A DNA stretch of 64,000 bases, taken from Kiritimatiellia bacterium (GTDB lineage: Bacteria > Verrucomicrobiota > Kiritimatiellia > CAIQIC01 > Lenti-01). Every line of letters begins with the position of its first letter. Positions within the stretch are counted from its first letter, which is position 1. Location: the NCBI GenBank assembly GCA_028681135.1, contig JAQUJC010000007.1, positions 57 to 64,056 on the forward strand, read 5' to 3'. The notes below the pieces were generated by a model that ran no database searches, was not told the DNA's origin, and saw nothing but the letters and a program-made list of their open reading frames with translations. Of the stretch, positions 1 through 64,000 are shown piece by piece. The translations under genes and the position numbers were made by a program.

Positions 1-236
1 CAGGGGCGATTGATTTTGCATGTGGAGATGATGGGGGGGGGGATTGCGGTGGAAATTCCGCAGGGCGGCGTGGAAGTGGTCTCGTAGCCGGCCGTAGCGG
101 GTCCATGACGGGCATTGACATTGTTTAATCGAGGTAGGAATATGAGCCCCAAGGCATTGCAGATTCGTGTCGTGCGGCATGAGTTTCCATCGGCGTGCCC
201 AGATGCTAAAACACCAGACCAAAGGCGTGAGTCGCC

Positions 237-914
237 ATGACACATCAAATGAGCAGACGACGATTAAACTTCCTCAAACGGCGGGTGGCCGTGTGGGGGG
301 GGGGCTGCGTGCTGATCGCCCTTCTGGCGGGGTGTCGTTCCACACCGCTGTTTGGACGACCTGACGCGGACCCGTCCCAGGACGTGGTCAAGCTGCGTTC
401 GGGGCTGGTGATGAATATCGTGGTGTTGGTGGCGGGGGAGAAAGAAATCGATGAGCCCGCCGTACGCATTTTGGAAAACGGGGCGATTGTGCTGCCGTTG
501 CTGGGGAAGATTACCGTAGCGGGAATGGGGCTGGACGACCTGCGAGATCGACTGACCCGGCGTTATCAGTTGTATTATGTGCGCCCTCAGGTGATGGTGG
601 ATTTTGCGTCCGATACTAAGCGGGACGGCATCTCGCCTTGGGGGTTTGTGACGGTGCTGGGGCGGGTGAAGGAACCGGGGCGAATCGTGATTCCGGCCAC
701 CCGGGACCTGACCGTAAGCGGAGCCATTCAACAGGCGGGGGGATTTGACACGAGCGCCAAGGACAATGCCATTTTGGTGACGAGATCGCTGCCTGACGGC
801 ACGGCCGAATCGCGCACAATCAATTTGAAAGCCGTCGGCACTGCCGGGCGAGTGGACGATGACATCGTCCTGGAAGCGGATGATGTGGTCTTTGTGCCGG
901 AAGCCATGTTTTAG
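237..914 (+). CDS. Polysaccharide export outer-membrane lipoprotein, Wza-like (Poly_export + SLBB)
   Basis: 225-aa ORF. Lipobox-like LLAGC near the N-terminus. The sequence 'VVKLRSGLVMNIVV...ENGAIVLPLLGKITVAGMGLDDLRDRLTRRY' is a typical Poly_export/SLBB signature. It is the first gene of a co-directional EPS operon. It contains a G10 tract at 298-307. Confidence 0.8.
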   Translation: MTHQMSRRRLNFLKRRVAVWGGGCVLIALLAGCRSTPLFGRPDADPSQDVVKLRSGLVMNIVVLVAGEKEIDEPAVRILENGAIVLPLLGKITVAGMGLDDLRDRLTRRYQLYYVRPQVMVDFASDTKRDGISPWGFVTVLGRVKEPGRIVIPATRDLTVSGAIQQAGGFDTSAKDNAILVTRSLPDGTAESRTINLKAVGTAGRVDDDIVLEADDVVFVPEAMF

Positions 915-983
915 TCTGCAGTATTCCATCTGGAACCATAGAAGTGAGCCCGGCAGCCGTTCAGCTTCCAGGCGAGCGTTTCC

Positions 984-2471
984 ATGAATTATTCTTCACC
1001 TGATTCGTTAGCCCAGACCCGACGGGGTCCGGCCAGCAATCCCGGGGCGCTGGCCGTGCGCTTTTGGCTGGGGATACTGCTGGTCTATACGACTTGGGTC
1101 TGGGGCGGGTTGCGACCCTCGTTCCACTGGGGGGGGGGGGGCGTCGCTGTGATTCTGCTGGGGACGGTGGTCTATTACGCGTGGCGAACCATGGCGCGCG
1201 ATGCGGTATTTTGGCTGGGCCTGTGCTTTATGGGGTATCTGCTGGTGCAGTGGGGCAATGCGGGGCGAGAGTTGTATTTTGACGTCGGCTTTCAGCGCTG
1301 GAGGTATCTGCCGCCGCCGTGGCCGCATTGGCCGTCGGCCTTTGCGCGGGCCGATGCCTGGCAAATGGTGACCTGGTTTTTTCCTGCCTGGGTCGTGGCG
1401 GTCGCACTGAGGAGCCGGTTGATGACGCTCCGCGAAATGCGTGGGCTGCTCTTTTTTCTGGCCTGCCAGGCGGGGGCGTTGGCCGTGTTCGGGATTGTGC
1501 AAATGCTCAGCCGGACGACCGCCATATATTGGCTGCAACCGCTGAGGGGGCATTTCTTCGCTTCGTTTGCCTATGGCAATCACACCGCGCCTTATTTTGT
1601 ACTGGTGGGGTCGCTCACGGCGGGGTTGCTCTACAGCGATGTGTTGGATTCGCGTCTGAGGGAAGCCAATGGCGGCCGGACTCATCTACGCCATCCCATC
1701 CGCGTTGGGGTGTTGACAGTGCTGTTGCCCCTATGCCTGGCGGGCGCCCTGTTGGGGCTCAGCCGCACGGGGGTGATCCTAACGGTCGCCCTGATTGTGG
1801 GCATCCTGATCTATGGGGGTGCGCGCGGCTGGCTGATTCTCCCCCCCGCGGGCCGTCTGAATTTGGCGGCACTGAGCCTGGCGGTGCTGGGCACGTTGTA
1901 TTTTGGTGTCGTTAGCTTGGGCGAACGGGGCATTCAGAAAGAGTTCACGTTGCGGGGGCCTTTTGCGGGGCACGTTCCGCAGACGCTCTGGGAGCGCGTG
2001 AATCTGGAACTGGGCTATCGGCCCAAATTTGCGCAGGCGGCGGTGGCGATTTGGCAGGAGCAGCCCTGGTTTGGGGTGGGCGGCTGGGGCTATAAGTATC
2101 GGGTGGCTGAGCATGTGCCGAGAAAATTCTGGGGCCGTTTAGAGCGGCGGGGATGGGCCAATACCCATTTTGACTTTCTGCAATTTCTGGCGGAATTCGG
2201 TGTGGTGGGTATGGGATTGCTGCTGGGGGCGTTCGGGGTGATGGTTCGGCACCTTTGGCGGGTGCCCCATCGCGGTGCGCTCTGGACAATGGGGGTGGTA
2301 GGATTAGGGTTGGTGGTGGTGTTCAGTGTGATCGATATTCCGTTCCGTTGTCCGGCCATTTTGTTGACCTGGGTGGCGGTGCTGGGCGCTGTGCCCGTGG
2401 CGTGCGGAGCCCCGCACTCGACGCGGCGCAGGCCGACGAACGATTTGAATCCGAAAGGGCTAGATGTATGA
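984..2471 (+). CDS. O-antigen ligase family (Wzy_C) polytopic membrane protein
   Basis: 495 aa with many hydrophobic segments. Wzy_C-like motifs 'LSRTGVILTVALIVGILIYG' and 'FGVGGWGY...ANTHFDFLQFLAEFGVVG' are present. A G13 tract at 1129-1141 encodes GGGG. The stop overlaps the start of the next gene (ATGTATGA). Confidence 0.65.
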   Translation: MNYSSPDSLAQTRRGPASNPGALAVRFWLGILLVYTTWVWGGLRPSFHWGGGGVAVILLGTVVYYAWRTMARDAVFWLGLCFMGYLLVQWGNAGRELYFDVGFQRWRYLPPPWPHWPSAFARADAWQMVTWFFPAWVVAVALRSRLMTLREMRGLLFFLACQAGALAVFGIVQMLSRTTAIYWLQPLRGHFFASFAYGNHTAPYFVLVGSLTAGLLYSDVLDSRLREANGGRTHLRHPIRVGVLTVLLPLCLAGALLGLSRTGVILTVALIVGILIYGGARGWLILPPAGRLNLAALSLAVLGTLYFGVVSLGERGIQKEFTLRGPFAGHVPQTLWERVNLELGYRPKFAQAAVAIWQEQPWFGVGGWGYKYRVAEHVPRKFWGRLERRGWANTHFDFLQFLAEFGVVGMGLLLGAFGVMVRHLWRVPHRGALWTMGVVGLGLVVVFSVIDIPFRCPAILLTWVAVLGAVPVACGAPHSTRRRPTNDLNPKGLDV

Positions 2472-4678
2472 ATAATCAGCGACCCATCCCGCCGCCGCCG
2501 GTTACCCCGGACCCGGTGCCTGCACCGCCGATGTACTATGCAGAGACGCAAGTGGAGAGTGGGCCATTCCAGGGGTTGAACCCCCTGCGCCTGCTGCGGA
2601 TTGCCTGTAAAAAGTGGCTGACCATTTTGTTGACGGTCCTCTTTGTGGTCGGAGCGGCCGTTTTCTATCTGAGTCGAGCCCCCCGGATTTACCAGGCCTG
2701 GGCGACAATCGAACTGAGTGTCCGGCGCCCGCGTATTCTCAACAAGCAAGATGCCATGATCGAAGACCCGACCATGGCGATGCAGGTGGAACAAACGCTG
2801 AACACGCAAATCGAGAAATTTAAGAGCGAAGACATGCGGTCACATGCGTGGGCGTGCTACCGGAAACTTTATCCGGACGATCCCATCGGGGATGACGAAC
2901 TAGCTCGACGCATGACGGGACGGGCAAACTTCTCGCTGATGCGCAACACGCGATTGGTTCGAGTGTCCTACATGAGCCGAGACCCGGAATTTGCCATTCG
3001 GGCCTGCAATGCCTATGCCGCGGGAGCCGAAGCGAGTGCCCGGGCAGAAAACCGGGCCGTTTCCGATTCGGCGGTCGCCTGGCTGGAGGCCCAGGCCCAG
3101 GCCCAGAAGCAGGAGTTAGATATGGCGGACCAGGCGCTGTTGGATGCCCGCCAGCAATACCAGATTGATGTGCTCGAGGGGCAACGCAAGACGATGCAAA
3201 GCACACTGCTGAGTTTTAATGAGGCCATGGTCCAGATTGAGAACCGAGCGACGTTGGAAGGTAAGCTGTTGGCTGCGCTCAGCGCCATTGAGTTGGAGCC
3301 CGAAAAAGCCGGGGAGTTGCCGGTGGACATTCCACGGGCGGCCGACGTGGCCGATGCGCTAGACCGTTGGCGCTCAGCGGTGTCCGAGCGGGATGGGCTG
3401 ATGTCGCGCTATACCGAACGGCATCCGGCGGTACAGGCCCAAGACCAGGCCGTGAAAATGCTGCATCAGCAGGCGTTAGACGCATTGCAGCGCGCCAAGA
3501 ACACGGCGGCGGCCAACCTGGCGCTTTATGAAGATCAAGTGGCCAGTCTGCGTCACAAAAAGCAAGACCAGCTCAAACTGGCTTCAGATTTGGACCGCGA
3601 CATTCTGGACGCGACAATGAAAATCGCCGCGCTGGAACGGACGCGCAGTGCAGCCGACGCCTCCTTTCTGGGGGTCTTGTACCGTATTCAGGAAGCCCGG
3701 CTGTCGGCCGACGAGAACACCGCCACAGTCAAGCTAGTGGACCGCGCCCGGCGGAGCATCCAGGTGCATCCACGACCGTTACGGGTGTTGTTCATAGCGC
3801 TGTTGCTGGGGGGCGGGCTGGGCTTCGGTTTGGCGTTCCTCACGGACCTGCTGGAAGACCATGTGGTGGATGCCCAAGACATCGAAAGCGGTATGGGCGT
3901 CAAAATTTTGGCAATCATTCCGCATGTCAGCACGAGCGACCGCAAGGTGATCGCACTGGCCACCCTCACCCATTCGCATGGAGAGATGGCGGAAGCCTTC
4001 TCCGGTTTGCGGTCGGTGTTGGATTCCGCCGCCTATCGAGACCAATCGCGGGTCGTTTTAGTGGCCAGTTCGCTGCCGGAGGAAGGCAAGACGACCACTT
4101 GTTGCAATCTAGCGACGGCTTGCGCACGGATCGGCCAGCGGACCCTGCTGATCGACTTCGATCTTCGTCGACCGCGTATTAGCAGCATTTTTCCCATCCC
4201 GCGCGGGCATCAGGGGTTGCTGGAATACCTGGCCAGTCCCAACACCCAGCCGCAGGACATCACGTATGCCTCGGGCAGTGCCCACTTGGATATTATGGCT
4301 TCGCGGGCCTCCGGAGAAGCACGTCCCGCCGAACTGATCGGGGGTGCCAAGGTTGTGGACCTGCTGGCCTGGGCCCGGGCTAACTACGAGCGGGTGATCA
4401 TCGATGCGGCACCGCTGGGGATCGTCAGCGATGCCCTGTCCTTGGCGGGGCAGGCGGATTGCGTGCTGGTCATGGCCCGGCCGGGCACAAGTCGCAAGCG
4501 GGCCGTTCGGCATACGATCCGGCGTTTCCAGGATGTGGGCATTTCTGCACTGGCAGTGGTGATGAACGATGTGGACCATTCCCGCTTCACCTACCACGGT
4601 TACGGCCCATATTATCACTATCAGAAGCATTATCACTCCTATGCGGCGGACACCCCACCGGAGACTCCGCCCAGCTAG
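2468..4678 (+). CDS. Wzc-like polysaccharide co-polymerase / bacterial tyrosine (BY) kinase
   Basis: The N-terminal TM segment plus long coiled-coil region is GNVR/Wzz-like, followed by a second TM segment. The C-terminal P-loop ATPase has Walker A 'LPEEGKTTTCCNLA', A' 'LLIDFDLRRP' and Walker B 'VIIDAAP'. The C-terminal Tyr cluster is 'YHGYGPYYHYQKHYHSY'. I chose the internal ATG at 2468 (MNNQRP) rather than the 2255 extension, which overlaps the upstream gene. Confidence 0.85.
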   Translation: MNNQRPIPPPPVTPDPVPAPPMYYAETQVESGPFQGLNPLRLLRIACKKWLTILLTVLFVVGAAVFYLSRAPRIYQAWATIELSVRRPRILNKQDAMIEDPTMAMQVEQTLNTQIEKFKSEDMRSHAWACYRKLYPDDPIGDDELARRMTGRANFSLMRNTRLVRVSYMSRDPEFAIRACNAYAAGAEASARAENRAVSDSAVAWLEAQAQAQKQELDMADQALLDARQQYQIDVLEGQRKTMQSTLLSFNEAMVQIENRATLEGKLLAALSAIELEPEKAGELPVDIPRAADVADALDRWRSAVSERDGLMSRYTERHPAVQAQDQAVKMLHQQALDALQRAKNTAAANLALYEDQVASLRHKKQDQLKLASDLDRDILDATMKIAALERTRSAADASFLGVLYRIQEARLSADENTATVKLVDRARRSIQVHPRPLRVLFIALLLGGGLGFGLAFLTDLLEDHVVDAQDIESGMGVKILAIIPHVSTSDRKVIALATLTHSHGEMAEAFSGLRSVLDSAAYRDQSRVVLVASSLPEEGKTTTCCNLATACARIGQRTLLIDFDLRRPRISSIFPIPRGHQGLLEYLASPNTQPQDITYASGSAHLDIMASRASGEARPAELIGGAKVVDLLAWARANYERVIIDAAPLGIVSDALSLAGQADCVLVMARPGTSRKRAVRHTIRRFQDVGISALAVVMNDVDHSRFTYHGYGPYYHYQKHYHSYAADTPPETPPS

Positions 4679-4733
4679 ATGCCGCACTGGAATGCCGGAT
4701 CACCGCGCGCCATCTGAATAGAAAGAAACCACT

Positions 4734-5684
4734 ATGAAAACGATTGCTCTTATAGGATGCGGACGCATTCTGAATCGCCACATTGAAGCCATTGCCGCGA
4801 ATCCCGGGCTAGAAATTGCCCTCGTGTGCGACAAGGACGAGGCGAAAGCCCGGGCGGCGGCCGAGCGACTGGGGGTGCCTTTTTTGACGAATTACCGTCA
4901 AATCCGGGGAGTGGATATCGTCGCGGTGCTGACACCGTCGGGGTTGCATCCGCGCCACGTATCCAATGTGGCGGAGCTGACAGATGCCGCCTATATTGTG
5001 TGTGAAAAGCCGCTGTCGCTGACCTTGCGCGAAGCCTACGAGGTCTACCGGCGGGTGCACAAGGCCGGCAAAGTCCTGCTGCCCGTTTATCAGAACCGTT
5101 ACAATCCGCTCGTGGCCCATGTGAAGGAGCTGATCGACAGTGGGCGGCTGGGGGCCATTCATCAATTCATCTGCAATGTGCTTTGGAACCGCAACAACGA
5201 CTATTTCAAGATCGACTGGCATGGGACGGCAGAATTTGATGGCGGCGTGCTGTACACCCAGGCCAGTCACTATGTCGACATGCTGCACCACTTCTTCGGC
5301 GAGGTGGAATCGCACAAAGGCGAGGGCGGGGCCCTGCGCGGATTGCAAGTGTTTGACAGTGTCTCCGCCGTCCTACGCTTTCGCTCCGGCACCGTGGGCA
5401 CGCTCAACGCCACCGTTGACGTCTACGAGAAAAACTTTGCGACAGAATTTACCCTGATCGCGGAAAAGGGGACTATCCGCCTGTCGGGCACCAACCTCAA
5501 CCAAATCGACTTCTGGAATGTGCAGGGCCTGGAGAAGCCGGACATGGATTTCAAACTCGACCATCAGTACGGCAAGGGGCACGACACGCTCTATAAGTAT
5601 ATTGTGGAGGAGCAATGGGACATGTTCCCGTCGAAAGAAGATGTGCTGTCGGGGATTCGGCTGATGGAAATGCTGTCGTATTAG
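4734..5684 (+). CDS. Gfo/Idh/MocA-family NAD(P)-dependent sugar oxidoreductase (WbpB-like)
   Basis: N-terminal Rossmann segment 'MKTIALIGCGRILNRHIEAIAANPGLEIALVCDKD', 316 aa, followed by a hexapeptide acetyltransferase as in the WbpB-WbpD arrangement. Confidence 0.8.
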   Translation: MKTIALIGCGRILNRHIEAIAANPGLEIALVCDKDEAKARAAAERLGVPFLTNYRQIRGVDIVAVLTPSGLHPRHVSNVAELTDAAYIVCEKPLSLTLREAYEVYRRVHKAGKVLLPVYQNRYNPLVAHVKELIDSGRLGAIHQFICNVLWNRNNDYFKIDWHGTAEFDGGVLYTQASHYVDMLHHFFGEVESHKGEGGALRGLQVFDSVSAVLRFRSGTVGTLNATVDVYEKNFATEFTLIAEKGTIRLSGTNLNQIDFWNVQGLEKPDMDFKLDHQYGKGHDTLYKYIVEEQWDMFPSKEDVLSGIRLMEMLSY

Positions 5685-5795
5685 TTGTTGGTGGGTGGTT
5701 GTTGGTGGGTGGTTGTTGGTGGCCGGTAGCCGGTGGCCGGTAGCCGGTGGTCGGTGGTCGGTGGTCGGTAGCCGGTAGCCGGTGGTCAGTAGTCA
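5685..5795. repeat. Heptanucleotide tandem repeat (~16 units, pattern TNGNNGG: TTGTTGG/TGGGTGG/TGGCCGG/TAGCCGG/TGGTCGG...)
   Basis: Seen directly in the sequence between the oxidoreductase stop and the four-helix-bundle gene. It is G/T-rich on the + strand with a 7-nt period, so it is not a coding period. Confidence 0.85.
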
Positions 5796-5841
5796 GAGGA
5801 CTGAGAGCGGGAGACAGTGGGTAGTAAAAGAAGAGGCAGGG

Positions 5842-6225
5842 ATGCTAGCAAAATCGGCAAAAGACTTACGCGTTTACCAGCAGGCCTATTCCACCGCCAT
5901 GGAAATATTTGAGTTCAGCAAAAAATGGCCCAAGGAGGAGAAATACTCGTTAATCGATCAGATCAGGCGATCATCCAGATCCGTCTGTGCGAATCTGCGC
6001 GAAGCGTGGTGCAAAAGACGCTATGAGGCTCATTTTAAGAGCAAACTCACCGATGTAGATGCTGAAAATAGCGAGACTGACACTTGGTTAGATTTTGCGA
6101 AAGACTGCGGCTATCTCGATGCACCGACACACCAACGTCTTGTTGAGCAATGCCGTGCCGTCGGGAAAATGACCGGCGCCATGCTTCATTCCGCCAAGTC
6201 ATTCACACCACATTCAGATCATTGA
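5842..6225 (+). CDS. Four-helix-bundle protein (TIGR02436-type, '23S rRNA intervening-sequence protein' family)
   Basis: 128 aa from Met at 5842: 'MLAKSAKDLRVYQQAYSTAMEIFEFSKKWPKEEKYSLIDQIRRSSRSVCANLREAWCKRRYEAHFKSKL...'. This is the characteristic family signature. The gene is inserted between the oxidoreductase and the acetyltransferase. Confidence 0.75.
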   Translation: MLAKSAKDLRVYQQAYSTAMEIFEFSKKWPKEEKYSLIDQIRRSSRSVCANLREAWCKRRYEAHFKSKLTDVDAENSETDTWLDFAKDCGYLDAPTHQRLVEQCRAVGKMTGAMLHSAKSFTPHSDH

Positions 6226-6277
6226 CTTCTGACCACCGACTACTGCTCACCGACCACGGGCCATTGGACCCCATGCT

Positions 6278-6985
6278 ATGAAAAACATAATACCGACCCC
6301 CAACCACCAACCACCAACGGCTTTCTTCAAACACGAATCGGCCTACGTTGACGACGGCGCCCAAATTGGCGCGGGGACGAAGATTTGGCACTTCAGCCAC
6401 ATCATGAAGGGGGCAACGATTGGGGAGCGCTGTGTGTTTGGCCAGAACGTGAACGTCGATGGCGGTGTCATCATTGGCAGCAATGTGAAGGTGCAGAACA
6501 ACGTCTCGATCTATACGGGGACAGTCATTGAGGATGATGTTTTCCTCGGTCCCTCCTGTGTGCTGACCAATGTGACCAATCCCCGCAGCCAGGTGAATCG
6601 TCACAGCCTGTACGAAAAAACGCTTATCCGCCGCGGTGCCACCATCGGGGCCAATGCCACGATCGTGTGCGGCGTGACTCTCGGCCGCTACTGTTTCATT
6701 GCTGCGGGTAGCGTGGTGACCAAAGATGTTCCAGATTATGGTCTCGTGATGGGCAACCCCGCCCGCCAAAAGGGGTGGATGAGCCGCCACGGCCACATCC
6801 TCCGGCCACATCCTCCGGCCTCAACCAACAACCAGCAACCAACAACCATCATGGTGTGCCCCGAATCCGGCTTCCGCTACCAACTCACCGACGGCGTGAT
6901 GCGCTGTCTCGATCTGGACGAGGAATGTCCACTGCCGCCGGACCTGTCCCGCGGAAGCCAGTCCTATACGTCACTCAAACGCTGA
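6278..6985 (+). CDS. Left-handed beta-helix (hexapeptide) N-acetyltransferase, WbpD/PglD-like, with C-terminal Trm112-like zinc-ribbon tail
   Basis: Hexapeptide repeats 'GAQIGAGTKIWHFSHIMKGATIGERCVFGQNVNVDGGVIIGSNVKVQNNVSIYTGTVIEDDVFLGPSCVL', then 'GNPARQKGWMSRHGH'. The tail 'MVCPESGFRYQLTDGVMRCLD' resembles a CPxG...C zinc ribbon. Confidence 0.8.
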   Translation: MKNIIPTPNHQPPTAFFKHESAYVDDGAQIGAGTKIWHFSHIMKGATIGERCVFGQNVNVDGGVIIGSNVKVQNNVSIYTGTVIEDDVFLGPSCVLTNVTNPRSQVNRHSLYEKTLIRRGATIGANATIVCGVTLGRYCFIAAGSVVTKDVPDYGLVMGNPARQKGWMSRHGHILRPHPPASTNNQQPTTIMVCPESGFRYQLTDGVMRCLDLDEECPLPPDLSRGSQSYTSLKR

Positions 6986-7014
6986 CTCTCTATCTGTTTT
7001 CGCCGCCGTTAGCT

Positions 7015-8511
7015 ATGCCCTCCAACTCGCCCAAGAAACCCACTCGCACCAGCAACGTTCTCGCTCTTTCCTTTGGGAAGGGGTTGGCCACGGTTATCGC
7101 GCTCGTCTCGGGCATGGTCATGGCACGGATTCTGAGCCAAACAGAGCTGGCGACCTATCGCCAAACCATGTTGGCCTACAATGTGATGGTGCCGGTGTTG
7201 TCGCTGGGAATCGGTTCCGGCATCTATTACTTTCTGCCCACGGAAAAGCTGCGGGTGCGCGGCGTGGTGGTGGATGGGTTGCTGATGATGGTAGGCATGG
7301 GGTTGCTCTATGCCGTGTTTATTGCCGTGGGCGGCAACCATCTCCTGGCCAAGCGCTTTTCCAATCCCGCCATCGTGAACACACTGGCCTATCTGGTGCC
7401 GTTGCCGATCATCATGTTGCCCGCCGGACTGCTGGCATCCGTCATGGTGGTCCAGAACCAAGTTCAGAAGCTTACCGTTTACAACGTGCTGAGCAGCCTG
7501 TTGCTCGCCACCGGGGTAATCGTCGCTTGCGTGGCATGGAAAAGTCCCGATGCGATGATTCTCACACGGGTCGGAATCAGCGTGGCGACGGGGTTGGTCG
7601 CGATCTACTTGATTCTTCGGGCGGTCCCGGCGGATGCGTGGCAGCCATCCTTGACCAGTATGAAGCAGATGATTGCCTACAGCATTCCGTTGGTCCTAGC
7701 CGGGGCGTTGGGCACTATCTCGCTTCAGATCGACAAATTGATTGTGTCTTCCATGTGTTCCCCCGAGCAATTTGCGGTGTATTCTAACGGCGCTATAGAA
7801 ATCCCGCTGATCGGCATTTTAACCGGATCGATTGCCGCCGTGATCCAACCGGATTTGCGCCGGATGGTGGCGGACGGGAATTTTTCTGCCGCCTTGGCGT
7901 TATTTCGCCAGGCGGCCGGCAAGTCTGCCGTGGTCCTGATTCCGGTCATGATGTTTTTGCTTATCAGCGCCGAACCTTTCATCTTGACTCTGTTTTCATC
8001 AAAATATTCCGGTAGTGTCCTGCCGTTTCGGTTGTACCTGCTGATTCTGCCGGCTCGGATCGTCTATTACGGCGTCTTCATGATGGCCTTGGGACTGAAT
8101 AAAATGATCTTATACCGGACGGTGATCGGATTGATTGCCAATTTGGTCTTGAGCATTATATTGGTTCAGTGGCTGGGGTTTATCGGTGCGATTGTGGGCA
8201 CCATCCTGACCTTGTATCTGGTGGCCTGCGCGTGGAATTTTGCCGTAATCAGCCGGGCTGTCGGCTGTCGCTGGTGGCAAATCGTTCCGTTTGGGAGTCT
8301 GTTCCAGTTGGCGGGCATCTCGATATTGGCCGGTATCCCCCTAGCGATGATGACGCCGTTTGTGCACAAGGTGGTGCCGGTGGGTCAGTTGATGCTTTAT
8401 GCCGCCATCTTTTTTCCAACACTAGCGGCATTGGCTTGGCTGTTTCGGATTGAATTGTTGACCCGTGAATGCCGCAAGCTATGGAATCGCGGATTGGCCT
8501 TGTGGCGATGA
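7015..8511 (+). CDS. Wzx-like polysaccharide flippase (MOP/polysaccharide biosynthesis protein family)
   Basis: 498 aa from the internal ATG at 7015 (MPSNSPKK...), about 12 TM segments. The N-terminus 'LALSFGKGLATVIALVSGMVMARILSQTELATYRQ' is typical of Wzx/Polysacc_synt. Confidence 0.75.
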   Translation: MPSNSPKKPTRTSNVLALSFGKGLATVIALVSGMVMARILSQTELATYRQTMLAYNVMVPVLSLGIGSGIYYFLPTEKLRVRGVVVDGLLMMVGMGLLYAVFIAVGGNHLLAKRFSNPAIVNTLAYLVPLPIIMLPAGLLASVMVVQNQVQKLTVYNVLSSLLLATGVIVACVAWKSPDAMILTRVGISVATGLVAIYLILRAVPADAWQPSLTSMKQMIAYSIPLVLAGALGTISLQIDKLIVSSMCSPEQFAVYSNGAIEIPLIGILTGSIAAVIQPDLRRMVADGNFSAALALFRQAAGKSAVVLIPVMMFLLISAEPFILTLFSSKYSGSVLPFRLYLLILPARIVYYGVFMMALGLNKMILYRTVIGLIANLVLSIILVQWLGFIGAIVGTILTLYLVACAWNFAVISRAVGCRWWQIVPFGSLFQLAGISILAGIPLAMMTPFVHKVVPVGQLMLYAAIFFPTLAALAWLFRIELLTRECRKLWNRGLALWR

Positions 8512-8607
8512 GTTGGATAGAGACCCCAACCATGATGATATGCGGATTTTATACAGCGTGTTGGGGGGAGCTGTAATGAGTAAAGAACTTCATCCAGTCA
8601 TATATTA

Positions 8608-9156
8608 ATGAAAATTCGTTCAATTGTTATCCGCAGTTTCAAAGCAATGCGGTATCTATGGCCTTGGTTTCTTTTCGCTCGTTTTACACGGCCAATACCG
8701 CCCGGATTATGGTTGGCTAATGGGTTCCTACAACGAGTTCTCCGTATCGGGGGGAAGATACCATGGATGGTCCATTATACATCCTATGTAAGTGGCCATA
8801 TCCAAATCGGGGAAAATGTGTGGAAATCATTTGCGTTGAGCGGGGGGTGCTATATGCAAGGGCGTAATGGGATTTATTTGGGTGACAACGTGTTATTTGC
8901 GCCAGGCGTGAAAATAATTTCCGCCAACCATGATCCTCGGGATATGGCGACTTGGCTGCCGTCCCCACCGATCCGGATTGGTCACCGATGTTGGATTGGA
9001 GTGAATGCGGTCATTCTGCCCGGGGTAGAATTGGGGGACGAGTGTATTGTCGGAGCGGGTGCAGTTGTAACTCAGAGTTTCCCGACAGGTAGCATCATTG
9101 CGGGTGTTCCGGCAAAGACCATCGGATTCAACACGTCAGGGAAAACAAAACAGTGA
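8608..9156 (+). CDS. Hexapeptide-repeat O-acetyltransferase (WcaF / maltose O-acetyltransferase-like)
   Basis: 'NVLFAPGVKIISANHDP...IRIGHRCWIGVNAVILPGVELGDECIVGAGAVVTQSFPTGSIIAGVPAKTI' is a WcaF-like left-handed beta-helix. The stop overlaps the start of the next gene. Confidence 0.7.
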   Translation: MKIRSIVIRSFKAMRYLWPWFLFARFTRPIPPGLWLANGFLQRVLRIGGKIPWMVHYTSYVSGHIQIGENVWKSFALSGGCYMQGRNGIYLGDNVLFAPGVKIISANHDPRDMATWLPSPPIRIGHRCWIGVNAVILPGVELGDECIVGAGAVVTQSFPTGSIIAGVPAKTIGFNTSGKTKQ

Positions 9157-10232
9157 AGATCGTCACCATCGTCGGAGCCCGACCCCAGTTTATTAAGGCT
9201 GCGGCGGTGAGTCGAGTGCTCCGCCAGGATGTTCGCGAAGTTCTCGTTCATACCGGCCAACACTATGATGACAACATGTCACAGGTGTTTTTCGACGAAC
9301 TCGAGATTCCACGGCCGGACTACAACTTGGGCATCGGTTCCGGCGGCCATGGGGTGCAGACCGGCGCCATGCTGGCGGGCATCGAGGAGATTTTGCTGAA
9401 GGAGAAGCCGGACCGGGTGCTGGTCTATGGCGACACAAATTCGACGCTGGCGGGAACGCTGGCGGCGGCGAAATTGCATATCCCGGTGGCGCACGTGGAA
9501 GCGGGGTTGCGCAGCTTCAACCGGCGTATGCCGGAGGAAATCAACCGGGTGTTGACGGATCATGTGGCCGATCTTCTGTTTTGTCCCAGCAAGACGGCGG
9601 TTGCTAATCTGACTGCGGAGGGGGTGCATGACGGCGTTCATCTGGTGGGCGATGTGATGTACGAGGCACTGATGCATGCCGTTACCCTCGCACATCAAAA
9701 ATCCGATGTGCTGGAGCGCCTAAACCTAACGCCGAGCAGCTATGCGTTGGCGACCATCCACCGTGCCGAGAACACCGATGATCCGGAACGACTGGCCCGG
9801 TTGATGGCGGCCTTGCAGGAGGTTTCCTGCAAAATGCCGGTGATTTTCCCGGTCCATCCGCGGACGCGCGGCAAACTCGGGCCTTTGGCTGCCGGCGGGG
9901 ACTTGCGCTTGTTAGACCCCCAGGGCTATCTGGATATGGTCCGTCTGGAGGCAGGAGCATCCGTCATCCTGACCGACTCCGGCGGCATCCAAAAAGAGGC
10001 CTATTGGCTGCGAGTGCCGTGCGTGACCTTGCGCGACGAAACGGAGTGGGTCGAAACCGTGGCACAGGGATGGAATGTGGTGGCGGGAGCGGATTGCGAT
10101 GTAATCTTAGGCGCCGCCCGGCAGCCCGTTCGTCCGAAGACGCGCGACGATGCCTACCGGGGCGAAGGCAGTGTGATGCGGTTGACCGCAATTTTGGCCG
10201 GGAATGCCGGAGCGGGGGGGGGGGGCGAATAA
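9153..10232 (+). CDS. wecB: UDP-N-acetylglucosamine 2-epimerase (non-hydrolysing)
   Basis: 'MKIVTIVGARPQFIKAAAVSRVL...VHTGQHYDDNMSQVFFDELEIPRPDYNLGIGSG...DRVLVYGDTNSTLAG...HVEAGLRSFNRRMPEEINR' are canonical WecB/MnaA motifs. There is a G12 tract at 10214-10225 at the 3' end. Confidence 0.85.
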   Translation: MKIVTIVGARPQFIKAAAVSRVLRQDVREVLVHTGQHYDDNMSQVFFDELEIPRPDYNLGIGSGGHGVQTGAMLAGIEEILLKEKPDRVLVYGDTNSTLAGTLAAAKLHIPVAHVEAGLRSFNRRMPEEINRVLTDHVADLLFCPSKTAVANLTAEGVHDGVHLVGDVMYEALMHAVTLAHQKSDVLERLNLTPSSYALATIHRAENTDDPERLARLMAALQEVSCKMPVIFPVHPRTRGKLGPLAAGGDLRLLDPQGYLDMVRLEAGASVILTDSGGIQKEAYWLRVPCVTLRDETEWVETVAQGWNVVAGADCDVILGAARQPVRPKTRDDAYRGEGSVMRLTAILAGNAGAGGGGE

Positions 10233-10235
10233 TAT

Positions 10236-11564
10236 ATGAGTGCACCGCGTCCCAAACTGCTGTTTCTGGCGTATCCTTTCCCGCCGTCGCCGGCCATTGG
10301 CGGGGTGCGGGCTTGGGGGATGGCTAAATATCTGTCGCGGTTGGGCTGGCAGGTCACCGTCGTCACCCCTGATCCATCCGGGAGGGTCTCGCCAGCAGAG
10401 ATGGAAGAGGCGGAACGGCAGTGTCGCCAAGAGGGAATTACGCGGTTGTTCGCCGGGGAATTAGAGGTCCGCTCCGGCGAGGCGGCGCAGCGGCTGACTG
10501 TCGGACGTTGGGAACGGTGTCGGCGGCTTTTTGTTCGCCGTGTTTTCCGCTGCATGGGCATGGGATTGGAAGAACGCTGGTGGCGGACCTGTCTGGTGGC
10601 GTGTTCACGGCTGGCACCGGGCGATTGCGATGTGGTGCTGGCGACCGGATCACCGTTCAGTGTTTTTCTGGCTGCGCGCCGGATCGCCCGGCGGCTGGAG
10701 GTTCCCTTCGTGCTGGACTATCGGGATCCTTGGTCCTTGGCAATCCACGGTGCCGCCTGGAACAAACTCTGGCGGCGGCCCGTGGAACGCAGGGTGTTGC
10801 GCGAGGCGGCGGCCACGCTGATTGTTTCGCCGTCGTTGGCCCGGAGCCAGACGGAGGCCTTTCATCTTTCATGCCCACCGGTCGTGATTCCCAACGGCTA
10901 TGATCCCGAGTTGTCGAAAGCGGTCATTCCGGCGGTTTTTACCGATTTCAGCGTCGTGTATGCGGGTAATTTCTACGTGGGGCAACGAAAAATCGATTCA
11001 GTGGTGCGGGCGATCAAAAGGGCCTCCGAGATTTCGCGCGGAAAGATCCCAATGCCGATTCGGCTTCATTATTATGGGCGGGACATCCCGCACGTGGAAG
11101 CCGCCGTCCAACGTCACGGTGCCGAAGGACTGGTGGAGTGTCACGGCCGGGTGCCTCGGACGGAAGTGCTTGCGGCTATCAAGGGGGCGGGATGCGCGGT
11201 CGTCATCGCCAGTATTCGGGAACGCGTGGGGTTGACGGAACGCGGCATCGTGACGGGCAAGTTATTCGAGCCGCTGGGGCTGGGCGTGCCAATTTTACTG
11301 GTGGCCCCCGAGGACAGCGATGCAGCGAAGATCGTGGAGGGATCCGGTGCGGGGCGCAGTTTTCGCGCCTCGCAGGCAGAGGCGATGGCGCACTGGCTGG
11401 TCGAATGCGCGGACGGTAAATCCGGTCGGCGCTATGAACCGCCCGCCGCCTTTTCCTGGCCTGTTTTGGCTCAAACGGCGGAGGGCATCCTGGCGGCCTT
11501 GATGCGACAGGATCGCGCGGGTCTTCCCAATCCAGGGTGTGAAATGAATTCCCATGATGAGTAG
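10236..11564 (+). CDS. Glycosyltransferase (GT4-like)
   Basis: 442 aa. The N-terminus 'KLLFLAYPFPPSPAIGGVRAWGMAKYLSRLGWQVTVVTPD' is a GT-B fold N-domain signature. The C-terminal half has a Glycos_transf_1-like region. Confidence 0.6.
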   Translation: MSAPRPKLLFLAYPFPPSPAIGGVRAWGMAKYLSRLGWQVTVVTPDPSGRVSPAEMEEAERQCRQEGITRLFAGELEVRSGEAAQRLTVGRWERCRRLFVRRVFRCMGMGLEERWWRTCLVACSRLAPGDCDVVLATGSPFSVFLAARRIARRLEVPFVLDYRDPWSLAIHGAAWNKLWRRPVERRVLREAAATLIVSPSLARSQTEAFHLSCPPVVIPNGYDPELSKAVIPAVFTDFSVVYAGNFYVGQRKIDSVVRAIKRASEISRGKIPMPIRLHYYGRDIPHVEAAVQRHGAEGLVECHGRVPRTEVLAAIKGAGCAVVIASIRERVGLTERGIVTGKLFEPLGLGVPILLVAPEDSDAAKIVEGSGAGRSFRASQAEAMAHWLVECADGKSGRRYEPPAAFSWPVLAQTAEGILAALMRQDRAGLPNPGCEMNSHDE

Positions 11565-12936
11565 CCCTTTCAAGACCGTTCCCGTGCAGAAGGTCCAGAG
11601 CCGGGAAGATCGGCGCTGGTCGCGGCTGGCGTTCCTCGGGGCGCTCTATTATCTGATCGTCTATGCTTTGGCCACCAAATCGGAATATAATCTGCAAATC
11701 GTATGGTTGGGTGCCGCTTTGCTCGGACTGATCATGGTGCCTTTATTCGCGCAACATGTGAGGCTTTCTTCGCTGCCGCGTGAGGGTGTCTTGCTGGGTC
11801 TGTTTTTGCTGTGGTCCTCGACCGGCTATTTCGTTGTCGAGGAAAGATACTTGTTTGGCCGATATCTGCATTTGCTGGCGGAACTGTCTTTGATTGTCGT
11901 TGGCATATCGTTAATCCTCCAACATTCTGGCGCGGTAAAGTGGTTCCATCTCGCTTTCCTGATCGTGGCCATCGCCGCTATTTTATCCTTCGGCGAACCC
12001 ATAGCCATGTCTTCCTTGTCTGCGGTCGATCCGATGCGGGCGGAACTCGAGTCCGCTAATGCTTTTGGAGGTGCCAGCGCAATAGGGGTGATCAGCGCGT
12101 TGGCCCTGTTGCCGGAAGCCCGGCGCCTTTGGACCCGCGCCGCGCTTGTCGCCGGAGGGATACTGGCGTTCTATGGTGTTTTACTTTCGGCGTCGCGCAC
12201 GGCCTTTCTGACGCTGCTGGTGATCGCTGTTTGTTGGCCGACGCTTTGCCTGGCCAGTACCGGCCGGTTTAAATGGACGACGTTGATTGTCTCCGGGGCC
12301 GTTCTCCTGCTGGCGTACAGCGCCTACGTGTATATCATCCAGGAGACCTACATGGGCGAACGCTTCAGTAAGAGCGTGAACATGGAGGACAACAGCACCC
12401 GGATTCGCTTCGATTTGGCGATCACCGGCTTGAAGATATTCGCCAACAATCCTCTGGTCGGATGTGGCCTCGGGCAATTTGGGGTCGCCTCCGGAACGGG
12501 ATACTATGCACACAATGAATTCGTCGAGATTGCCGCTACCACGGGACTGCCCGGCTTGGCGTTGTATTATTCCATGTATGCCGTTGCCTGGCGGCGGTTG
12601 TCCAGAAGCCTGCGTGTGATCGTTGACCCCCTGGCTCGCTATCGCGTAAACATCGCCCGGGTGTCCCTGCTTATTCTGGTGATTACGGGATTGGTTTCCA
12701 CGCCCAACTTCCTCAGCAAACCCTCCATGTTCCTGCTGGCCACGGCCGTGGGCATCGCCCACTGGGCGGAGGGGGTGGCCCGGACCGCCGCGATGGGCAT
12801 TCCCCTCGCCGTCAGGCCGGGGCCAATTCCGCCTGGATTCCCGGGATGGGCGCGGCCTTTCCAGCCGTTTGCCGCTGGTGCGGCAAACGGGCTGGCCTCG
12901 GGAAAATGCGCGTGGAACGGCAGGACAAAGGAATGA
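11554..12936 (+). CDS. O-antigen polymerase/ligase family (Wzy_C) membrane protein
   Basis: 460 aa, polytopic. 'LLSASRTAFLTLLVIAV' and 'GCGLGQFGVASGTGYYAHNEFVEIAATTGLPGL' match the Wzy_C H-N-x-x-x-E motif. Confidence 0.7.
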   Translation: MMSSPFKTVPVQKVQSREDRRWSRLAFLGALYYLIVYALATKSEYNLQIVWLGAALLGLIMVPLFAQHVRLSSLPREGVLLGLFLLWSSTGYFVVEERYLFGRYLHLLAELSLIVVGISLILQHSGAVKWFHLAFLIVAIAAILSFGEPIAMSSLSAVDPMRAELESANAFGGASAIGVISALALLPEARRLWTRAALVAGGILAFYGVLLSASRTAFLTLLVIAVCWPTLCLASTGRFKWTTLIVSGAVLLLAYSAYVYIIQETYMGERFSKSVNMEDNSTRIRFDLAITGLKIFANNPLVGCGLGQFGVASGTGYYAHNEFVEIAATTGLPGLALYYSMYAVAWRRLSRSLRVIVDPLARYRVNIARVSLLILVITGLVSTPNFLSKPSMFLLATAVGIAHWAEGVARTAAMGIPLAVRPGPIPPGFPGWARPFQPFAAGAANGLASGKCAWNGRTKE

Positions 12937-12940
12937 CGCC

Positions 12941-15004
12941 ATGTTGAAAGCAGCATATTCGGTTTTGCCAGATCGCCTGAAGATCGAGGTTCGCCGCCTC
13001 CTCGACAACCGTGTGGATCGCAAGTTGCTCCGGGCAGAAGAACGGTTGCTGGTGAGGGAGGGGGAGTGGCTATCAGATCATGGTCTGGCCGATGTCCTCA
13101 CGCGGGAAGACTGGCGTCGCCGACAACCGATTTCCCGGCAGCGGTTGCGCTGGATGCTCGGTCTGGACCCGTGGCCGGAGCGGACGCCGCTGAAAGCAAC
13201 GATCACGGGCACGATAAAACAAGCGGATTGCCGGATCGAGAAAGTCGTCTTCGAAAGTCGGCCCGGGTTATTCGTTACAGCCAACTTCTACGTCCCGCAA
13301 GATGCTCCGGGACCGTTACCCTGCGTCATCTATCTCAATGGACATAGCACGGCACTCGACGGGGCGAAAACGGCCCACCAGACTCCGTCGCTATGGTATC
13401 CGGCAAACGGTTTTGCACTGCTGGTGGTCGATCCACTGGGGTTTGGCGAAATTCCCGGCATCCATGCGGGCACGCACCGGCTCAACTGGTGGCATTGGCT
13501 TTCGCAGGGCTACACGCCGGCCGGGGTGGAGGTGTGGAATGCCATGCGGGCCTTGGATTGGCTGGAAACCCGGCCAGAGATCGACTCGGCGCGGATTGGC
13601 GTGACCGGATTGTCCGGCGGTGGCGTGATGACCCAGTATCTGGCTGCTCTGGACGACCGGGTGGCCGCCGCCGCGCCGTCGTGTTCGACCTATACCCTCG
13701 GCACCCAGGTGGCCTTGGGGCTCATCCCCCGCCAGTGCGACTGCACGTTCTATCCCAACGTGTATCGAATGGATTTTCCCGAAGTCCTCGCGTTGATCGC
13801 GCCTCGGCCGCTGTTGATTCTCGGTGGCCGCAAGGACCCAATCTTTCCCCCGGTTGGGTTTGGGCAGGCGTACCGACGAACAAAACGGATCTACGATCTT
13901 TTCGATGAACAGGACGAAATGGAGCCCCGTATTCAGCTTGTGCAAACCGATGCCGGCCACACGGACACCCCGGCATCGCTCGTCAAAACGCACCAGTGGA
14001 TGTGCCGTTGGCTTCGGGATCGGGCGGAGAGTTCCTCACGCTTGGAGCGCCCAAAGCTCTTGCTCGAATCGCCCGAAACCTTGCGCTGTCTGAAAGAAAC
14101 TTCGGCTTCCGCCGTGAACGACCATGTCCACGACGTCTGGTTTGCGCCGTCGCCCGCGGTCCCATTGGACCGCGGCGAATGGGAGAGCCGCAAGAAAGAC
14201 CTGTCCGACATTCTCCGGACCCGTATTTTCGGATGGTTCCCGCCAGGTGACATTCCTTTCCGAACCCGGCGAATCCGCGCCAATGGCGGATATGCGGACA
14301 AATTCGCCGAGTTTGGTGCCTTTGAGTTCGACTCCGAGCCGGGAGTGCCGGTGCGGGCGTATTTGTTGCAGCCCAGGGAGCGGTCCGGCCCCGTGCCGCT
14401 CGTCGTTTGGATCAAACGGCCGGAGGAACACGTCCACTTTCCCGACGTGGACGAGTTCCATGCGCTCCTGCGCTCGCATGCGGTGCTGGTTCTGACGCCG
14501 CGGTTCGCGGCGCGTCCGCTGTCCGGGCGCGCGTTCACGCGAATCGAGCGGACGGCGGCGGTGGTCGGAAGAAGCGTCGCCGCCATGCGCGTTTGGGACG
14601 TGCGGCGGGCCGTGGCCTGGGCGCTCCTCGACCGTCGGCTGGCGATCTCTGAAACGACGGTGTATGGCTGTGGGGAGGCGGGTCTTGCGGGTCTGTATGC
14701 CGCCGTGCTGGATCCCGCCATCGAGCACGTGGTGTTGCGCGAGCCGCCCACGTCCCATTTGACCGGATTCGCCTTGCCGACCATCTTGCGCGATACCGAC
14801 GTCGATGAAGTCGCCGGGCTGCTGGCACCGCGCCGCTTGACGCTATTGGCCGCTCCTGAGGGCACGCTAGCGTGCACGCGCGCGATCTACGAACTGACCG
14901 GTGCCGGCCAGGCATTCGGCCGGGCGCCCAGCCTGCCCAAAGCCATTTCCAGGTCCCTGCGCCCCGTTGCGGTTACGCCTGGCCAAGGAGTCGAATCATG
15001 CTGA
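12941..15004 (+). CDS. Alpha/beta-hydrolase (acetyl-xylan-esterase/dienelactone-hydrolase-like), candidate polysaccharide esterase
   Basis: About 688 aa from Met 12941. A nucleophile-elbow 'GLSGGG' (GxSxG) sits after a beta-strand-rich region. It lies inside the EPS operon. The family assignment is tentative. Confidence 0.5.
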   Translation: MLKAAYSVLPDRLKIEVRRLLDNRVDRKLLRAEERLLVREGEWLSDHGLADVLTREDWRRRQPISRQRLRWMLGLDPWPERTPLKATITGTIKQADCRIEKVVFESRPGLFVTANFYVPQDAPGPLPCVIYLNGHSTALDGAKTAHQTPSLWYPANGFALLVVDPLGFGEIPGIHAGTHRLNWWHWLSQGYTPAGVEVWNAMRALDWLETRPEIDSARIGVTGLSGGGVMTQYLAALDDRVAAAAPSCSTYTLGTQVALGLIPRQCDCTFYPNVYRMDFPEVLALIAPRPLLILGGRKDPIFPPVGFGQAYRRTKRIYDLFDEQDEMEPRIQLVQTDAGHTDTPASLVKTHQWMCRWLRDRAESSSRLERPKLLLESPETLRCLKETSASAVNDHVHDVWFAPSPAVPLDRGEWESRKKDLSDILRTRIFGWFPPGDIPFRTRRIRANGGYADKFAEFGAFEFDSEPGVPVRAYLLQPRERSGPVPLVVWIKRPEEHVHFPDVDEFHALLRSHAVLVLTPRFAARPLSGRAFTRIERTAAVVGRSVAAMRVWDVRRAVAWALLDRRLAISETTVYGCGEAGLAGLYAAVLDPAIEHVVLREPPTSHLTGFALPTILRDTDVDEVAGLLAPRRLTLLAAPEGTLACTRAIYELTGAGQAFGRAPSLPKAISRSLRPVAVTPGQGVESC

Positions 15005-15855
15005 CTGTCGCCCAATTCGCGGAGCAGAAGAAACAACTCGGCCATCGCATCTACGAGCATGCGGGGTGGTATTGGGAGGAAACCTATCCGTTTTATTGCA
15101 AGTCGGCCTACGTGTTCAAACCCATCGACCGCGGCGCGGCGCAGCCGCCCTGGCTGCGCAGCCGGCTGGGGTACGACCACCAGGTGCATCGCCCGGAAGA
15201 CGGCAACCAATGGCGCGCCACGATGGTGATGGAACGCGAGGCTTTGGACGATTACAGCTTGCAGAAGCTGCCGTCGAAAAAACGCAATCAGGTGCGGCGC
15301 GGCCTCGACCATTGTGCGGTGCGGCCCATCGCCGACATCAACCAGTCTGTGGAACGAATGCGCGAAATTTCTGTGGCGCAGGTTCGCCGGCAAGAACAGG
15401 GGGCCGGCGCGCCGTATCCGGCCGCCAATCTGGTCCGCGGTGCCGAAGAATGGCGACAACGGGTCCGGCGCGAGTTCGCGTTGCCTGGCCGGGACTGGTG
15501 GGGGGCGTTCGTGGGCGACGAACTGGCCGCTTATGCGCGCACCTATTGGGTGGAGGGCGATTTGATTTTCCAGCAGACAAAAATTGATCTGGCCTTCAGC
15601 AAATCCTGCCCGATGGACGCCTTGTATTTTACGATTTTGACGGATGCCTCCCAAACGCCCGAATGCCAGCGCGTCATCAATGGTCGGCCGATGCACGAAT
15701 CGCTAAACCATTTCAAAAGCGAATATCTGTTCCGAGCGGTGCACTATCCCTATTACTACTCACACGCCCGATTCACGGAAGCGGCCAAAAAGATATGGCT
15801 TGGGTTCCGGCAGCTAGGCCACGCGGCAAAACGCCGTCCGAAAAACAGCCGATGA
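14998..15855 (+). CDS. FemAB-like / Acetyltransf_6 (GNAT-fold) family protein, paralog 1
   Basis: 285 aa from the ATG at 14998, overlapping the upstream stop. It is weakly similar to paralog 2, for example 'LPSKKRNQVRRGL' versus 'LESKRRSSIRKAL'. Operon context supports the assignment. Confidence 0.5.
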   Translation: MLTVAQFAEQKKQLGHRIYEHAGWYWEETYPFYCKSAYVFKPIDRGAAQPPWLRSRLGYDHQVHRPEDGNQWRATMVMEREALDDYSLQKLPSKKRNQVRRGLDHCAVRPIADINQSVERMREISVAQVRRQEQGAGAPYPAANLVRGAEEWRQRVRREFALPGRDWWGAFVGDELAAYARTYWVEGDLIFQQTKIDLAFSKSCPMDALYFTILTDASQTPECQRVINGRPMHESLNHFKSEYLFRAVHYPYYYSHARFTEAAKKIWLGFRQLGHAAKRRPKNSR

Positions 15856-16658
15856 CGGTTCACGACTATATTGCCGCTAAGCAGGTCGCCGGGTTCGACC
15901 TGCACCTTCACGACGGTGTCTGGTGGCAGACGCTGCGCCGGGGGTATTGCAAGCCGGCTATTCCTCTGGAGGAGGTCGATCCCGCGAAACAGCGGCCCGC
16001 ATTCGCCAAAATGGCGATCGGTTTTGCGCACCGCGTCCCGGAGGATGCCCCGCGCTCCGGATACTGGCGCCATTTGGTCGTCCGTCAGCCTCAAGTCGCC
16101 GAATTTGCGCTGGAGAAGCTCGAGTCCAAGCGCCGCAGCTCGATCCGGAAGGCCCTGCGTAATAACGAAATCATCCGGATCGACGATTTAGACCGATACC
16201 GCAGGGACATGACCGACATTGTCATCTCCACGGCTATCCGGAACAAGAAAGGCCATCTGCCTGAATATTATCGGGACAGCAACGACGAATGGTGGCAAAG
16301 CATTCGGCGGGTTTCGGGGTTCACCGAGTTCTGGGGCGCCATCCATGAAGGCCGCATGGTCGCCTATACGGCGATCCAGGTCGCCGGCCGCCGTGCCGTG
16401 TTCGATGCCAGCAAGAGCATGACCGAATATTTCCGGGCGCGGCCGAACGATGCCTTGCGCTTCACGCTGCTAGAATCGTGCAAAGCACGCGGGAATGTCG
16501 ATGAAATCATTTCGGGTGGGTGGAGCGCGGATAAGCCGACCTTGAACACCTTCAAGGAGAGTTTCGGCTTTTCCGGCCAGAACATCCCCTTTATCCGCAA
16601 AATGTGCTTCGGGTTGTTCAAGAATCCCGTCCGCGCTCCGGGTCATGTCGATGCCTAG
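15852..16658 (+). CDS. FemAB-like / Acetyltransf_6 family protein, paralog 2
   Basis: 268 aa, with an ATGA overlap to the upstream gene. 'LEKLESKRRSSIRKALRNNEIIRIDDL...FWGAIHEGRMVAYTAIQVAGRRAVFDASKS' is the FemAB-family pattern. Confidence 0.6.
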   Translation: MTVHDYIAAKQVAGFDLHLHDGVWWQTLRRGYCKPAIPLEEVDPAKQRPAFAKMAIGFAHRVPEDAPRSGYWRHLVVRQPQVAEFALEKLESKRRSSIRKALRNNEIIRIDDLDRYRRDMTDIVISTAIRNKKGHLPEYYRDSNDEWWQSIRRVSGFTEFWGAIHEGRMVAYTAIQVAGRRAVFDASKSMTEYFRARPNDALRFTLLESCKARGNVDEIISGGWSADKPTLNTFKESFGFSGQNIPFIRKMCFGLFKNPVRAPGHVDA

Positions 16659-16682
16659 CGCGAAAACCATGGAGAACCGGGA

Positions 16683-17837
16683 ATGATGGCGGCGTCTCTG
16701 CGCGGACTGAACATCTGCTTGGCCACCAGCGGTCACAATGCGACCGACGACCGGATTTTCTTCAAGGAGGCCCGGTCGCTGGCTAAAACCGGGGCCAACG
16801 TAGTCCTGCTATGCGCTCAGGGCAAGAAGCACCCCGATCATCCCGGTGGCGTCCGGGTCTTGAACTACGATGGCGGCGGGGCATTGAAGCAGCGGCTGGC
16901 CACTGTCGGGAAACTGGAACGGGCGATTGCCGATTTGAAGTGCGATGTGGTGCACTGCCACGAGCCGGACAGCCTGCTCGCTGCGCTCCGGGTAAAGCGG
17001 ACATCGGGGGTGAAAGTCATCTTTGACAGCCATGAACTGTGGGCCGGCTCATGGGCCGGTCGCTTTCCGCGTCCGCTCTGGCCGCTGGCGGGGGCCGCCT
17101 ACCGGTTCTGCGAGCGGCGCTGGCTCGCGGAGTGCGATGCGGCCATCGGTGCTAGCCATGCCATCACGGATTATCTCGCGGCGAGTCTCGGGCCGGAGCG
17201 GGTGGCGACGATCCTGAATGTCCCGGCGGTCGACGTGTTCGGCGAAATCGAACCCGCAGCATGGGGCGACTCGACGGTGATTTGTCACGAGGGGCATTTG
17301 ACCTTCGCCCGCGGCCTGAAGACGATGGTGCGGGCTATGCAACGGGTGGTGCAGCAGCACGCCGCAGTCTTGAAGATCGTCGGCGACGTATATGGCCCGG
17401 AGCGGGCGTGGCTGGAGGCCTATGTTTGCAAGCACGGACTGGAACACGCGATTGTGCGCACAGGCTGGCTGCCGTACCCGGAAGTGGGGCGGGCTATCGC
17501 GCCCTGCCAGATCGGCATCGTCGGGTTTCTGCCGTGTCCGAACCATTGGATTGCGGCGCCCAACAAGTGCTTCAACTATCTTCTCTACGGGTTGCCGGTT
17601 CTCGGACCCGCATTTCCGCACTCCCATTTCGCGATCCTGGAACGGGAAGGGTGCGGCGTACTGGCGGATCCCACCTCGCCGGAATCCTATGCCGAGGCAA
17701 TTTCTCGAATGATCACCGAAAAAAAAGCGACGCTCCAAATGGCCGCAACCGCCCACCGCCTGTCGCGGGAAAAATATCGCTGGACGCACATGGAGCCCAT
17801 TTTGTTCGACCTGTATCGCCGTGTTGTCTCCACGTGA
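16683..17837 (+). CDS. Glycosyltransferase family 4
   Basis: 'LNICLATSGHNATDDRIFFKEARSLAKTGANVVLL...CDVVHCHEPDSL' plus a C-terminal Glycos_transf_1-like region. Confidence 0.75.
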   Translation: MMAASLRGLNICLATSGHNATDDRIFFKEARSLAKTGANVVLLCAQGKKHPDHPGGVRVLNYDGGGALKQRLATVGKLERAIADLKCDVVHCHEPDSLLAALRVKRTSGVKVIFDSHELWAGSWAGRFPRPLWPLAGAAYRFCERRWLAECDAAIGASHAITDYLAASLGPERVATILNVPAVDVFGEIEPAAWGDSTVICHEGHLTFARGLKTMVRAMQRVVQQHAAVLKIVGDVYGPERAWLEAYVCKHGLEHAIVRTGWLPYPEVGRAIAPCQIGIVGFLPCPNHWIAAPNKCFNYLLYGLPVLGPAFPHSHFAILEREGCGVLADPTSPESYAEAISRMITEKKATLQMAATAHRLSREKYRWTHMEPILFDLYRRVVST

Positions 17838-17847
17838 AGAAGAACCA

Positions 17848-18834
17848 ATGAGCAAGAAGAAACTAACCGCCCGCCCCCTCGATCCCAGTGATCGCGAAAA
17901 GTGGGAGACGTTGGTGGCGCGGCACGGGTGCCTGTTCGATTCGGTGCGCTGGACAGACATCTTCGGCCCGGCCATGCGGCGCATCGGCATCTACAATGCC
18001 GGTGGGATCCTGCGCGGCGGATTCTGCGCACAGGAACAGCGCCGTTGGGGGCTGCGGATTTGGCGGAATCCCCCCTACACGCCCTACGGCGGTCCCTTCT
18101 ACGAGCCGCTGGCGTCCAATCCGGCCGCGCGCACGGACGAACAGCGGGACGTCGTGGACGCCATGGCGGACTATCTGTCGTCGCTGGGCGCGGCGGGCGT
18201 CTTCCTTGGTCTGCCCCCGGATGTCGCCGACGGACTGCCCTTCTACTGGCGGGGATGGAAAGTCGTGCCGCTCTACACATACCGGATCGATTTGATGCAA
18301 GGCGAGGATACCTTGCTGGCGACGATGTCGCCTGCGCAGCGGAGCCACGTCAAAAAGGCGGAACAGGCGGGCATTTCAGTTGACGAGTCGGCGGAGCCCA
18401 ACGACCTGCGGGAGTTGATTGGCAAAACCTATGCCCGGCAGCGGAAAACCTGGGATCATTCCACCTGGGACGGCATCGTGGCTGCATTTTCGCCGCCGCA
18501 CGGCAGCTTCTGCTGTATCGCGCGGCAGAACGGCGTCGCACTGGCCGGCGTGTTCGTCGTCCACGACTCGCGGACGGCCTACAACCTCGTTTCCGGATTC
18601 GATTCGGAACAGGGCAATGCGTCCGCCGGAGCGCTGGTGAGATGGCGAGCCATTCTTCATGCCCAGCGGCTGGGGCTGAAAGTTTTTGACTTCGAAGGGT
18701 CGGTCGTGCCGCGCATCGAGCGCTTCAACCGGGCGTTCGGCGGCGTCTTGACGCCGTGCCTCACGATTCAAAAAGCGTGGTTGCCGGTGGAAATGGCCCT
18801 GAAGCTCAATCCGCGCTATCGCAATCGGTTCTGA
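17848..18834 (+). CDS. FemAB-like / Acetyltransf_6 family protein, paralog 3
   Basis: 328 aa from MSKKK. 'MSPAQRSHVKKAEQAGISVDESAE...AYNLVSGFDSEQGNASAGALVRWRAILHAQRLGLKVFDFEGS' is a FemAB/lipid II-glycyltransferase-like C-terminal GNAT-fold signature. Confidence 0.6.
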   Translation: MSKKKLTARPLDPSDREKWETLVARHGCLFDSVRWTDIFGPAMRRIGIYNAGGILRGGFCAQEQRRWGLRIWRNPPYTPYGGPFYEPLASNPAARTDEQRDVVDAMADYLSSLGAAGVFLGLPPDVADGLPFYWRGWKVVPLYTYRIDLMQGEDTLLATMSPAQRSHVKKAEQAGISVDESAEPNDLRELIGKTYARQRKTWDHSTWDGIVAAFSPPHGSFCCIARQNGVALAGVFVVHDSRTAYNLVSGFDSEQGNASAGALVRWRAILHAQRLGLKVFDFEGSVVPRIERFNRAFGGVLTPCLTIQKAWLPVEMALKLNPRYRNRF

Positions 18835-18835
18835 A

Positions 18836-20074
18836 GTGAGTTTTCGCATGGACCATCGTATACCGACCAAACTAGATCACGTCGCGCTGCTGGCGACGAA
18901 CTATCCGTCGCCGGCCGAACCGGCGCGCGGCACGTTCGTCCGCCAATTCGCACAGGCGGTGGCGCGCCAAGGTGTGCGCTGCACGGTCATCCAGCCCGTC
19001 GCGTTCCACCGCGCCGGACGGCGGCCAGCCGAGTTCTTCCAAACCACGGAAAGTGCCGGCGGCGGGCGTACTGTGGAAATCTTTCGTCCGCGCTACTTGT
19101 CGCTGTCCGCGCGAGAATCCTTTGCCTGGCTGGGACCGCTGAATCCATCACTCTTCACCTTGAGTCGGTTCGCCGGGGCCGTGCGCCGTGTTCTCCGGGA
19201 GCAATGCCTGCGCCCCGACGCTTTGTACGGGCATTTTCTATTTCTGGCCGGTGCCGCCGCCGTTCGTGTGGGACGCGATCTGGACCTGCCGGCATTTCCA
19301 TGCGTGGGGGAGGGGGAGCTCTGGACCGTCCGACAATTCGGCGTAGCCAAAGCCCGTGCGGAGTTGGAGCTCGCCACCGGGTTTCTAGCCAATTCTTCGG
19401 CGCTTAAACAACTGCTGATCCGGGATCTAGATGTCGCGCCCGAGCGTATCGGCGTATTTCCAAACGGCGTGGATCTCGCCGAGTTCGCGCCGCACGACCG
19501 CGCCGCCGCGCGGCGTAAGCTCCAATTGCCGACCGATCAGTTCCTGGTGGCGTCCGCCGGCAATTTTCTGGTAAAAAAAGGAATCGTGCGAGTCGGGGAG
19601 GCCATCGCAGGGCTCGACGGCGTGGCTGGCGTGTTTGCCGGCTCGGGCCCCGCGCCACCGACGGCGCCCAACGTGGCCTTGTGCCGACGCGTATCCCACG
19701 CGGAAATGCCGGAACTGCTGTCCGCGTGCGACGTGTTCGTTCTCCCGACCGTGGTGGAGGGGTCGTGCAACGCCTTGGTCGAAGCCATGGCCTGCGGGTT
19801 GCCCATCATTAGTTCGCTCGGCGAGTTCAACGACGATTTGCTGGCCGACGATATGTCCCTGCGGGTGGATCCGCTGGACGTCGGCGCTATTCGGCAGGCC
19901 ATTGTGCGATTGCGGGATGACGCCACGCTGCGTGCCCAGATGTCCGCGGCGGCTTTGCGGCGGGCGCGGCAGTTCGACATCGGCGAACGTACACGCCGGA
20001 TGCTGGCTTTCATGAACAATCAGATGCATAAAAACATCGGAACGCGCTCGCCGGCGGTTGCGGAGGACACATGA
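18836..20074 (+). CDS. Glycosyltransferase family 4
   Basis: 'VALLATNYPSPAEPARGTFVRQFAQAVARQGVRCTVIQPVAF' and 'CDVFVLPTVVEGSCNALVEAMACGLPIISS' match the GT4 E-x7-E region. Confidence 0.7.
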   Translation: MSFRMDHRIPTKLDHVALLATNYPSPAEPARGTFVRQFAQAVARQGVRCTVIQPVAFHRAGRRPAEFFQTTESAGGGRTVEIFRPRYLSLSARESFAWLGPLNPSLFTLSRFAGAVRRVLREQCLRPDALYGHFLFLAGAAAVRVGRDLDLPAFPCVGEGELWTVRQFGVAKARAELELATGFLANSSALKQLLIRDLDVAPERIGVFPNGVDLAEFAPHDRAAARRKLQLPTDQFLVASAGNFLVKKGIVRVGEAIAGLDGVAGVFAGSGPAPPTAPNVALCRRVSHAEMPELLSACDVFVLPTVVEGSCNALVEAMACGLPIISSLGEFNDDLLADDMSLRVDPLDVGAIRQAIVRLRDDATLRAQMSAAALRRARQFDIGERTRRMLAFMNNQMHKNIGTRSPAVAEDT

Positions 20075-20757
20075 CGACGTACAGCGAACGGATTCTGAGC
20101 GGTGGCCGACTGGTTGCCTGGCAGCGGTTTGCGCGCTTCCGCGCAGCAGCGAAAGCGATCCAGCGTTTGGCCGGGCCTGTTGAAAAGCTGCTGGATATCG
20201 GGGCGGCGGACGGTATCGGGCTGCCCTTCCTGAAGACGGCTGCGAGACAGGTGGTCAGCGTCAACTACTACGAAAACCACACGCAGGAATTCCGGGCCGC
20301 ACATCCCGACGATCCGGTCCTGACCGCTGATGCCCGGGCCTTGCCGCTGGCCGATACGTCGTTCGACGCTTGCACGTCGTTTGAGACGCTGCACCTGGTG
20401 CCCGGACCGGCGGAACGGCGGAAATGCCTGGCGGAAATTTGGCGGGTGTTGCGGCCGGGCGGGCTTTTCGTCTGTTCGCTGCCGGTCGAGGTGGGCTATC
20501 CGGCCCTGATTAAGCTGGCGGCGCGCGCGGCCACGCGGCACCAGGTGGACGGCATGGGTTTCTCCCTGGCGCTGCGGCATTGCTGCTACCGGTGGAGCGA
20601 CCTCGAGCCATTCGACCGCGGCCGTCAGATCGGCTTCGACGTCCATCGTTTCGTGCGCGACGTCGGAAATATTTTTGTCGTTCTGCAAACCAAGGCGATC
20701 CCGATTCCCGTGCTTTTCCCCATGAATATGCTGGTCGTAGCCCGCAAACGTTCGTAA
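20071..20757 (+). CDS. Class I SAM-dependent methyltransferase
   Basis: 'LLDIGAADGIGLPFL' is motif I. 'LRPGGLFVCSLP' is the post-motif II region. The start overlaps the upstream stop. Confidence 0.65.
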   Translation: MTTYSERILSGGRLVAWQRFARFRAAAKAIQRLAGPVEKLLDIGAADGIGLPFLKTAARQVVSVNYYENHTQEFRAAHPDDPVLTADARALPLADTSFDACTSFETLHLVPGPAERRKCLAEIWRVLRPGGLFVCSLPVEVGYPALIKLAARAATRHQVDGMGFSLALRHCCYRWSDLEPFDRGRQIGFDVHRFVRDVGNIFVVLQTKAIPIPVLFPMNMLVVARKRS

Positions 20758-20771
20758 CTTTGTCCGTTGCC

Positions 20772-21722
20772 ATGGCACAAACCCAGTCATCCATTTGGCC
20801 GGAAGGGCGGTCGTTTGGACTGTTCCTGTCGCACGATATCGATCAAATCCACGACCGGGAACTCTGCCACGTCTTGGCGACGGCCAACCATATTCGCCGC
20901 ATCCTCGTGCAGGGCGAATCGGGACGCGTGGCGTTGGCGCTGCGGCGCCTGGGGCGGATTCTGTTCGCACCCAAACCGGTCGAGCAGGATTTTCAGACTA
21001 TTCTTGAAATCGAGGCGCGCCACGGCTTTCGCTCGACCTTCTTCGTGCTGCATGATCCTTATTGGAGCCGCAACGGTCCGCGCTATCGGCTGACCTGTCC
21101 CGAACTGCGGCGGATCGCAGATTTGATCCGCAAAGCCGGCGGCGAAATTGGGCTCCACGGCGGGGTCTCGTGCTTCAACCGGGCCGATTTGTATCGCGAG
21201 AGCCGTGCAGCGCTGCGCGCGGCGCTTGGTGTCGAAGTCGAGGGAATCCGCAATCATCTCCTGCAGTTTTCCGGCCCGGAGACCTGGTTGGCGCAGGAAG
21301 CCGCCGGATTCGTCTACGACGCCACGTTCGGATATTCCGACCGCCTGGGTCCGCGTGATGGCCGCACGCATCCATTTTTTCCCGTTGATCCCGCAACCGG
21401 GCGCACGCTCAAACTCGTTGCGCTGCCGTTGACGGTGATGGACGTGACCCTGTTCCGGTATTTGCGTATGGACGGCTCTGCGGCACTCGAAGCGGCCTGG
21501 ACTGCCATCGAACCCATTATCGCAGCGGGGGGGGTGGTTGCGTTACTGTGGCACAACAACTATTTCAATGATCCGGAATATCGCGACTGGCAGGCGACCT
21601 ACGAACACTTACTGGAGCGCCTGAGTGTGCGGAATCCCTGGTGTGCGACCGGCGCGGAAATCGCCGCTTGGTGGCGGCGCCGCGCTGATGTCTTGGACTC
21701 AAAAGAAACGGAACCATCATGA
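20772..21722 (+). CDS. Polysaccharide deacetylase-like (CE4/NodB-like) protein
   Basis: 316 aa from the ATG at 20772. 'GLFLSHDIDQ', 'RSTFFVL', 'EIGLHGG' and 'IRNHLLQFS' resemble NodB motifs 1-4. The assignment is tentative. Confidence 0.5.
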   Translation: MAQTQSSIWPEGRSFGLFLSHDIDQIHDRELCHVLATANHIRRILVQGESGRVALALRRLGRILFAPKPVEQDFQTILEIEARHGFRSTFFVLHDPYWSRNGPRYRLTCPELRRIADLIRKAGGEIGLHGGVSCFNRADLYRESRAALRAALGVEVEGIRNHLLQFSGPETWLAQEAAGFVYDATFGYSDRLGPRDGRTHPFFPVDPATGRTLKLVALPLTVMDVTLFRYLRMDGSAALEAAWTAIEPIIAAGGVVALLWHNNYFNDPEYRDWQATYEHLLERLSVRNPWCATGAEIAAWWRRRADVLDSKETEPS

Positions 21723-22603
21723 CCTCTACTCCTTCCGGGTCGTTCGAAGCCTGCGATCTTTGCGGGGCGACAGATTTCAAGCCGGTGGCCCAGCAGGGCG
21801 GATTCTGGATCTATCGCTGTCGCAATTGCGATTTGATTCAGGTCCGGCCTTTGCCCGCCGAGACTAAAGAGGTCAACCAGGACTACTGGCACGTCGATCT
21901 CGACAATCCCTCGACCCGCGTTTCCCGCTGGGGCAGCCGCTGCGTGTATCTCCACGGGTTGCGACGCATGGAAAAATGGACCGGCGCTGCGATCCGCGGG
22001 AAACGGCTGCTGGACGTCGGCTGCGGGATGGGTTTGTTTTTGGAAATCGCCCAGGAAGAGGGCGCGGTGCCCCATGGCCTCGATCTTACTCCGGAGGCGG
22101 TTGAAATGACCCGCCGGTTGTGTAAAATCGACACCGTGACGCAAGGCTATTTCGAGACGTGTGATGTGCCTCCCAACTCGTTCGACGTCGTCACTGGCTG
22201 GGGCGTGCTGCACCATACCCGGAGTCCCAGCCAATGGCTGGCGCAGGCCTACAACCTGCTGGTTCCGGGCGGCACACTGCTGGTGAAAATGCCCAATGTC
22301 GCCTTTACGGCAGCCGTTTCCAAGCTGAGCCCGGTGCTCCGGCGGCTGCATTTGCCGACCAGTCATTATTTGGCCTCGCGCCCGCCGTTGAACCTGTACG
22401 GATTTACCTGTCGAACGCTGACTGGCCTTTTGGAGAAAGCGTCCTTCGAGGTGCTGGCGGTCGAAAGCGCGCACATCCGCGGCAACGCGGGTTTTCTTGG
22501 CGGGCTCACGACGGCGGCGACGGTTCTGGCAACCGCTCTGACGCTGGGAAAAATCAATTTTAGCCCTGTTATTCTGGGTATTGCGAGAAAGTCGAAGAAA
22601 TAG
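21719..22603 (+). CDS. Class I SAM-dependent methyltransferase with N-terminal Cys4 zinc ribbon
   Basis: 'CDLCGAT...YRCRNCDL' precedes 'RLLDVGCGMGLFLEIAQEEGAVPHGLDL' (motif I) and 'LVPGGTLLVKMPN'. Confidence 0.75.
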   Translation: MTSTPSGSFEACDLCGATDFKPVAQQGGFWIYRCRNCDLIQVRPLPAETKEVNQDYWHVDLDNPSTRVSRWGSRCVYLHGLRRMEKWTGAAIRGKRLLDVGCGMGLFLEIAQEEGAVPHGLDLTPEAVEMTRRLCKIDTVTQGYFETCDVPPNSFDVVTGWGVLHHTRSPSQWLAQAYNLLVPGGTLLVKMPNVAFTAAVSKLSPVLRRLHLPTSHYLASRPPLNLYGFTCRTLTGLLEKASFEVLAVESAHIRGNAGFLGGLTTAATVLATALTLGKINFSPVILGIARKSKK

Positions 22604-22609
22604 AGAGCC

Positions 22610-24472
22610 ATGCACCCGGAATTCATCCTGATCGATAGCCTGTTGTCTCTGGGCGTTGCCGTAGTCCTTGCCGGCAGCGTCGGCGTGTTCTTGTTGAGCA
22701 AATGCTTCTTCCTGGCACCGTATCGCGCGGGGTGGCTGCTGCTGCTGCCCAACGTGTTCTACGAAACGGTGGAAATTAAACTGCATCTGCGCCGGGTGTG
22801 GATGGATAGCCTGTTGTTGTTCCTCGTCACGACGGGATCTGGTTTTCTGTGGGGTGGCTATGCAGCAGCGGGGGTGGCGCTAACGATGGGGGCCGCCTGG
22901 GTTGGCGCGTTGCTCGTGGACCTTCGCTGGCGTTCAGATCGACCCGCGCGGCAGCATGCAAAATACACTGGGCGCGTCCCCTTGCCGATTCCACGCCTGA
23001 TTGTGACCCTGCGGGGGGCCGTCATCCGGAGGACGAAGGCAGGGTATGATGTCGGCGACTGGCCGGAAGGATGGACGCAGACGTTTGAACTCCTGATTCT
23101 GAATCCGGGAACTGTCCGGCCGCAAGTCCCCCTTCAGGTCGAGGTCTCGACAACGTGTTCGAGTCTGGGTGTGACGGTGGAGGGGGGGGGCGAGCAGACA
23201 GGCCCGGATCCCGGACAAATCATTAGGTCATCATTCACCGTGAGTGCGGAGCGCGTGGGGCCAGGCGGTGACGTGCATCTGCGTGTCTCCCATGGCGATT
23301 GGACGTGGGAACGGACATTGTGCATGGGCTCGATTGTTGCCCGTGATTCGATCCGAATCCAAAGTGCCGCTATCCGCCGCTGGAAATATGGCGCGCGTGC
23401 CGGATTCGTTTGGCGGGGCGACAACGATCTATACGATCCCGCGACGTTTCAGTCGGCCGAGGGACTCCGCATCGCGCTGGGACTGGCCGCGCGGTTCCGG
23501 ATGCCGACCACCGTAATGCTGTCATCGCGACTGAGCCTGGATCGTGAGGCGCACGCGGCGTTCTGCAAGCGCTTTGGCTGGGATCGACACAGCGAAGACA
23601 TTCCCGCATTTATTCGCTTCTGGCGCGAGGAAGTGGACACCGCGACGGAGCAGGAATTTCCGATTCAGTGCGACAGCCCGCTATCGGCGGAAATCGGCAA
23701 TCATGGCCATCTGCATTGGGGAACACACGCCGCGGCCGACCCCGATAACGGCTGGACATCGCATGCGCGGTTGGGCGCGGGGAATTATCCGTGGCTGAAG
23801 GACTATCCGTGCGATTCCTTCGCAGAACAACGCGACAACATCGTCGCATGTACGCAGGCGATTGAAAAAAAACTGGGTGTGCAGACGACCTGCTACACGC
23901 CGCCGAGCGACATGTTTGATGCCCATACCGCACGGGCGGTGGAGGCCGCGGGCATCGAAATTGGCAACGAAACCGATGCCACCAAATGGCAAAAATTGCT
24001 CACGTTTCCTGCCGAACACCATCCGAAAGGGTGCGCCCGCCTGGTGGAACTGACGCGGATGCTGCCGCGCGACCCAGTGAATGCCCACCACATTGCCATG
24101 CTGAAATTCTGGGTTGGATTCGCACGCCGCCATGGCCGGGCGCTTGTGTTTTTGGCGCATCATCATCTGCTGATGTACCAGTCCAATGCTTGTTATGCCC
24201 TGACTGCGGAATTGCTGCGGCATGTGCTGGCCGATACCGAAGGGGATGTGTATCCGGCGACGTTGACCGCCATGGGCCGCTATTGGCGCGATGTGCTTAG
24301 CGAACGGACGCGTACCGTTCAGGTGCGGATCATCGGTCATACCGTCGAAGTTCAAAATGTCGGCGACCGTGATCTTTCGGGCCTGCCGTTGGAAATCAAA
24401 TTTCCGGAGGGTCGCGGCTGCATGTGCTTGGTCGATGTGGCGGCGCATTCGATGATCACCATCGAAACCTGA
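22610..24472 (+). CDS. Membrane-anchored protein with NodB/deacetylase-like domain, paralog A (function unknown)
   Basis: 620 aa with N-terminal TM helices. 'AGFVWRGDNDLYDPATFQSAEGLRIALGLAARF...EIGNHGHLHWGTHAAADPDNGWTSHARLGAGNYPWL' is ~55% identical in blocks to ORF 26783-28573. Confidence 0.5.
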   Translation: MHPEFILIDSLLSLGVAVVLAGSVGVFLLSKCFFLAPYRAGWLLLLPNVFYETVEIKLHLRRVWMDSLLLFLVTTGSGFLWGGYAAAGVALTMGAAWVGALLVDLRWRSDRPARQHAKYTGRVPLPIPRLIVTLRGAVIRRTKAGYDVGDWPEGWTQTFELLILNPGTVRPQVPLQVEVSTTCSSLGVTVEGGGEQTGPDPGQIIRSSFTVSAERVGPGGDVHLRVSHGDWTWERTLCMGSIVARDSIRIQSAAIRRWKYGARAGFVWRGDNDLYDPATFQSAEGLRIALGLAARFRMPTTVMLSSRLSLDREAHAAFCKRFGWDRHSEDIPAFIRFWREEVDTATEQEFPIQCDSPLSAEIGNHGHLHWGTHAAADPDNGWTSHARLGAGNYPWLKDYPCDSFAEQRDNIVACTQAIEKKLGVQTTCYTPPSDMFDAHTARAVEAAGIEIGNETDATKWQKLLTFPAEHHPKGCARLVELTRMLPRDPVNAHHIAMLKFWVGFARRHGRALVFLAHHHLLMYQSNACYALTAELLRHVLADTEGDVYPATLTAMGRYWRDVLSERTRTVQVRIIGHTVEVQNVGDRDLSGLPLEIKFPEGRGCMCLVDVAAHSMITIET

Positions 24473-24486
24473 CTGCCGATAGCGGA

Positions 24487-25524
24487 ATGTTGAATCGCAT
24501 GAACATCCTTACACTGACCTCCACACACCTCCCGCTCTGGGAGGAGTACGTGGCCCGGCAACCGGATGCAACCGTGTTCCATCTCGCGGGCTGGAAGCGG
24601 GTCATTGAACGCTCGACGGGCCATGTGGGCCATTACCTGATGGCCATGGAGCAGGAGCGGGTGGTGGGCATCTATCCGCTGTTTATGGTTTCCACGCGCC
24701 TGTTTGGCACGCGGGGCGTCAGCCTCCCGTTTGTCAGCTATGGCGGGTTGGTGGCCAATAACCTGGAGGTGGAACAGGCGCTGGGGGAGGCCGCCGTGCA
24801 TATTGCTCGCGCTGCTGGATGTGCCAGCATCGAATTGCGCCAACTCTACCCGGTGAAGTCCGCCTGGCCGACAACCGACCGAAAGGTGACAACGGAGATT
24901 TCAACGGAGGGCGGCGCCAACGCCGTGTTCGCCCGGCTGCACCAAAACGTGCGCAACAAAATCCGCAAGGCGGAGAAAAACGGCGTGATCGTCCAGCAGG
25001 GCCTGGAATTTTTGCCCGAATTTTATGCCATCTATTCCCGGAATCTCCGCGATCTGGGCACGCCCGTTCTGACGCGGCGCTTTTTCGAGGCCGTTCGGGA
25101 AGCCTTTCCAAGCCAGACCCGGATTTATCGGGCGGTGCGAAAAGGAACAACACTTGCTGCCAAAATGATCATTCGCGATGCCCGCACCTGTCATTTTGTC
25201 TGGTCTGCATCGCGGCGTGAGGCATTGCGCTATGCCCCGGTGCAGGCGATGAACTGGCGGGCGATCGAGGAGGCATGCGAAGCGGGGTGCGATCGCATCG
25301 ATCTTGGGCGCAGCACGGCCGAGTCCAGCCACTTCGATTTCAAAAAATACTGGGGCGGCGTGTCCCGCCCCTTGCCTTGGACTTATCAAGTGCTGGACCA
25401 GACGGCGACACCCGATTTGCACAAGGAAAACCCAAAATATGCGCTGGCGATCGCCTTGTGGAAACGGTTACCGCTGGGCGTGAGTCGAATTCTGGGACCG
25501 CCTATCGCTCGCGGTCTGCCTTGA
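24487..25524 (+). CDS. FemAB-family protein (resembles the PEP-CTERM/EPS-locus-associated FemAB subfamily), paralog 4
   Basis: 'FHLAGWKRVIERSTGHVGHYLMAMEQERVVGIYPLFMVSTRLFGTRGVSLPFVSYGGLV...RNKIRKAEKNGV...FDFKKYWGG' matches the EPS-associated FemAB-like pattern. Confidence 0.65.
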   Translation: MLNRMNILTLTSTHLPLWEEYVARQPDATVFHLAGWKRVIERSTGHVGHYLMAMEQERVVGIYPLFMVSTRLFGTRGVSLPFVSYGGLVANNLEVEQALGEAAVHIARAAGCASIELRQLYPVKSAWPTTDRKVTTEISTEGGANAVFARLHQNVRNKIRKAEKNGVIVQQGLEFLPEFYAIYSRNLRDLGTPVLTRRFFEAVREAFPSQTRIYRAVRKGTTLAAKMIIRDARTCHFVWSASRREALRYAPVQAMNWRAIEEACEAGCDRIDLGRSTAESSHFDFKKYWGGVSRPLPWTYQVLDQTATPDLHKENPKYALAIALWKRLPLGVSRILGPPIARGLP

Positions 25525-25535
25525 GGAATAGGACG

Positions 25536-26786
25536 ATGCATATTCTGTACATCCATCAATTTTATGCGGGTCCCGAAGCTCCCGGGCCGCGCCAGCCACG
25601 CGATCTTGTGCAGCGGCTGGCTGAGCGCGGCCATGTGGTGGAGGTGGTGGCGTGCGATCTGAATGCCTACAACGAACAGGCCGAGCCGGAGGAAACCAGG
25701 GCGGTTCCGGGAGGGGGCAGTATTCGCGTTCATCGTCTGCCGGTACCACGCGGCTTACGGGCCAGTTTGTTCAATCGTCTGAAAACCTATGGCTGGTTCG
25801 CGTGGTCAGCCTATCGCTTTGGCCGCCATCTGCCGATGCCCGATATCGTCATGGCAACCATTCAACCCCTGTTTGGCGGCGTGGCCGCCTTGCGGTTGGC
25901 CCGCCGCTGGAAACGGCCCTTTCTGCTGGAAGTCCGCGATTTATGGCCGGATGCGCTGGTGGTTAAAAAAGCCATTGCACGCTGGCAGGCGGCGCCGCTG
26001 CACGCGCTGGCGCGTTCGCTATATACCGGCGCGAATCGCGTCGTTGCCCTGACACCGGGCCTCAAAATCGAACTCCTGAAAAAAGGCATTCCACGCGACC
26101 GCTTGGATGTGTTCCCCAATGGGTACAACGAATCAACCTTTCAGTTGGAGCCCGGCACGCGGGAGCAGACGCGCAAAAAGTGGGGCTGGGCAGACCAATT
26201 CACAGCGGTATATGCCGGCTCACTGACTGAAGTGACAGCGGTCGAGACCCTCGTTCGTGCCGGAGCCTTTTTACGGTCGCGCCCGGATATCCGCCTCGAT
26301 CTGTTTGGCTACGGCCAAAGCAAACCCAAGGCGATGGCGCTGGCCAAGGAACTCAAATTGGAGCATGTTCATTTCCACGATGCGGTGCCCAAGACGCAGA
26401 TTCCCACGATTTTGGCGGGGGCGGATGCCGCACTGATGTCGCTGTTCCGCAGCCCACTGATCCACATCTATTTCGAGAATAAGTTTATCGACTACATGGG
26501 TTCGGGCCTGCCGATTTTGGCGTCCATGGAGGGCGTTCAAACCGACTTGATCCGCAAAGCTGGGGCGGGGGTCGTGGTGCCAACCTTCGACTCCGAGGCC
26601 CTGGCCCACGCCATTGCCAACGCGGCGGACCATCCGGAGCGGTGTCGGGAGATGGGTGCGGCAGGGCATCAGTTTATCAGCTCTAAACTGGACCAGAGTC
26701 TTATCCTGGATCGCTATGCGGATGTGCTCGAAGCTCTGGTGCAGGGCCGGGGTGACGCGGTGCCCACCTGGGATCCTTTTGAATGA
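25536..26786 (+). CDS. Glycosyltransferase family 4
   Basis: 416 aa from the ATG at 25536, with RBS-like 'aggaatagga' upstream. 'MHILYIHQFYAGPEAPGPRQPRDLVQRLAERGHVVEVV' is a GT4 N-domain signature, and the C-terminal half has a Glycos_transf_1-like region. Confidence 0.75.
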   Translation: MHILYIHQFYAGPEAPGPRQPRDLVQRLAERGHVVEVVACDLNAYNEQAEPEETRAVPGGGSIRVHRLPVPRGLRASLFNRLKTYGWFAWSAYRFGRHLPMPDIVMATIQPLFGGVAALRLARRWKRPFLLEVRDLWPDALVVKKAIARWQAAPLHALARSLYTGANRVVALTPGLKIELLKKGIPRDRLDVFPNGYNESTFQLEPGTREQTRKKWGWADQFTAVYAGSLTEVTAVETLVRAGAFLRSRPDIRLDLFGYGQSKPKAMALAKELKLEHVHFHDAVPKTQIPTILAGADAALMSLFRSPLIHIYFENKFIDYMGSGLPILASMEGVQTDLIRKAGAGVVVPTFDSEALAHAIANAADHPERCREMGAAGHQFISSKLDQSLILDRYADVLEALVQGRGDAVPTWDPFE

Positions 26787-28573
26787 ACAGTATTTTTTAT
26801 GTCATAGGCGGTATGCTACTGACGCCAGTCGTGCTGGCGCGCTTGTTTGCCTTGGCGCGCTTCCGCACCGGATGGGCGCTGTATCTGGCCAATGTTGTTT
26901 GGGAAGTATTTCCTAAAAAATTGGGGGTGGACCGCTTTTGGATCGAGGCCCTGGCTGTCGGGCTGGGATTGACGAGCCTTCGACTAGGCGGCGCGAGCTG
27001 GATCCTCGTAGGCGGGGTGACCGCAGGGATACTGGTGCTGGAGGCTGCGGATCGGCTTATCGTTCGGCTGCTGTTTGGGGAGTTGGGTGTGCCGCGCCTG
27101 GTCTACATGCTGGAAGGGCCGTTTGTGGCGCGGTTGCCGCGGTATCGGTTCGGCGTGTTGTGGGTGGGCCAGTCTGTTGCCCTTGAATTACGGGTGCTCA
27201 ATCCCACTCGGCAGCCATGGCCTAATCCGCTGCATGTGCAGTTGGATGTCCCCGCCGGCTGGTTGGAAAACGGAGCCGCCAAACAGACCATCGAGCCCTT
27301 GGCGTCTGGCGGTGTGGGGCAGGCAAGCTGGACCCTGCGACCACATGCGGCGTGCTCTGCCGGTGAATGTGCCATCCGAATCGATGGCGATCGATTGGTC
27401 CATGGTCTGCGTGTGCGGTTCGATGGCTGCCGGTGTGGCGGAGAGGCCCGGGTGGTACAGGCTGCCATTGCCCGTTACCCCGGGGGGCGCAACAGTGCGT
27501 TTGTCTGGCGTGGCGATATGGACCTCTACGATGTGCGCACGTTTCAGTCTATCGAAGGGCTGGAGACGACCCTGGGCTTGGCCGCGCGCTATGCGTTTCC
27601 CCAGACGATGTGTCTGTCTACACGGTTGTCACTCAATGAATCGGCCGCACGGGAATATGCGTCTCATGAAGGGATGGAGACCGGGGCAGATGAGATTCCA
27701 CGGTTCATTCAGTGGCTGAACCAAGCCGTTGACTTGTGCCATCGGGCGCCTTGGCCCGCCCGCAGGGCAGACAAACGATATGTCCTGGAGTTGGGTAATC
27801 ACGGGCATCTGCATTATGACACCGCGGCGGCGGCGGCGCCAGAAAATAACTGGACATCGCACGCCAAGATGGGCGCGGGGCGCTATCCGTGGCTGGGGGA
27901 GGACCGCTCATCTTTTGGAGAGCAGCGCGATAATATTCTCGAAGCGGCGCGTTGGTGCAGGCGGTTGCTGGGGTTTGCGCCGCGATCATGGGCCAAGCCG
28001 GGGCGCTGCAACGATGTCGACACGGCGCGGGCCGCCGAGGCCGCCGGCTGCGAGGTGCTGAGCGGCTCCGATATCCGCGCCCGCGATAACGTGCTCCTTC
28101 AGCCACCGCCCCACCATCCCGGCGGCACCAATGCTGTGGAACTGACCTCGCGCTATCCGCCCGATCCGCAGCATGGTTTTCATTTCTTTATGTTGGTCTT
28201 TTGGCTGAATCGATCCCGGCGGTTAGGCCGCCCGATGGTCTTCATGTGCCATCAGCACATGCGGCAGTGGGAGGGGCCCAACTGCGCGCGCTTTACAGAG
28301 GCCTTGATCCGACGCGTGTTGCTCGATTTCCACGGCGAGTATTACATCGATACACTTTTCGGCGTGGGCAAGTATTGGCGTGAAGTGCTCAGCCCCCAGA
28401 CACGGCGGCTGAGCGTGTCGCTGGCGGGGACGCGCCTAATCGTCGAAAACCGTAGCGATGTGAGCTTTGATCAGGTGCCCGTGGATTTGGAACTGGAAGA
28501 TGGGGCTCGCTCTACTGTGCTGGTTTCCGTCCGCAGTGGGCAGACAATAGAAGTGAAGTTGCAGGAGCAGTAG
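26783..28573 (+). CDS. Membrane-anchored protein with NodB/deacetylase-like domain, paralog B
   Basis: 596 aa. 'SAFVWRGDMDLYDVRTFQSIEGLETTLGLAARY...ELGNHGHLHYDTAAAAAPENNWTSHAKMGAGRYPWL' is a paralog of 22610-24472. Confidence 0.5.
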   Translation: MNSIFYVIGGMLLTPVVLARLFALARFRTGWALYLANVVWEVFPKKLGVDRFWIEALAVGLGLTSLRLGGASWILVGGVTAGILVLEAADRLIVRLLFGELGVPRLVYMLEGPFVARLPRYRFGVLWVGQSVALELRVLNPTRQPWPNPLHVQLDVPAGWLENGAAKQTIEPLASGGVGQASWTLRPHAACSAGECAIRIDGDRLVHGLRVRFDGCRCGGEARVVQAAIARYPGGRNSAFVWRGDMDLYDVRTFQSIEGLETTLGLAARYAFPQTMCLSTRLSLNESAAREYASHEGMETGADEIPRFIQWLNQAVDLCHRAPWPARRADKRYVLELGNHGHLHYDTAAAAAPENNWTSHAKMGAGRYPWLGEDRSSFGEQRDNILEAARWCRRLLGFAPRSWAKPGRCNDVDTARAAEAAGCEVLSGSDIRARDNVLLQPPPHHPGGTNAVELTSRYPPDPQHGFHFFMLVFWLNRSRRLGRPMVFMCHQHMRQWEGPNCARFTEALIRRVLLDFHGEYYIDTLFGVGKYWREVLSPQTRRLSVSLAGTRLIVENRSDVSFDQVPVDLELEDGARSTVLVSVRSGQTIEVKLQEQ

Positions 28574-28574
28574 G

Positions 28575-29432
28575 ATGCCGTTGGTTTGCACTGTGGACGT
28601 CGAGGACTGGGCGCAGTCCACCCTCGATACCGCCATGCCCATTTCGGACCGGGCGGGGCCCAACATGGAGCGCGTGCTGGATGTGCTGGCTGAAGAAAAC
28701 GTCCAGGCCACCTGCTTTGTCTTGGGAAAGTTTGCCGAGAAGTTTCCAGACACGGTCCGGCGCATCGCGGCGGAAGGCCACGAAGTCGCCTCCCATGGCT
28801 ACGGGCATGTGGATGTGTTTCAGATGTCGCCCACCCAGTTCAGGGAAGATATCCGCCGCTCAAAAGACCAATTGGAAACACTGACTGGTGTGGGGGTAAA
28901 GGGCTATCGCGCGCCAGATTTTTCCATCGTTAAGGAATCGCTGTGGGCGCTGGATGTTCTGGCGGAAGAAGGGTTTATTTATGACGCCAGCATCAATCCG
29001 GCTGTACTGGCACGCTTCGGTGTGCCGGGGTTTCCATCGCAGCCGGTGCGAATGCCAGTGAGTGGCGGCTTGACCCTGGTGGAGTTGCCGGTGGCGACGC
29101 TGCGTGTGATGGGACGGCATCTGCCCGTGGCCGGGGGGGGGTATCATCGCCTTTTGCCGTATTCGCTCATCCGTTGGGTGATCGAAAGGACTGTGCTGGC
29201 CGAAGAAGTCTTCATGGCCTACTGCCATCCCTATGAATTTGATCCGGACGAATTTAAACATTTGAAATTCCCACTGCCGCTGAAAACTCGCCTGCACCAA
29301 GGCCTCGGACGGCGAGGATTCGAGAATAAATTCCGCCAGATGCTCCGGCAATTCGAGACGACCCTGGCGGCAACCGTCGCGGAAAAGGCGCTGGACGCTG
29401 CACCGAGTTTCTCCGAATTACTAAAGAGTTAA
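28575..29432 (+). CDS. Polysaccharide deacetylase family protein (PEP-CTERM/EPS-locus subfamily-like)
   Basis: 'MPLVCTVDVEDWAQS...ENVQATCFVLGKFAEKFPDTVRRIAAEGHEVASHGYGHVDV...GYRAPDFSI' has the N-terminal VDVEDW motif typical of the EPS-locus NodB subfamily. There is a G9 tract at 29133-29141. Confidence 0.75.
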   Translation: MPLVCTVDVEDWAQSTLDTAMPISDRAGPNMERVLDVLAEENVQATCFVLGKFAEKFPDTVRRIAAEGHEVASHGYGHVDVFQMSPTQFREDIRRSKDQLETLTGVGVKGYRAPDFSIVKESLWALDVLAEEGFIYDASINPAVLARFGVPGFPSQPVRMPVSGGLTLVELPVATLRVMGRHLPVAGGGYHRLLPYSLIRWVIERTVLAEEVFMAYCHPYEFDPDEFKHLKFPLPLKTRLHQGLGRRGFENKFRQMLRQFETTLAATVAEKALDAAPSFSELLKS

Positions 29433-29444
29433 GAATACGAGAAA

Positions 29445-29530
29445 CTACGGATTTCGCGGATCGCACGGATCTGAAAAAACATTGGATTAAATCCGCGTCA
29501 TCCGCGCAATCCGTAGTTAAATTTATTTCT
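29445..29530 (+). terminator. Imperfect 17-25 bp inverted repeat (ctacggatttcgcggat ... atccgcgcaatccgtag) followed by a T-rich tail; terminator and/or regulatory hairpin
   Basis: Seen in the sequence. The arms at 29445-29461 and 29500-29516 have one mismatch, and further imperfect pairing extends inward. A downstream 'ttaaatttatttcttctt' tail follows. The surrounding 110-nt intergenic region is AT-rich. Confidence 0.5.
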
Positions 29531-29543
29531 TCTTCGTAATGCC

Positions 29544-30230
29544 ATGACTTCTTTTCAACAAATCACCAAGCGGTTATTTGATCTTACCCTTGCTTTCGTG
29601 GGGCTGGTGGTGCTGACGCCGGTTCTGCTGATCGTGGCGGTGGTGGTTCGGGTTTCATCACCCGGGCCGGCGCTGTTCATCCAGGACCGAGTGGGGCGGC
29701 ATGGTCGGATGTTCCGCTGCGCGAAGTTTCGCACGATGCGGACCGGGATGGACCACCACGGCAGCGTGACGGCAGCAGGGGATGACCGGATCACGCCGGT
29801 GGGGCGGTTCCTGCGGCGGTGGAAGTTGGATGAGTTGCCGCAACTATGGCATGTTCTGACCGGACGAATGGCGCTGGTAGGACCGCGGCCCGATGTGCCG
29901 GGTTATGCCGACCGGCTCGAAGGGGACGCCCGCCGAGTATTGGTCCTGCGGCCAGGCATCACCGGTCCCGCCGCTCTCTTCTTTCGCGACGAAGAACGGC
30001 TGCTGGCACTGGCGCGCAATCCGCGCCGCTTTAATGACGAGGTTCTCTTTCCCGAAAAGGTGCGCATCAATCTGGAGTATTTGGCGCACGCCTCGTTCTG
30101 GCGCGATATCGGCTATTTGATATCTACCGTGGCGCCGGGGGCGGCGCGACGCCTGGGATTAGAGCGACGGCTGGGCTTGGACGATGCAGGATTTTTCACT
30201 CGCATGGAGCAGAACGCCATGCACTACTGA
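29544..30230 (+). CDS. Undecaprenyl-phosphate sugar phosphotransferase (small PglC/WbaP-C-terminal type priming transferase)
   Basis: 'LFDLTLAFVGLVVLTPVLLIVAVVVRVSSPGPALFIQDRVGRHGRMFRCAKFRTM...DELPQLWHVLTGRMALVGPRP' is the canonical Bac_transf signature. Confidence 0.85.
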   Translation: MTSFQQITKRLFDLTLAFVGLVVLTPVLLIVAVVVRVSSPGPALFIQDRVGRHGRMFRCAKFRTMRTGMDHHGSVTAAGDDRITPVGRFLRRWKLDELPQLWHVLTGRMALVGPRPDVPGYADRLEGDARRVLVLRPGITGPAALFFRDEERLLALARNPRRFNDEVLFPEKVRINLEYLAHASFWRDIGYLISTVAPGAARRLGLERRLGLDDAGFFTRMEQNAMHY

Positions 30231-30251
30231 CAGACAGAGGATGTTGACCCC

Positions 30252-31433
30252 ATGAAGAATCCAAGGATATTTCTTTCTCCGCCGCACATGAGTGGGCGGG
30301 AGCAGGCGTTTGTGAAGCAGGCGTTTGAGTCGAACTATATCGCGCCGCTGGGGCCCATGGTGGATGCTTTTGAAAAAGAGTTTGCGGAGGTTACGGGCAT
30401 TCCGCATTGCCTCGCGTTGGCCAGCGGTACCGCGGCCACTCATCTGGCGCTGCGTCATCTGGGGGTGGGGCCGGGCGATGAAGTGTTGGCCTCCACCTTG
30501 ACGTTTATCGGCAGCGTGACGCCGGTGATGTTCCAGGGTGCCACTCCGGTGTTCCTTGACTGCGATGAAGAAAGCTGGAACATGGACCCGGTGCTGCTGG
30601 AGCGGGCGTTGGACGATGCCGCCCAGCGTGGAAAAACACCCAAGGCGGTGATTCCCACCGATCTCTATGGCCAACCCTGTGAGCTGCCGCGAATACGGGC
30701 CCTCTGCGACCGTCATGGCGTACCGGTGTTATGTGATTCGGCGGAAGCGATGGGAGCGAAATATCGGGAGCCAGAGAGCAAATATCCAATATCCAACGGG
30801 ACCTCGGACCCCTGGCGGCACGCCGGTGCCGACGCGTGGGCATCGGTGTTTTCGTTCAACGGCAACAAAATCATCACGACCTCAGGCGGCGGGATGCTGG
30901 CTTCGCACGATCGGGAACTGATGGATCATGCCCGCAAGCTATCGCAGCAGGCGCGGGACCCGCTGCCGTGGTATGAGCACACTGAAATCGGATTCAATTA
31001 CCGCCTGAGTAATATCCTGGCGGCCATTGGACTCGGCCAGCTTGAAGTGCTGGAGGAACGGGTGCGTCGCCGGCGGGAGATTTTTGATGGCTATCGCCAA
31101 CGTCTGGGGGATGTGCCGGGCGTCTCCTTTATGCCCGAACCCGCCACCTGCCAGAGTAACCGTTGGCTTACGGTTGTGTTGATCGATCCTGTAGCCTTCG
31201 GGGCGGATACTAATGCAGTGCGCATCGCGCTCGAAGCAGAGAACATTGAAGCGCGGCCCGTATGGAAGCCCATGCATCTTCAACCCGTATTTAAGGGCTG
31301 CCGGTTTTGGGAAAGCGAGCAGGGCATTAGCGAGAAGCTATTTGATCAGGGCTTGTGCCTGCCCTCCGGGACGGCGATGACGGATACCGACCTTGACCGA
31401 GTGTGCGGGATTGTCCAAAAACTTCATGCCTGA
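30252..31433 (+). CDS. DegT/DnrJ/EryC1/StrS-family PLP-dependent sugar aminotransferase (PglE/WbpE-like)
   Basis: 'FESNYIAPLGPMVDAFEKEFAEVTGIPHCLALASGTAATHLAL...SFNGNKIITTSGGGML' includes the Lys-containing PLP motif region. Confidence 0.85.
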   Translation: MKNPRIFLSPPHMSGREQAFVKQAFESNYIAPLGPMVDAFEKEFAEVTGIPHCLALASGTAATHLALRHLGVGPGDEVLASTLTFIGSVTPVMFQGATPVFLDCDEESWNMDPVLLERALDDAAQRGKTPKAVIPTDLYGQPCELPRIRALCDRHGVPVLCDSAEAMGAKYREPESKYPISNGTSDPWRHAGADAWASVFSFNGNKIITTSGGGMLASHDRELMDHARKLSQQARDPLPWYEHTEIGFNYRLSNILAAIGLGQLEVLEERVRRRREIFDGYRQRLGDVPGVSFMPEPATCQSNRWLTVVLIDPVAFGADTNAVRIALEAENIEARPVWKPMHLQPVFKGCRFWESEQGISEKLFDQGLCLPSGTAMTDTDLDRVCGIVQKLHA

Positions 31434-31472
31434 GCCGACAGACGGATTGGCGAGGGACATTGCGACCACTGA

Positions 31473-31907
31473 GTGGTCGCAATAAGAGAGAGTAAAGGGT
31501 GCGCTGTGGACTATGCTGAATGGACATTTTCGCGGGGTCTCCGCCATTTGCTTTGCGGCCTGCATCTCGCGCTGATTGCCATTTTGTCGTTGCTTCCGGC
31601 TTGGCTTTTTCCCGCATCCGTGACGAGCGTGGCCGGCATGGATAAAGTGGTGCACGCCGGCCTGTATGGGATACTGGGGGCACTGGTGTATTGGGCGAGG
31701 GCGGCCGACCGCAAAGGCCCCCCCCGCGCCAGGTGGGCCCTGGGGGCAATAGGCTATGGCGTGTTGATGGAAATCTTGCAACTGACGCTCAGCGGTGCCA
31801 GCCGAGGATTCAGTTGGGGGGATATTCTGGCCAATGCGGTGGGGGTCGCCGCGGGCTGGCTTGTCATGCAGCGGCTCCTGGGGCGCGGCGACATTCATAA
31901 AACCTGA
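31473..31907 (+). CDS. VanZ-like small membrane protein
   Basis: 'MDKVVHAGLYGILGAL...VLMEILQLTLSGASRGFSWGDILANAVGVAAGW' is VanZ-family-like. The exact start is uncertain. A C8 tract lies at ~31718. Confidence 0.45.
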   Translation: MVAIRESKGCAVDYAEWTFSRGLRHLLCGLHLALIAILSLLPAWLFPASVTSVAGMDKVVHAGLYGILGALVYWARAADRKGPPRARWALGAIGYGVLMEILQLTLSGASRGFSWGDILANAVGVAAGWLVMQRLLGRGDIHKT

Positions 31908-31995
31908 ACATTTCCCTGTTCCTTTTCGGGGCGGCAGACTATACTCATCGCAATGTTGGGCGGTATTGTCTGCAACAAAATGGTTGGTTGAGGGT

Positions 31996-33897
31996 ATGCT
32001 TCAGCAATTCAAAAATCGTAATTTTTACATTATTTTGGTGGGCGACGTGGTCTTGTTCGCCGCGTCGCTGATCTTGGCCTATGGCTTGCGGTTTTCGCTG
32101 GAGATTCCGGGGTCGGAATGGCGTCAAATCGTTCTGCTGCTGCCGTGGCTGCTGATCATCAAAGTAGCTGTTTTTTATGCGATGGGGGTGTATCGCGGCA
32201 TGTGGCGCTATACCAGCGTGCCGGATGCGATTCGGTTGACCAAGGCGTCCATTATCGCGACGCTTGCTATCATGACGGCGCTGACCCTTGTCCATCAGTT
32301 TAAGGGCTTCTCGCGTTCCGTTTTTCTGGCGGATTGCATTTTTACCGTCTTTTTCTGTAGCGGTTCCCGACTGATCATTCGCGTGTTGAGCACAAAAAAG
32401 CGCGGTGGCTTAAAGTTTTGGGACCGGGAAGACGAAGACAGCCTGCCAGTTCGGCATGTGCGGCTCTTGATCATCGGGGCGGGGGATGCTGCGGCCAGCA
32501 TCATCCGGGAAATCCAGGGCAACCCCCATTCGCCCTACGATGTGGTGGCGTGCATCGATGACGATCTGCGCAAGCATGGACAGACCCTGCTTGAGGTGCC
32601 CGTGCGCGCGCCGATCGAGCGCCTGCTTTTTTATGTGAACCGGTTCCAGGTGGACGAAATCCTGATTGCGATGCCGTCGGTGGTGGGGGAAACCATGCGG
32701 CAGATTGTGAGTGCCTGCAAGGCGAGCGGCCTGCCGTTTAAGACCCTGCCCTCGCTGGGGTCACTGGTGGATGGCAAAGTCACAGTCAATGATGTCCGTA
32801 ATGTAGAGTACGAGGATATTCTAGGGCGTTCGCCGGTGCAGTTGGACCATGCCGGGATTGGCCGGTGCCTGACCGGGAAAACCGTGGCGGTGACCGGGGC
32901 GGGGGGGTCTATTGGATCGGAGCTGTGTCGCCAGATTCTGCGATTCAATCCGGCGGTGTTAGTGTTGATTGAGTCCAGCGAATTCAATTTGCACCAGATC
33001 GAGCAGGAACTGCGGCGCGAGAGCCGCTTCGAAGGGTTGCGCACCGTCCTGGGGCGGGTGCAGGATCGCGTGCTGATGGCCAATGTGTTCGACCGCTACC
33101 GGCCTCAGGTGGTGTTTCATGCGGCAGCGTGCAAGCATGTGCCGATTGTGGAATTGAATCGACGCGAGGGGATTCTGAATAATGTCCTCGGCAGCTTGAC
33201 CCTGATGGACGTGGCTGAGGAGTATGGCGTCGAACGCTTTGTGCAGGTCTCCACCGACAAGGCGGTGCGGCCGACAAACGTGATGGGTGCCAGCAAGCGT
33301 GTGGTGGAAATGGCCCTGCAGGCGCGAGTGCCGGGCAAGACGCGATTCATGGCCGTGCGCTTTGGCAACGTGCTGGGTTCCTCGGGATCGGTTATCCCGC
33401 TCTTCCAACGGCAGATTCAGACCGGGGGGCCCGTCACGGTGACCCATCCGGATATCACCCGCTATTTCATGATGATTCCCGAGGCCTGTCAGTTGATTCT
33501 ACAGGCGGGGGCCATGGGCGAGGGAGGCGAAATCTTCATTTTGGAGATGGGCACACCCGTCAAGATTGCCGACATGGCGCGTGATATGATCCGGCTGTCC
33601 GGCAAGGTGCCGGAGCAGGACATCCAGATCGTTTATACCGGATTGCGCCCCGGCGAGAAGCTCCACGAAGAACTGATCACCCAGGGCGAGGGCATCGTGG
33701 CGACCGCCCATGAAAAGATCATGGTGCTCCGGCGCGATGGGCCCGCCGCAACGGATGCCGATTCGGATCGGCGGATTCGCGCTCAGATCGACCGCCTGGT
33801 GCAAACGGCAGACACGTTCGATGCCGGGCAGGTTAAGGATACCTTGCAAGACATCGTGCCGGAATATCTCCCGGAGTTGCCCGCGGCGGGGTCATGA
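31996..33897 (+). CDS. Membrane-bound UDP-GlcNAc 4,6-dehydratase (PglF/CapD/WbpM family)
   Basis: 633 aa from the ATG at 31996, with 4 N-terminal TM helices. 'VTGAGGSIGSELCRQIL' is a Rossmann motif. 'VSTDKAVRPTNVMGASKRVVE' matches the YxxxK region (here MGASK), and 'RFGNVLGSSGSVIP' follows. Confidence 0.85.
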   Translation: MLQQFKNRNFYIILVGDVVLFAASLILAYGLRFSLEIPGSEWRQIVLLLPWLLIIKVAVFYAMGVYRGMWRYTSVPDAIRLTKASIIATLAIMTALTLVHQFKGFSRSVFLADCIFTVFFCSGSRLIIRVLSTKKRGGLKFWDREDEDSLPVRHVRLLIIGAGDAAASIIREIQGNPHSPYDVVACIDDDLRKHGQTLLEVPVRAPIERLLFYVNRFQVDEILIAMPSVVGETMRQIVSACKASGLPFKTLPSLGSLVDGKVTVNDVRNVEYEDILGRSPVQLDHAGIGRCLTGKTVAVTGAGGSIGSELCRQILRFNPAVLVLIESSEFNLHQIEQELRRESRFEGLRTVLGRVQDRVLMANVFDRYRPQVVFHAAACKHVPIVELNRREGILNNVLGSLTLMDVAEEYGVERFVQVSTDKAVRPTNVMGASKRVVEMALQARVPGKTRFMAVRFGNVLGSSGSVIPLFQRQIQTGGPVTVTHPDITRYFMMIPEACQLILQAGAMGEGGEIFILEMGTPVKIADMARDMIRLSGKVPEQDIQIVYTGLRPGEKLHEELITQGEGIVATAHEKIMVLRRDGPAATDADSDRRIRAQIDRLVQTADTFDAGQVKDTLQDIVPEYLPELPAAGS

Positions 33898-35315
33898 CCC
33901 CCGACACCCTCAGCAACTATTGGCGCCGACGCTCACAGGTGTCCGCTTGTCGCGAGGGGGACAACCTCATTCTGTTCGATCCGGATTCCGGCCGCGAAAA
34001 AACAATCAATCATGCGGGATATGCCGTGTGGGAGGCCATGGATGGCTCTCGCCAAACCCAGGAACTGGCCCGTGCACTGGCCCGGCGTTACGACTTGGCC
34101 GTGACGGACGCCATTCGCTCCGATGCCACGGCTTTTGCCGAAGAACTCCTCCGTGATGGTTACGCGGAAACCCTGGAAGTACCTGCAGAGGTGGCCTTGC
34201 CGCCCGACGCCTATTCCTGGCTGCGCGAAGCGCCGCGCAATTTCGATGTGTCGCTGACCGGACGATGCAACCTGCGCTGCGCCTATTGCTTCTATGCCGA
34301 CGAAATGGTGGGGCGCCGTGACTTGCCGGGAGAACGCTGGCAGGTATTTTTTGCCGAGTTAAAAACGCTGGCGGTCCGGGGGCTGACTCTCAGCGGCGGC
34401 GAAGTCTTCATGCGGCCGGACCTATGGGAGTTGGTCGATGCGCTGATCGACGCGCGCATGCGCTACAGCCTGTTGACAAACGGCACGTTGATCACCGATG
34501 CCACTCTGGATGCCCTCGGGTCGGCGCGTCGCCGACAGCGGCTGGACTCGATCCAGGTGTCCATCGATGGCTCCTGCGCGGCGGTACATGACGCCTCGCG
34601 GGGGGTGGGCAGCTTTGACAAAGCCATTCGAGGGTTGCGCCTGTTGCAAGAAGCCGGGGTGCCCGTGACCGCCCGCATCACGGTGAATCAGCACAATGTC
34701 GGCGATCTGGAAAATACGGTGGGGTTGCTGCTGGACGACGTTGGTTTGGCCGGGATTGGCACCAACGACGCCATGCCCATGGGGACGGGATGCGCCCATC
34801 GCAACGACGTGGTGCTCACGCCCGGACAGCGCGTAACCGCGATGGAAACGCTGGTGCGTCTGGAGCAGCGGTATCCGGGCCGCATTCAGGCCACGGCGGG
34901 GTCCCTGGCGTTGTGGCACATGTTCCGGGAAATGGAGGAGGCGAAAGCCACCGGGGTGAAGACCCAGCGCTGGAAAATGGGATTCCTCTCTTCTTGCGGC
35001 TGCATGTTCTGCAAGTTGGCGGTACACCATGATGGCATGATTGTGCCTTGCAACATGCTGGCGTCGGCATCGTTGGGAACCATTGGTGAGACGCCGGTAC
35101 GTTCCATCTGGCAGGATCATCCGTTGCTGCAAGAGATGCGCAGTCGCCGAAATATCCCAATGGAGCAGGTGCCCGGCTGTGAAGACTGCGAATGGGCACC
35201 CTATTGCAACGGGGGCTGCCCTGCCGCCGAGCATGCCCGAATCGGCGATATGAACGTGGCGAATCCCGAGTGCTGCTACCGGCGGTTTCTCAATGAGTGT
35301 GGCGAGTTGCCTTGA
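33894..35315 (+). CDS. Radical SAM/SPASM-domain enzyme with fused N-terminal PqqD/RRE-like domain (RiPP-maturase-like)
   Basis: N-terminal ~95 aa 'GDNLILFDPDSGREKTINHAGYAVWEAMDGSRQTQELARALARRYDLAVTDAIRSDATAFAEELLRDGYAE' has the PqqD-family pattern. 'LTGRCNLRCAYCFY' is the CxxxCxxC motif. The C-terminal Cys-rich SPASM region is 'CGCMFCKLAVHHDGMIVPCN...CEDCEWAPYCNGGCPA'. Confidence 0.8.
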   Translation: MTPDTLSNYWRRRSQVSACREGDNLILFDPDSGREKTINHAGYAVWEAMDGSRQTQELARALARRYDLAVTDAIRSDATAFAEELLRDGYAETLEVPAEVALPPDAYSWLREAPRNFDVSLTGRCNLRCAYCFYADEMVGRRDLPGERWQVFFAELKTLAVRGLTLSGGEVFMRPDLWELVDALIDARMRYSLLTNGTLITDATLDALGSARRRQRLDSIQVSIDGSCAAVHDASRGVGSFDKAIRGLRLLQEAGVPVTARITVNQHNVGDLENTVGLLLDDVGLAGIGTNDAMPMGTGCAHRNDVVLTPGQRVTAMETLVRLEQRYPGRIQATAGSLALWHMFREMEEAKATGVKTQRWKMGFLSSCGCMFCKLAVHHDGMIVPCNMLASASLGTIGETPVRSIWQDHPLLQEMRSRRNIPMEQVPGCEDCEWAPYCNGGCPAAEHARIGDMNVANPECCYRRFLNECGELP

Positions 35316-35917
35316 AAGCAAAATCTGAATATCCAATATCCAATACCCAATCATCATGGGGCAATCTGCGGTTTGCGCTCCGTACGGATGTCGTACTTGA
35401 GCATTTTGGTGAACGCTCATTGGCGCTGCTGTGCCATGCCCTTAAACTGTGCGAAATCAACGCGTCGGGGCAGCAGATGCTGGCGCGTCTTGACGGGAAG
35501 CGAACGGTGCAGGATATTGCCGATGAACTCGGCTTGCCGCCTCAGGCGATTAGTGAGCCGTTGATGGAGATGGAGCAGCAGGGGGTCGTGCGCCGCGTGG
35601 TGAGTTTGAGTAAAGAAAGGTACGGGAACATGAGTGAAGCAAGATACCTGGCCGATCCGGACGTGTCGTTCCGGCAGGAAGACAACGATGGCGGGCTGCT
35701 CTACAATGCCGAAACGGATACGCTGGAAGTGATCAACCCCGTCGCAGTGGAAATCTGGAAATTCTTGGCGGCACCGCAGACCCAGGCAGACGTCGTGGCG
35801 CATCTGCACCAGGCTTGCGAGGGCGTCCCTCATGACCAAGTGGCAGCGGATGTGGCTGAATTTCTCGATGGCATGGTCCAAAAGGGATTCATCGGTGTGA
35901 TCGAGGAGTCTGTCTAA
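35297..35917 (+). CDS. Stand-alone protein with two tandem PqqD-like (RRE/peptide-chaperone-like) domains
   Basis: Domain 1 is 'VLEHFGERSLALLCHALKLCEINASGQQMLARLDGKRTVQDIADELGLP...EMEQQGVV'. Domain 2 is 'LLYNAETDTLEVINPVAVEIWKFLAAPQTQADVVAHLHQACEGVPHDQVAADVAEFLDGMVQKGFI'. The start is uncertain because the ORF overlaps the upstream gene by 19 nt. Confidence 0.6.
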   Translation: MWRVALKAKSEYPISNTQSSWGNLRFALRTDVVLEHFGERSLALLCHALKLCEINASGQQMLARLDGKRTVQDIADELGLPPQAISEPLMEMEQQGVVRRVVSLSKERYGNMSEARYLADPDVSFRQEDNDGGLLYNAETDTLEVINPVAVEIWKFLAAPQTQADVVAHLHQACEGVPHDQVAADVAEFLDGMVQKGFIGVIEESV

Positions 35918-37080
35918 TGGGGGCGGCGGGGCCTTGCGATGGGCAGACAGACCTCCCAACCATGCCGGTGGTGGACATGCCCCCGGATGTCCCGGCACTC
36001 AGGACCTTCTACCTCTATCTCTCCGCGGGCTGTAATCTGCATTGTCAGCATTGCTGGATCACCCCGACCTTTGTGCACGGCAAACCGGTGCCGGGTGATT
36101 GCCTCGAATTGCGCCTGCTGCAGGCGGCGGTAGAGGAAGCCCGCCCGTTGGGGCTGTCGGCCGCCAAACTCACCGGCGGTGAGCCCCTGTTGCATCCGGA
36201 TTTCCGGCGCGTGGTCGACTATCTGACCGCACAGGAGTTGGAACTTTCCATGGAAACCAACGCAACGCTGATCGACCGCGAGTTGGCCGTGCATCTCGTC
36301 AAACACACCACGTTGAAGCGAGTTGCGGTCAGTCTGGACAGCCCCGTGGAGCAGGATCATGACCGCTTTCGCGGGAAACCCGGGGCCTTTCGGGAAGCCG
36401 TCCGTGGAATTGAGCATTTGGTGGCGGCCGGGATGCATCCGCAAATCATCATGTCGGTCTATCGTGGCAACCTGAAGCAGATCGACGGCTTGATCGAATT
36501 GGCCATGAAACTGGGCGCGAGTTCGGTCAAGTTCAATCCGATAACAAAATCGGGGCGGGGGGCGGAGATGCACCGGCAGGGGCAGGGGCTGGACTTCGAT
36601 GCGCATATCGCACTGATACGGCACATTCGCGGCCCGCTGCAGGACCGCTATCCCATATATCTCAGTGCGATGGTGCCCCCGGCCATGTCCACCGTGAAGG
36701 AACTCCTGCGCTATGGCGGGGAGGGGGCGGGCTGCCATGTGCGCCATATCCTGGGAATTTTGGGAACAGGGGAAATGGCTCTGTGCGGCATCGGACGCAG
36801 CATCCCGGAGCTGTGTTTTGGCCGACTGGGGCAGGACAGTCTGCGCGAAGCCTGGATGACCCATCCCGTGCTGGTCCAGATGCGCAAGGATATGAAGGGC
36901 CCGTTCCCCGGCGTGTGCGGCGATTGCCTGCATGTCGGCCGCTGCCTGACCCATTGCCTGGCACAAAATTATGAAGCCAACGGTAAGCTGGTGTCGCCCT
37001 CGCCACTGTGCGCGGAAGCCGTACGGCGTGGCGTTTTTCCTGATACACGGCGGATTTCGTGGTCGAGTGGTGAGTGGTGA
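35917..37080 (+). CDS. Radical SAM/SPASM-domain enzyme (second maturase-like protein, no fused RRE)
   Basis: 'YLYLSAGCNLHCQHCW' is the radical-SAM cluster motif. The C-terminal SPASM-like region is 'CHVRHILGILGTGEMALCGIG...GVCGDCLHVGRCLTHC'. The 3' end runs into the heptanucleotide repeat. Confidence 0.8.
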   Translation: MGAAGPCDGQTDLPTMPVVDMPPDVPALRTFYLYLSAGCNLHCQHCWITPTFVHGKPVPGDCLELRLLQAAVEEARPLGLSAAKLTGGEPLLHPDFRRVVDYLTAQELELSMETNATLIDRELAVHLVKHTTLKRVAVSLDSPVEQDHDRFRGKPGAFREAVRGIEHLVAAGMHPQIIMSVYRGNLKQIDGLIELAMKLGASSVKFNPITKSGRGAEMHRQGQGLDFDAHIALIRHIRGPLQDRYPIYLSAMVPPAMSTVKELLRYGGEGAGCHVRHILGILGTGEMALCGIGRSIPELCFGRLGQDSLREAWMTHPVLVQMRKDMKGPFPGVCGDCLHVGRCLTHCLAQNYEANGKLVSPSPLCAEAVRRGVFPDTRRISWSSGEW

Positions 37081-37149
37081 GTAGTGAGTCGTGAGTAGTG
37101 AGTGGGGAGTGGGGAGTGGTGAGTGGTGAGTCGTGAGTGGGGAGTAGGG
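37063..37149. repeat. Heptanucleotide tandem repeat (~12 units, TNGNGAG: TGGTGAG/TAGTGAG/TCGTGAG/TGGGGAG)
   Basis: Seen directly in the sequence. It overlaps the last codons of the rSAM gene and ends ~27 nt before the second four-helix-bundle gene. On the minus strand it generates the spurious low-complexity ORFs 'SPLTTHHSPL...'. Confidence 0.85.
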
Positions 37150-37175
37150 AAGAACGATACGAGTGGAGGTGACAG

Positions 37176-37511
37176 ATGGCGGGGAATAGCGAGACGCATT
37201 CGCAGAACTTTGAAACCCTTGACTGTTGGAAAGCGTGCCGAGAATTACGGTTGTTTGTGGTGAAACAAGTTGTTCCTGTTTTGCCGCTTGAAGAAAAATA
37301 CAGGTTGGCGGACCAGTTGATCCGTGCAGGCCGATCCACGACGGCCAACATCGCGGAGGGTGATGGACGATTCCATTATCAGGATAATGCCAAGTTCTGT
37401 CGAAATGCCCGTGGCTCAAGCAAAGAAGTTCTCGACCACTTGATCACGGCTTACGACGAAGGTCTCCTAGAGGTGGACACCCTACTGCAAGGGCGTATAT
37501 TAGTTGAGTGA
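37176..37511 (+). CDS. Four-helix-bundle protein (TIGR02436-type), second copy
   Basis: 'CWKACRELRLFVVKQVVPVLPLEEKYRLADQLIRAGRSTTANIAEGDGRFHYQDNAKFCRNARGSSKEVLDHL' is the family signature. It is ~30% identical to the copy at 5842. Confidence 0.75.
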   Translation: MAGNSETHSQNFETLDCWKACRELRLFVVKQVVPVLPLEEKYRLADQLIRAGRSTTANIAEGDGRFHYQDNAKFCRNARGSSKEVLDHLITAYDEGLLEVDTLLQGRILVE

Positions 37512-38179
37512 GCCGTCAAACTGTTGAGCGCATACATTCGATATCTGACCCAAGCCAAGCGGGATTCCACGTCTTGACCATTCCCCACTCCCTACTCGAC
37601 CACTCCCCGGCTTTAGGTCTCTTCCTTCATGCCTCGGCCGTGGCAGTGAATGGCGGGGCCATCCTCTTTCTCGGCCATTCCACGGCGGGCAAAAGCACGA
37701 TCGCGCGGCTGACGGGAACGGCGCATCCGGTGCTGGCCGATGATTCGGTGTTTGTCTCCCCGGGGGGAGACGGGGCCTGGCGGGTTGTCGATGGCAGTTT
37801 TCGCTTCGGGCGGGACGAGGTGCCAGACTTTCAAAACAAAATCCGTCGCCGTGCCGCAGGGGAGGGGGCCGTGCCGTTGCGAGGCTGCTTTCGAATCCAC
37901 AAGGCCGCAGCGACGCGAATCGAACCGCTGGCTCCGATTGATTTGGCACGATATTTAATGGATGCCGTCATGGAAGTCGACCTCCAGCGCAAAGGGCTCG
38001 GAGTCCGGGACTCAACTCAGTCGTTGCGGGAGCTTCATCGGGGAATCCTAGAATCACGAAAGGCCTGGTTTAGTCAGGTCGCTGCCATCGCAAGGTCTGT
38101 TCGCGGATGGCATTTATGGTTTCCTCTGGATTTGGGTATTCAGCAATGGAATCGCCTACTCGTTGAGACCTTGTCCTGA
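37508..38179 (+). CDS. HprK-related (HPr kinase C-terminal-domain-like) P-loop kinase
   Basis: 'LFLHASAVAVNGGAILFLGHSTAGKSTIARL' matches the HprK C-domain P-loop context (GxSGxGKS-type). 223 aa. Starts with GTG overlapping the upstream stop. The assignment is from the motif only. Confidence 0.5.
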   Translation: MSRQTVERIHSISDPSQAGFHVLTIPHSLLDHSPALGLFLHASAVAVNGGAILFLGHSTAGKSTIARLTGTAHPVLADDSVFVSPGGDGAWRVVDGSFRFGRDEVPDFQNKIRRRAAGEGAVPLRGCFRIHKAAATRIEPLAPIDLARYLMDAVMEVDLQRKGLGVRDSTQSLRELHRGILESRKAWFSQVAAIARSVRGWHLWFPLDLGIQQWNRLLVETLS

Positions 38180-38215
38180 CGGGGCCTTTCGCACAGGCCC
38201 CCCCCCCCATTCTTT

Positions 38216-38278
38216 GGGGTCAGCCCTTAAAATATGAATCTTGAGATTCATATTTTAAGGGCTGACCCCATTTTTCTT
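38216..38278 (+). terminator. Perfect 25-bp inverted repeat (GGGGTCAGCCCTTAAAATATGAATC-ttga-GATTCATATTTTAAGGGCTGACCCC) + T-tract: intrinsic terminator; member of a palindromic element family
   Basis: Seen directly. It is followed by 'atttttctt' and preceded by a C11 tract (38198-38208). It shares the GGGGTCAGCCCTT core and the internal gaatcttga with the palindrome at 53896. Confidence 0.85.
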
Positions 38279-38413
38279 AACACATAACTCATATGAAATT
38301 AACTGTAATATTACCGTATAAGGGTTGCGCCCAAAATGAAATATATTTGATAATGAGCTGTATCAATAGGAGGTCGCGGGAGAGTTCTCAAGCGGCTCAC
38401 AAAGTTTTGTGTC

Positions 38414-41400
38414 ATGAAACATTTACGCTCAAGCCAGTATCGGAATGGCTGTCGGTCGGTGCCAACAGCCTGTGGCCGCGTGCTGAGTCGCGTGCGTCGG
38501 CAGCGCGATGCGGGCGTCGGTCTTGTCGTGTTGGTTCTCTGCGGGCTGGGGGCAGTGGGCGCACAGGCGCAGGTGCAGTCGATCGCGGGAATCACCGTCA
38601 CATATCAGACCGTCGCCAATACTAACCAGAATTATTCAACGCAGGGCGGCGGCAGTTCTAGTTTCCCAGCCGACACAACGTATAACATCCGTTTCAATGA
38701 GGGGTCGTCGAACCATATGTACCTCGCGGAGGTCATGGTTGGCGGGCGCACGTTCGACAGTATCGCGCTGGCGGGACAGATCAACATTGCCCGGTCATCA
38801 AGGGCGGCAATCACGGGGGCGCACCATATCGTGCTCTACGAACAGGCGTCTGTTTCCGGTACAAACCTCTTGTTGAAATCCAGCTATGCGGCGACGATGG
38901 AAGAGTCGTTGCGCAGTGCGATGATCAACCACGGGGCTGACAACGTATTTTCGGATCAGGGCGATGGCAACGGGAACAACAACAACATTCAGCGCATCGA
39001 CTATCTGTTCCCTGACGGCCTGCCGGTGCACAGCCACATTGAGCAGCGCGGGTTCCTAGTGATGGATCGTGGGGGAAACGACCGGTTCAAGATTGCGGCG
39101 GTCACGGCGCTGGACGCCAATGGAAAGCCCGCGGGTTTCGGGCCGGTGGTCAGTGTGCTGGAGACGCAGTGGGGGACCTCCGGCATCACCCTGGACACGA
39201 TCGTGATGCGGGGCTATACCGAGGACGGCGACGTTCAGCATCCGTCGGCCAGCCTGGGGTCTCAGCCGCTCTCAGGCGTTTTTCTGAGTTGGCAGGCATT
39301 GGGGTTGAAGACCAACGATTTGATTTATGGCTATGCGCTGGCGGCCAACGACGCAACCACGAATGGGGCGTATTGGACGCAAACCGATAATCCGGCCTAT
39401 TTCCCTATCAACACGTCGCCGTCTTCGACGTATGGCGGCCTGGACCTGATCAGCGGGGGGTTGATGTTCTATGACGAGGAGCTGAACGTGACGCTAGGCG
39501 ACCGGGCCTGGGAGGACCTTAACGCCAATGGCCTTCAGGACGCAGGGGAGCCGGGGCTTTCCAATGTGCTGGTGCACGTCTATGACAGCGTCAGCAATCT
39601 GGCGGCCGTGGTCCGCACTGATACCAATGGCGTGTGGAGGTCGCCGGGACACGGCCCGGGCGCCTATTTCGCGACCTATGTCTGTCCAGAGGGGTATCAA
39701 TTCACAACGCGTTATGCCGGGACCAACTCGGCGATCGACAGCAATGCTGACCCGCTCACGGGTCAAACGGCGGTATACCCGATGAGCAACGGGCAGACCA
39801 ACCTGACACTGGACGCAGGGTTTTACCGTCTGGCCTCGCTGGGCGATCTCACGTGGGAAGACAGCAATGTCGATGGGCAGCAGGACATCGGCGAGCCGGG
39901 CCTTGGGGGTGTAGTGGTGCGGTTGTACGACGCGATGTCCAACGTGATTGCCACGAGCACCTCGTCGATGGTGGGGGCTTATGCTTTCAATGATGTGCGG
40001 CCGGGGACGTATTCCGTGGGCTTCACGGCCCCCGCGGGGTATCAGTTCACGGCGGCGGATATCGGCAACGACGCCACGGACAGCGATGCGGATCTGGCCA
40101 CCGGCGAGACGGTGCCCATCACGCTGACGAGCGGACAGACGAACCTCTCCGTGGATGCGGGGTTCTACCAGCCGGTATCCCTGGGGGATTTCACGTGGGT
40201 GGACACGAATGGAAACGGACAGCAGGATGCCGGGGAGCCGGGACTGGCGGGTGTGGTGGTGCGGCTGTATGACGCGGCCTCGAACGTGACCGCCACGACG
40301 ACCTCGTCGGTGGCGGGGGCCTACGCTTTTACGGATCTGTTGCCGGGTTCGTATTCCGTGGGTTTTACGGCTCCTGCGGGCTATCAACTTACCACGGCGA
40401 ATGCGGGTAATGATGCCACAGACAGCGATGCCCATCCGGCCACTGGCCGGACCGGAACCTATGCGCTGCTGAGCGGCCAGGCCAACACCACCGTGGACGC
40501 GGGGTTCTGCCGTCCGGCGAGCCTGGGGGATTTCACCTGGCTCGATAACAACTTCAACGGACAGCAGGATGCCGGTGAGCCGGGCCTACCCGGTATGGTC
40601 GTTCGGTTGTACAATGCGGCGTCCAATGTGATGGGCACGACGACGTCGTCGGTGGCGGGGGCCTATGCCTTCTCGAATTTGTTGCCGGGAACATATTTTG
40701 TCGGGTTCACGGTTCCAGTGGGCTATCAACTCACCACGGCGAATGCGGGCAACGACGCTACAGACAGCGATGCTAACCCGGCCACTGGGTGGACCGGGAC
40801 TTATGTGCTCACGAATGGCCAGGCGAACACCACCGTGGATGCGGGGTTCTACAGTTCAGGCAGCACCGGCTTGAGACTCTACAAATCGAGCAGCGTGACC
40901 GGCAACTGGAATCTGGACGACACCAATGCCTATTACATCACGATTCAAAACACCGGGACGGTAGCCCTGACGGGTATCGATCTGAGCGATCTGCTGCCGG
41001 GCGGCGTGAGCTTTGTGGAGGGCAGTGCCCAGATCGTCCAACTGCTGTCGCAGACCACCATGCCGTTCACGGAAACGGTTTCGGACAATTTCGGGACGGT
41101 TTCGTACGGCAACAATGACGGGATTGTCAACTGGTTGGGGAATTGGATCGAAACAGGCGATGATGGGTCCGCCGCGAGCGGCAACGTGCTGGTGCAGTCC
41201 GGGGCGTTGGTGTTCCAGGATCGCAATGCGCGCAACGATACTGTCACCCGCACCCACCGCCGCTCGACAGCTACAAACCGGGTGTATACGAACTCCGTGC
41301 TGAGTTTTTCCTATCGGCGCATCAACTGGGACTGGAATGACAGCATGGAGATATCTGTTTCCACCAACGGGTTTGCTGGCCAGTCCGATTTGGTCTACAC

Positions 41401-44400
41401 GGTTCCGGGCGAGTCAACAACCGATCCCAGTTTCATCCCGATCACCACCAACATCACCGCGTTCATGGGAGCCGACCTGGCGGTGAGAATTGAGGCGGGA
41501 CGGCGATTCAGCAATAACGACCAATGTCATTTCGATTTCATCACGATCACTCAGTCAGGCTACGACACTCAGAATCAGCCGCAACTGGTTTATACCAACG
41601 GAATGACGGTGAACGTGATATCGAACCTGCCTGCGGCGACGCCGACGAACGTGTTGGAAAACTATACGTTGCCGGCGGGTACCAGCGTGACCATCCGTAT
41701 CCAGACCACACTGGATGTGCCATTGGTTTCTACGCAATTCATCAACGTTGCAACCGCGCAGGCACCTACCACACCACCGGCGGTGGCCGCCGTCACGAAT
41801 TATGCCGTGTCGCATTCGGTGGGCGACTGGGTGTGGTTCGATACGGATGGAAACGGGATTCAAGACAGCGGTGAGACCGGCCTGGCGGACGTGTCGGTGC
41901 GCCTCTACAGTGCGGCGTCCAACCTGGTGGCGGAGACGGTCAGCGGCCCCAACGGGGCCTATGGCTTCTCTGGCCTGCCGACCGGGGCATATTTTCTGGA
42001 GTTTGTCACGCCATCCAACTATCTGGCGACCGCGCAGAATCAGGGCAGCAGCGAGGCGCTGGACAGCGATATGGACCCGGCGACTGGTCGTACGGCCGTC
42101 TTTACGCTGAGTGGCGGAACGAACGACACGAGCCGGGATGCCGGCTTCTATCAGCCCAGTTCGAGTCTCGGCGATTTCGTGTGGCGCGATGTGAACGTGG
42201 ATGGCATCCAAAGTGGGGGGAGCGAAACGGGGATGCCGGGCGTGGTGGTGCGGCTGTACGACACCACTTCGAATGTGGTGGCGACCACGGCAACCTCCGC
42301 CGCCGGAATTTATAGTTTCACAAATTTGGCGCCGGGAACCTACTTCCTGGAATTTGTGGCACCGTCTGGCTTCACCTTCACGTTGCGCAATCGGGGGGGC
42401 AATGACGAACTCGATAGCGACGTGGATATCGCCACCGGGCGCACGGCGCTGTTTTATCTGCCGCCGGGCACACATGATCTGAGCTGGGATGCCGGCCTGA
42501 CGGAAGTCATCAGCGGACTGTCCATTGTCAAAGTCTCGGATGCCTCGAGCTGCCTGACGCCCGGCGACACGATCACCTATACCGTGACCGTTGTGAACAC
42601 CGGCAACGTGGCGCAAGCGGGCGTGGCGATCAGCGATGTGCTGCCGCCGGGACTGACCTATGTGACGAACTCGGCGCAGGTGATCAGTACCAATACGGTT
42701 GTAAATACGGTGTTAGATGAATTCAACGACGTGGCCTATGACAATCAAGATGGCACCCGGAACTGGTCCGTGGATTGGCAGGAGAGCGATCCCTATGGCA
42801 CCGTCGGCCCAGTCGGCGACTATGTCGGCATCGTCGGCGAGCGCCTACAGTTCTATTGGGCCTATGTTGGAAGCGAGGCGGCGTGGCGCTGGGCGGACCT
42901 GAGCGCTGAGACCAATGCCACGTTGTCTTTCGACTGGGAGACGGTCGGGCTGGATGCCAACGAGTATTTGAGCGTCCAAATTGCCACGAATTCCAGCGGC
43001 CCATTTGTGCAACTGGTCCAACTGGGCGGCACGGCCAGCGGCAGCACTAATTTTAACATCACGGCCTACATCTCCACCACCACCACGATTCGGGTCGAGC
43101 CCACGCCGGGCAGTTCCGATTGGGAGCGGAACGAGTATGGTTATCTGGACAACATCGAGTTTTCGAGCATCTGCTCGACCATCACAACCAACCCGGCCGC
43201 AGCCCCCCCGCTGATGGTGTTCGACCAGACGCTGGCCCCCGAGGGCTCGTTGACGGTGAGCTTCCAGGCGACGGTGGATGTGCCCTCCACAGTGACGCAA
43301 TTGGTCAACACCGCCACGATCTATAGTGCGGTGCAGCCGCCGCTGGAGGCCGTCATCACCAATTGCGTGGAGGTGGCCGATGTGGGCGTCCACAAGGTCG
43401 TCAGCGACAGCACCCCGGACATGCTGTCCGACATTGCGTATACCCTGGTGGCGTCGAACAACGGACCGGCCACGGCGACGGGGGTGGTCATCACCGATGT
43501 GCTACCGCCGCAGATGCAATACAGCAGCCACTCCAACGGCGCCTACAGCGCGGCCACAGGGGAGTGGACCATCGGCACGCTGGCCGTGGGCGCTTCCACG
43601 ACGCTGGTGGTGAGCGCGACCGTCAACGAGGGCACCGCGGGGCACAGCATCACCAATGTCGCCAGCGTGACCGGCCGCGATCTCTTCGATCCGGTTCCTG
43701 CCAACGACGTCAGTGCGGTTGTGATCCTTCCCAATCCCGGGATCACTATCGGCAGTCGAATCTGGTTCGACGCCAATGGGGATGGCATTCAGGATGCCAA
43801 CGAAACCAACGGCGTGGCCAATATCCCCGTCGCTCTGGTGGATACGAACGGTAATATGCGGGCCACAACCCACACGGATGCTCAGGGCACCTATCTGTTC
43901 GAAGGCATGTTGCCCGGGACGTATACGGTACAGTTTGATCTGTCCGCGCTCACCACCAACGAAATACTCAGTCCATCCAAGCAAGGCGATGATCCGACGC
44001 GGGATAGCGATGCGTTGGCGGGCAACACGTGCGATCTCGCCTGGACCGAGCCACTACTCTTCAACGTGGACAGAGCAGGGGACCATCTGCATGTCGATTT
44101 GGGCATTGCCACGCGCGGCACGACGCGCGCGGAAGTGGTGGAAGTGTGGGGCGAGTGGAGCGGGGACGAAGGTCGGGTGGTGTGGCGGACGGATTCCGAA
44201 TTCGGCACCGCGGGATTCTTTGTCTATCGGGTCGATCCGCAGACGGGCGCTGAGACGCGCTTGAGTCCGCTCCTGTTGCCGTCGGCCTTCCGGGAGTCCG
44301 GTGCCACCTATTGGCAGGCGGACCCGGCGGCGCGCCGGGGTGAAGCCGGAACCTATCGGCTGGAGGAAAAGGAACTCTCGGGAGACTTCCGCGACCTGGG

Positions 44401-47400
44401 GGTGCATGATGTCCGCTTCGCCGTTGCGAAGAAGGCGACACCGCGATCGCCGATGCGTCTGCCGACGGCCCCAGCGCGAACACGGCAGCCGCGGGCGGTG
44501 CCGCGCGGGGGCGCAACCACGACATCAGCCGTGCAGAAAGTGTTGGTTTGTGAGGAGGGAGTCTATGGCGTGAGTTTGCAATCCCTCGCGGAGGGGATGG
44601 GGCTTCCGCTGGAAGCCGTGCAAGCCCTGGCGGCCACCAACGGCCTTGTGATTAAAACACAAGGGGCGCCCGTACCCGCGATTTATGATGCCGCGCGTGA
44701 GCAAATAGTGTTCTACGGCGAAGCGCCGCCACCCAACTGGTACGTGCATGACGCGGCCTATTTGATTTCGGCGGGCGAGGGCCGGGCCATGGCGCGGCGC
44801 GAGCCGGGGGCAACCGGCGGCACCCCCCTCTTGCCGGTGCGGCTCCACTTCGAAGAGGACGTGTTCCTTTTCAACATGAACCAGATGCCGGACGATTTCT
44901 ATTTCTGGATTCCGGTGATGAGTGGCTTTGGACCACTTTCCATCAATCCCATCCCGCTGGATTTAAGCGGCTATGCGGGCGGTGATGTGACCTTGAAGGT
45001 GCGGCTGATGGGCTGGTCGAGTTCGCCGAATAATCCAGACCATTTGGCGGTGTTTGGTTTCAATGGGACCGAGGTGGGGTCGATCACCTTCGATGGCCAG
45101 GAGGCCGTGGAAGTGGACCTGACGATTCCGGCGTCTGCCGTCATCAGTGGCGAGAATACCCTGACCGTGGAAGGTGTGTTGCAGCCCGGATATACCGAGA
45201 GCTTTTTTGTCGTGGATTGGGTCGAGGCGGCATTTAATCGCCAGGTGGCGCCTCGGGCCGAGGCCGCCTTCTTCCGCGCGGGCGGCGTGAGCGCGGTTTC
45301 CGCCGCGGCGTTTACAAACCCGTTGGTGCTATCGCTGGATGATAACGGATGGGCCACCTGGATTGCGGATGAGAACGGGACATTGGACACTAAGGCATGG
45401 GCCGCACAAGCGGATGACGAGCGTTTTGCCGTGATCGAAGCGGATGCCGTGCCGCTGTTGGCGCCGGAGCCGGCGGCGGCCGATGCCTGGTTTTTGGCTC
45501 CGACGAACCGGATCGACTATCTGGTGATCGCGTCCCGGGCGCTGGCCCCAGCGGCACAGGAGTTAGCGGAGTACCGCGCTGGCCAGGAGTTGCGCACCGG
45601 TGTGGCCGTGTTCGAGGAGGTCTGCGATCTGATGACCGGCGGCGAGCGCACCCCGGAAGCCATTCCGGAATTGTTGGCCTATGCACAGGCGACGTGGGCG
45701 CGTCCCCCGCACATGGTGGTCCTGGTGGGTAATGGACACTATGATTATCGTGGCATTAACTATGCGGAAGTGAACCATCTGCCGCCGATGATGATTCAGA
45801 CCCATGCCGGGGTTTGCGCGGTGGATGGACTGCTGGCGGATGCCGGCGGCGATGAGTTGCCCGATGTGGCCATCGGCCGTCTGCCCGCGCGCAACGCCAG
45901 CGACTTGTCCGCCATGATCGCCAAAATCAAGGCCTACGAGACCGGGTTTGGTGCCGCGTGGCAGAACGAGTTGGTGCTGGTGGCGGATACGGCGGATGCC
46001 GCGGGTCAATTCCCGGATGCCAATACCCAGATCGAGCAGTTGGTGGCCGCTCCGTACCGCGTGGCCGAGCGGATCGAACTGGATGAGACCGATGTTGAAA
46101 CGGCCCGCGTACAGTTGCTGAATCAGTTCCAGTCCGGCGCGGGCTTTATCCACTATACGGGCCATGGCGGATTGCACAATTACAGCAGCCAGAATTTGCT
46201 CAAGGGGTCGGACGTGGCCGCGATGACCAATGCCTTGCGTTCGCCCGTAACGGTGGCGCTGAGCTGCGTGGTGGGGCGTTTTGAAGTCCCTGGGGCCACC
46301 AGTTTGGGCGAGGTCCTGATGCAACACGCTTCAGGCGGCGCGGTGGCAGTACTGGGACCCTCGGGGTTGTCACAACATACGCCGGCGACAGAATTGGGGG
46401 AGGCGTTTTATCAGGCCATCCTCCAAGAGGGCGAAGGTCGACTCGGATTGGCGTTCCTTCAGGCGCGCCGGTCGTTGTCGGAAACGGTATTCTGCCGGGA
46501 CACGTTGTCTTTGTATAATTTGCTTGGCGACCCGGCCTTGCGAATCGCGGGCAACCCCATTGCTGACATGCCGTTGGACCTGGCCCGGGTCCGGTTGCAG
46601 GATGTGGACCAAGTCTATGACGGTACCCCCCGCTGTGTCACGGCGCAGACGGACCCGGCCGGTCTCGCAGTCGAGTTCACGTATGATGGAGCGCCTACGC
46701 CGCCGACCGCGGTCGGGCGCTATGCCGTGGTTGCCACAGTGGTGGATGCCACCTACGAAGGCAGTGCCAGCGGCACGCTGACGGTAGAAAAGGGAACCGC
46801 AGACCTGACGTTAGACGACTTGACGCAAACCTATGACGGCACGCCGCGCGTGGTGTCGGCCACGACGATTCCGGCCGGGCTCGCACTCGAGGTGACCTAT
46901 GATGGACAGGCCATGCCGCCGACGGTGGCGGGGAACTATGCCGTGGTTGCCGCGGTGGCAGATGCCAATTACGAAGGCCGTGCCTCGGGCCTGTTGACCG
47001 TGGAGAAGGCAGCGGCGACTATCGTGCTCGGGGAGATGACACAGACCTATGATGGCACACCGCGCATGGTGTCGGCCTCGACAATGCCAGCGGGCTTGCC
47101 GGTGGCCTTGTCCTATAACGGCGAGCCGGTTGCCCCGACCGCCGCCGGCATCTATGTGGTGGAGGCTGTCGTGAACACCGCCAATAGGGAAGGCGGGCAG
47201 ACCGGATTGCTGACCGTGGCCAAAGCGCCGGTCGCGGTGGCGCTGGCAAATCTGGAGCAGGCCTATGACGGCGAAACCAAACAGGTCACCGCTCTGGCAA
47301 ACGCGCCTGACGTGGCGATTGCCGTCACCTACAACGGCGGCGAGTTGTTGCCCTCGCGGATTGGCTCGTATGAGGTCGTGGCCCACGTGGACGACCCGAA

Positions 47401-47806
47401 CTTTACCGGGACTGCGGCCGGGACGCTTTCGATCCTGCCGACCAGGGACCCGTTCAAGGTCTGGCTGGAATCCAAAGGTCTGAATCCGCAGGAGCAATAC
47501 GATGCCGGGAATGAGGATATCGACGGCGATGGGCTCACCACCTATCAAGAGTATATTGCCGATACCCACCCCGACGACTTGACCAGTGTGTTCGAACTGT
47601 TGAGCGACTATAATGCCAAAGCAGGGGAATTGAGCCTGATCTTCTTTGGCAGTTCCAACCGCATCTACGAATTACTGGTGAGTACCAATTTGTTCCAAAC
47701 GACCGAGGTCATCGATCTTGGCCGCGGGCAGGGACCGATGGTCGTGACAACCAATGTCCCGGGGAGTTGGGTCGGAACCGTTCGTGTTCGGATGCCGTCA
47801 CCTTAG
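38414..47806 (+). CDS. Giant (3130-aa) secreted multi-repeat surface protein: SdrD-B/Cna-B-like repeats, DUF11-like domains, gingipain-like C25 cysteine-peptidase domain, 5 YDG/MBG repeats, C-terminal Ca-binding (dockerin/TSP3-like) motif
   Basis: Signal-like hydrophobic stretch 'VGLVVLVLCGLGAVGAQAQ'. At least 8 SdrD-B-like units ('GD.(T)W.D.N.NG.QD.GEPG...VV(R)LYD...'). DUF11-like repeats (three 'TGNVA...LPPGL'-type units). C25-like region 'DYLVIASRALA...HMVVLVGNGHYD...YTGHGG...LSCVVGRF'. Five 'YDGTPR.V.A....AGL.V..TYDG...PT.AG.Y.VVA.V.D.NYEG...G.L.VEK' repeats. 'DIDGDGLTTYQEY' near the C-terminus. The start codon is uncertain (first ATG at 38414; the signal region begins ~30 aa later). Confidence 0.85.
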   Translation: MKHLRSSQYRNGCRSVPTACGRVLSRVRRQRDAGVGLVVLVLCGLGAVGAQAQVQSIAGITVTYQTVANTNQNYSTQGGGSSSFPADTTYNIRFNEGSSNHMYLAEVMVGGRTFDSIALAGQINIARSSRAAITGAHHIVLYEQASVSGTNLLLKSSYAATMEESLRSAMINHGADNVFSDQGDGNGNNNNIQRIDYLFPDGLPVHSHIEQRGFLVMDRGGNDRFKIAAVTALDANGKPAGFGPVVSVLETQWGTSGITLDTIVMRGYTEDGDVQHPSASLGSQPLSGVFLSWQALGLKTNDLIYGYALAANDATTNGAYWTQTDNPAYFPINTSPSSTYGGLDLISGGLMFYDEELNVTLGDRAWEDLNANGLQDAGEPGLSNVLVHVYDSVSNLAAVVRTDTNGVWRSPGHGPGAYFATYVCPEGYQFTTRYAGTNSAIDSNADPLTGQTAVYPMSNGQTNLTLDAGFYRLASLGDLTWEDSNVDGQQDIGEPGLGGVVVRLYDAMSNVIATSTSSMVGAYAFNDVRPGTYSVGFTAPAGYQFTAADIGNDATDSDADLATGETVPITLTSGQTNLSVDAGFYQPVSLGDFTWVDTNGNGQQDAGEPGLAGVVVRLYDAASNVTATTTSSVAGAYAFTDLLPGSYSVGFTAPAGYQLTTANAGNDATDSDAHPATGRTGTYALLSGQANTTVDAGFCRPASLGDFTWLDNNFNGQQDAGEPGLPGMVVRLYNAASNVMGTTTSSVAGAYAFSNLLPGTYFVGFTVPVGYQLTTANAGNDATDSDANPATGWTGTYVLTNGQANTTVDAGFYSSGSTGLRLYKSSSVTGNWNLDDTNAYYITIQNTGTVALTGIDLSDLLPGGVSFVEGSAQIVQLLSQTTMPFTETVSDNFGTVSYGNNDGIVNWLGNWIETGDDGSAASGNVLVQSGALVFQDRNARNDTVTRTHRRSTATNRVYTNSVLSFSYRRINWDWNDSMEISVSTNGFAGQSDLVYTVPGESTTDPSFIPITTNITAFMGADLAVRIEAGRRFSNNDQCHFDFITITQSGYDTQNQPQLVYTNGMTVNVISNLPAATPTNVLENYTLPAGTSVTIRIQTTLDVPLVSTQFINVATAQAPTTPPAVAAVTNYAVSHSVGDWVWFDTDGNGIQDSGETGLADVSVRLYSAASNLVAETVSGPNGAYGFSGLPTGAYFLEFVTPSNYLATAQNQGSSEALDSDMDPATGRTAVFTLSGGTNDTSRDAGFYQPSSSLGDFVWRDVNVDGIQSGGSETGMPGVVVRLYDTTSNVVATTATSAAGIYSFTNLAPGTYFLEFVAPSGFTFTLRNRGGNDELDSDVDIATGRTALFYLPPGTHDLSWDAGLTEVISGLSIVKVSDASSCLTPGDTITYTVTVVNTGNVAQAGVAISDVLPPGLTYVTNSAQVISTNTVVNTVLDEFNDVAYDNQDGTRNWSVDWQESDPYGTVGPVGDYVGIVGERLQFYWAYVGSEAAWRWADLSAETNATLSFDWETVGLDANEYLSVQIATNSSGPFVQLVQLGGTASGSTNFNITAYISTTTTIRVEPTPGSSDWERNEYGYLDNIEFSSICSTITTNPAAAPPLMVFDQTLAPEGSLTVSFQATVDVPSTVTQLVNTATIYSAVQPPLEAVITNCVEVADVGVHKVVSDSTPDMLSDIAYTLVASNNGPATATGVVITDVLPPQMQYSSHSNGAYSAATGEWTIGTLAVGASTTLVVSATVNEGTAGHSITNVASVTGRDLFDPVPANDVSAVVILPNPGITIGSRIWFDANGDGIQDANETNGVANIPVALVDTNGNMRATTHTDAQGTYLFEGMLPGTYTVQFDLSALTTNEILSPSKQGDDPTRDSDALAGNTCDLAWTEPLLFNVDRAGDHLHVDLGIATRGTTRAEVVEVWGEWSGDEGRVVWRTDSEFGTAGFFVYRVDPQTGAETRLSPLLLPSAFRESGATYWQADPAARRGEAGTYRLEEKELSGDFRDLGVHDVRFAVAKKATPRSPMRLPTAPARTRQPRAVPRGGATTTSAVQKVLVCEEGVYGVSLQSLAEGMGLPLEAVQALAATNGLVIKTQGAPVPAIYDAAREQIVFYGEAPPPNWYVHDAAYLISAGEGRAMARREPGATGGTPLLPVRLHFEEDVFLFNMNQMPDDFYFWIPVMSGFGPLSINPIPLDLSGYAGGDVTLKVRLMGWSSSPNNPDHLAVFGFNGTEVGSITFDGQEAVEVDLTIPASAVISGENTLTVEGVLQPGYTESFFVVDWVEAAFNRQVAPRAEAAFFRAGGVSAVSAAAFTNPLVLSLDDNGWATWIADENGTLDTKAWAAQADDERFAVIEADAVPLLAPEPAAADAWFLAPTNRIDYLVIASRALAPAAQELAEYRAGQELRTGVAVFEEVCDLMTGGERTPEAIPELLAYAQATWARPPHMVVLVGNGHYDYRGINYAEVNHLPPMMIQTHAGVCAVDGLLADAGGDELPDVAIGRLPARNASDLSAMIAKIKAYETGFGAAWQNELVLVADTADAAGQFPDANTQIEQLVAAPYRVAERIELDETDVETARVQLLNQFQSGAGFIHYTGHGGLHNYSSQNLLKGSDVAAMTNALRSPVTVALSCVVGRFEVPGATSLGEVLMQHASGGAVAVLGPSGLSQHTPATELGEAFYQAILQEGEGRLGLAFLQARRSLSETVFCRDTLSLYNLLGDPALRIAGNPIADMPLDLARVRLQDVDQVYDGTPRCVTAQTDPAGLAVEFTYDGAPTPPTAVGRYAVVATVVDATYEGSASGTLTVEKGTADLTLDDLTQTYDGTPRVVSATTIPAGLALEVTYDGQAMPPTVAGNYAVVAAVADANYEGRASGLLTVEKAAATIVLGEMTQTYDGTPRMVSASTMPAGLPVALSYNGEPVAPTAAGIYVVEAVVNTANREGGQTGLLTVAKAPVAVALANLEQAYDGETKQVTALANAPDVAIAVTYNGGELLPSRIGSYEVVAHVDDPNFTGTAAGTLSILPTRDPFKVWLESKGLNPQEQYDAGNEDIDGDGLTTYQEYIADTHPDDLTSVFELLSDYNAKAGELSLIFFGSSNRIYELLVSTNLFQTTEVIDLGRGQGPMVVTTNVPGSWVGTVRVRMPSP
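39490..40860 (+). repeat. Four tandem ~342-bp coding repeats (SdrD-B-like units, ~75-85% identical) inside the giant gene
   Basis: Translated units begin LGDRAWEDLNANG / LGDLTWEDSNVDG / LGDFTWVDTNGNG / LGDFTWLDNNFNG and end DAGFY(R/Q)(L/P)(A/V)S. This is a nucleotide-level tandem duplication. Confidence 0.8.
46580..47410 (+). repeat. Five tandem ~180-bp coding repeats (YDG/MBG-like Ig-fold units) inside the giant gene
   Basis: Repeated 'QTYDGTPR(V/M)VSA(T/S)T(I/M)PAGL...TYDG...PPT.AG.YAVVA.V.DANYEG.ASG.LTVEK' units. Confidence 0.75.
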
Positions 47807-47872
47807 CAGAGGGGGCTTGATGTGCAGGCGCAGCCGTGATAAACAAGTTCCCACCACAAAGGAGCGTTCCGC

Positions 47873-48277
47873 ATGTCTGAAAAACCGCGCTTGCCATATG
47901 AAAAACCTGTCAGTATTGACCTGGGCCGTGTGGCCCCGATTTTGGGTGATACGTGCAGCGTCGGCAATGGTGCGGCCGATTGTCCGGCGGGCATGAACAA
48001 CGCGATGGTGGCGATTTGTCAACCTTCCGGAGCCAGCGCCGATAATGACTGTCGCACCGGGTCCAATGCCGGCACATTCTGTTGGCCCTCGGGCTCGGGG
48101 GCTGCTGTCTATTGTTTGATGGGGAGTGGCTTTAAAACGGAGTCGTCGTATGGCGATGGAAACGCAGCGCCGTCGTCGTTTGGCGGCACCTTGGACTCCC
48201 TGGGTGAAACGGAGCCCCCCCCCAGCCTGGGAGGCACACCGGGCGGTGAAGGGATCAGTGGGCCGGGGGCCTTTTAG
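47873..48277 (+). CDS. Small Cys/Gly/Ser-rich protein (134 aa) with strong SD; candidate modified-peptide precursor or secreted Cys-rich peptide
   Basis: 'aaaggagcg' sits 8 nt upstream of the ATG. There is no obvious signal peptide. The N-terminal ~28 aa 'MSEKPRLPYEKPVSIDLGRVAPILGDT' is leader-like. The core has 6 Cys (CSVG..DCPAG..AICQP..DCRTG..FCWPSG..YCLMG) embedded in G/S/A/N-rich sequence. A C9 tract at 48215-48223 encodes PPP. Confidence 0.5.
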   Translation: MSEKPRLPYEKPVSIDLGRVAPILGDTCSVGNGAADCPAGMNNAMVAICQPSGASADNDCRTGSNAGTFCWPSGSGAAVYCLMGSGFKTESSYGDGNAAPSSFGGTLDSLGETEPPPSLGGTPGGEGISGPGAF

Positions 48278-48358
48278 GGCGATGTTCTGGAGTGCGGTCG
48301 GCGGTGCCGAGGGGCCTCTTAGCGTAACCAACTGTGACCGGATCGTCCAAAGAGACCC

Positions 48359-49009
48359 TTGTGGAGCGTGAGGGAAGCAAATGGGGCATTGCAACCGGAG
48401 ATGTTTGTGCAAATCATGGACCGGCAAATCCACTATAGCGGGTTGACGGCCCCAGCTCAGGGCGTCAGCATGCGCGGCACGCTGGCACCCGGCGATTGCC
48501 TGCGGGTGCGAGCGCTCCCGCTGGGCGAACTGCAGGCTGGGGATGTGGTCGCCTTCCGCCGTGGGGGACGCGTCTGGGCGCACCGGGTGGTGGCGCTTCA
48601 AGATGGGCACGGGTGGACCCAGGGTGATGGCAACTGGCGGCGGGATGCTGAACCGCTGGCCCCAGAAGAATTCATCGGGCGCGTCGAGGAAGCCGACGGG
48701 CCGTTGGGCCGACGGCCTGTGGTCGGTGGTGCCCGAGGATTGCGCCGAGCGCGTGCGCGACACGTGGTCGCCTTTGTCCGCTGGGGTGTGCTGTCTGTGG
48801 CAGCGCCGTTTTATCGTGTGCTACGGGCCAGCCGGATCGTATCGTGTCTGTGGCGGCCGGAGGTCCAGGTGGCGCAGTTTGCCGCGACGGGCGGCATCCA
48901 GACCAAATTCATCCATCGGGGGCAGACGATCGCCTGCTGGCAACGCCAGACGCGAGTGTGGACCTGCCAAGCGCCCTATGACTTGATCTTGTTCCCGCCC
49001 ACATCATGA
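48359..49009 (+). CDS. S24/S26-family (signal-peptidase/LexA-fold) serine peptidase-like protein
   Basis: 'GVSMRGTLAPGDCLRVRALPLGELQAGDVVAFRRGGRVWAHRVVAL' matches the S26 pattern (SMxPTL ... GD.v.f ... xRvv). The position equivalent to the catalytic Lys (KRV) is His-Arg (AHRVV), suggesting a Ser/His-type (SipW/Sec11-like) variant. The assignment is tentative. Confidence 0.45.
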   Translation: MWSVREANGALQPEMFVQIMDRQIHYSGLTAPAQGVSMRGTLAPGDCLRVRALPLGELQAGDVVAFRRGGRVWAHRVVALQDGHGWTQGDGNWRRDAEPLAPEEFIGRVEEADGPLGRRPVVGGARGLRRARARHVVAFVRWGVLSVAAPFYRVLRASRIVSCLWRPEVQVAQFAATGGIQTKFIHRGQTIACWQRQTRVWTCQAPYDLILFPPTS

Positions 49010-50202
49010 TCCCATCGGTTGCAGCGCTGCCCCGTTCGCCGGAAATGGCGTTGCTGCTGTGCTGCATCAGTCCGCTACCGACACCAGCAGAGGTGGCGGC
49101 CGTGGATTGGCCGCGATTCCAGGCCGTGGTCACCCACCATCATCTGCTGCCTTTGGTCTATCGCTGTTTGAAATCGGCCGCGGACAACGGCGCCGCCGTG
49201 CCGCCCGAATGGCTGGCGTTCTTTAAGCAACAAGCCTATGACATCGCGGCATTCAATTTACGAGCTACGGGGATATTGCGCCGTCTGCAACGTCTCGCCC
49301 GGGAAAGGGGGGTGGCGCTCATCCCGGTCAAGGGGCCTGCCTTGGCTATGTGGGCCTATGCCAGCACCTCGCTGCGGCAATTCGAGGATTTGGACCTCGT
49401 GGTTCGCCCGGCAGAGCTGCTGGTGGCGGTTGAGCTGCTGGAGCAGGAGGGCTATCAGTTGCGCGAGCTGTCGCCCAGAACCGATCGGCAACGCTACCTG
49501 CGCTCGCGTCAGGACTGGTCCTTGCAACGCCCCGCAGAGGCACCCCATCTGGACCTCAAGCCGGTCTTGATTTCCCATACGTTGTGTGGACCGGAATCCG
49601 CCGATTACCTCCTTGAAACGTCCCGGCGAATCGACACCGGTGATGATGGCGATCTGGAGTCACCGGGACCGGAGGCCATGTTGCTGGCGGTGTGCGTGGA
49701 TGGCGCCAACGAAAGCTGGCCCAAACTGTCGGCGGTGGCGGATGTGGCCGCTCTGCTGGCAAACCACTCCAACGCCGACTGGACCGGACTGGTGGCCGAG
49801 GCCAAGCGCTTGGGACAATGGCGCAGCTTGCTCGTCGGCGTGGCCTTGGCGGATATCCTGTTGAGTGGTCCCATGCCATCGGTTTTTGCGGAGGCGATCG
49901 ACCGTGATGCGACGGCTCAGCGGCTGGCGTTGGCGGCGGCCCGCCTCCTGGCCGCAGGCCGGTTGCCGCGGGATGAGGGCGTGCAGGCCGCGCGCTTTGC
50001 CTGGAAAACTCGCGATGACTGGCGCGGTCGCCTGCGCTTGTTGCGGCGTTTGCTGTTTATTCCCGGGGCTGCGGATTTGGATTGGGTGGCTCTGCCATCG
50101 GCGTTGTATCCACTGTATGCCGGGCTGCGGCCCTGTCGCCTGGCCTGGGACGCGGTGCGGCGCCGCCCCCGCCGTATCTGTTCCGGTGCAGGGGGCGCCT
50201 GA
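49006..50202 (+). CDS. Nucleotidyltransferase-family protein (NTP_transf_5-like, of the kind seen in peptide-modification clusters)
   Basis: 'MALLLCCISPLP...VDWPRFQAVVTHHHLLPLVYRCL...RERGVALIPVKGPALAMWAYASTSLRQFEDLDLVV' matches the uncharacterised-nucleotidyltransferase N-terminal pattern, including the D-x-D of a pol-beta-type NTase. Confidence 0.5.
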   Translation: MIPSVAALPRSPEMALLLCCISPLPTPAEVAAVDWPRFQAVVTHHHLLPLVYRCLKSAADNGAAVPPEWLAFFKQQAYDIAAFNLRATGILRRLQRLARERGVALIPVKGPALAMWAYASTSLRQFEDLDLVVRPAELLVAVELLEQEGYQLRELSPRTDRQRYLRSRQDWSLQRPAEAPHLDLKPVLISHTLCGPESADYLLETSRRIDTGDDGDLESPGPEAMLLAVCVDGANESWPKLSAVADVAALLANHSNADWTGLVAEAKRLGQWRSLLVGVALADILLSGPMPSVFAEAIDRDATAQRLALAAARLLAAGRLPRDEGVQAARFAWKTRDDWRGRLRLLRRLLFIPGAADLDWVALPSALYPLYAGLRPCRLAWDAVRRRPRRICSGAGGA

Positions 50203-50204
50203 TC

Positions 50205-52004
50205 ATGAATACCCCGCGAACCCGCTTGAAGCATATCCGCCAATCTGTCCGGCTGGTCTGGACCAGTGCACCGGGCTGGACTGTTTTGCAGGGGCTGTTG
50301 GTGCTCGTTCAGGGGGTGTTGCCTGTGGCGACGTTGTTCCTGACCCGGCAGGTGGTGGATGCGGCGAGCGCATTTTTGGGTCAAGCGCCCGGCGCGCGCG
50401 AGCCGTGGTCCCTGCTGGCCCTGGCCCCGTGGGTCGCGGCCGTGGCGGTCGCCGGTTGGCTATGCCGAGCCTTTTCATCCTTGGTGGTGGCGGCCCAGGT
50501 CGAGGTGGTGGCCGATACCGTGCAGGATGCCTTGCAGGCCAAGTCGGTGGATGTGGATTTGGCCTACTACGAGACGTCGTCCTATCATGACCAGATGCGC
50601 TTGGCGCAGGCGGAAGCGACGGGCCGTGCCACCAGCATCGTGCGCAACTTGGTGCAACTGGGCAGCGGCAGTATCATGCTGGTGTCTGTGGCCAGCGTCT
50701 TGGCGGGGACCCAGGGGCTGCTGCTGCCGCTGCTGCTGCTGGCGGCGGTGCCGGGGGCGCTGGCCCGCCTATACAATGCCCGGCGCTGGAATCGCTGGCG
50801 TATGCAGCAGAACACAACCAGCCGCTACGCCGGCTATCTACATGTGCTGTTGACCAGTCTGCCCTTTGCCAAGGAAATTCGCCTGTTTGGATTGGCCGAC
50901 GAATTGCGCGGGCAATCGCGCCGCCTGCGCGACCGGTTGCGGCATAGTCGCTTGATCTTGTTGCGCCGTCGCGCCGCTGCCGAAATTGCTGCGGATGCGG
51001 TCTCGGCGGGGGTGCTGGTGGCGGGCCTGGGTCTGGTCTATGCGCGTTTGCAGACGGGCGGTGCCACGTTGGGCGATTTGGCTTTGCTCTATGGCGGATT
51101 TCAAAAGGGACGGGGGGCCTTTGCGGGGGTCCTGGGCGGACTGGCCTCGCTCTATGAAGACTCGTTGTTCATTGCCCACTTTTATCGCTTTATGGAGTTA
51201 CCCCGACGAATCCAGTCGCCGAGCACCCCCCGGCCCGTTCCGCAATCCTTGAAACACGGCATCCACTTCGAGCATGTCTCCTTTCGCTATCCGGGGACGG
51301 ACCGCGATGTGTTGCGCGAGATCAACCTGGAGATTCGTCCGGGCGAGCATGTGGCGCTGGTGGGCGAGAATGGTTCGGGCAAAACCACCCTGGTGAAGCT
51401 TCTCTGCCGGCTCTACGATCCGACCGCAGGCCGGATTCTGCTGGAGGGAATCGATCTGCGCGAGTTCGCCCCTGACGAGCTGCGCGCGGCCTACAGCGGG
51501 GTGTTTCAGGACTTTGCCCGCTACCAAATGAGCGCAGAGGAAAATATCCGGCTGGGTCACGTGACGGTGCCGCCGGGTGATGCCCGCGTGGTAGCAGCGG
51601 CGAAACGGGCGGGCGCGGACGAGATCATTTCCCGCCTGCCCACAGGCTATGAAACCCGACTCGGACGGCTGTTTTTTGGGGGGGTGGAACTCAGCGAGGG
51701 CCAATGGCAGCGGGTGGCGCTTGCGCGCGCGCTGCTGCGGTCAGCGCCGATCCTGCTGCTGGATGAACCCACCAGCGCTCTCGATGCCCGGGCCGAACGG
51801 CAGTTGCTCGATACCATACTGACAGAAGCACGCGACCAAATTTTGCTGATGGTCAGCCATCGATTTTCTACCGTCCAGGCCGCCGACCGCATCGTGATGC
51901 TCACGGAGGGGCAGGTGACAGAAACCGGGGTGCATGAGCAATTGATCCAAGCCAATGGGGGGTATGCGCAACTGTTTACTAAGTGTTCACGCGGACCCGG
52001 CTGA
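50205..52004 (+). CDS. ABC exporter, fused transmembrane + ATP-binding domains (peptide/lipid exporter type)
   Basis: 599 aa with 6 N-terminal TM helices. Walker A 'GENGSGKTT', signature 'LSEGQWQRVALARAL', Walker B 'ILLLDEPTSALD'. The ATG at 50205 overlaps the upstream stop. Confidence 0.85.
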   Translation: MNTPRTRLKHIRQSVRLVWTSAPGWTVLQGLLVLVQGVLPVATLFLTRQVVDAASAFLGQAPGAREPWSLLALAPWVAAVAVAGWLCRAFSSLVVAAQVEVVADTVQDALQAKSVDVDLAYYETSSYHDQMRLAQAEATGRATSIVRNLVQLGSGSIMLVSVASVLAGTQGLLLPLLLLAAVPGALARLYNARRWNRWRMQQNTTSRYAGYLHVLLTSLPFAKEIRLFGLADELRGQSRRLRDRLRHSRLILLRRRAAAEIAADAVSAGVLVAGLGLVYARLQTGGATLGDLALLYGGFQKGRGAFAGVLGGLASLYEDSLFIAHFYRFMELPRRIQSPSTPRPVPQSLKHGIHFEHVSFRYPGTDRDVLREINLEIRPGEHVALVGENGSGKTTLVKLLCRLYDPTAGRILLEGIDLREFAPDELRAAYSGVFQDFARYQMSAEENIRLGHVTVPPGDARVVAAAKRAGADEIISRLPTGYETRLGRLFFGGVELSEGQWQRVALARALLRSAPILLLDEPTSALDARAERQLLDTILTEARDQILLMVSHRFSTVQAADRIVMLTEGQVTETGVHEQLIQANGGYAQLFTKCSRGPG

Positions 52005-52071
52005 AATCCTAACAAGAATTTAATCTGCAACCTATTGCGGTGAAACCGGTTTAGGCGCATAGTGTGCCACT

Positions 52072-53340
52072 GTGAGGAGGTGTCTCCATTTTTTTGCTGC
52101 GCTAGCGGGATTTTATTTCTCGCTGCTGTTGCGTTTTACTGTCGCCGGTCCCGGCGATGGCATTGTCGTGGGGTCCTGGGTGCTCAGTCCCTATGTGGAG
52201 TTGAATACCACCTATGATTCCAATGTTTACAAGGACTACCAAGACGAGATCGCCGACTGGTTTTTTGAGCCGGAGCTGGGCTTGCGCTTCAGTTCTGCCG
52301 CGGAAACCAACCGCATTTCTATCCGAGGGAATGTGTACTATTCTGATCGGCAGTATCAGCAGGAGAAAAATCGGGCGTTCAACACTTATGGCGACCACAT
52401 CACGCTGCGCCATGGCAATGGCCAGCGGGCCTTGATCGAACTGATCCAAAGCTTCCGTCATTTGGACGACAATGACCGCCATGCAGCCGACATTGAGGGT
52501 TCCATGCTCTCTGCCGAAATGGTTGAAGACAGCAACACGCTGGATTTAGAGCGCGACGTTCATCAGTTGGGCGCAGAGGTGTCCCGGCGGATGAGTGACA
52601 AGCTCAACCTGGCGCTGGCCTATCGTTATGCGGGGGTTCAGTATGAGAACGAGACCCATGATCGCCTGGACCCCAAGCAGTTGGGCGTACCGCAGGGGCT
52701 GAATTTGGATGGGCATATTCTTGAGCTGAATGGCGCCTTGGGACTCACCGACAAAACGGATGCCTTTGTGACCTTGCGGTATGGCCAGCAATATCAGGAA
52801 GACACTCCGGGGGCTGCCAAGTTGTCGACCATCCGAGTGGGGTTGAACTCGCACGGGACCGACAAACTAATGTATACGGCGGCAATCGGGATCGAGCGCT
52901 ATCAGCGTCCCATCGAGTCTGAAGCGGATGCGGACATCTATTTCAGTTTTAATGCGTCAGCCGACTGGTTCATCACCGAAAAACTGACCTTCCGTTGCGG
53001 GGGCTTTAACGGCACCCAGTTTTCGTCATTCTATCTGGGCAATGGGATGGAGTACATCAGTGGCTGGGCCGGCATGGGCTACCGCTGGAAACCGAGCATC
53101 ACCTTTTCCGTTCGCGGGGTCTATCGCCGGGATGACTATCTGGACCCGGTGACGCATCTGGGCGAGACCAAGGATCGGATGGATGACCGTGTCGAGGGGC
53201 ATGCGCGCGTGGATTATGTGGCCCCCGGCGGCTTTCTGCGTCTTTATCTGGAGGGCACCTATGACGAGGTTGATTCCAATTTCGATTTTGTGGATTATGT
53301 GGACCAGCGGATCATGCTGGGCGCAATTATCCGCTACTAG
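52072..53340 (+). CDS. Putative outer-membrane beta-barrel protein (EPS/PEP-CTERM-locus-associated type)
   Basis: Signal-like N-terminus, alternating hydrophilic/aromatic beta-strand pattern, C-terminal '...LGAIIRY' ending in an aromatic residue as in OMPs. The assignment is tentative. Confidence 0.45.
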   Translation: MRRCLHFFAALAGFYFSLLLRFTVAGPGDGIVVGSWVLSPYVELNTTYDSNVYKDYQDEIADWFFEPELGLRFSSAAETNRISIRGNVYYSDRQYQQEKNRAFNTYGDHITLRHGNGQRALIELIQSFRHLDDNDRHAADIEGSMLSAEMVEDSNTLDLERDVHQLGAEVSRRMSDKLNLALAYRYAGVQYENETHDRLDPKQLGVPQGLNLDGHILELNGALGLTDKTDAFVTLRYGQQYQEDTPGAAKLSTIRVGLNSHGTDKLMYTAAIGIERYQRPIESEADADIYFSFNASADWFITEKLTFRCGGFNGTQFSSFYLGNGMEYISGWAGMGYRWKPSITFSVRGVYRRDDYLDPVTHLGETKDRMDDRVEGHARVDYVAPGGFLRLYLEGTYDEVDSNFDFVDYVDQRIMLGAIIRY

Positions 53341-53348
53341 GAGGAACC

Positions 53349-53888
53349 ATGATGAAAAAAAATAAAATCGGCGCTCTGGTGGTCGCCAGCGTACTCGTGG
53401 CCACATTCGCTTGCGGCGCTTTTCAAAAACCGTCCGCTGAACAGCTAAAGGCTACGGCCAAAGACCCGGCCCTTTTGGCGGGGCTCTTGGTGGATGCTTC
53501 GATCGATCAGGCGGCCGAAACAACCAAGGATGTCGTGGCGGAAATCGTCAAACTGGACCTCGAACCCGACGAGCGCGATCTGCGAACAATATGGCTGGTG
53601 CGTATCCTGTTTCAGGCCATGTCGGAGGATGTCTGGACCGATGTGGCCATCTCGTTGGGCAAATTTGTGGCGGCCAGCCCCAAGGCCAGTGTCACGCCGT
53701 CACTGGTGTCGGCCATTCAAAGGTCCATTATTCAAACCGCCGAGTTGAAAAACGGGAACGCGTTCGGCAATGCCTTTATCATGGCCATGCAGACGGTGGC
53801 CGGTGCCCCGGGGGGAGGCAAAAATGTGCCGCCCCAACCGCCGCCCCCACCCGTCGCCTTGCCCTACGAAGCCCAGCGCTTCCGCTAA
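53349..53888 (+). CDS. Small secreted/lipoprotein of unknown function (Pro-rich C-terminus)
   Basis: 'MMKKNKIGALVVASVLVATFACG' is a signal peptide with a lipobox-like FAC. It is 179 aa and has no recognisable domain. Confidence 0.4.
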   Translation: MMKKNKIGALVVASVLVATFACGAFQKPSAEQLKATAKDPALLAGLLVDASIDQAAETTKDVVAEIVKLDLEPDERDLRTIWLVRILFQAMSEDVWTDVAISLGKFVAASPKASVTPSLVSAIQRSIIQTAELKNGNAFGNAFIMAMQTVAGAPGGGKNVPPQPPPPPVALPYEAQRFR

Positions 53889-53895
53889 AACGCCC

Positions 53896-53959
53896 TTGGG
53901 GTCAGCCCTTGAATCTTGAATTTGGAATGCCAAATTCAAGATTCAAGGGCTGACCCCAA
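53896..53959. terminator. Perfect 30-bp inverted repeat with 4-nt loop (TTGGGGTCAGCCCTTGAATCTTGAATTTGG-aatg-CCAAATTCAAGATTCAAGGGCTGACCCCAA): bidirectional terminator between convergent genes; second member of the palindromic family
   Basis: Seen directly. It sits between the + strand lipoprotein gene (stop at 53888) and the minus-strand prfC. Its right arm overlaps the last 7 codons plus stop of prfC (53936-53959). Confidence 0.8.
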
Positions 53960-55528
53960 AGCGTGCAGGATGACCGCCGGATTTTTCTCTTGGAAAAATC
54001 GCCGTTCCCACTCGGCGGAAAAGAGGGCGACGGGACGTTGTTGGGAGTCGAGGGCCAGGCGGCAACTGCTGGGGAGCAGATCGGGGGTGACGGGCGCGCC
54101 CGCCGGATCGATCCAGCGCAGGATGGTCCACGAGGCGGGTTCGAGACGGGTTGTCGCTCCATATTCATTTTCGAGGCGGTGTTGGAGGACGTCGAATTGG
54201 AGGGGGCCCACGGCACCCAGCAGCGGCACCCGCGTGCCGGAGTCGGGAATCTGAAAAGCCTGCACCGCGCCCTCTTGCAGCAGGTGATCGAGCCCCGCCC
54301 GAAACCGTTTGAATTGCGCCGGGCTCGAATGGTGTAAATAGGCAAAGCATTCTGCCGCGAACTGGGGCAGGGGGGGGTAGACAATCGCCGGGTCTTCCGT
54401 CAGCGTGTCGCCGATACCAAACTCCGGGTGCCCAACAAGGCCAATGACATCGCCCGGGAACGCTTTGTTTACCGTGTCACGGCTGCGGGCAAACATTTTG
54501 CGTGAATTGGACATGCGGATGACTTTGCCGGAGCGGGGATGGGTGGCCTTCATGTCGCGCGTGAAAATGCCCGAGCAGACCCGCAAGAACGCAATCTGAT
54601 CGCGATGTTGGGGGTCCATATTGGACTGGATTTTAAAGATAAAGCCGGAGAAGGCCGGGTGGGTTGGTGCGATGGCCTGGTCGCCGGCATGACGGGGGCC
54701 GGGGGGGGGCGCATGAGTTAGGAAAAAGTCTAGCAGGAGCTGTACACCAAAATTGTTGAGCGCGCTGCCAAAAAAAATGGGCGTCATGTCGCCGGCCTGT
54801 ACGGCGGCCGCATCGAAGCGCTCGCCAGCCGCCTCTAGCATCTCGATTTCCTCGGCCAGTGTGCGGAAGGCGTCAGGCGTCATACGCTCGCGGACGCGGG
54901 GGTCGGTCACGGCATGGAGCGCTTCGGGGGCGCGGTAGGCGCCCCCGGCCGTGCGCTCAAAAAAGTGCGCCTGCTGGCTTTCGCGGTCATACACGCCCCG
55001 GAAATCAACCCCGTCGCCCATGGGCCAATTCATGGCGCAGACGTTGAGCTGTAGGGTCTGTTCGATTTCATCGATCAATTCGAGCGGGTCCCGCGCCGGG
55101 CGGTCGAGCTTGTTGATAAAAGTAAAGATAGGAATGCCGCGCAGGCGGCAAATCTCGAAGAGTTTGAGCGTTTGGCTTTCGATGCCTTTGGCGGCGTCAA
55201 TCACCATGATGACCGCATCGACGGCCATCAGAACGCGGTAGGTGTCTTCAGAAAAATCATGGTGTCCGGGTGTGTCCAACAGATTGACCACGCAGTCGTG
55301 GTACTCAAACTGCAAGACTGTGGAACTGACGGAGATGCCGCGTTGTTTCTCCAACTCCATCCAGTCGGAAGTTGTGGCGCGTTGATTTTTGCGCGCAGTG
55401 ACGGAGCCGGCCAGTTGGACCGCGCCGCCGTAGAGCAGCAATTTTTCGGTGAGAGTCGTTTTGCCGGCATCCGGGTGTGAGATGATGGCCAGCGTACGCC
55501 GCCGAGCGATTTCCTGCGCGGCGTTCAT
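53936..55528 (-). CDS. prfC: Peptide chain release factor 3 (translational GTPase)
   Basis: 'RRRTLAIISHPDAGKTTLTEKLLLYGGAVQLAGSV...DWMELEKQRGISVSSTVLQFEY...NLLDTPGHHDFSEDTYRVLMAVDAVIMVIDAAKGIESQTLKLFEICRLRGIPIFTFINKLDR' is the canonical RF3 G-domain. The start is taken at MNAAQEI. It contains a C9 (plus-strand G9) tract at 54701-54709. Confidence 0.9.
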   Translation of the reverse strand: MNAAQEIARRRTLAIISHPDAGKTTLTEKLLLYGGAVQLAGSVTARKNQRATTSDWMELEKQRGISVSSTVLQFEYHDCVVNLLDTPGHHDFSEDTYRVLMAVDAVIMVIDAAKGIESQTLKLFEICRLRGIPIFTFINKLDRPARDPLELIDEIEQTLQLNVCAMNWPMGDGVDFRGVYDRESQQAHFFERTAGGAYRAPEALHAVTDPRVRERMTPDAFRTLAEEIEMLEAAGERFDAAAVQAGDMTPIFFGSALNNFGVQLLLDFFLTHAPPPGPRHAGDQAIAPTHPAFSGFIFKIQSNMDPQHRDQIAFLRVCSGIFTRDMKATHPRSGKVIRMSNSRKMFARSRDTVNKAFPGDVIGLVGHPEFGIGDTLTEDPAIVYPPLPQFAAECFAYLHHSSPAQFKRFRAGLDHLLQEGAVQAFQIPDSGTRVPLLGAVGPLQFDVLQHRLENEYGATTRLEPASWTILRWIDPAGAPVTPDLLPSSCRLALDSQQRPVALFSAEWERRFFQEKNPAVILHALGSALES

Positions 55529-55698
55529 CGGCGATAGGGGTGGAGGTACGGAGATGACATGCGGCGCGGATTCTTGCACAGGCGCTGGAAAAGAAAAGCG
55601 AAAAACAAAAAGGAATCGTTCTCACCCCCCCCCCCCGTGCGCCATCCGGGATGGGGGGCATGGGCTTACGCCGCCCTATGTCTGCCGGGCTTCCGGAG

Positions 55699-56400
55699 TC
55701 AGCGGGGGATAAAGTGCATCGTGATGGGCGTGCCGTAGGGCGGCACCTGGCGAGGATTGGCATGGAGGGCCTCGTCATTAGCGCCCGCGGGATGGTTGAT
55801 GTTGATCAAGGCGTAGGGGTCCCAATAGGTGGCCACAAGCGATTCTTCAGCGAATCCCATGAAGCGCCCTTCTTTGACCATAGAGCCATTGAATATCCAC
55901 GGGGCATTGGGCAAAACGGCGTCCTCCTTGATCTGCCAGATAAATGTTTCGGCTCGTTCGCGCCGGAGGTCGCCATCCGCGTCCCATTCCACAAAAATAT
56001 CCACGGGGGATCCTGTCGGGGGCCCCTTGCCTAGATCGGGCATGGGCTCGCCCCCTTTGAGCCCGGCCAGCAGCAGCGCCGCTTGCAAATCAATGGGATT
56101 CACCGACAAGACAAAGACGCACTCATGCACCTTGCCTTTGGGGCCGCAGGCCAGCAGTTCGATGGCGCCATGCGTCTGGTTGACCCACCCGGTGGCAGTG
56201 ACCGTTTTGGTGGCAGAATGAACCCGGACCTCGCCCAGATGGGCGATGGGGCCATCCCAGCACACAGGGGAGGGGGGGGGCTGGGGCTCGGAGCCGGCCG
56301 GATAAATGACAATCGGCTCCTCGTGCTCTGCCGCGGGAGCGGTTGTGGCAAGCGTGAGGGTCAGTCCAAGGGCGAAAAAACAGATTGTGCGTCGTGACAT
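55699..56400 (-). CDS. Secreted hypothetical protein
   Basis: Signal peptide 'MSRRTICFFALGLTLTLATTAPAA'. 233 aa with no recognised family. A plus-strand G9 tract at 56272-56280 encodes PPP. Confidence 0.4.
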   Translation of the reverse strand: MSRRTICFFALGLTLTLATTAPAAEHEEPIVIYPAGSEPQPPPSPVCWDGPIAHLGEVRVHSATKTVTATGWVNQTHGAIELLACGPKGKVHECVFVLSVNPIDLQAALLLAGLKGGEPMPDLGKGPPTGSPVDIFVEWDADGDLRRERAETFIWQIKEDAVLPNAPWIFNGSMVKEGRFMGFAEESLVATYWDPYALININHPAGANDEALHANPRQVPPYGTPITMHFIPR

Positions 56401-56960
56401 GCGATCTCCTGTTGGTGATAGTGGGCCGTGGTTTCGGGGTCGGAAGGATATCGGGCATCGAGGATGAGCGCCTGCCGGGCCGCGTCGAGGGCTTCGGCAT
56501 AGTTGCCATCAAGATGAAGGAGGACAGATTGGGCGTGCCAGGCATCAGGATTGTCCGGTTGTAACTCCATGGCACGTTGGGCGGCGGCTAAACCGTCGTG
56601 AATATCCGCGCGACGGGGGGCTGCAAGCCGGGCCGTGGCATGGGCGATTAAAATATGAATCGAGGCGTCGTTGGGAAACAGGCTGTCCATGTGCCGAAAA
56701 ATCTTCAGCGCGTCGGTGGCGCGTCCCTGTTCGAGCAGGGTTAGGCCAAATCCATGCAGGGCGGGGCCATTGGTGGCGCAGACGCGCAAGGATCGGGCGT
56801 AAAGGCGGGCGGCGGTATCAAAGGAGGCCGCCGCGTTAGCGGTGCGGTTGAGCCGTTCGGCTTCAGGGGGCAGCGGTGCGGTGCGCCAGGTGGGGACTTG
56901 AGCGGCTCCTTGCGCCAGGGCGATCCCCCACGCTCCAATAAGGATGGCCAGGATGCGCAT
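56361..56960 (-). CDS. TPR-repeat protein (secreted)
   Basis: The signal peptide is followed by 3-4 34-residue TPR-like units, for example 'ALKIFRHMDSLFPNDASIHILIAHATA' and 'ALDAARQALILDARY'. Confidence 0.55.
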   Translation of the reverse strand: MRILAILIGAWGIALAQGAAQVPTWRTAPLPPEAERLNRTANAAASFDTAARLYARSLRVCATNGPALHGFGLTLLEQGRATDALKIFRHMDSLFPNDASIHILIAHATARLAAPRRADIHDGLAAAQRAMELQPDNPDAWHAQSVLLHLDGNYAEALDAARQALILDARYPSDPETTAHYHQQEIACHDAQSVFSPLD

Positions 56961-56962
56961 GA

Positions 56963-57916
56963 TTATTCCTTGAGTTCGATTGTCACCGTAGCCGGGTCCG
57001 TTCGCAGCACGGCCAGGCCACTGGGCAGAACCGCCTGGATGGGCAGGCGCATGGGCCCAGTGGTTTCCACGTCTCCGGCATCCACGAATAGGCGGATTTC
57101 CTCGGCCACCAAGGCATTGACCAATTTGGGACGCCCTTTGATTGTCACGTTCGCGACACTGGGTTCAAGATCGGCGCGCACGTTGCGGCCTGCGGGCAGC
57201 AGCGTCAGAATCGGCAGATCGGTAAAACGGAGGGATACGGACCGCTCTACGATGATCATGTCCAGGGTGACCGCGGTGGGGTCGAGGGTGACCCCGGCCA
57301 GTTCGTCTCCCGCCATCAGGGCGATCCGACGCTTGTTAATGGACCGGATGCGGCCATCCAGGTCAATGGGCATGGTGCTGATGGCGTCGAGGCCTTCCAC
57401 TATCTGGGCCGGGCCGGAGAGTTGAACCGTGGCGGGGGTGACGGCTGTTTTTTCGATTTCATAGCCGTCCAGGAGTAAGTTTTGGGTTTCAACTTTGACC
57501 GGAACCTGTTTGGTGATTTCCCGGTCCAAACGAATAAATAGGGTGGCAGGCCGAATAAACTCAATGCGGGCATTGCCGGGGGCATTGATATTGGCGGCAC
57601 TCAAGGTAACCGTAAAGCCTTGGCTGTCCGTGTGGGTGCGGGCATCGACCGTGGCTTTGATGAGTTCGCGGTTGAGATAGCGCAAATCTTCGCGGGTTCC
57701 CATAAACGCCACATCGATGGTGCGGGTGGATCGATCCACAATAGTCCAGTCCGGCGGGGGCTGAATGGCCAACGGGATGTCGGTGACCAGAGTCGGATTG
57801 CTGGTGGCGGCACGAATGGCATACCAAACAGCAATGGCCGCCAGGAACGACATGAGCCGAATGCCGTTACGGGTGTCCAGAAATTCAAGCGGTTTTCGTG
57901 GAATCTTCAAATTCAT
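56963..57916 (-). CDS. YbbR-domain protein (CdaR-like regulator of diadenylate cyclase)
   Basis: N-terminal TM helix plus repeated YbbR-like beta-rich segments. It sits immediately downstream of cdaA, as in cdaA-cdaR operons. Confidence 0.7.
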   Translation of the reverse strand: MNLKIPRKPLEFLDTRNGIRLMSFLAAIAVWYAIRAATSNPTLVTDIPLAIQPPPDWTIVDRSTRTIDVAFMGTREDLRYLNRELIKATVDARTHTDSQGFTVTLSAANINAPGNARIEFIRPATLFIRLDREITKQVPVKVETQNLLLDGYEIEKTAVTPATVQLSGPAQIVEGLDAISTMPIDLDGRIRSINKRRIALMAGDELAGVTLDPTAVTLDMIIVERSVSLRFTDLPILTLLPAGRNVRADLEPSVANVTIKGRPKLVNALVAEEIRLFVDAGDVETTGPMRLPIQAVLPSGLAVLRTDPATVTIELKE

Positions 57917-58769
57917 GTTCCATTAATTCTTCCGTGCGAGCCACCCCCTCGGGGGTCAGGTCCAGGGATTGCCGCAGGCGTTGCCAGCGACTCTTGCTCT
58001 TGGCTGCCCGCAGCAAAACCGATGACAGGATACGGCGCAGGCGGGTGTCGTCCAGACCGCGGATCAGTCGCCCCTTGTAGGCCAGGGAGATGGCTCCGGT
58101 TTGCTCGGAGACCACGATCACGACCGAATCCGTTTCCTCAGAGATGCCCACGGCCGCACGGTGGCGGGTGCCGATTTTGCCAATATCGCGCGTGGACAGG
58201 GGGAAAACACAAGCGGCGGCACGGATGCGGTTGCCGGAAATAATGACGCCGCCGTCGTGCAACGGGGTGTTCGGAAAGAATATGGTGGCCAGCAACTCGG
58301 CCGTGACGGCTGAATCCATGCGGGTGCCGGTTTCCTGGACGGACCGTGTTCCAATTTCGCGCTCTATGGCGATCAAAGCCCCAATTTTATCGTCTGCCAA
58401 ACGCGAGGTGGCCTGCAAAATTTCATCCAGTACGCCGCGCTCGCGCAGAGTGGTGTCGAATACATGCTGTTTGCCCAGCTCGGCCAGGGCGCGCCGGATT
58501 TCCGGCTGGAAGATGATCAGGAAGGCAATGACGAGATAAACGGACAGTTGCTGCAGCAGCCAGTTGAGCGTGTCGAGGTTGAAGATGCGTGTCAACACCA
58601 GCATGATGATGACACTGGTGACAAACCCCAACAGCACCTGCGCGCCGCGAGTGCCGCGCAGAAACTGGATGACATAGTAAAACATGATGGTCAGCACCAA
58701 AATTTCCAGCAGGCCGCCTGCTGCGGGCAGAGGGACACGCTGAACAAATTCTAACCATTCAGGGTTCAT
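57885..58769 (-). CDS. cdaA: Diadenylate cyclase CdaA (DisA_N/DAC domain, membrane-anchored)
   Basis: Three N-terminal TM helices. The DAC domain is 'DKIGALIAIEREIG...TAELLATIFFPNTPLHDGGVIISGNRIRAAACVFPLSTRD...GTRHRAAVGISEETDSVVIVVSEQTGAISLA' with the DGA and RHRAA motifs. The start is taken at MNPEWLEF. Confidence 0.85.
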   Translation of the reverse strand: MNPEWLEFVQRVPLPAAGGLLEILVLTIMFYYVIQFLRGTRGAQVLLGFVTSVIIMLVLTRIFNLDTLNWLLQQLSVYLVIAFLIIFQPEIRRALAELGKQHVFDTTLRERGVLDEILQATSRLADDKIGALIAIEREIGTRSVQETGTRMDSAVTAELLATIFFPNTPLHDGGVIISGNRIRAAACVFPLSTRDIGKIGTRHRAAVGISEETDSVVIVVSEQTGAISLAYKGRLIRGLDDTRLRRILSSVLLRAAKSKSRWQRLRQSLDLTPEGVARTEELMEHEFEDSTKTA

Positions 58770-58956
58770 CCCAACAGTTTGCCACGCATGCGCGTGCGGC
58801 GCAAGCGGCAAGAATAATCTGTTTGAATCTGTTGGATTTGCTGGATTGGCTTGGACATGATCTGCTCCTGTCTCTGCTCCTGTGTCACGTGGGCCCGTGG
58901 AGTGCGGAACGCTTCATGTGGTGGGCGGCGCTCCCGCGTCACCCTTTTTGGGCAAG

Positions 58957-59781
58957 TCATTTGATGCCGGCCGTGAGCTGGCTGGCGACAATATGGCGCT
59001 GGGCCAGGCGGAAGACCACCAGAACGGGTAGGGTGGTCATGACGGCACAGGCGAGGATGTCCCCCCACTGGATGGGGGGTTGGGTGAAGAGGTTGGAGAG
59101 AGCAATCTGGACCGTACGGGTTTCCTCCCGGGTGCAGATGACCAAGGGCCAGATAAAGTCGCTCCAATGGGTCAGCATATCAAGGACCAACACGGTCGCC
59201 AGCGCGGGCCGGATGGCCGGAAGGCCCACGCTCCAGTAGATGCGGAAGGGGCCCGCGCCATCCATGATGGCGGCTTCTTCCAAATCGCGCGGCAGGGCCA
59301 AAAAATGCTGGCGGAGAAAGTAGATATTGAACGCCTTGACCGCGAAGGGCAATACCAGTGCAGCCAGGGTGCGCCCGTGGCCACCAACCAGCCCGAGGTC
59401 GCGCACGGTCAGCAGCAGGGGCACCACCAGCACTTCTACCGGCAGGATGATCAGCACAATCACCAGGGCGAAGAGGCCCGCCCGCCCTGGAAAATCGAAC
59501 CGGGCCAGCGCAAACGCGGCCATGCTGTTGAAGAGCAGGCCTAGCCCCAGAATGCCCGCGACTTGCAGCAGGGAATTCAACAGCCCAATGCCCATCGCTG
59601 CACGGCGCCACGCGGCGACATAATGTTCCAAATGCAGACCGCGGAAATCGAATAGCGATTTGAGCCCCCCGGTGAATATGGCGGATTCAGGCCGGAATGA
59701 GGCGTGCAGCATCCATAGCAGCGGCAGCAAAAACCCCAGCGCCACCACAACGGCCACCAGCCAACCCGCGATTCGTTTCAT
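58957..59781 (-). CDS. Carbohydrate ABC transporter permease (MalG-like)
   Basis: 6 TM helices. 'ALPRDLEEAAIMDGAGPFRIYWSVGLPAIRPAL' is the EAA loop. Confidence 0.8.
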   Translation of the reverse strand: MKRIAGWLVAVVVALGFLLPLLWMLHASFRPESAIFTGGLKSLFDFRGLHLEHYVAAWRRAAMGIGLLNSLLQVAGILGLGLLFNSMAAFALARFDFPGRAGLFALVIVLIILPVEVLVVPLLLTVRDLGLVGGHGRTLAALVLPFAVKAFNIYFLRQHFLALPRDLEEAAIMDGAGPFRIYWSVGLPAIRPALATVLVLDMLTHWSDFIWPLVICTREETRTVQIALSNLFTQPPIQWGDILACAVMTTLPVLVVFRLAQRHIVASQLTAGIK

Positions 59782-60668
59782 GAGCGAACCTCCCGGGCAA
59801 AGGCCCGCTGCAGCAGGGCCAGTCCCGCCACCAGCAGTAGAAACAGCATGGCACCTGCACTGGCCCGGCCGAGTTCACGCCCGAGGAACGTTGTCTCATA
59901 GATAAACTGAATGATGGACAGGGTGGCATCTTCGGGACCGCCGCGGGTCATCAGGTAGGGTTGGGCAAACAATCGGAAGGATAAGATCAAGGTGGCGGTC
60001 ATGACAAAAATAATCGAAGGGCGCATGGCCGGAAGAATGACGTGCCGCAAACGCTGGAACGCGCCGGCACCATCGATCCGGGCCGCCTCAAGTTGGGCGC
60101 GGGACAGGGACTGGAGCCCCGCCAGAAAAATCATCATTTGAAACCCGACGCCTTGCCAAACGGACATGAAGGCAATGGCGGGCAGGGCGAGATGGGGCTG
60201 TTGAAGCCACTCCTGCGCCGGGAGTCCGATACTGCCGATCAGGGCGTTGATCAGTCCCGTCTGTCCGCCGCGCAAGGGCTGATAAAGCATGGTCCACAGG
60301 ACGGCCAGCACGGGCATGGACACGATAATGGGCAGAAAAAAGGCGGTCCGCAGCCAGCGCCAATACCGTTCTGGACGATTGACCCAAAGCGCCAGGAAAA
60401 AGGCCAGGGTGGCCTGCACCGGGACGACCATCAATGCAAAGCAGGCCGTGTTGAAAAAGGCGCGACGGAAGCGCGGATCGGACAGCAGCTCGGAATAGTT
60501 GGCCGCGCCGGTCCATACGGCGGCATCCGTGCGCAGCAGATCTGCATTGGTCAGGCTCCACCACGCGCCACGCAACAGGGGGAAGAGGGCAAACGTGCCC
60601 AGCAGCAGGAGGGCGGGGGCCAGGAACAGCCAGGGGACGATTCGCGGAATGGTGAGGCGTTGTTTCAT
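59778..60668 (-). CDS. Carbohydrate ABC transporter permease (MalF-like)
   Basis: 'LAGLQSLSRAQLEAARIDGAGAFQRLRHVILPAMRPS' is the EAA loop. The start is at the internal ATG (MKQRLT). Confidence 0.8.
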   Translation of the reverse strand: MKQRLTIPRIVPWLFLAPALLLLGTFALFPLLRGAWWSLTNADLLRTDAAVWTGAANYSELLSDPRFRRAFFNTACFALMVVPVQATLAFFLALWVNRPERYWRWLRTAFFLPIIVSMPVLAVLWTMLYQPLRGGQTGLINALIGSIGLPAQEWLQQPHLALPAIAFMSVWQGVGFQMMIFLAGLQSLSRAQLEAARIDGAGAFQRLRHVILPAMRPSIIFVMTATLILSFRLFAQPYLMTRGGPEDATLSIIQFIYETTFLGRELGRASAGAMLFLLLVAGLALLQRAFAREVRS

Positions 60669-61936
60669 GGTGAGCCGTGATGGCGATTTACTCGATTTTG
60701 AATCTGGTGCGCAGCGCGATTCAGGCATTCCTGCGGGTCTGCACCGTGAGCCGTGTCGCGCAAAGCGGCCGCAAAATGGCGGGTCAACGTAGGGTAAAAC
60801 GGGGTGCGGGGACGGGGATGGCCCGCGGTTTCCTGGAGATGTCGGAAAAGCCCAAAGGGCGGCGCGTGATAATCGGGAAAGAGCGCATAGGCAGAGCGGC
60901 GGGCGGGTACTGCGCCATTGGCGCCGATAATCGGTTCAATGCCCCGAACGGGATCAGTCACCCAGCGCAACCATAGCGCGGCGAGATCGGGGGATCGCGC
61001 ATCCCGGGTTAGCCCCCAACACCAACTTCCGCAGGCGGCAACGGGGCGGTCGCCCATGCGGGGCAAGGGCATCGCGCCCAGCCGCTCGCCCTTGACGGCC
61101 AGATGCGACCGGGCCATCCAGTGCCCCGTCCAATCCAGGGCCGTGTGGCCGTTGCCGAATGGGTTGGGGTCGATCGGCGCACGCGCCGCATAATCGCGCG
61201 CGAATACCTCAGCCCAGCGACGCAAGACCGTCACATTGCCGGGCGCGTTCAAAACGCCTTCAACGCGTCCATCGTCGCCAATTAAACGCCCGCCCGCAGA
61301 CCAGATCAGCGGGCTGAAGGCATAGGTATACCACTCGTCTCCGGCGTCATCCATGTGCATAGCCACGGGATCGATGCTGGCGGCCTTCAGCCGGGCGCAG
61401 GCCGCCAGAAATTCATCCCAGGTCCAGCCATTGAAGTCCGGGGGCGGTGTCACCCCGGCCTGGGCCAGCAGATCGCGGTCATAGTAGAGCACCATGGCGG
61501 AGTCGAAGGCGCCCAGCGCATAAAGCGTGCCGTCCACAGTGCCCTGAGCGCGGATGGTCGGGGCAAAATCGGCCAGTTCCTCGTCCGTGAAGTAGCGGGC
61601 AATGGGCTGCAGCAAGTCGGCGTCCACAAACTGAGCCACGGTGGGGCCATCCAGCGCGAGGACATCGGGCAAGTCGTGCGCCGCGGACGCAATCGATACT
61701 TTTTCGGTGTATTGGAAATCGGGGAAGAAGGTGAGATGGACGGCAAGACCCTCTTCGTCATGCGCCCGGTTGAAGGCAGCCGCCATCGCACGCATGGCAA
61801 GATTTTCAGCCTCCTGGCCCTGCTGGCACCAGACGCGTAGGGGCGACCGAACCGGCTCCCGCGCGCATCCCGCCCCCAGCACGGCGCAGAGACACAGCGC
61901 GATCCGTAGGCCATGAAATGGATTGTTTCCGGGCAC
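60665..61936 (-). CDS. ABC transporter extracellular solute-binding protein (family 1, sugar-type), lipoprotein
   Basis: Signal + 'LGAGC' lipobox. 423 aa SBP-like. It is the first gene of the minus-strand SBP-permease-permease operon. Confidence 0.7.
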   Translation of the reverse strand: MPGNNPFHGLRIALCLCAVLGAGCAREPVRSPLRVWCQQGQEAENLAMRAMAAAFNRAHDEEGLAVHLTFFPDFQYTEKVSIASAAHDLPDVLALDGPTVAQFVDADLLQPIARYFTDEELADFAPTIRAQGTVDGTLYALGAFDSAMVLYYDRDLLAQAGVTPPPDFNGWTWDEFLAACARLKAASIDPVAMHMDDAGDEWYTYAFSPLIWSAGGRLIGDDGRVEGVLNAPGNVTVLRRWAEVFARDYAARAPIDPNPFGNGHTALDWTGHWMARSHLAVKGERLGAMPLPRMGDRPVAACGSWCWGLTRDARSPDLAALWLRWVTDPVRGIEPIIGANGAVPARRSAYALFPDYHAPPFGLFRHLQETAGHPRPRTPFYPTLTRHFAAALRDTAHGADPQECLNRAAHQIQNRVNRHHGSP

Positions 61937-62049
61937 CTTTTCACCCTAACGCCGGTCTCCGGCAGTGGCCAGGAAAAATGCCATTGCATCATGTTTTGGA
62001 TTGGGCATGGACGCTATAGGAGGGGGCATGTTACGGTGGGTGGCCAAGG

Positions 62050-62982
62050 ATGGTGAGTACCATGAATGAACTGGGAATGGAGTGCTTAAGATGGATGCAG
62101 ATGAATCGGACGCCGGGCGGCGACGATTTCTTTCTGTTTCTAACGCAGTGGGGCGCAGGATTTTGGCTGATGGCCATTCTGGGGGTGCTGTTCTGGGTGT
62201 GGGGGCCGGCGGTGGGATATCGAGCCGGATTGGCCCTGATGACGGGCGATCTCATGAATAGCGTGGTGAAAAATGCGTTCTGCATTCCGCGCCCCTGGGT
62301 GCGCGATCCAACGCTGCTGCCGGTTGGAGATGCAAAGTGGGGGGCTTTTGGATATTCATTCCCCAGTGGTCACGCGACGAGTTCGGCATCGCTATGGGGC
62401 GGCATTGCCGCGGCGTCAAAACGCTGGTGGCTGTGGGTCCTGGTGTTGGGATGGATTGGATTGACGGGGTTTTCCCGAATCTATCTGGGCGTGCATACGC
62501 CCGTGGACGTGGTGACGTCCTGGCTTTTGGCAATCCCGGTGGTCTGGGGGGCGATGAGAGCGGTGACGTGGACCGAACGTTATCCGTCGCGAACCTGGAT
62601 GGTCCTGGGGGGGGTGGCGTTGCTGGCGGTGGCGGGAGGGGTGTTCATGCACGCCCGCCCGGTGCCGGAAGGGGCCGACGTGTTTCGCTTCGGACGCGAC
62701 ACCTACCGTGCCGTGGCCGCGCTGTTGGCCTTTGTGGCCGCGTGGCACATTGAACGGACCTATATTCGTTTTGATCCGGCCCGCCTGGGGGCCTACCGTA
62801 TCGTGGCCGTGGCGGTGGGGGTCCTGGTGCTGTCGCTGATGATGGCGCATCTGCGGCGCTTGGTCGCACCGTGGCTGGGCGAAAACGGCGCGATGTACGC
62901 CCTGGCGGTCGCCTGCCCCGTCTGGATTTTTGTGGTGTGGCCTTTCCTGCTCAAAGGGCTGGAAAAACCCTTGCCGCGCTAA
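62050..62982 (+). CDS. PAP2-family membrane phosphatase
   Basis: 'KNAFCIPRPW', 'SFPSGHATSSASLWGG' and 'SRIYLGVHTPVDVVTSW' are PAP2 motifs KxxxxxxRP / PSGH / SRxxxxxHxxxD. Confidence 0.7.
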   Translation: MVSTMNELGMECLRWMQMNRTPGGDDFFLFLTQWGAGFWLMAILGVLFWVWGPAVGYRAGLALMTGDLMNSVVKNAFCIPRPWVRDPTLLPVGDAKWGAFGYSFPSGHATSSASLWGGIAAASKRWWLWVLVLGWIGLTGFSRIYLGVHTPVDVVTSWLLAIPVVWGAMRAVTWTERYPSRTWMVLGGVALLAVAGGVFMHARPVPEGADVFRFGRDTYRAVAALLAFVAAWHIERTYIRFDPARLGAYRIVAVAVGVLVLSLMMAHLRRLVAPWLGENGAMYALAVACPVWIFVVWPFLLKGLEKPLPR

Positions 62983-63693
62983 ATCAGGAGGGGGCGACTA
63001 GGCGCCGTGTTTAGAACTTTCTTCGATCCCGACTATCCCACGCATACGCAGAAGTAAAAGCCCATAATCCTTCCCCCCCCTCTGCGCGGCCTTGCTTCCC
63101 CCCATGCCTCCGCCTTTCCCTTTTGCGCAGTTTTGCTTCCCCCGTGAGCCGTTCCTCCCATGCGCCCGACCTTCCTTGCCCCCCTTCGCACCTGAGAGCG
63201 CGAACAATCCCCAACCTCGCGGCCAGAAAACGGCCGCGCCCTACGCCGCACCCGAGGCGGTCGCGGCTGAGGGCGCTGACCGCCTGCGGCGGTCGCCGTT
63301 TTCTCGGCCGCTTCGGTCGGTCGCGCTCTACGGCTCACATGGGGCGCCGCGCGCTCCGCTCAACAGCCCCCGGAGAACAGCCCCGTGCGCCCGTGGCGCA
63401 CTCAAATACAGCCCAAAACCCGAGTTTTCCACACCATGGAACAGCCGAGTGCCGAGCCCGAGCTGCAAGGCGATGGGGGAACGCGATGGTCTATAGCGAA
63501 GTGCCCCGCGCTTCGAGCGAGAGAGCCCCGCGAACGCAGCGGCAAACATTTCTTCCATAGTATGGTGCCACCGACAAAAGTTTTCCCGTGCCACAATCGT
63601 CTGTGGCGGAACAAAATACGTTGTTTTTAAGCTTGACTTATCCCGTCCTGTTGTGTAGCGTAACCCCATGATCAGCAACAGGATATGCGCAGA

Positions 63694-63999
63694 ATGAAAC
63701 ATAAGATCGATCCTCAACAAAAGGGCTTGTTCGACCCCGAACGCCAGAACTTCAGTCCGGTCGGCTATGACCGCCTCGACCAGGGCTGGCAAGGCATCTT
63801 CCGACGCAGCCTGCTGGCGGTCATGCCGGCAGACGAGTTGGCCAAGGAGTTTTCCGGCGACCTGGGCCGCCGCACCAAGGAACTCTATTCCATGGCCGGC
63901 CTGATCGTGATCGCCGAGATGCGCGGCTGGACTTCGCAAGAAGCCGCCGACGCCTACATGTTCGATCTGTCGGTCCAATATGCGCTGAACGTCGGGCAT
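63694..63999 (+). mobile_element. Truncated (window-edge) ORF resembling the N-terminal DUF772-type domain of IS5/IS1182-like transposases
   Basis: 'MKHKIDPQQKGLFDPERQNFSPVGYDRLDQ...LLAVMPADELAKEFSGDLGRRTKELYSMAGLIVIAEMRGWTSQEAADAYMFDLSVQYALNV' has an L...GRp...ll..l...SdeE......dl..ry.l pattern like transposase N-termini. There is no stop within the window. The assignment is tentative. Confidence 0.35.
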
Positions 64000-64000
64000 C

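Follow-up and report, generated by a model that had tools for sequence, protein, structure and literature searches.

The closest known system to the locus analysed here, as judged by sequence, is SynChlorMet (SCM), a computationally defined cassette whose models, TIGR04248-TIGR04252, stand for ScmD, ScmC, ScmE, ScmF and a putative precursor, ScmA; no experimental paper on a SynChlorMet-type cassette was found in the literature. Sactipeptides and ranthipeptides (subtilosin, ruminococcin C, freyrasin/PapB, SCIFF) also combine a leader and a Cys-rich core with a PqqD-bearing radical-SAM/SPASM maturase, a peptidase and an ABC exporter (PMC6760926, PMC10114670). In the cytoplasm QhpD, a radical-SAM enzyme, crosslinks QhpC, whose 28-residue leader a dedicated serine protease removes before the protein leaves through an ABC exporter (PMC7876137). 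In lasso peptides, an HPr-kinase homologue phosphorylates the peptide, which is then glycosylated by a nucleotidyltransferase (PMC8498205, PMC6993621).

The DNA under study (hereafter the window) is a stretch of 64,000 nucleotides from a Kiritimatiellia bacterium. Its interval 33894-38179 has the SynChlorMet composition, with adjacent genes for two radical-SAM/SPASM proteins, a PqqD protein and a ScmC-type protein, in an order that recurs in 13 other loci (Table 1). All five curated models, those for the four enzymes and for ScmA, nevertheless stay below cut-off in the window. The ScmE-like and ScmF-like proteins reach 379.7 bits with TIGR04250 and 331.4 bits with TIGR04251 (cut-off 400 for each), by far their best family matches, while the ScmD-like protein reaches 54.5 bits with TIGR04248 (cut-off 100) and the ScmC-like protein 32.7 bits with TIGR04249 (cut-off 125). 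PF27840 ScmC is recorded for the ScmC orthologues of loci L010-L013. No SynChlorMet-named NCBIfam model matched the S26B-type peptidase, the NTP_transf_5 protein or the ABC exporter, the content of the classical cassette itself being unexamined. The catalytic motifs of the window's ScmE, ScmF, ScmC and NTP_transf_5 proteins are intact.

Table 1. Features of the gene cluster in the window (positions are those of the whole stretch).
Feature	Position	Strand	Evidence or remark
ScmE-like maturase: N-terminal PqqD, radical-SAM core C125-x3-C-x2-C, SPASM	33894..35315	+	Pfam PqqD, Radical_SAM, SPASM
ScmD-like winged-helix + PqqD protein, stand-alone leader-recognition element	35297..35917	+	Pfam PqqD 9.4e-16, MarR_2
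ScmF-like second radical-SAM/SPASM enzyme, C39-x3-C-x2-C	35917..37080	+	Pfam and Cys motif
Four-helix-bundle protein, 23S rRNA IVS family	37176..37511	+	PF05635 7.8e-22
ScmC-like P-loop protein, HPr kinase-related, Walker A GHSTAGKS	37508..38179	+	TIGR04249 E = 4.7e-8; Hpr_kinase_C E = 1.7e-3
Perfect 20-bp hairpin followed by T-rich run	38219..38266	+	within 43% GC spacer
Giant surface protein (adhesin): 7 SdrD_B, DUF11, Peptidase_C25, 4 MBG_3	38414..47806	+	
Shine-Dalgarno AAAGGAG	47859..47865	+	8 nt 5' of precursor ATG
Precursor gene (small Cys-rich ORF)	47873..48277	+	134 aa
Precursor leader, residues 1-25 (PYEKPVSIDLGRVAPILG)	47873..47947	+	alignments; end at nearly invariant Gly25 is a proposal
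Precursor core, residues 26-87, six Cys modules C-x2-G-x2-A-x3	47948..48133	+	
Precursor tail, residues 88-134 and stop codon; variable, acidic, Gly/Ser/Pro	48134..48277	+	net charge -5
S26B-type Ser/His/Asp peptidase, anchorless	48359..49009	+	NCBI start = 48368
Peptidase catalytic codons	Ser 48467-48469; His 48581-48583; Asp 48626-48628, 48644-48646	+	
NTP_transf_5 nucleotidyltransferase-fold enzyme	49006..50202	+	PF14907 2.8e-42; KGP...FEDLDL motif intact
Half-size ABC exporter, membrane domain and ATPase, 599 aa	50205..52004	+	homologues 591-604 aa
BBP2_2 outer-membrane beta-barrel, signal peptide	52072..53340	+	PF10082 4e-10
Lipoprotein, family unknown, signal peptide and Cys lipobox ...ATFAC	53349..53888	+	

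The other systems differ as well. Compared with sactipeptides and ranthipeptides, the precursor is longer (75-140 aa) and built of 4-9 regular modules of 10-11 residues, and the cluster adds kinase-like and nucleotidyltransferase genes and a polysaccharide-locus setting. ScmE and ScmF show no close tie to characterised thioether synthases; comparison of ScmE with StsB, AlbA and PapB gave 109, 59 and 74 bits, and none of the AlbA, StsB, PapB and QhpD cut-offs (340-850) was reached. The QhpC/QhpD/QhpE/QhpF set resembles the window in its small Cys protein with a leader of about 28 residues, its radical-SAM/SPASM enzyme, its dedicated protease and its ABC exporter (PMC7876137), but the Qhp protease is subtilisin-like and not S26, while the window lacks a partner dehydrogenase subunit and has a variable, not a fixed, core. 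With the lasso tailoring pair (paeninodin, pseudomycoidin) the window has in common a kinase-like P-loop protein, a nucleotidyltransferase, a PqqD-type protein and an ABC exporter; neither a lasso cyclase (Asn-synthetase-like) nor a transglutaminase-like B-type leader protease is found among the genes at 33.9-53.9 kb. The lasso target is moreover a C-terminal Ser, whereas the C terminus of the window precursor is not conserved, and the C-terminal peptide that had been put forward as kinase or nucleotidyltransferase target is a poor first guess, since the tail is not the conserved part.

All four ORFs reported earlier exist, and the precursor ORF at 47873-48277 is a genuine gene under strong constraint, far beyond a chance ORF. 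It has the properties that a sequence-only reading had listed, namely a Shine-Dalgarno sequence with an 8 nt spacer, six Cys (residues 28, 37, 49, 60, 70 and 81), a GISGPGAF end and no signal peptide, no hydrophobic signal segment being found in it (highest Kyte-Doolittle 19-mer, 0.89). Over 87 codons compared with seven close homologues, 42-55 third-position differences stand against 5-13 second-position differences, which indicates strong purifying selection. AlphaFold found no stable fold (pLDDT 48.5), as expected of a peptide substrate. A first search returned 107 clusters of homologues and a profile search of the database 215 protein clusters, while an exhaustive search gave 70 clusters at 50% identity, almost all of 60-118 aa. 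Throughout the family, and across phyla, a leader of about 25 residues is near-invariant (K-Y-E-K-P-x-S-[IL]-D-x-G-x-V-A-P-[IV]-L-G); Y-x-[KR]-P is present in 184 of 189 members, with a Tyr-to-first-Cys distance of 19 in 171 of these. It is followed by a core of 4-9 modules C-x2-G-x2-A-x3, whose sequence and number vary across the wide family. In the homologue alignment each of the six Cys is at least 90% conserved, C49, C60 and C81 being invariant and C28, C37 and C70 nearly so. The C-terminal 47 residues, GISGPGAF included, form the part that varies within the family and are missing in relatives without the giant gene; where that gene is present the tail measures 32-60 aa (18 of 18 loci), whereas all 19 precursors of loci lacking it have tails of 6-23 aa. 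Two general features of RiPP pathways are present: a precursor with a conserved leader, a variable core and no signal peptide, and modifying enzymes with PqqD domains (ScmE and ScmD) encoded nearby, next to the precursor in the contiguous loci; that the peptide is modified is an inference. The earlier proposal of a RiPP precursor is supported in this respect, with the reservation that the related classical cassette already has a curated putative precursor model, TIGR04252 ScmA (49 positions, cut-off 35 bits); it does not match here at E <= 10, and the best scores in the family, from two relatives of the window precursor, are only 11.1 and 6.8 bits.

Gene order ties the precursor to the maturases across phyla. 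In 13 distinct loci (L009-L013, L032, L034, L036, L045, L047-L050), including those of a Victivallales MAG, a Deltaproteobacteria MAG and candidate division CSSED10, ScmE-ScmD-ScmF-ScmC runs contiguously into the precursor and the S26-like gene, the precursor lying 400-980 nt 3' of the ScmC start and the giant gene being absent from the interval. The test set beforehand, that the Cys pattern be conserved in relatives and that these co-occur with radical-SAM/PqqD genes, was thereby passed on both counts. The window itself was described earlier as two halves split around the giant gene, and this arrangement does recur, on a single contig of an Opitutia MAG (L005 and L008). Thirteen distinct loci carry the giant gene upstream of the precursor, and 13 others lack it. 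Since the precursor comes directly after ScmC in the 13 contiguous loci of other lineages, the giant adhesin gene is, as read from gene order, a lineage-specific insertion between ScmC and precursor into one cluster. The spacer 38180-38413 that precedes it has a GC content of 0.427, against about 0.60 in the flanks, and its hairpin marks a terminator-like boundary. The 23S rRNA IVS family gene occurs elsewhere within L012 and L049 and is an inconstant member of the cluster.

Downstream, no more than 2.6 kb separates the S26-like gene from the precursor in 25 of the 26 distinct loci that are informative, and NTP_transf_5 and ABC exporter genes are found in the same clusters as the precursor in other loci. 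The start of the NTP_transf_5 gene, whose earlier assignment to a nucleotidyltransferase family held (E = 2.8e-42), overlaps the peptidase stop (ATGA). For the ABC exporter the proposed end at 52004 stands, while its start is most likely not the TTG at 50082 that had been given but the ATG at 50205, two bases past the NTP_transf_5 stop. No C39 peptidase domain was found in it, Pfam matches being confined to ABC_tran and related ATPase families, and it is not a PCAT. It scores 256 bits with the MsbA equivalog TIGR02203 (cut-off 602) and 203 bits with NF008381 (cut-off 867), without a phylogeny; comparison with solved structures places it as a generic half-transporter of ABCB type, and its sequence does not set it apart from lipid or drug exporters. 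The conserved block extends past 52004, the barrel and lipoprotein genes being syntenic in L001-L007, L016, L026 and L029, with BBP2_2 also in L010.

The cluster sits in a polysaccharide locus. Window positions 237-33897 encode Wzy, Wzz/kinase, Wzx, GT4s, a deacetylase, Bac_transf, DegT and CapD, and the CapD-like gene and ScmE share an ATGA stop/start overlap. L008 and L010-L013 have similar genes beside the cluster, and all loci with visible flanks, which span several bacterial phyla, lie in such a setting.

Altogether, the small gene very probably encodes a ribosomally made precursor peptide that two radical-SAM enzymes mature, with genes for a dedicated leader peptidase, a tailoring enzyme and an exporter next in line. 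We consider it reasonably probable, though well short of assured, that 47873-52004 is the half of a RiPP-type pathway that provides the substrate, its processing and its export, the maturase half being at 33894-38179, and that the product works at the surface together with polysaccharide. The chemical steps, modification of the peptide included, and their order are inferred. The 134-aa product would be synthesised without a signal peptide, and its leader (about residues 1-25) would be bound by the PqqD-type domains of ScmE and ScmD. ScmE and ScmF may then modify the six-module Cys-repeat core, the likeliest chemistry being a Cys-to-carbon thioether with one ring per module; the sole support for this proposal is the Cys-rich core, and no chemistry has been demonstrated. 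By analogy with the lasso-peptide kinase/nucleotidyltransferase pair (the membership of PsmN in PF14907 is unverified), ScmC and NTP_transf_5 might attach a phosphate-linked group. The anchorless S26B-type peptidase is presumed to cut off the leader on the cytoplasmic side, at an inferred site likely after I/V-x-G (residues 23-25), whereupon the ABC half-transporter would export the product and the BBP2_2 barrel and lipoprotein would act at the outer membrane. The inferred physiological role is most likely one at the cell surface, with the polysaccharide of the surrounding Wzx/Wzy locus, and not that of a diffusible antibiotic. A broader hypothesis, which we regard as speculative and rather unlikely in its entirety, is that of an unrecognised multi-phylum class of radical-SAM-crosslinked Cys-repeat peptides in Wzx/Wzy loci, phospho-glycosylated by ScmC/NTP_transf_5 and exported as covalent primer, anchor or matrix partner of an exopolysaccharide, with the long acidic tail of Kiritimatiellae/Opitutia coupling the peptide to the co-inserted giant C25-domain adhesin. 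If true, RiPP machinery would here be making a peptide-glycan conjugate, and the S26B-type peptidase would be a new kind of leader peptidase.

The association with polysaccharide genes could be mere neighbourhood, and the same biosynthetic logic might yield a diffusible antimicrobial or signalling sactipeptide or ranthipeptide. This is unlikely but has to be kept in mind, as sactipeptide bacteriocins have the same combination of precursor, radical-SAM, ABC and peptidase genes (PMC6760926), core sequences are hypervariable when the wide family is compared, and the L011 cluster holds two precursor paralogues. Within the Kiritimatiellae clade, however, the precursor core outconserves the enzymes (74-86% identity, against 42-52% for the S26-like protein, 51-58% for NTP_transf_5 and 58-70% for the ABC exporter), unlike arms-race bacteriocins. 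Polysaccharide flanks in all lineages where flanks are visible, the translational coupling to CapD and the lack of an evident immunity gene further speak against a diffusible product.

It is improbable that the small protein is not a free peptide but a crosslinked enzyme subunit or cofactor precursor like QhpC, PqqA or mycofactocin. The core of a cofactor precursor does not vary, whereas module number (4-9 Cys) and core sequence vary widely here. Partner dehydrogenase or redox genes are also absent from all loci inspected, despite the close QhpC/D/E/F parallel (PMC7876137) and weak matches of ScmE to quinohemoprotein maturase, mycofactocin and PQQ enzymes. Equally hard to sustain, and if anything a little less probable, is an exported disulfide-rich or metal-binding protein that is no radical-SAM substrate, with the S26-like, NTP_transf_5 and ABC proteins serving polysaccharide or lipid export. 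In favour of this reading, the exporter resembles MsbA at family level, no substrate has been assigned to NTP_transf_5 and the cluster sits in a polysaccharide locus; yet the precursor has neither signal peptide nor predicted fold, its leader is invariant across phyla with PqqD recognition domains present, and in 13 distinct loci its gene always comes directly after ScmC, with the S26-like gene directly next.

In the RiPP-type pathway, the S26B-type peptidase (48359..49009) is a candidate leader peptidase. It has the signal-peptidase (clan SF) fold with His in place of the canonical Lys; His54, Asp69 and Asp75 are invariant in the family alignment, and the Ser is encoded within G-x-S-M-x-G in 9 of 9 loci examined. 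The family profile matches human SEC11C (E = 2e-6) and SEC11A (4e-6) with the SM, HR and GD...D motifs aligned, and the clan SF fold and Ser/His/Asp motifs are common to ER/archaeal-type S26B enzymes (SEC11, SipW, archaeal SPase I). In contrast to these signal peptidases, it lacks a transmembrane anchor (maximum hydropathy 1.37, no N-terminal hydrophobic segment), stays below the TIGR02228 cut-off (33.5 against 51.85 bits), carries an extra C-terminal part of about 95 residues (a long basic helix and a small beta domain), and has a presumed substrate without a signal peptide. The usual site of action of S26-family enzymes is outside the membrane; a cytoplasmic leader-peptidase role would be unusual. 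NCBI annotates the protein as 'S26 family signal peptidase'. LexA and bacterial SPases have Lys where this peptidase has His, and the refuting outcome named beforehand, a LexA-like regulator or a housekeeping signal peptidase with Lys intact, was not observed. A self-cleaving LexA/UmuD-type regulator or an ordinary housekeeping signal peptidase is barely credible, for although LexA C-domains rank among its best structural matches and the NCBI name would suit the latter, no HTH or other DNA-binding domain and no membrane anchor were found in it, the invariant His replaces Lys, SEC11 is the best sequence match, and its gene is strictly syntenic with the precursor.

The 134 aa ORF that the sequence-only reading had picked out as a candidate precursor is preceded by AAAGGAG, 8 nt upstream of the ATG, and, as that reading had it, displays six Cys (residues 28, 37, 49, 60, 70 and 81) and no hydrophobic segment typical of a signal peptide. 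In close relatives residues 1–87, which hold all six Cys, are nearly invariant while the C-terminal 47 residues are free to vary; against seven close homologues, codons 1–87 show 42–55 third-position versus 5–13 second-position differences. The ORF is a real gene and is strongly constrained. Its homologues amounted to 107 clusters in a first search and 215 in a profile search, and an exhaustive profile search of 1.8 billion representatives delimits a family of 70 clusters at 50% identity, nearly all of 60–118 aa. Across the wide family a Y-x-[KR]-P motif is present in 184 of 189 members and its Tyr lies 19 residues from the first Cys in 171 of these; the Cys number 2–9 (mode 6) with a spacing of 8–11 residues, in a module that reads C-x2-G-x2-A-x3 (G in 65%, A in 56%). 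Judged from these alignments, the family shows the classical hallmark of ribosomal precursor peptides, a fixed leader followed by a core varying in sequence and in number of modules. AlphaFold predicted no fold for the precursor (pLDDT 48.5), and Pfam and NCBIfam returned only insignificant matches at E ≤ 10 (ScmA and a lectin). A six-frame motif scan of the window revealed a single copy of the gene and no second precursor, nor did the spacers adjoining the Scm genes contain a candidate.

Features of the window and of comparison loci, with coordinates in the sequence named
Feature	Sequence	Coordinates	Strand	Details
Co-directional array	window	237–53888	+	~53 kb, Wzy/Wzz to lipoprotein
Unmatched ORFs	window	14872–15855; 20580–21722; 22610–24472; 26783–28573	+	no Pfam match (E ≤ 1e-5)
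FemAB-like/Acetyltransf_6 genes	window	17821–18834; 24424–25524	+	
ScmE-, ScmD-, ScmF- and ScmC-like genes	window	33894–38179	+	
Four-helix-bundle gene	window	37176–37511	+	between ScmF and ScmC, overlaps ScmC start
Spacer after ScmC	window	38180–38413		43% GC versus ~60% in flanks
Inverted repeat and T-rich run	window	38219–38266		perfect 20-bp repeat
Giant surface protein gene	window	38414–47806	+	3130 aa; 7 SdrD_B, DUF11, Peptidase_C25, 4 MBG_3
Precursor gene	window	47873–48277	+	134 aa
S26-like peptidase gene	window	48359–49009	+	216 codons, next after precursor
NTP_transf_5 gene	window	49006–50202	+	PF14907, E = 2.8e-42
ABC exporter gene	window	50205–52004	+	probable ATG start, 599 aa; homologues 591–604 aa
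Unmatched ORF	window	55699–56400		no Pfam match (E ≤ 1e-3)
Giant gene, split into several ORFs	L007	1–9819		
Precursor homologue without start and first Cys	L007	9980–10417		…VATILGDTLQRRHIGAADC…
Stand-alone PqqD genes	L011	5664–5948; 13408–13704		
Second precursor paralogue	L011	13111–13386		MRNKKQYEKPVCVDLGRVAPVLGNVC...
23S rRNA intervening-sequence family genes	L012	11697–12065; 13510–13740		

The radical-SAM genes lie on the far side of the giant gene. They encode a ScmE-like PqqD/radical-SAM/SPASM protein (best match ScmE, 380 bits), a ScmD-like winged-helix and PqqD protein, a ScmF-like second radical-SAM/SPASM protein (331 bits to ScmF) and a ScmC-like P-loop protein related to HPr kinase, with catalytic motifs intact in all of them. 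The divergent precursor alignment A3 varied too much to serve as the seed for finding loci, and alignment A4 was used instead. The order ScmE-ScmD-ScmF-ScmC-precursor, without an intervening giant gene, was found in a Victivallales MAG (L009), a Deltaproteobacteria MAG (L010), candidate division CSSED10 (L011) and two further contigs (L012, L013). The S26-like gene is directly 3' of the precursor in four of these five loci, the exception being CSSED10, where it is on the opposite strand at a distance of 2.3 kb, next to an ABC gene in the same inverted orientation. A metagenome scan yielded 38 more precursor loci. Upstream flank of 1 kb or more is available for 33 of the 39 distinct precursors, and the gene directly upstream is ScmC in 13 and the giant C25-domain gene in 13, the flank being too short to decide in seven; a genome scan with the ScmC protein alone recovered two loci only. 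One Opitutia contig (L005 and L008) carries the Scm genes, giant genes and precursor block ordered as in the window. From these gene orders we conclude that the two halves are a single cluster and that the giant adhesin gene is a lineage-specific insertion into it. A single system split around this gene had been proposed from the window alone, and the 13 precursors directly preceded by ScmC support it. The small gene between ScmF and ScmC belongs to the 23S rRNA intervening-sequence protein family, which also occurs elsewhere in related clusters (L012 and L049).

In 13 distinct loci (L001, L003–L007, L014–L018, L024 and L029) the giant gene stands in one and the same position upstream of the precursor. 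In the window the hairpin within the AT-richer spacer after ScmC looks like a strong terminator, and the spacer itself like the scar of the giant-gene insertion; a promoter scan gave no signal above shuffled sequences. Presence of the giant gene coincides perfectly with a long precursor tail, counted after the last Cys: beside the giant C25 gene it has 32–60 residues and is acidic or Pro-rich (18/18 loci), and directly after ScmC it has 6–23 residues (19/19 precursors, 18 loci), including that of L032 with its Kiritimatiellae-type core. Since tail length tracks the giant gene, a joint function of tail and giant protein is possible. A single ancestral event could equally well explain the correlation, because the giant-gene loci form one clade. 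The L007 precursor and its giant gene are either a decaying copy or the product of assembly errors. Some of the short (type-B) precursors, in L010, L013, L034 and L047, end in a basic aromatic motif (FFGRRR, NRFG, RGFFQRR, RFFSR), and such a C terminus could serve as a second signal for recognition or processing. The CSSED10 cluster holds a second precursor paralogue and two extra stand-alone PqqD genes.

The gene that follows the precursor encodes a protein with 100% identity to an NCBI entry named 'S26 family signal peptidase', and in 25 of 26 informative distinct loci no more than 2.6 kb separates this gene from the precursor. Direct sequence evidence for this assignment is weak, the archaeal-type signal peptidase model TIGR02228 scoring 33.5 bits, below its cut-off. 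The profile of the S26-like family, by comparison, reaches human SEC11C (E = 2e-6) and SEC11A (E = 4e-6), its S-M, H-R and G-D...D motifs align with theirs, and His54, Asp69 and Asp75 are invariant among 26 homologues. Because of this match, the aligned motifs and the invariant His/Asp/Asp, we class the protein as an ER/archaeal-type peptidase with Ser, His and Asp as catalytic residues; the Ser/His character inferred earlier is borne out. It lacks a membrane anchor and has an additional C-terminal basic helix and small beta domain. A LexA-like regulator or a housekeeping signal peptidase is ruled out by the invariant His54, the SEC11-like motifs and the missing anchor. We infer, in the absence of cleavage data, that it is the leader peptidase of the precursor. 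Signal peptidases follow a -3/-1 rule, which I/V-x-G at precursor residues 23–25 would fit, although the cleavage site itself is a guess. Many homologues of 179 aa (e.g. P0113, P0118 and P0123; loci L001, L002, L004, L007 and L010) are annotated from the Met right after the catalytic Ser. In 9/9 loci checked the upstream frame is open and encodes a conserved G-x-S; these starts are therefore mis-called and delete the nucleophile. In practice, many database entries for this peptidase, starting one codon past the catalytic Ser, would seem inactive.

Next come the nucleotidyltransferase and ABC exporter genes, as the earlier reading had listed them. NTP_transf_5 retains the G...D-x-D motif, no solved structural relative was found, and the only paper found on PF14907 is unrelated. 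The peptide of lasso clusters is phosphorylated by an HPr-kinase homologue, after which a co-encoded 'uncharacterised nucleotidyltransferase' attaches hexoses to the phosphate group (PMC8498205, PMC6993621). By analogy this pair is the best precedent for ScmC and NTP_transf_5, with the reservation that the lasso enzyme is not confirmed as PF14907; in lasso peptides the modified residue is a C-terminal Ser, whereas this precursor has no such conserved residue. A lasso peptide as such is rejected, since the genes at 33.9–53.9 kb include neither a cyclase nor a B protease. Comparison with solved structures identifies the exporter as no more than a generic ABCB-type half-transporter (best bacterial matches Sav1866 and MsbA), and only synteny supports a specific role for it. 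It scores far under the MsbA equivalog cut-off, and without a C39 domain it is not a PCAT.

Among catalogued systems the SynChlorMet cassette (TIGR04248–04252) comes closest, and its curated putative precursor, ScmA, does not match that of the window; ScmE and ScmF fall just under the cut-offs, ScmC and ScmD far under. No paper was found on the cassette, its Scm proteins, or the TIGR0424x or PF27840 accessions, and literature searches for radical SAM with PqqD, HPr kinase and nucleotidyltransferase, or for ranthipeptides with HPr kinase, returned nothing relevant. The nearest well-studied functional analogue is maturation of the QhpC subunit, in which leader-dependent radical-SAM thioether formation is followed by a dedicated protease and ABC export (PMC7876137); sactipeptide clusters share the general logic (PMC6760926). 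We rate the system as RiPP-like, of a known but uncharacterised kind: the precursor-to-export observation is confirmed and its interpretation supported overall, with all chemistry still undemonstrated. It stands out by its unannotated precursor family, by a candidate leader peptidase of unusual type and by its consistent location in polysaccharide loci. A radical-SAM cassette that was catalogued but had not been studied thereby gains a concrete, testable substrate family and three conserved partners, namely the anchorless Ser/His signal-peptidase homologue, the NTP_transf_5 enzyme and the ABC exporter. Should the S26B-type enzyme be the leader peptidase, it would represent an unusual type of RiPP-leader protease, and a cytoplasmic role of this kind would be unusual for the signal-peptidase fold.

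The whole cluster is embedded in a co-directional array that encodes two Wzy-like proteins, Wzz/kinase, Wzx, several GT4s, methyltransferases, a deacetylase, FemAB-like acyltransferases, Bac_transf, DegT and CapD, and then the Scm genes, giant protein and precursor block, with ATGA stop/start overlaps at 33894 (CapD/ScmE) and 49006. After the array come housekeeping genes on the - strand (RF3, CdaA, a sugar ABC importer). The cluster has polysaccharide genes at its flanks in L008 and L010–L013 as well. Within the Kiritimatiellae-type clade the precursor core is 74–86% identical, above the exporter (58–70%), NTP_transf_5 (51–58%) and the peptidase (42–52%). Because of this consistent setting and the unusually conserved core, we favour, by inference, a cell-surface over an antibiotic role, which, if true, would connect RiPP chemistry with the biology of capsules or biofilms in Kiritimatiellota, Verrucomicrobiota, Lentisphaerota and other phyla that have received little study. 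The five unmatched ORFs of the window encode 233–620 aa, and all but the one at 55699–56400 belong to the polysaccharide locus. Some enzymes of the FemAB-like/Acetyltransf_6 family attach amino acids to glycans, and its two genes in the polysaccharide locus could have a bearing on the system should peptide and glycan be linked.
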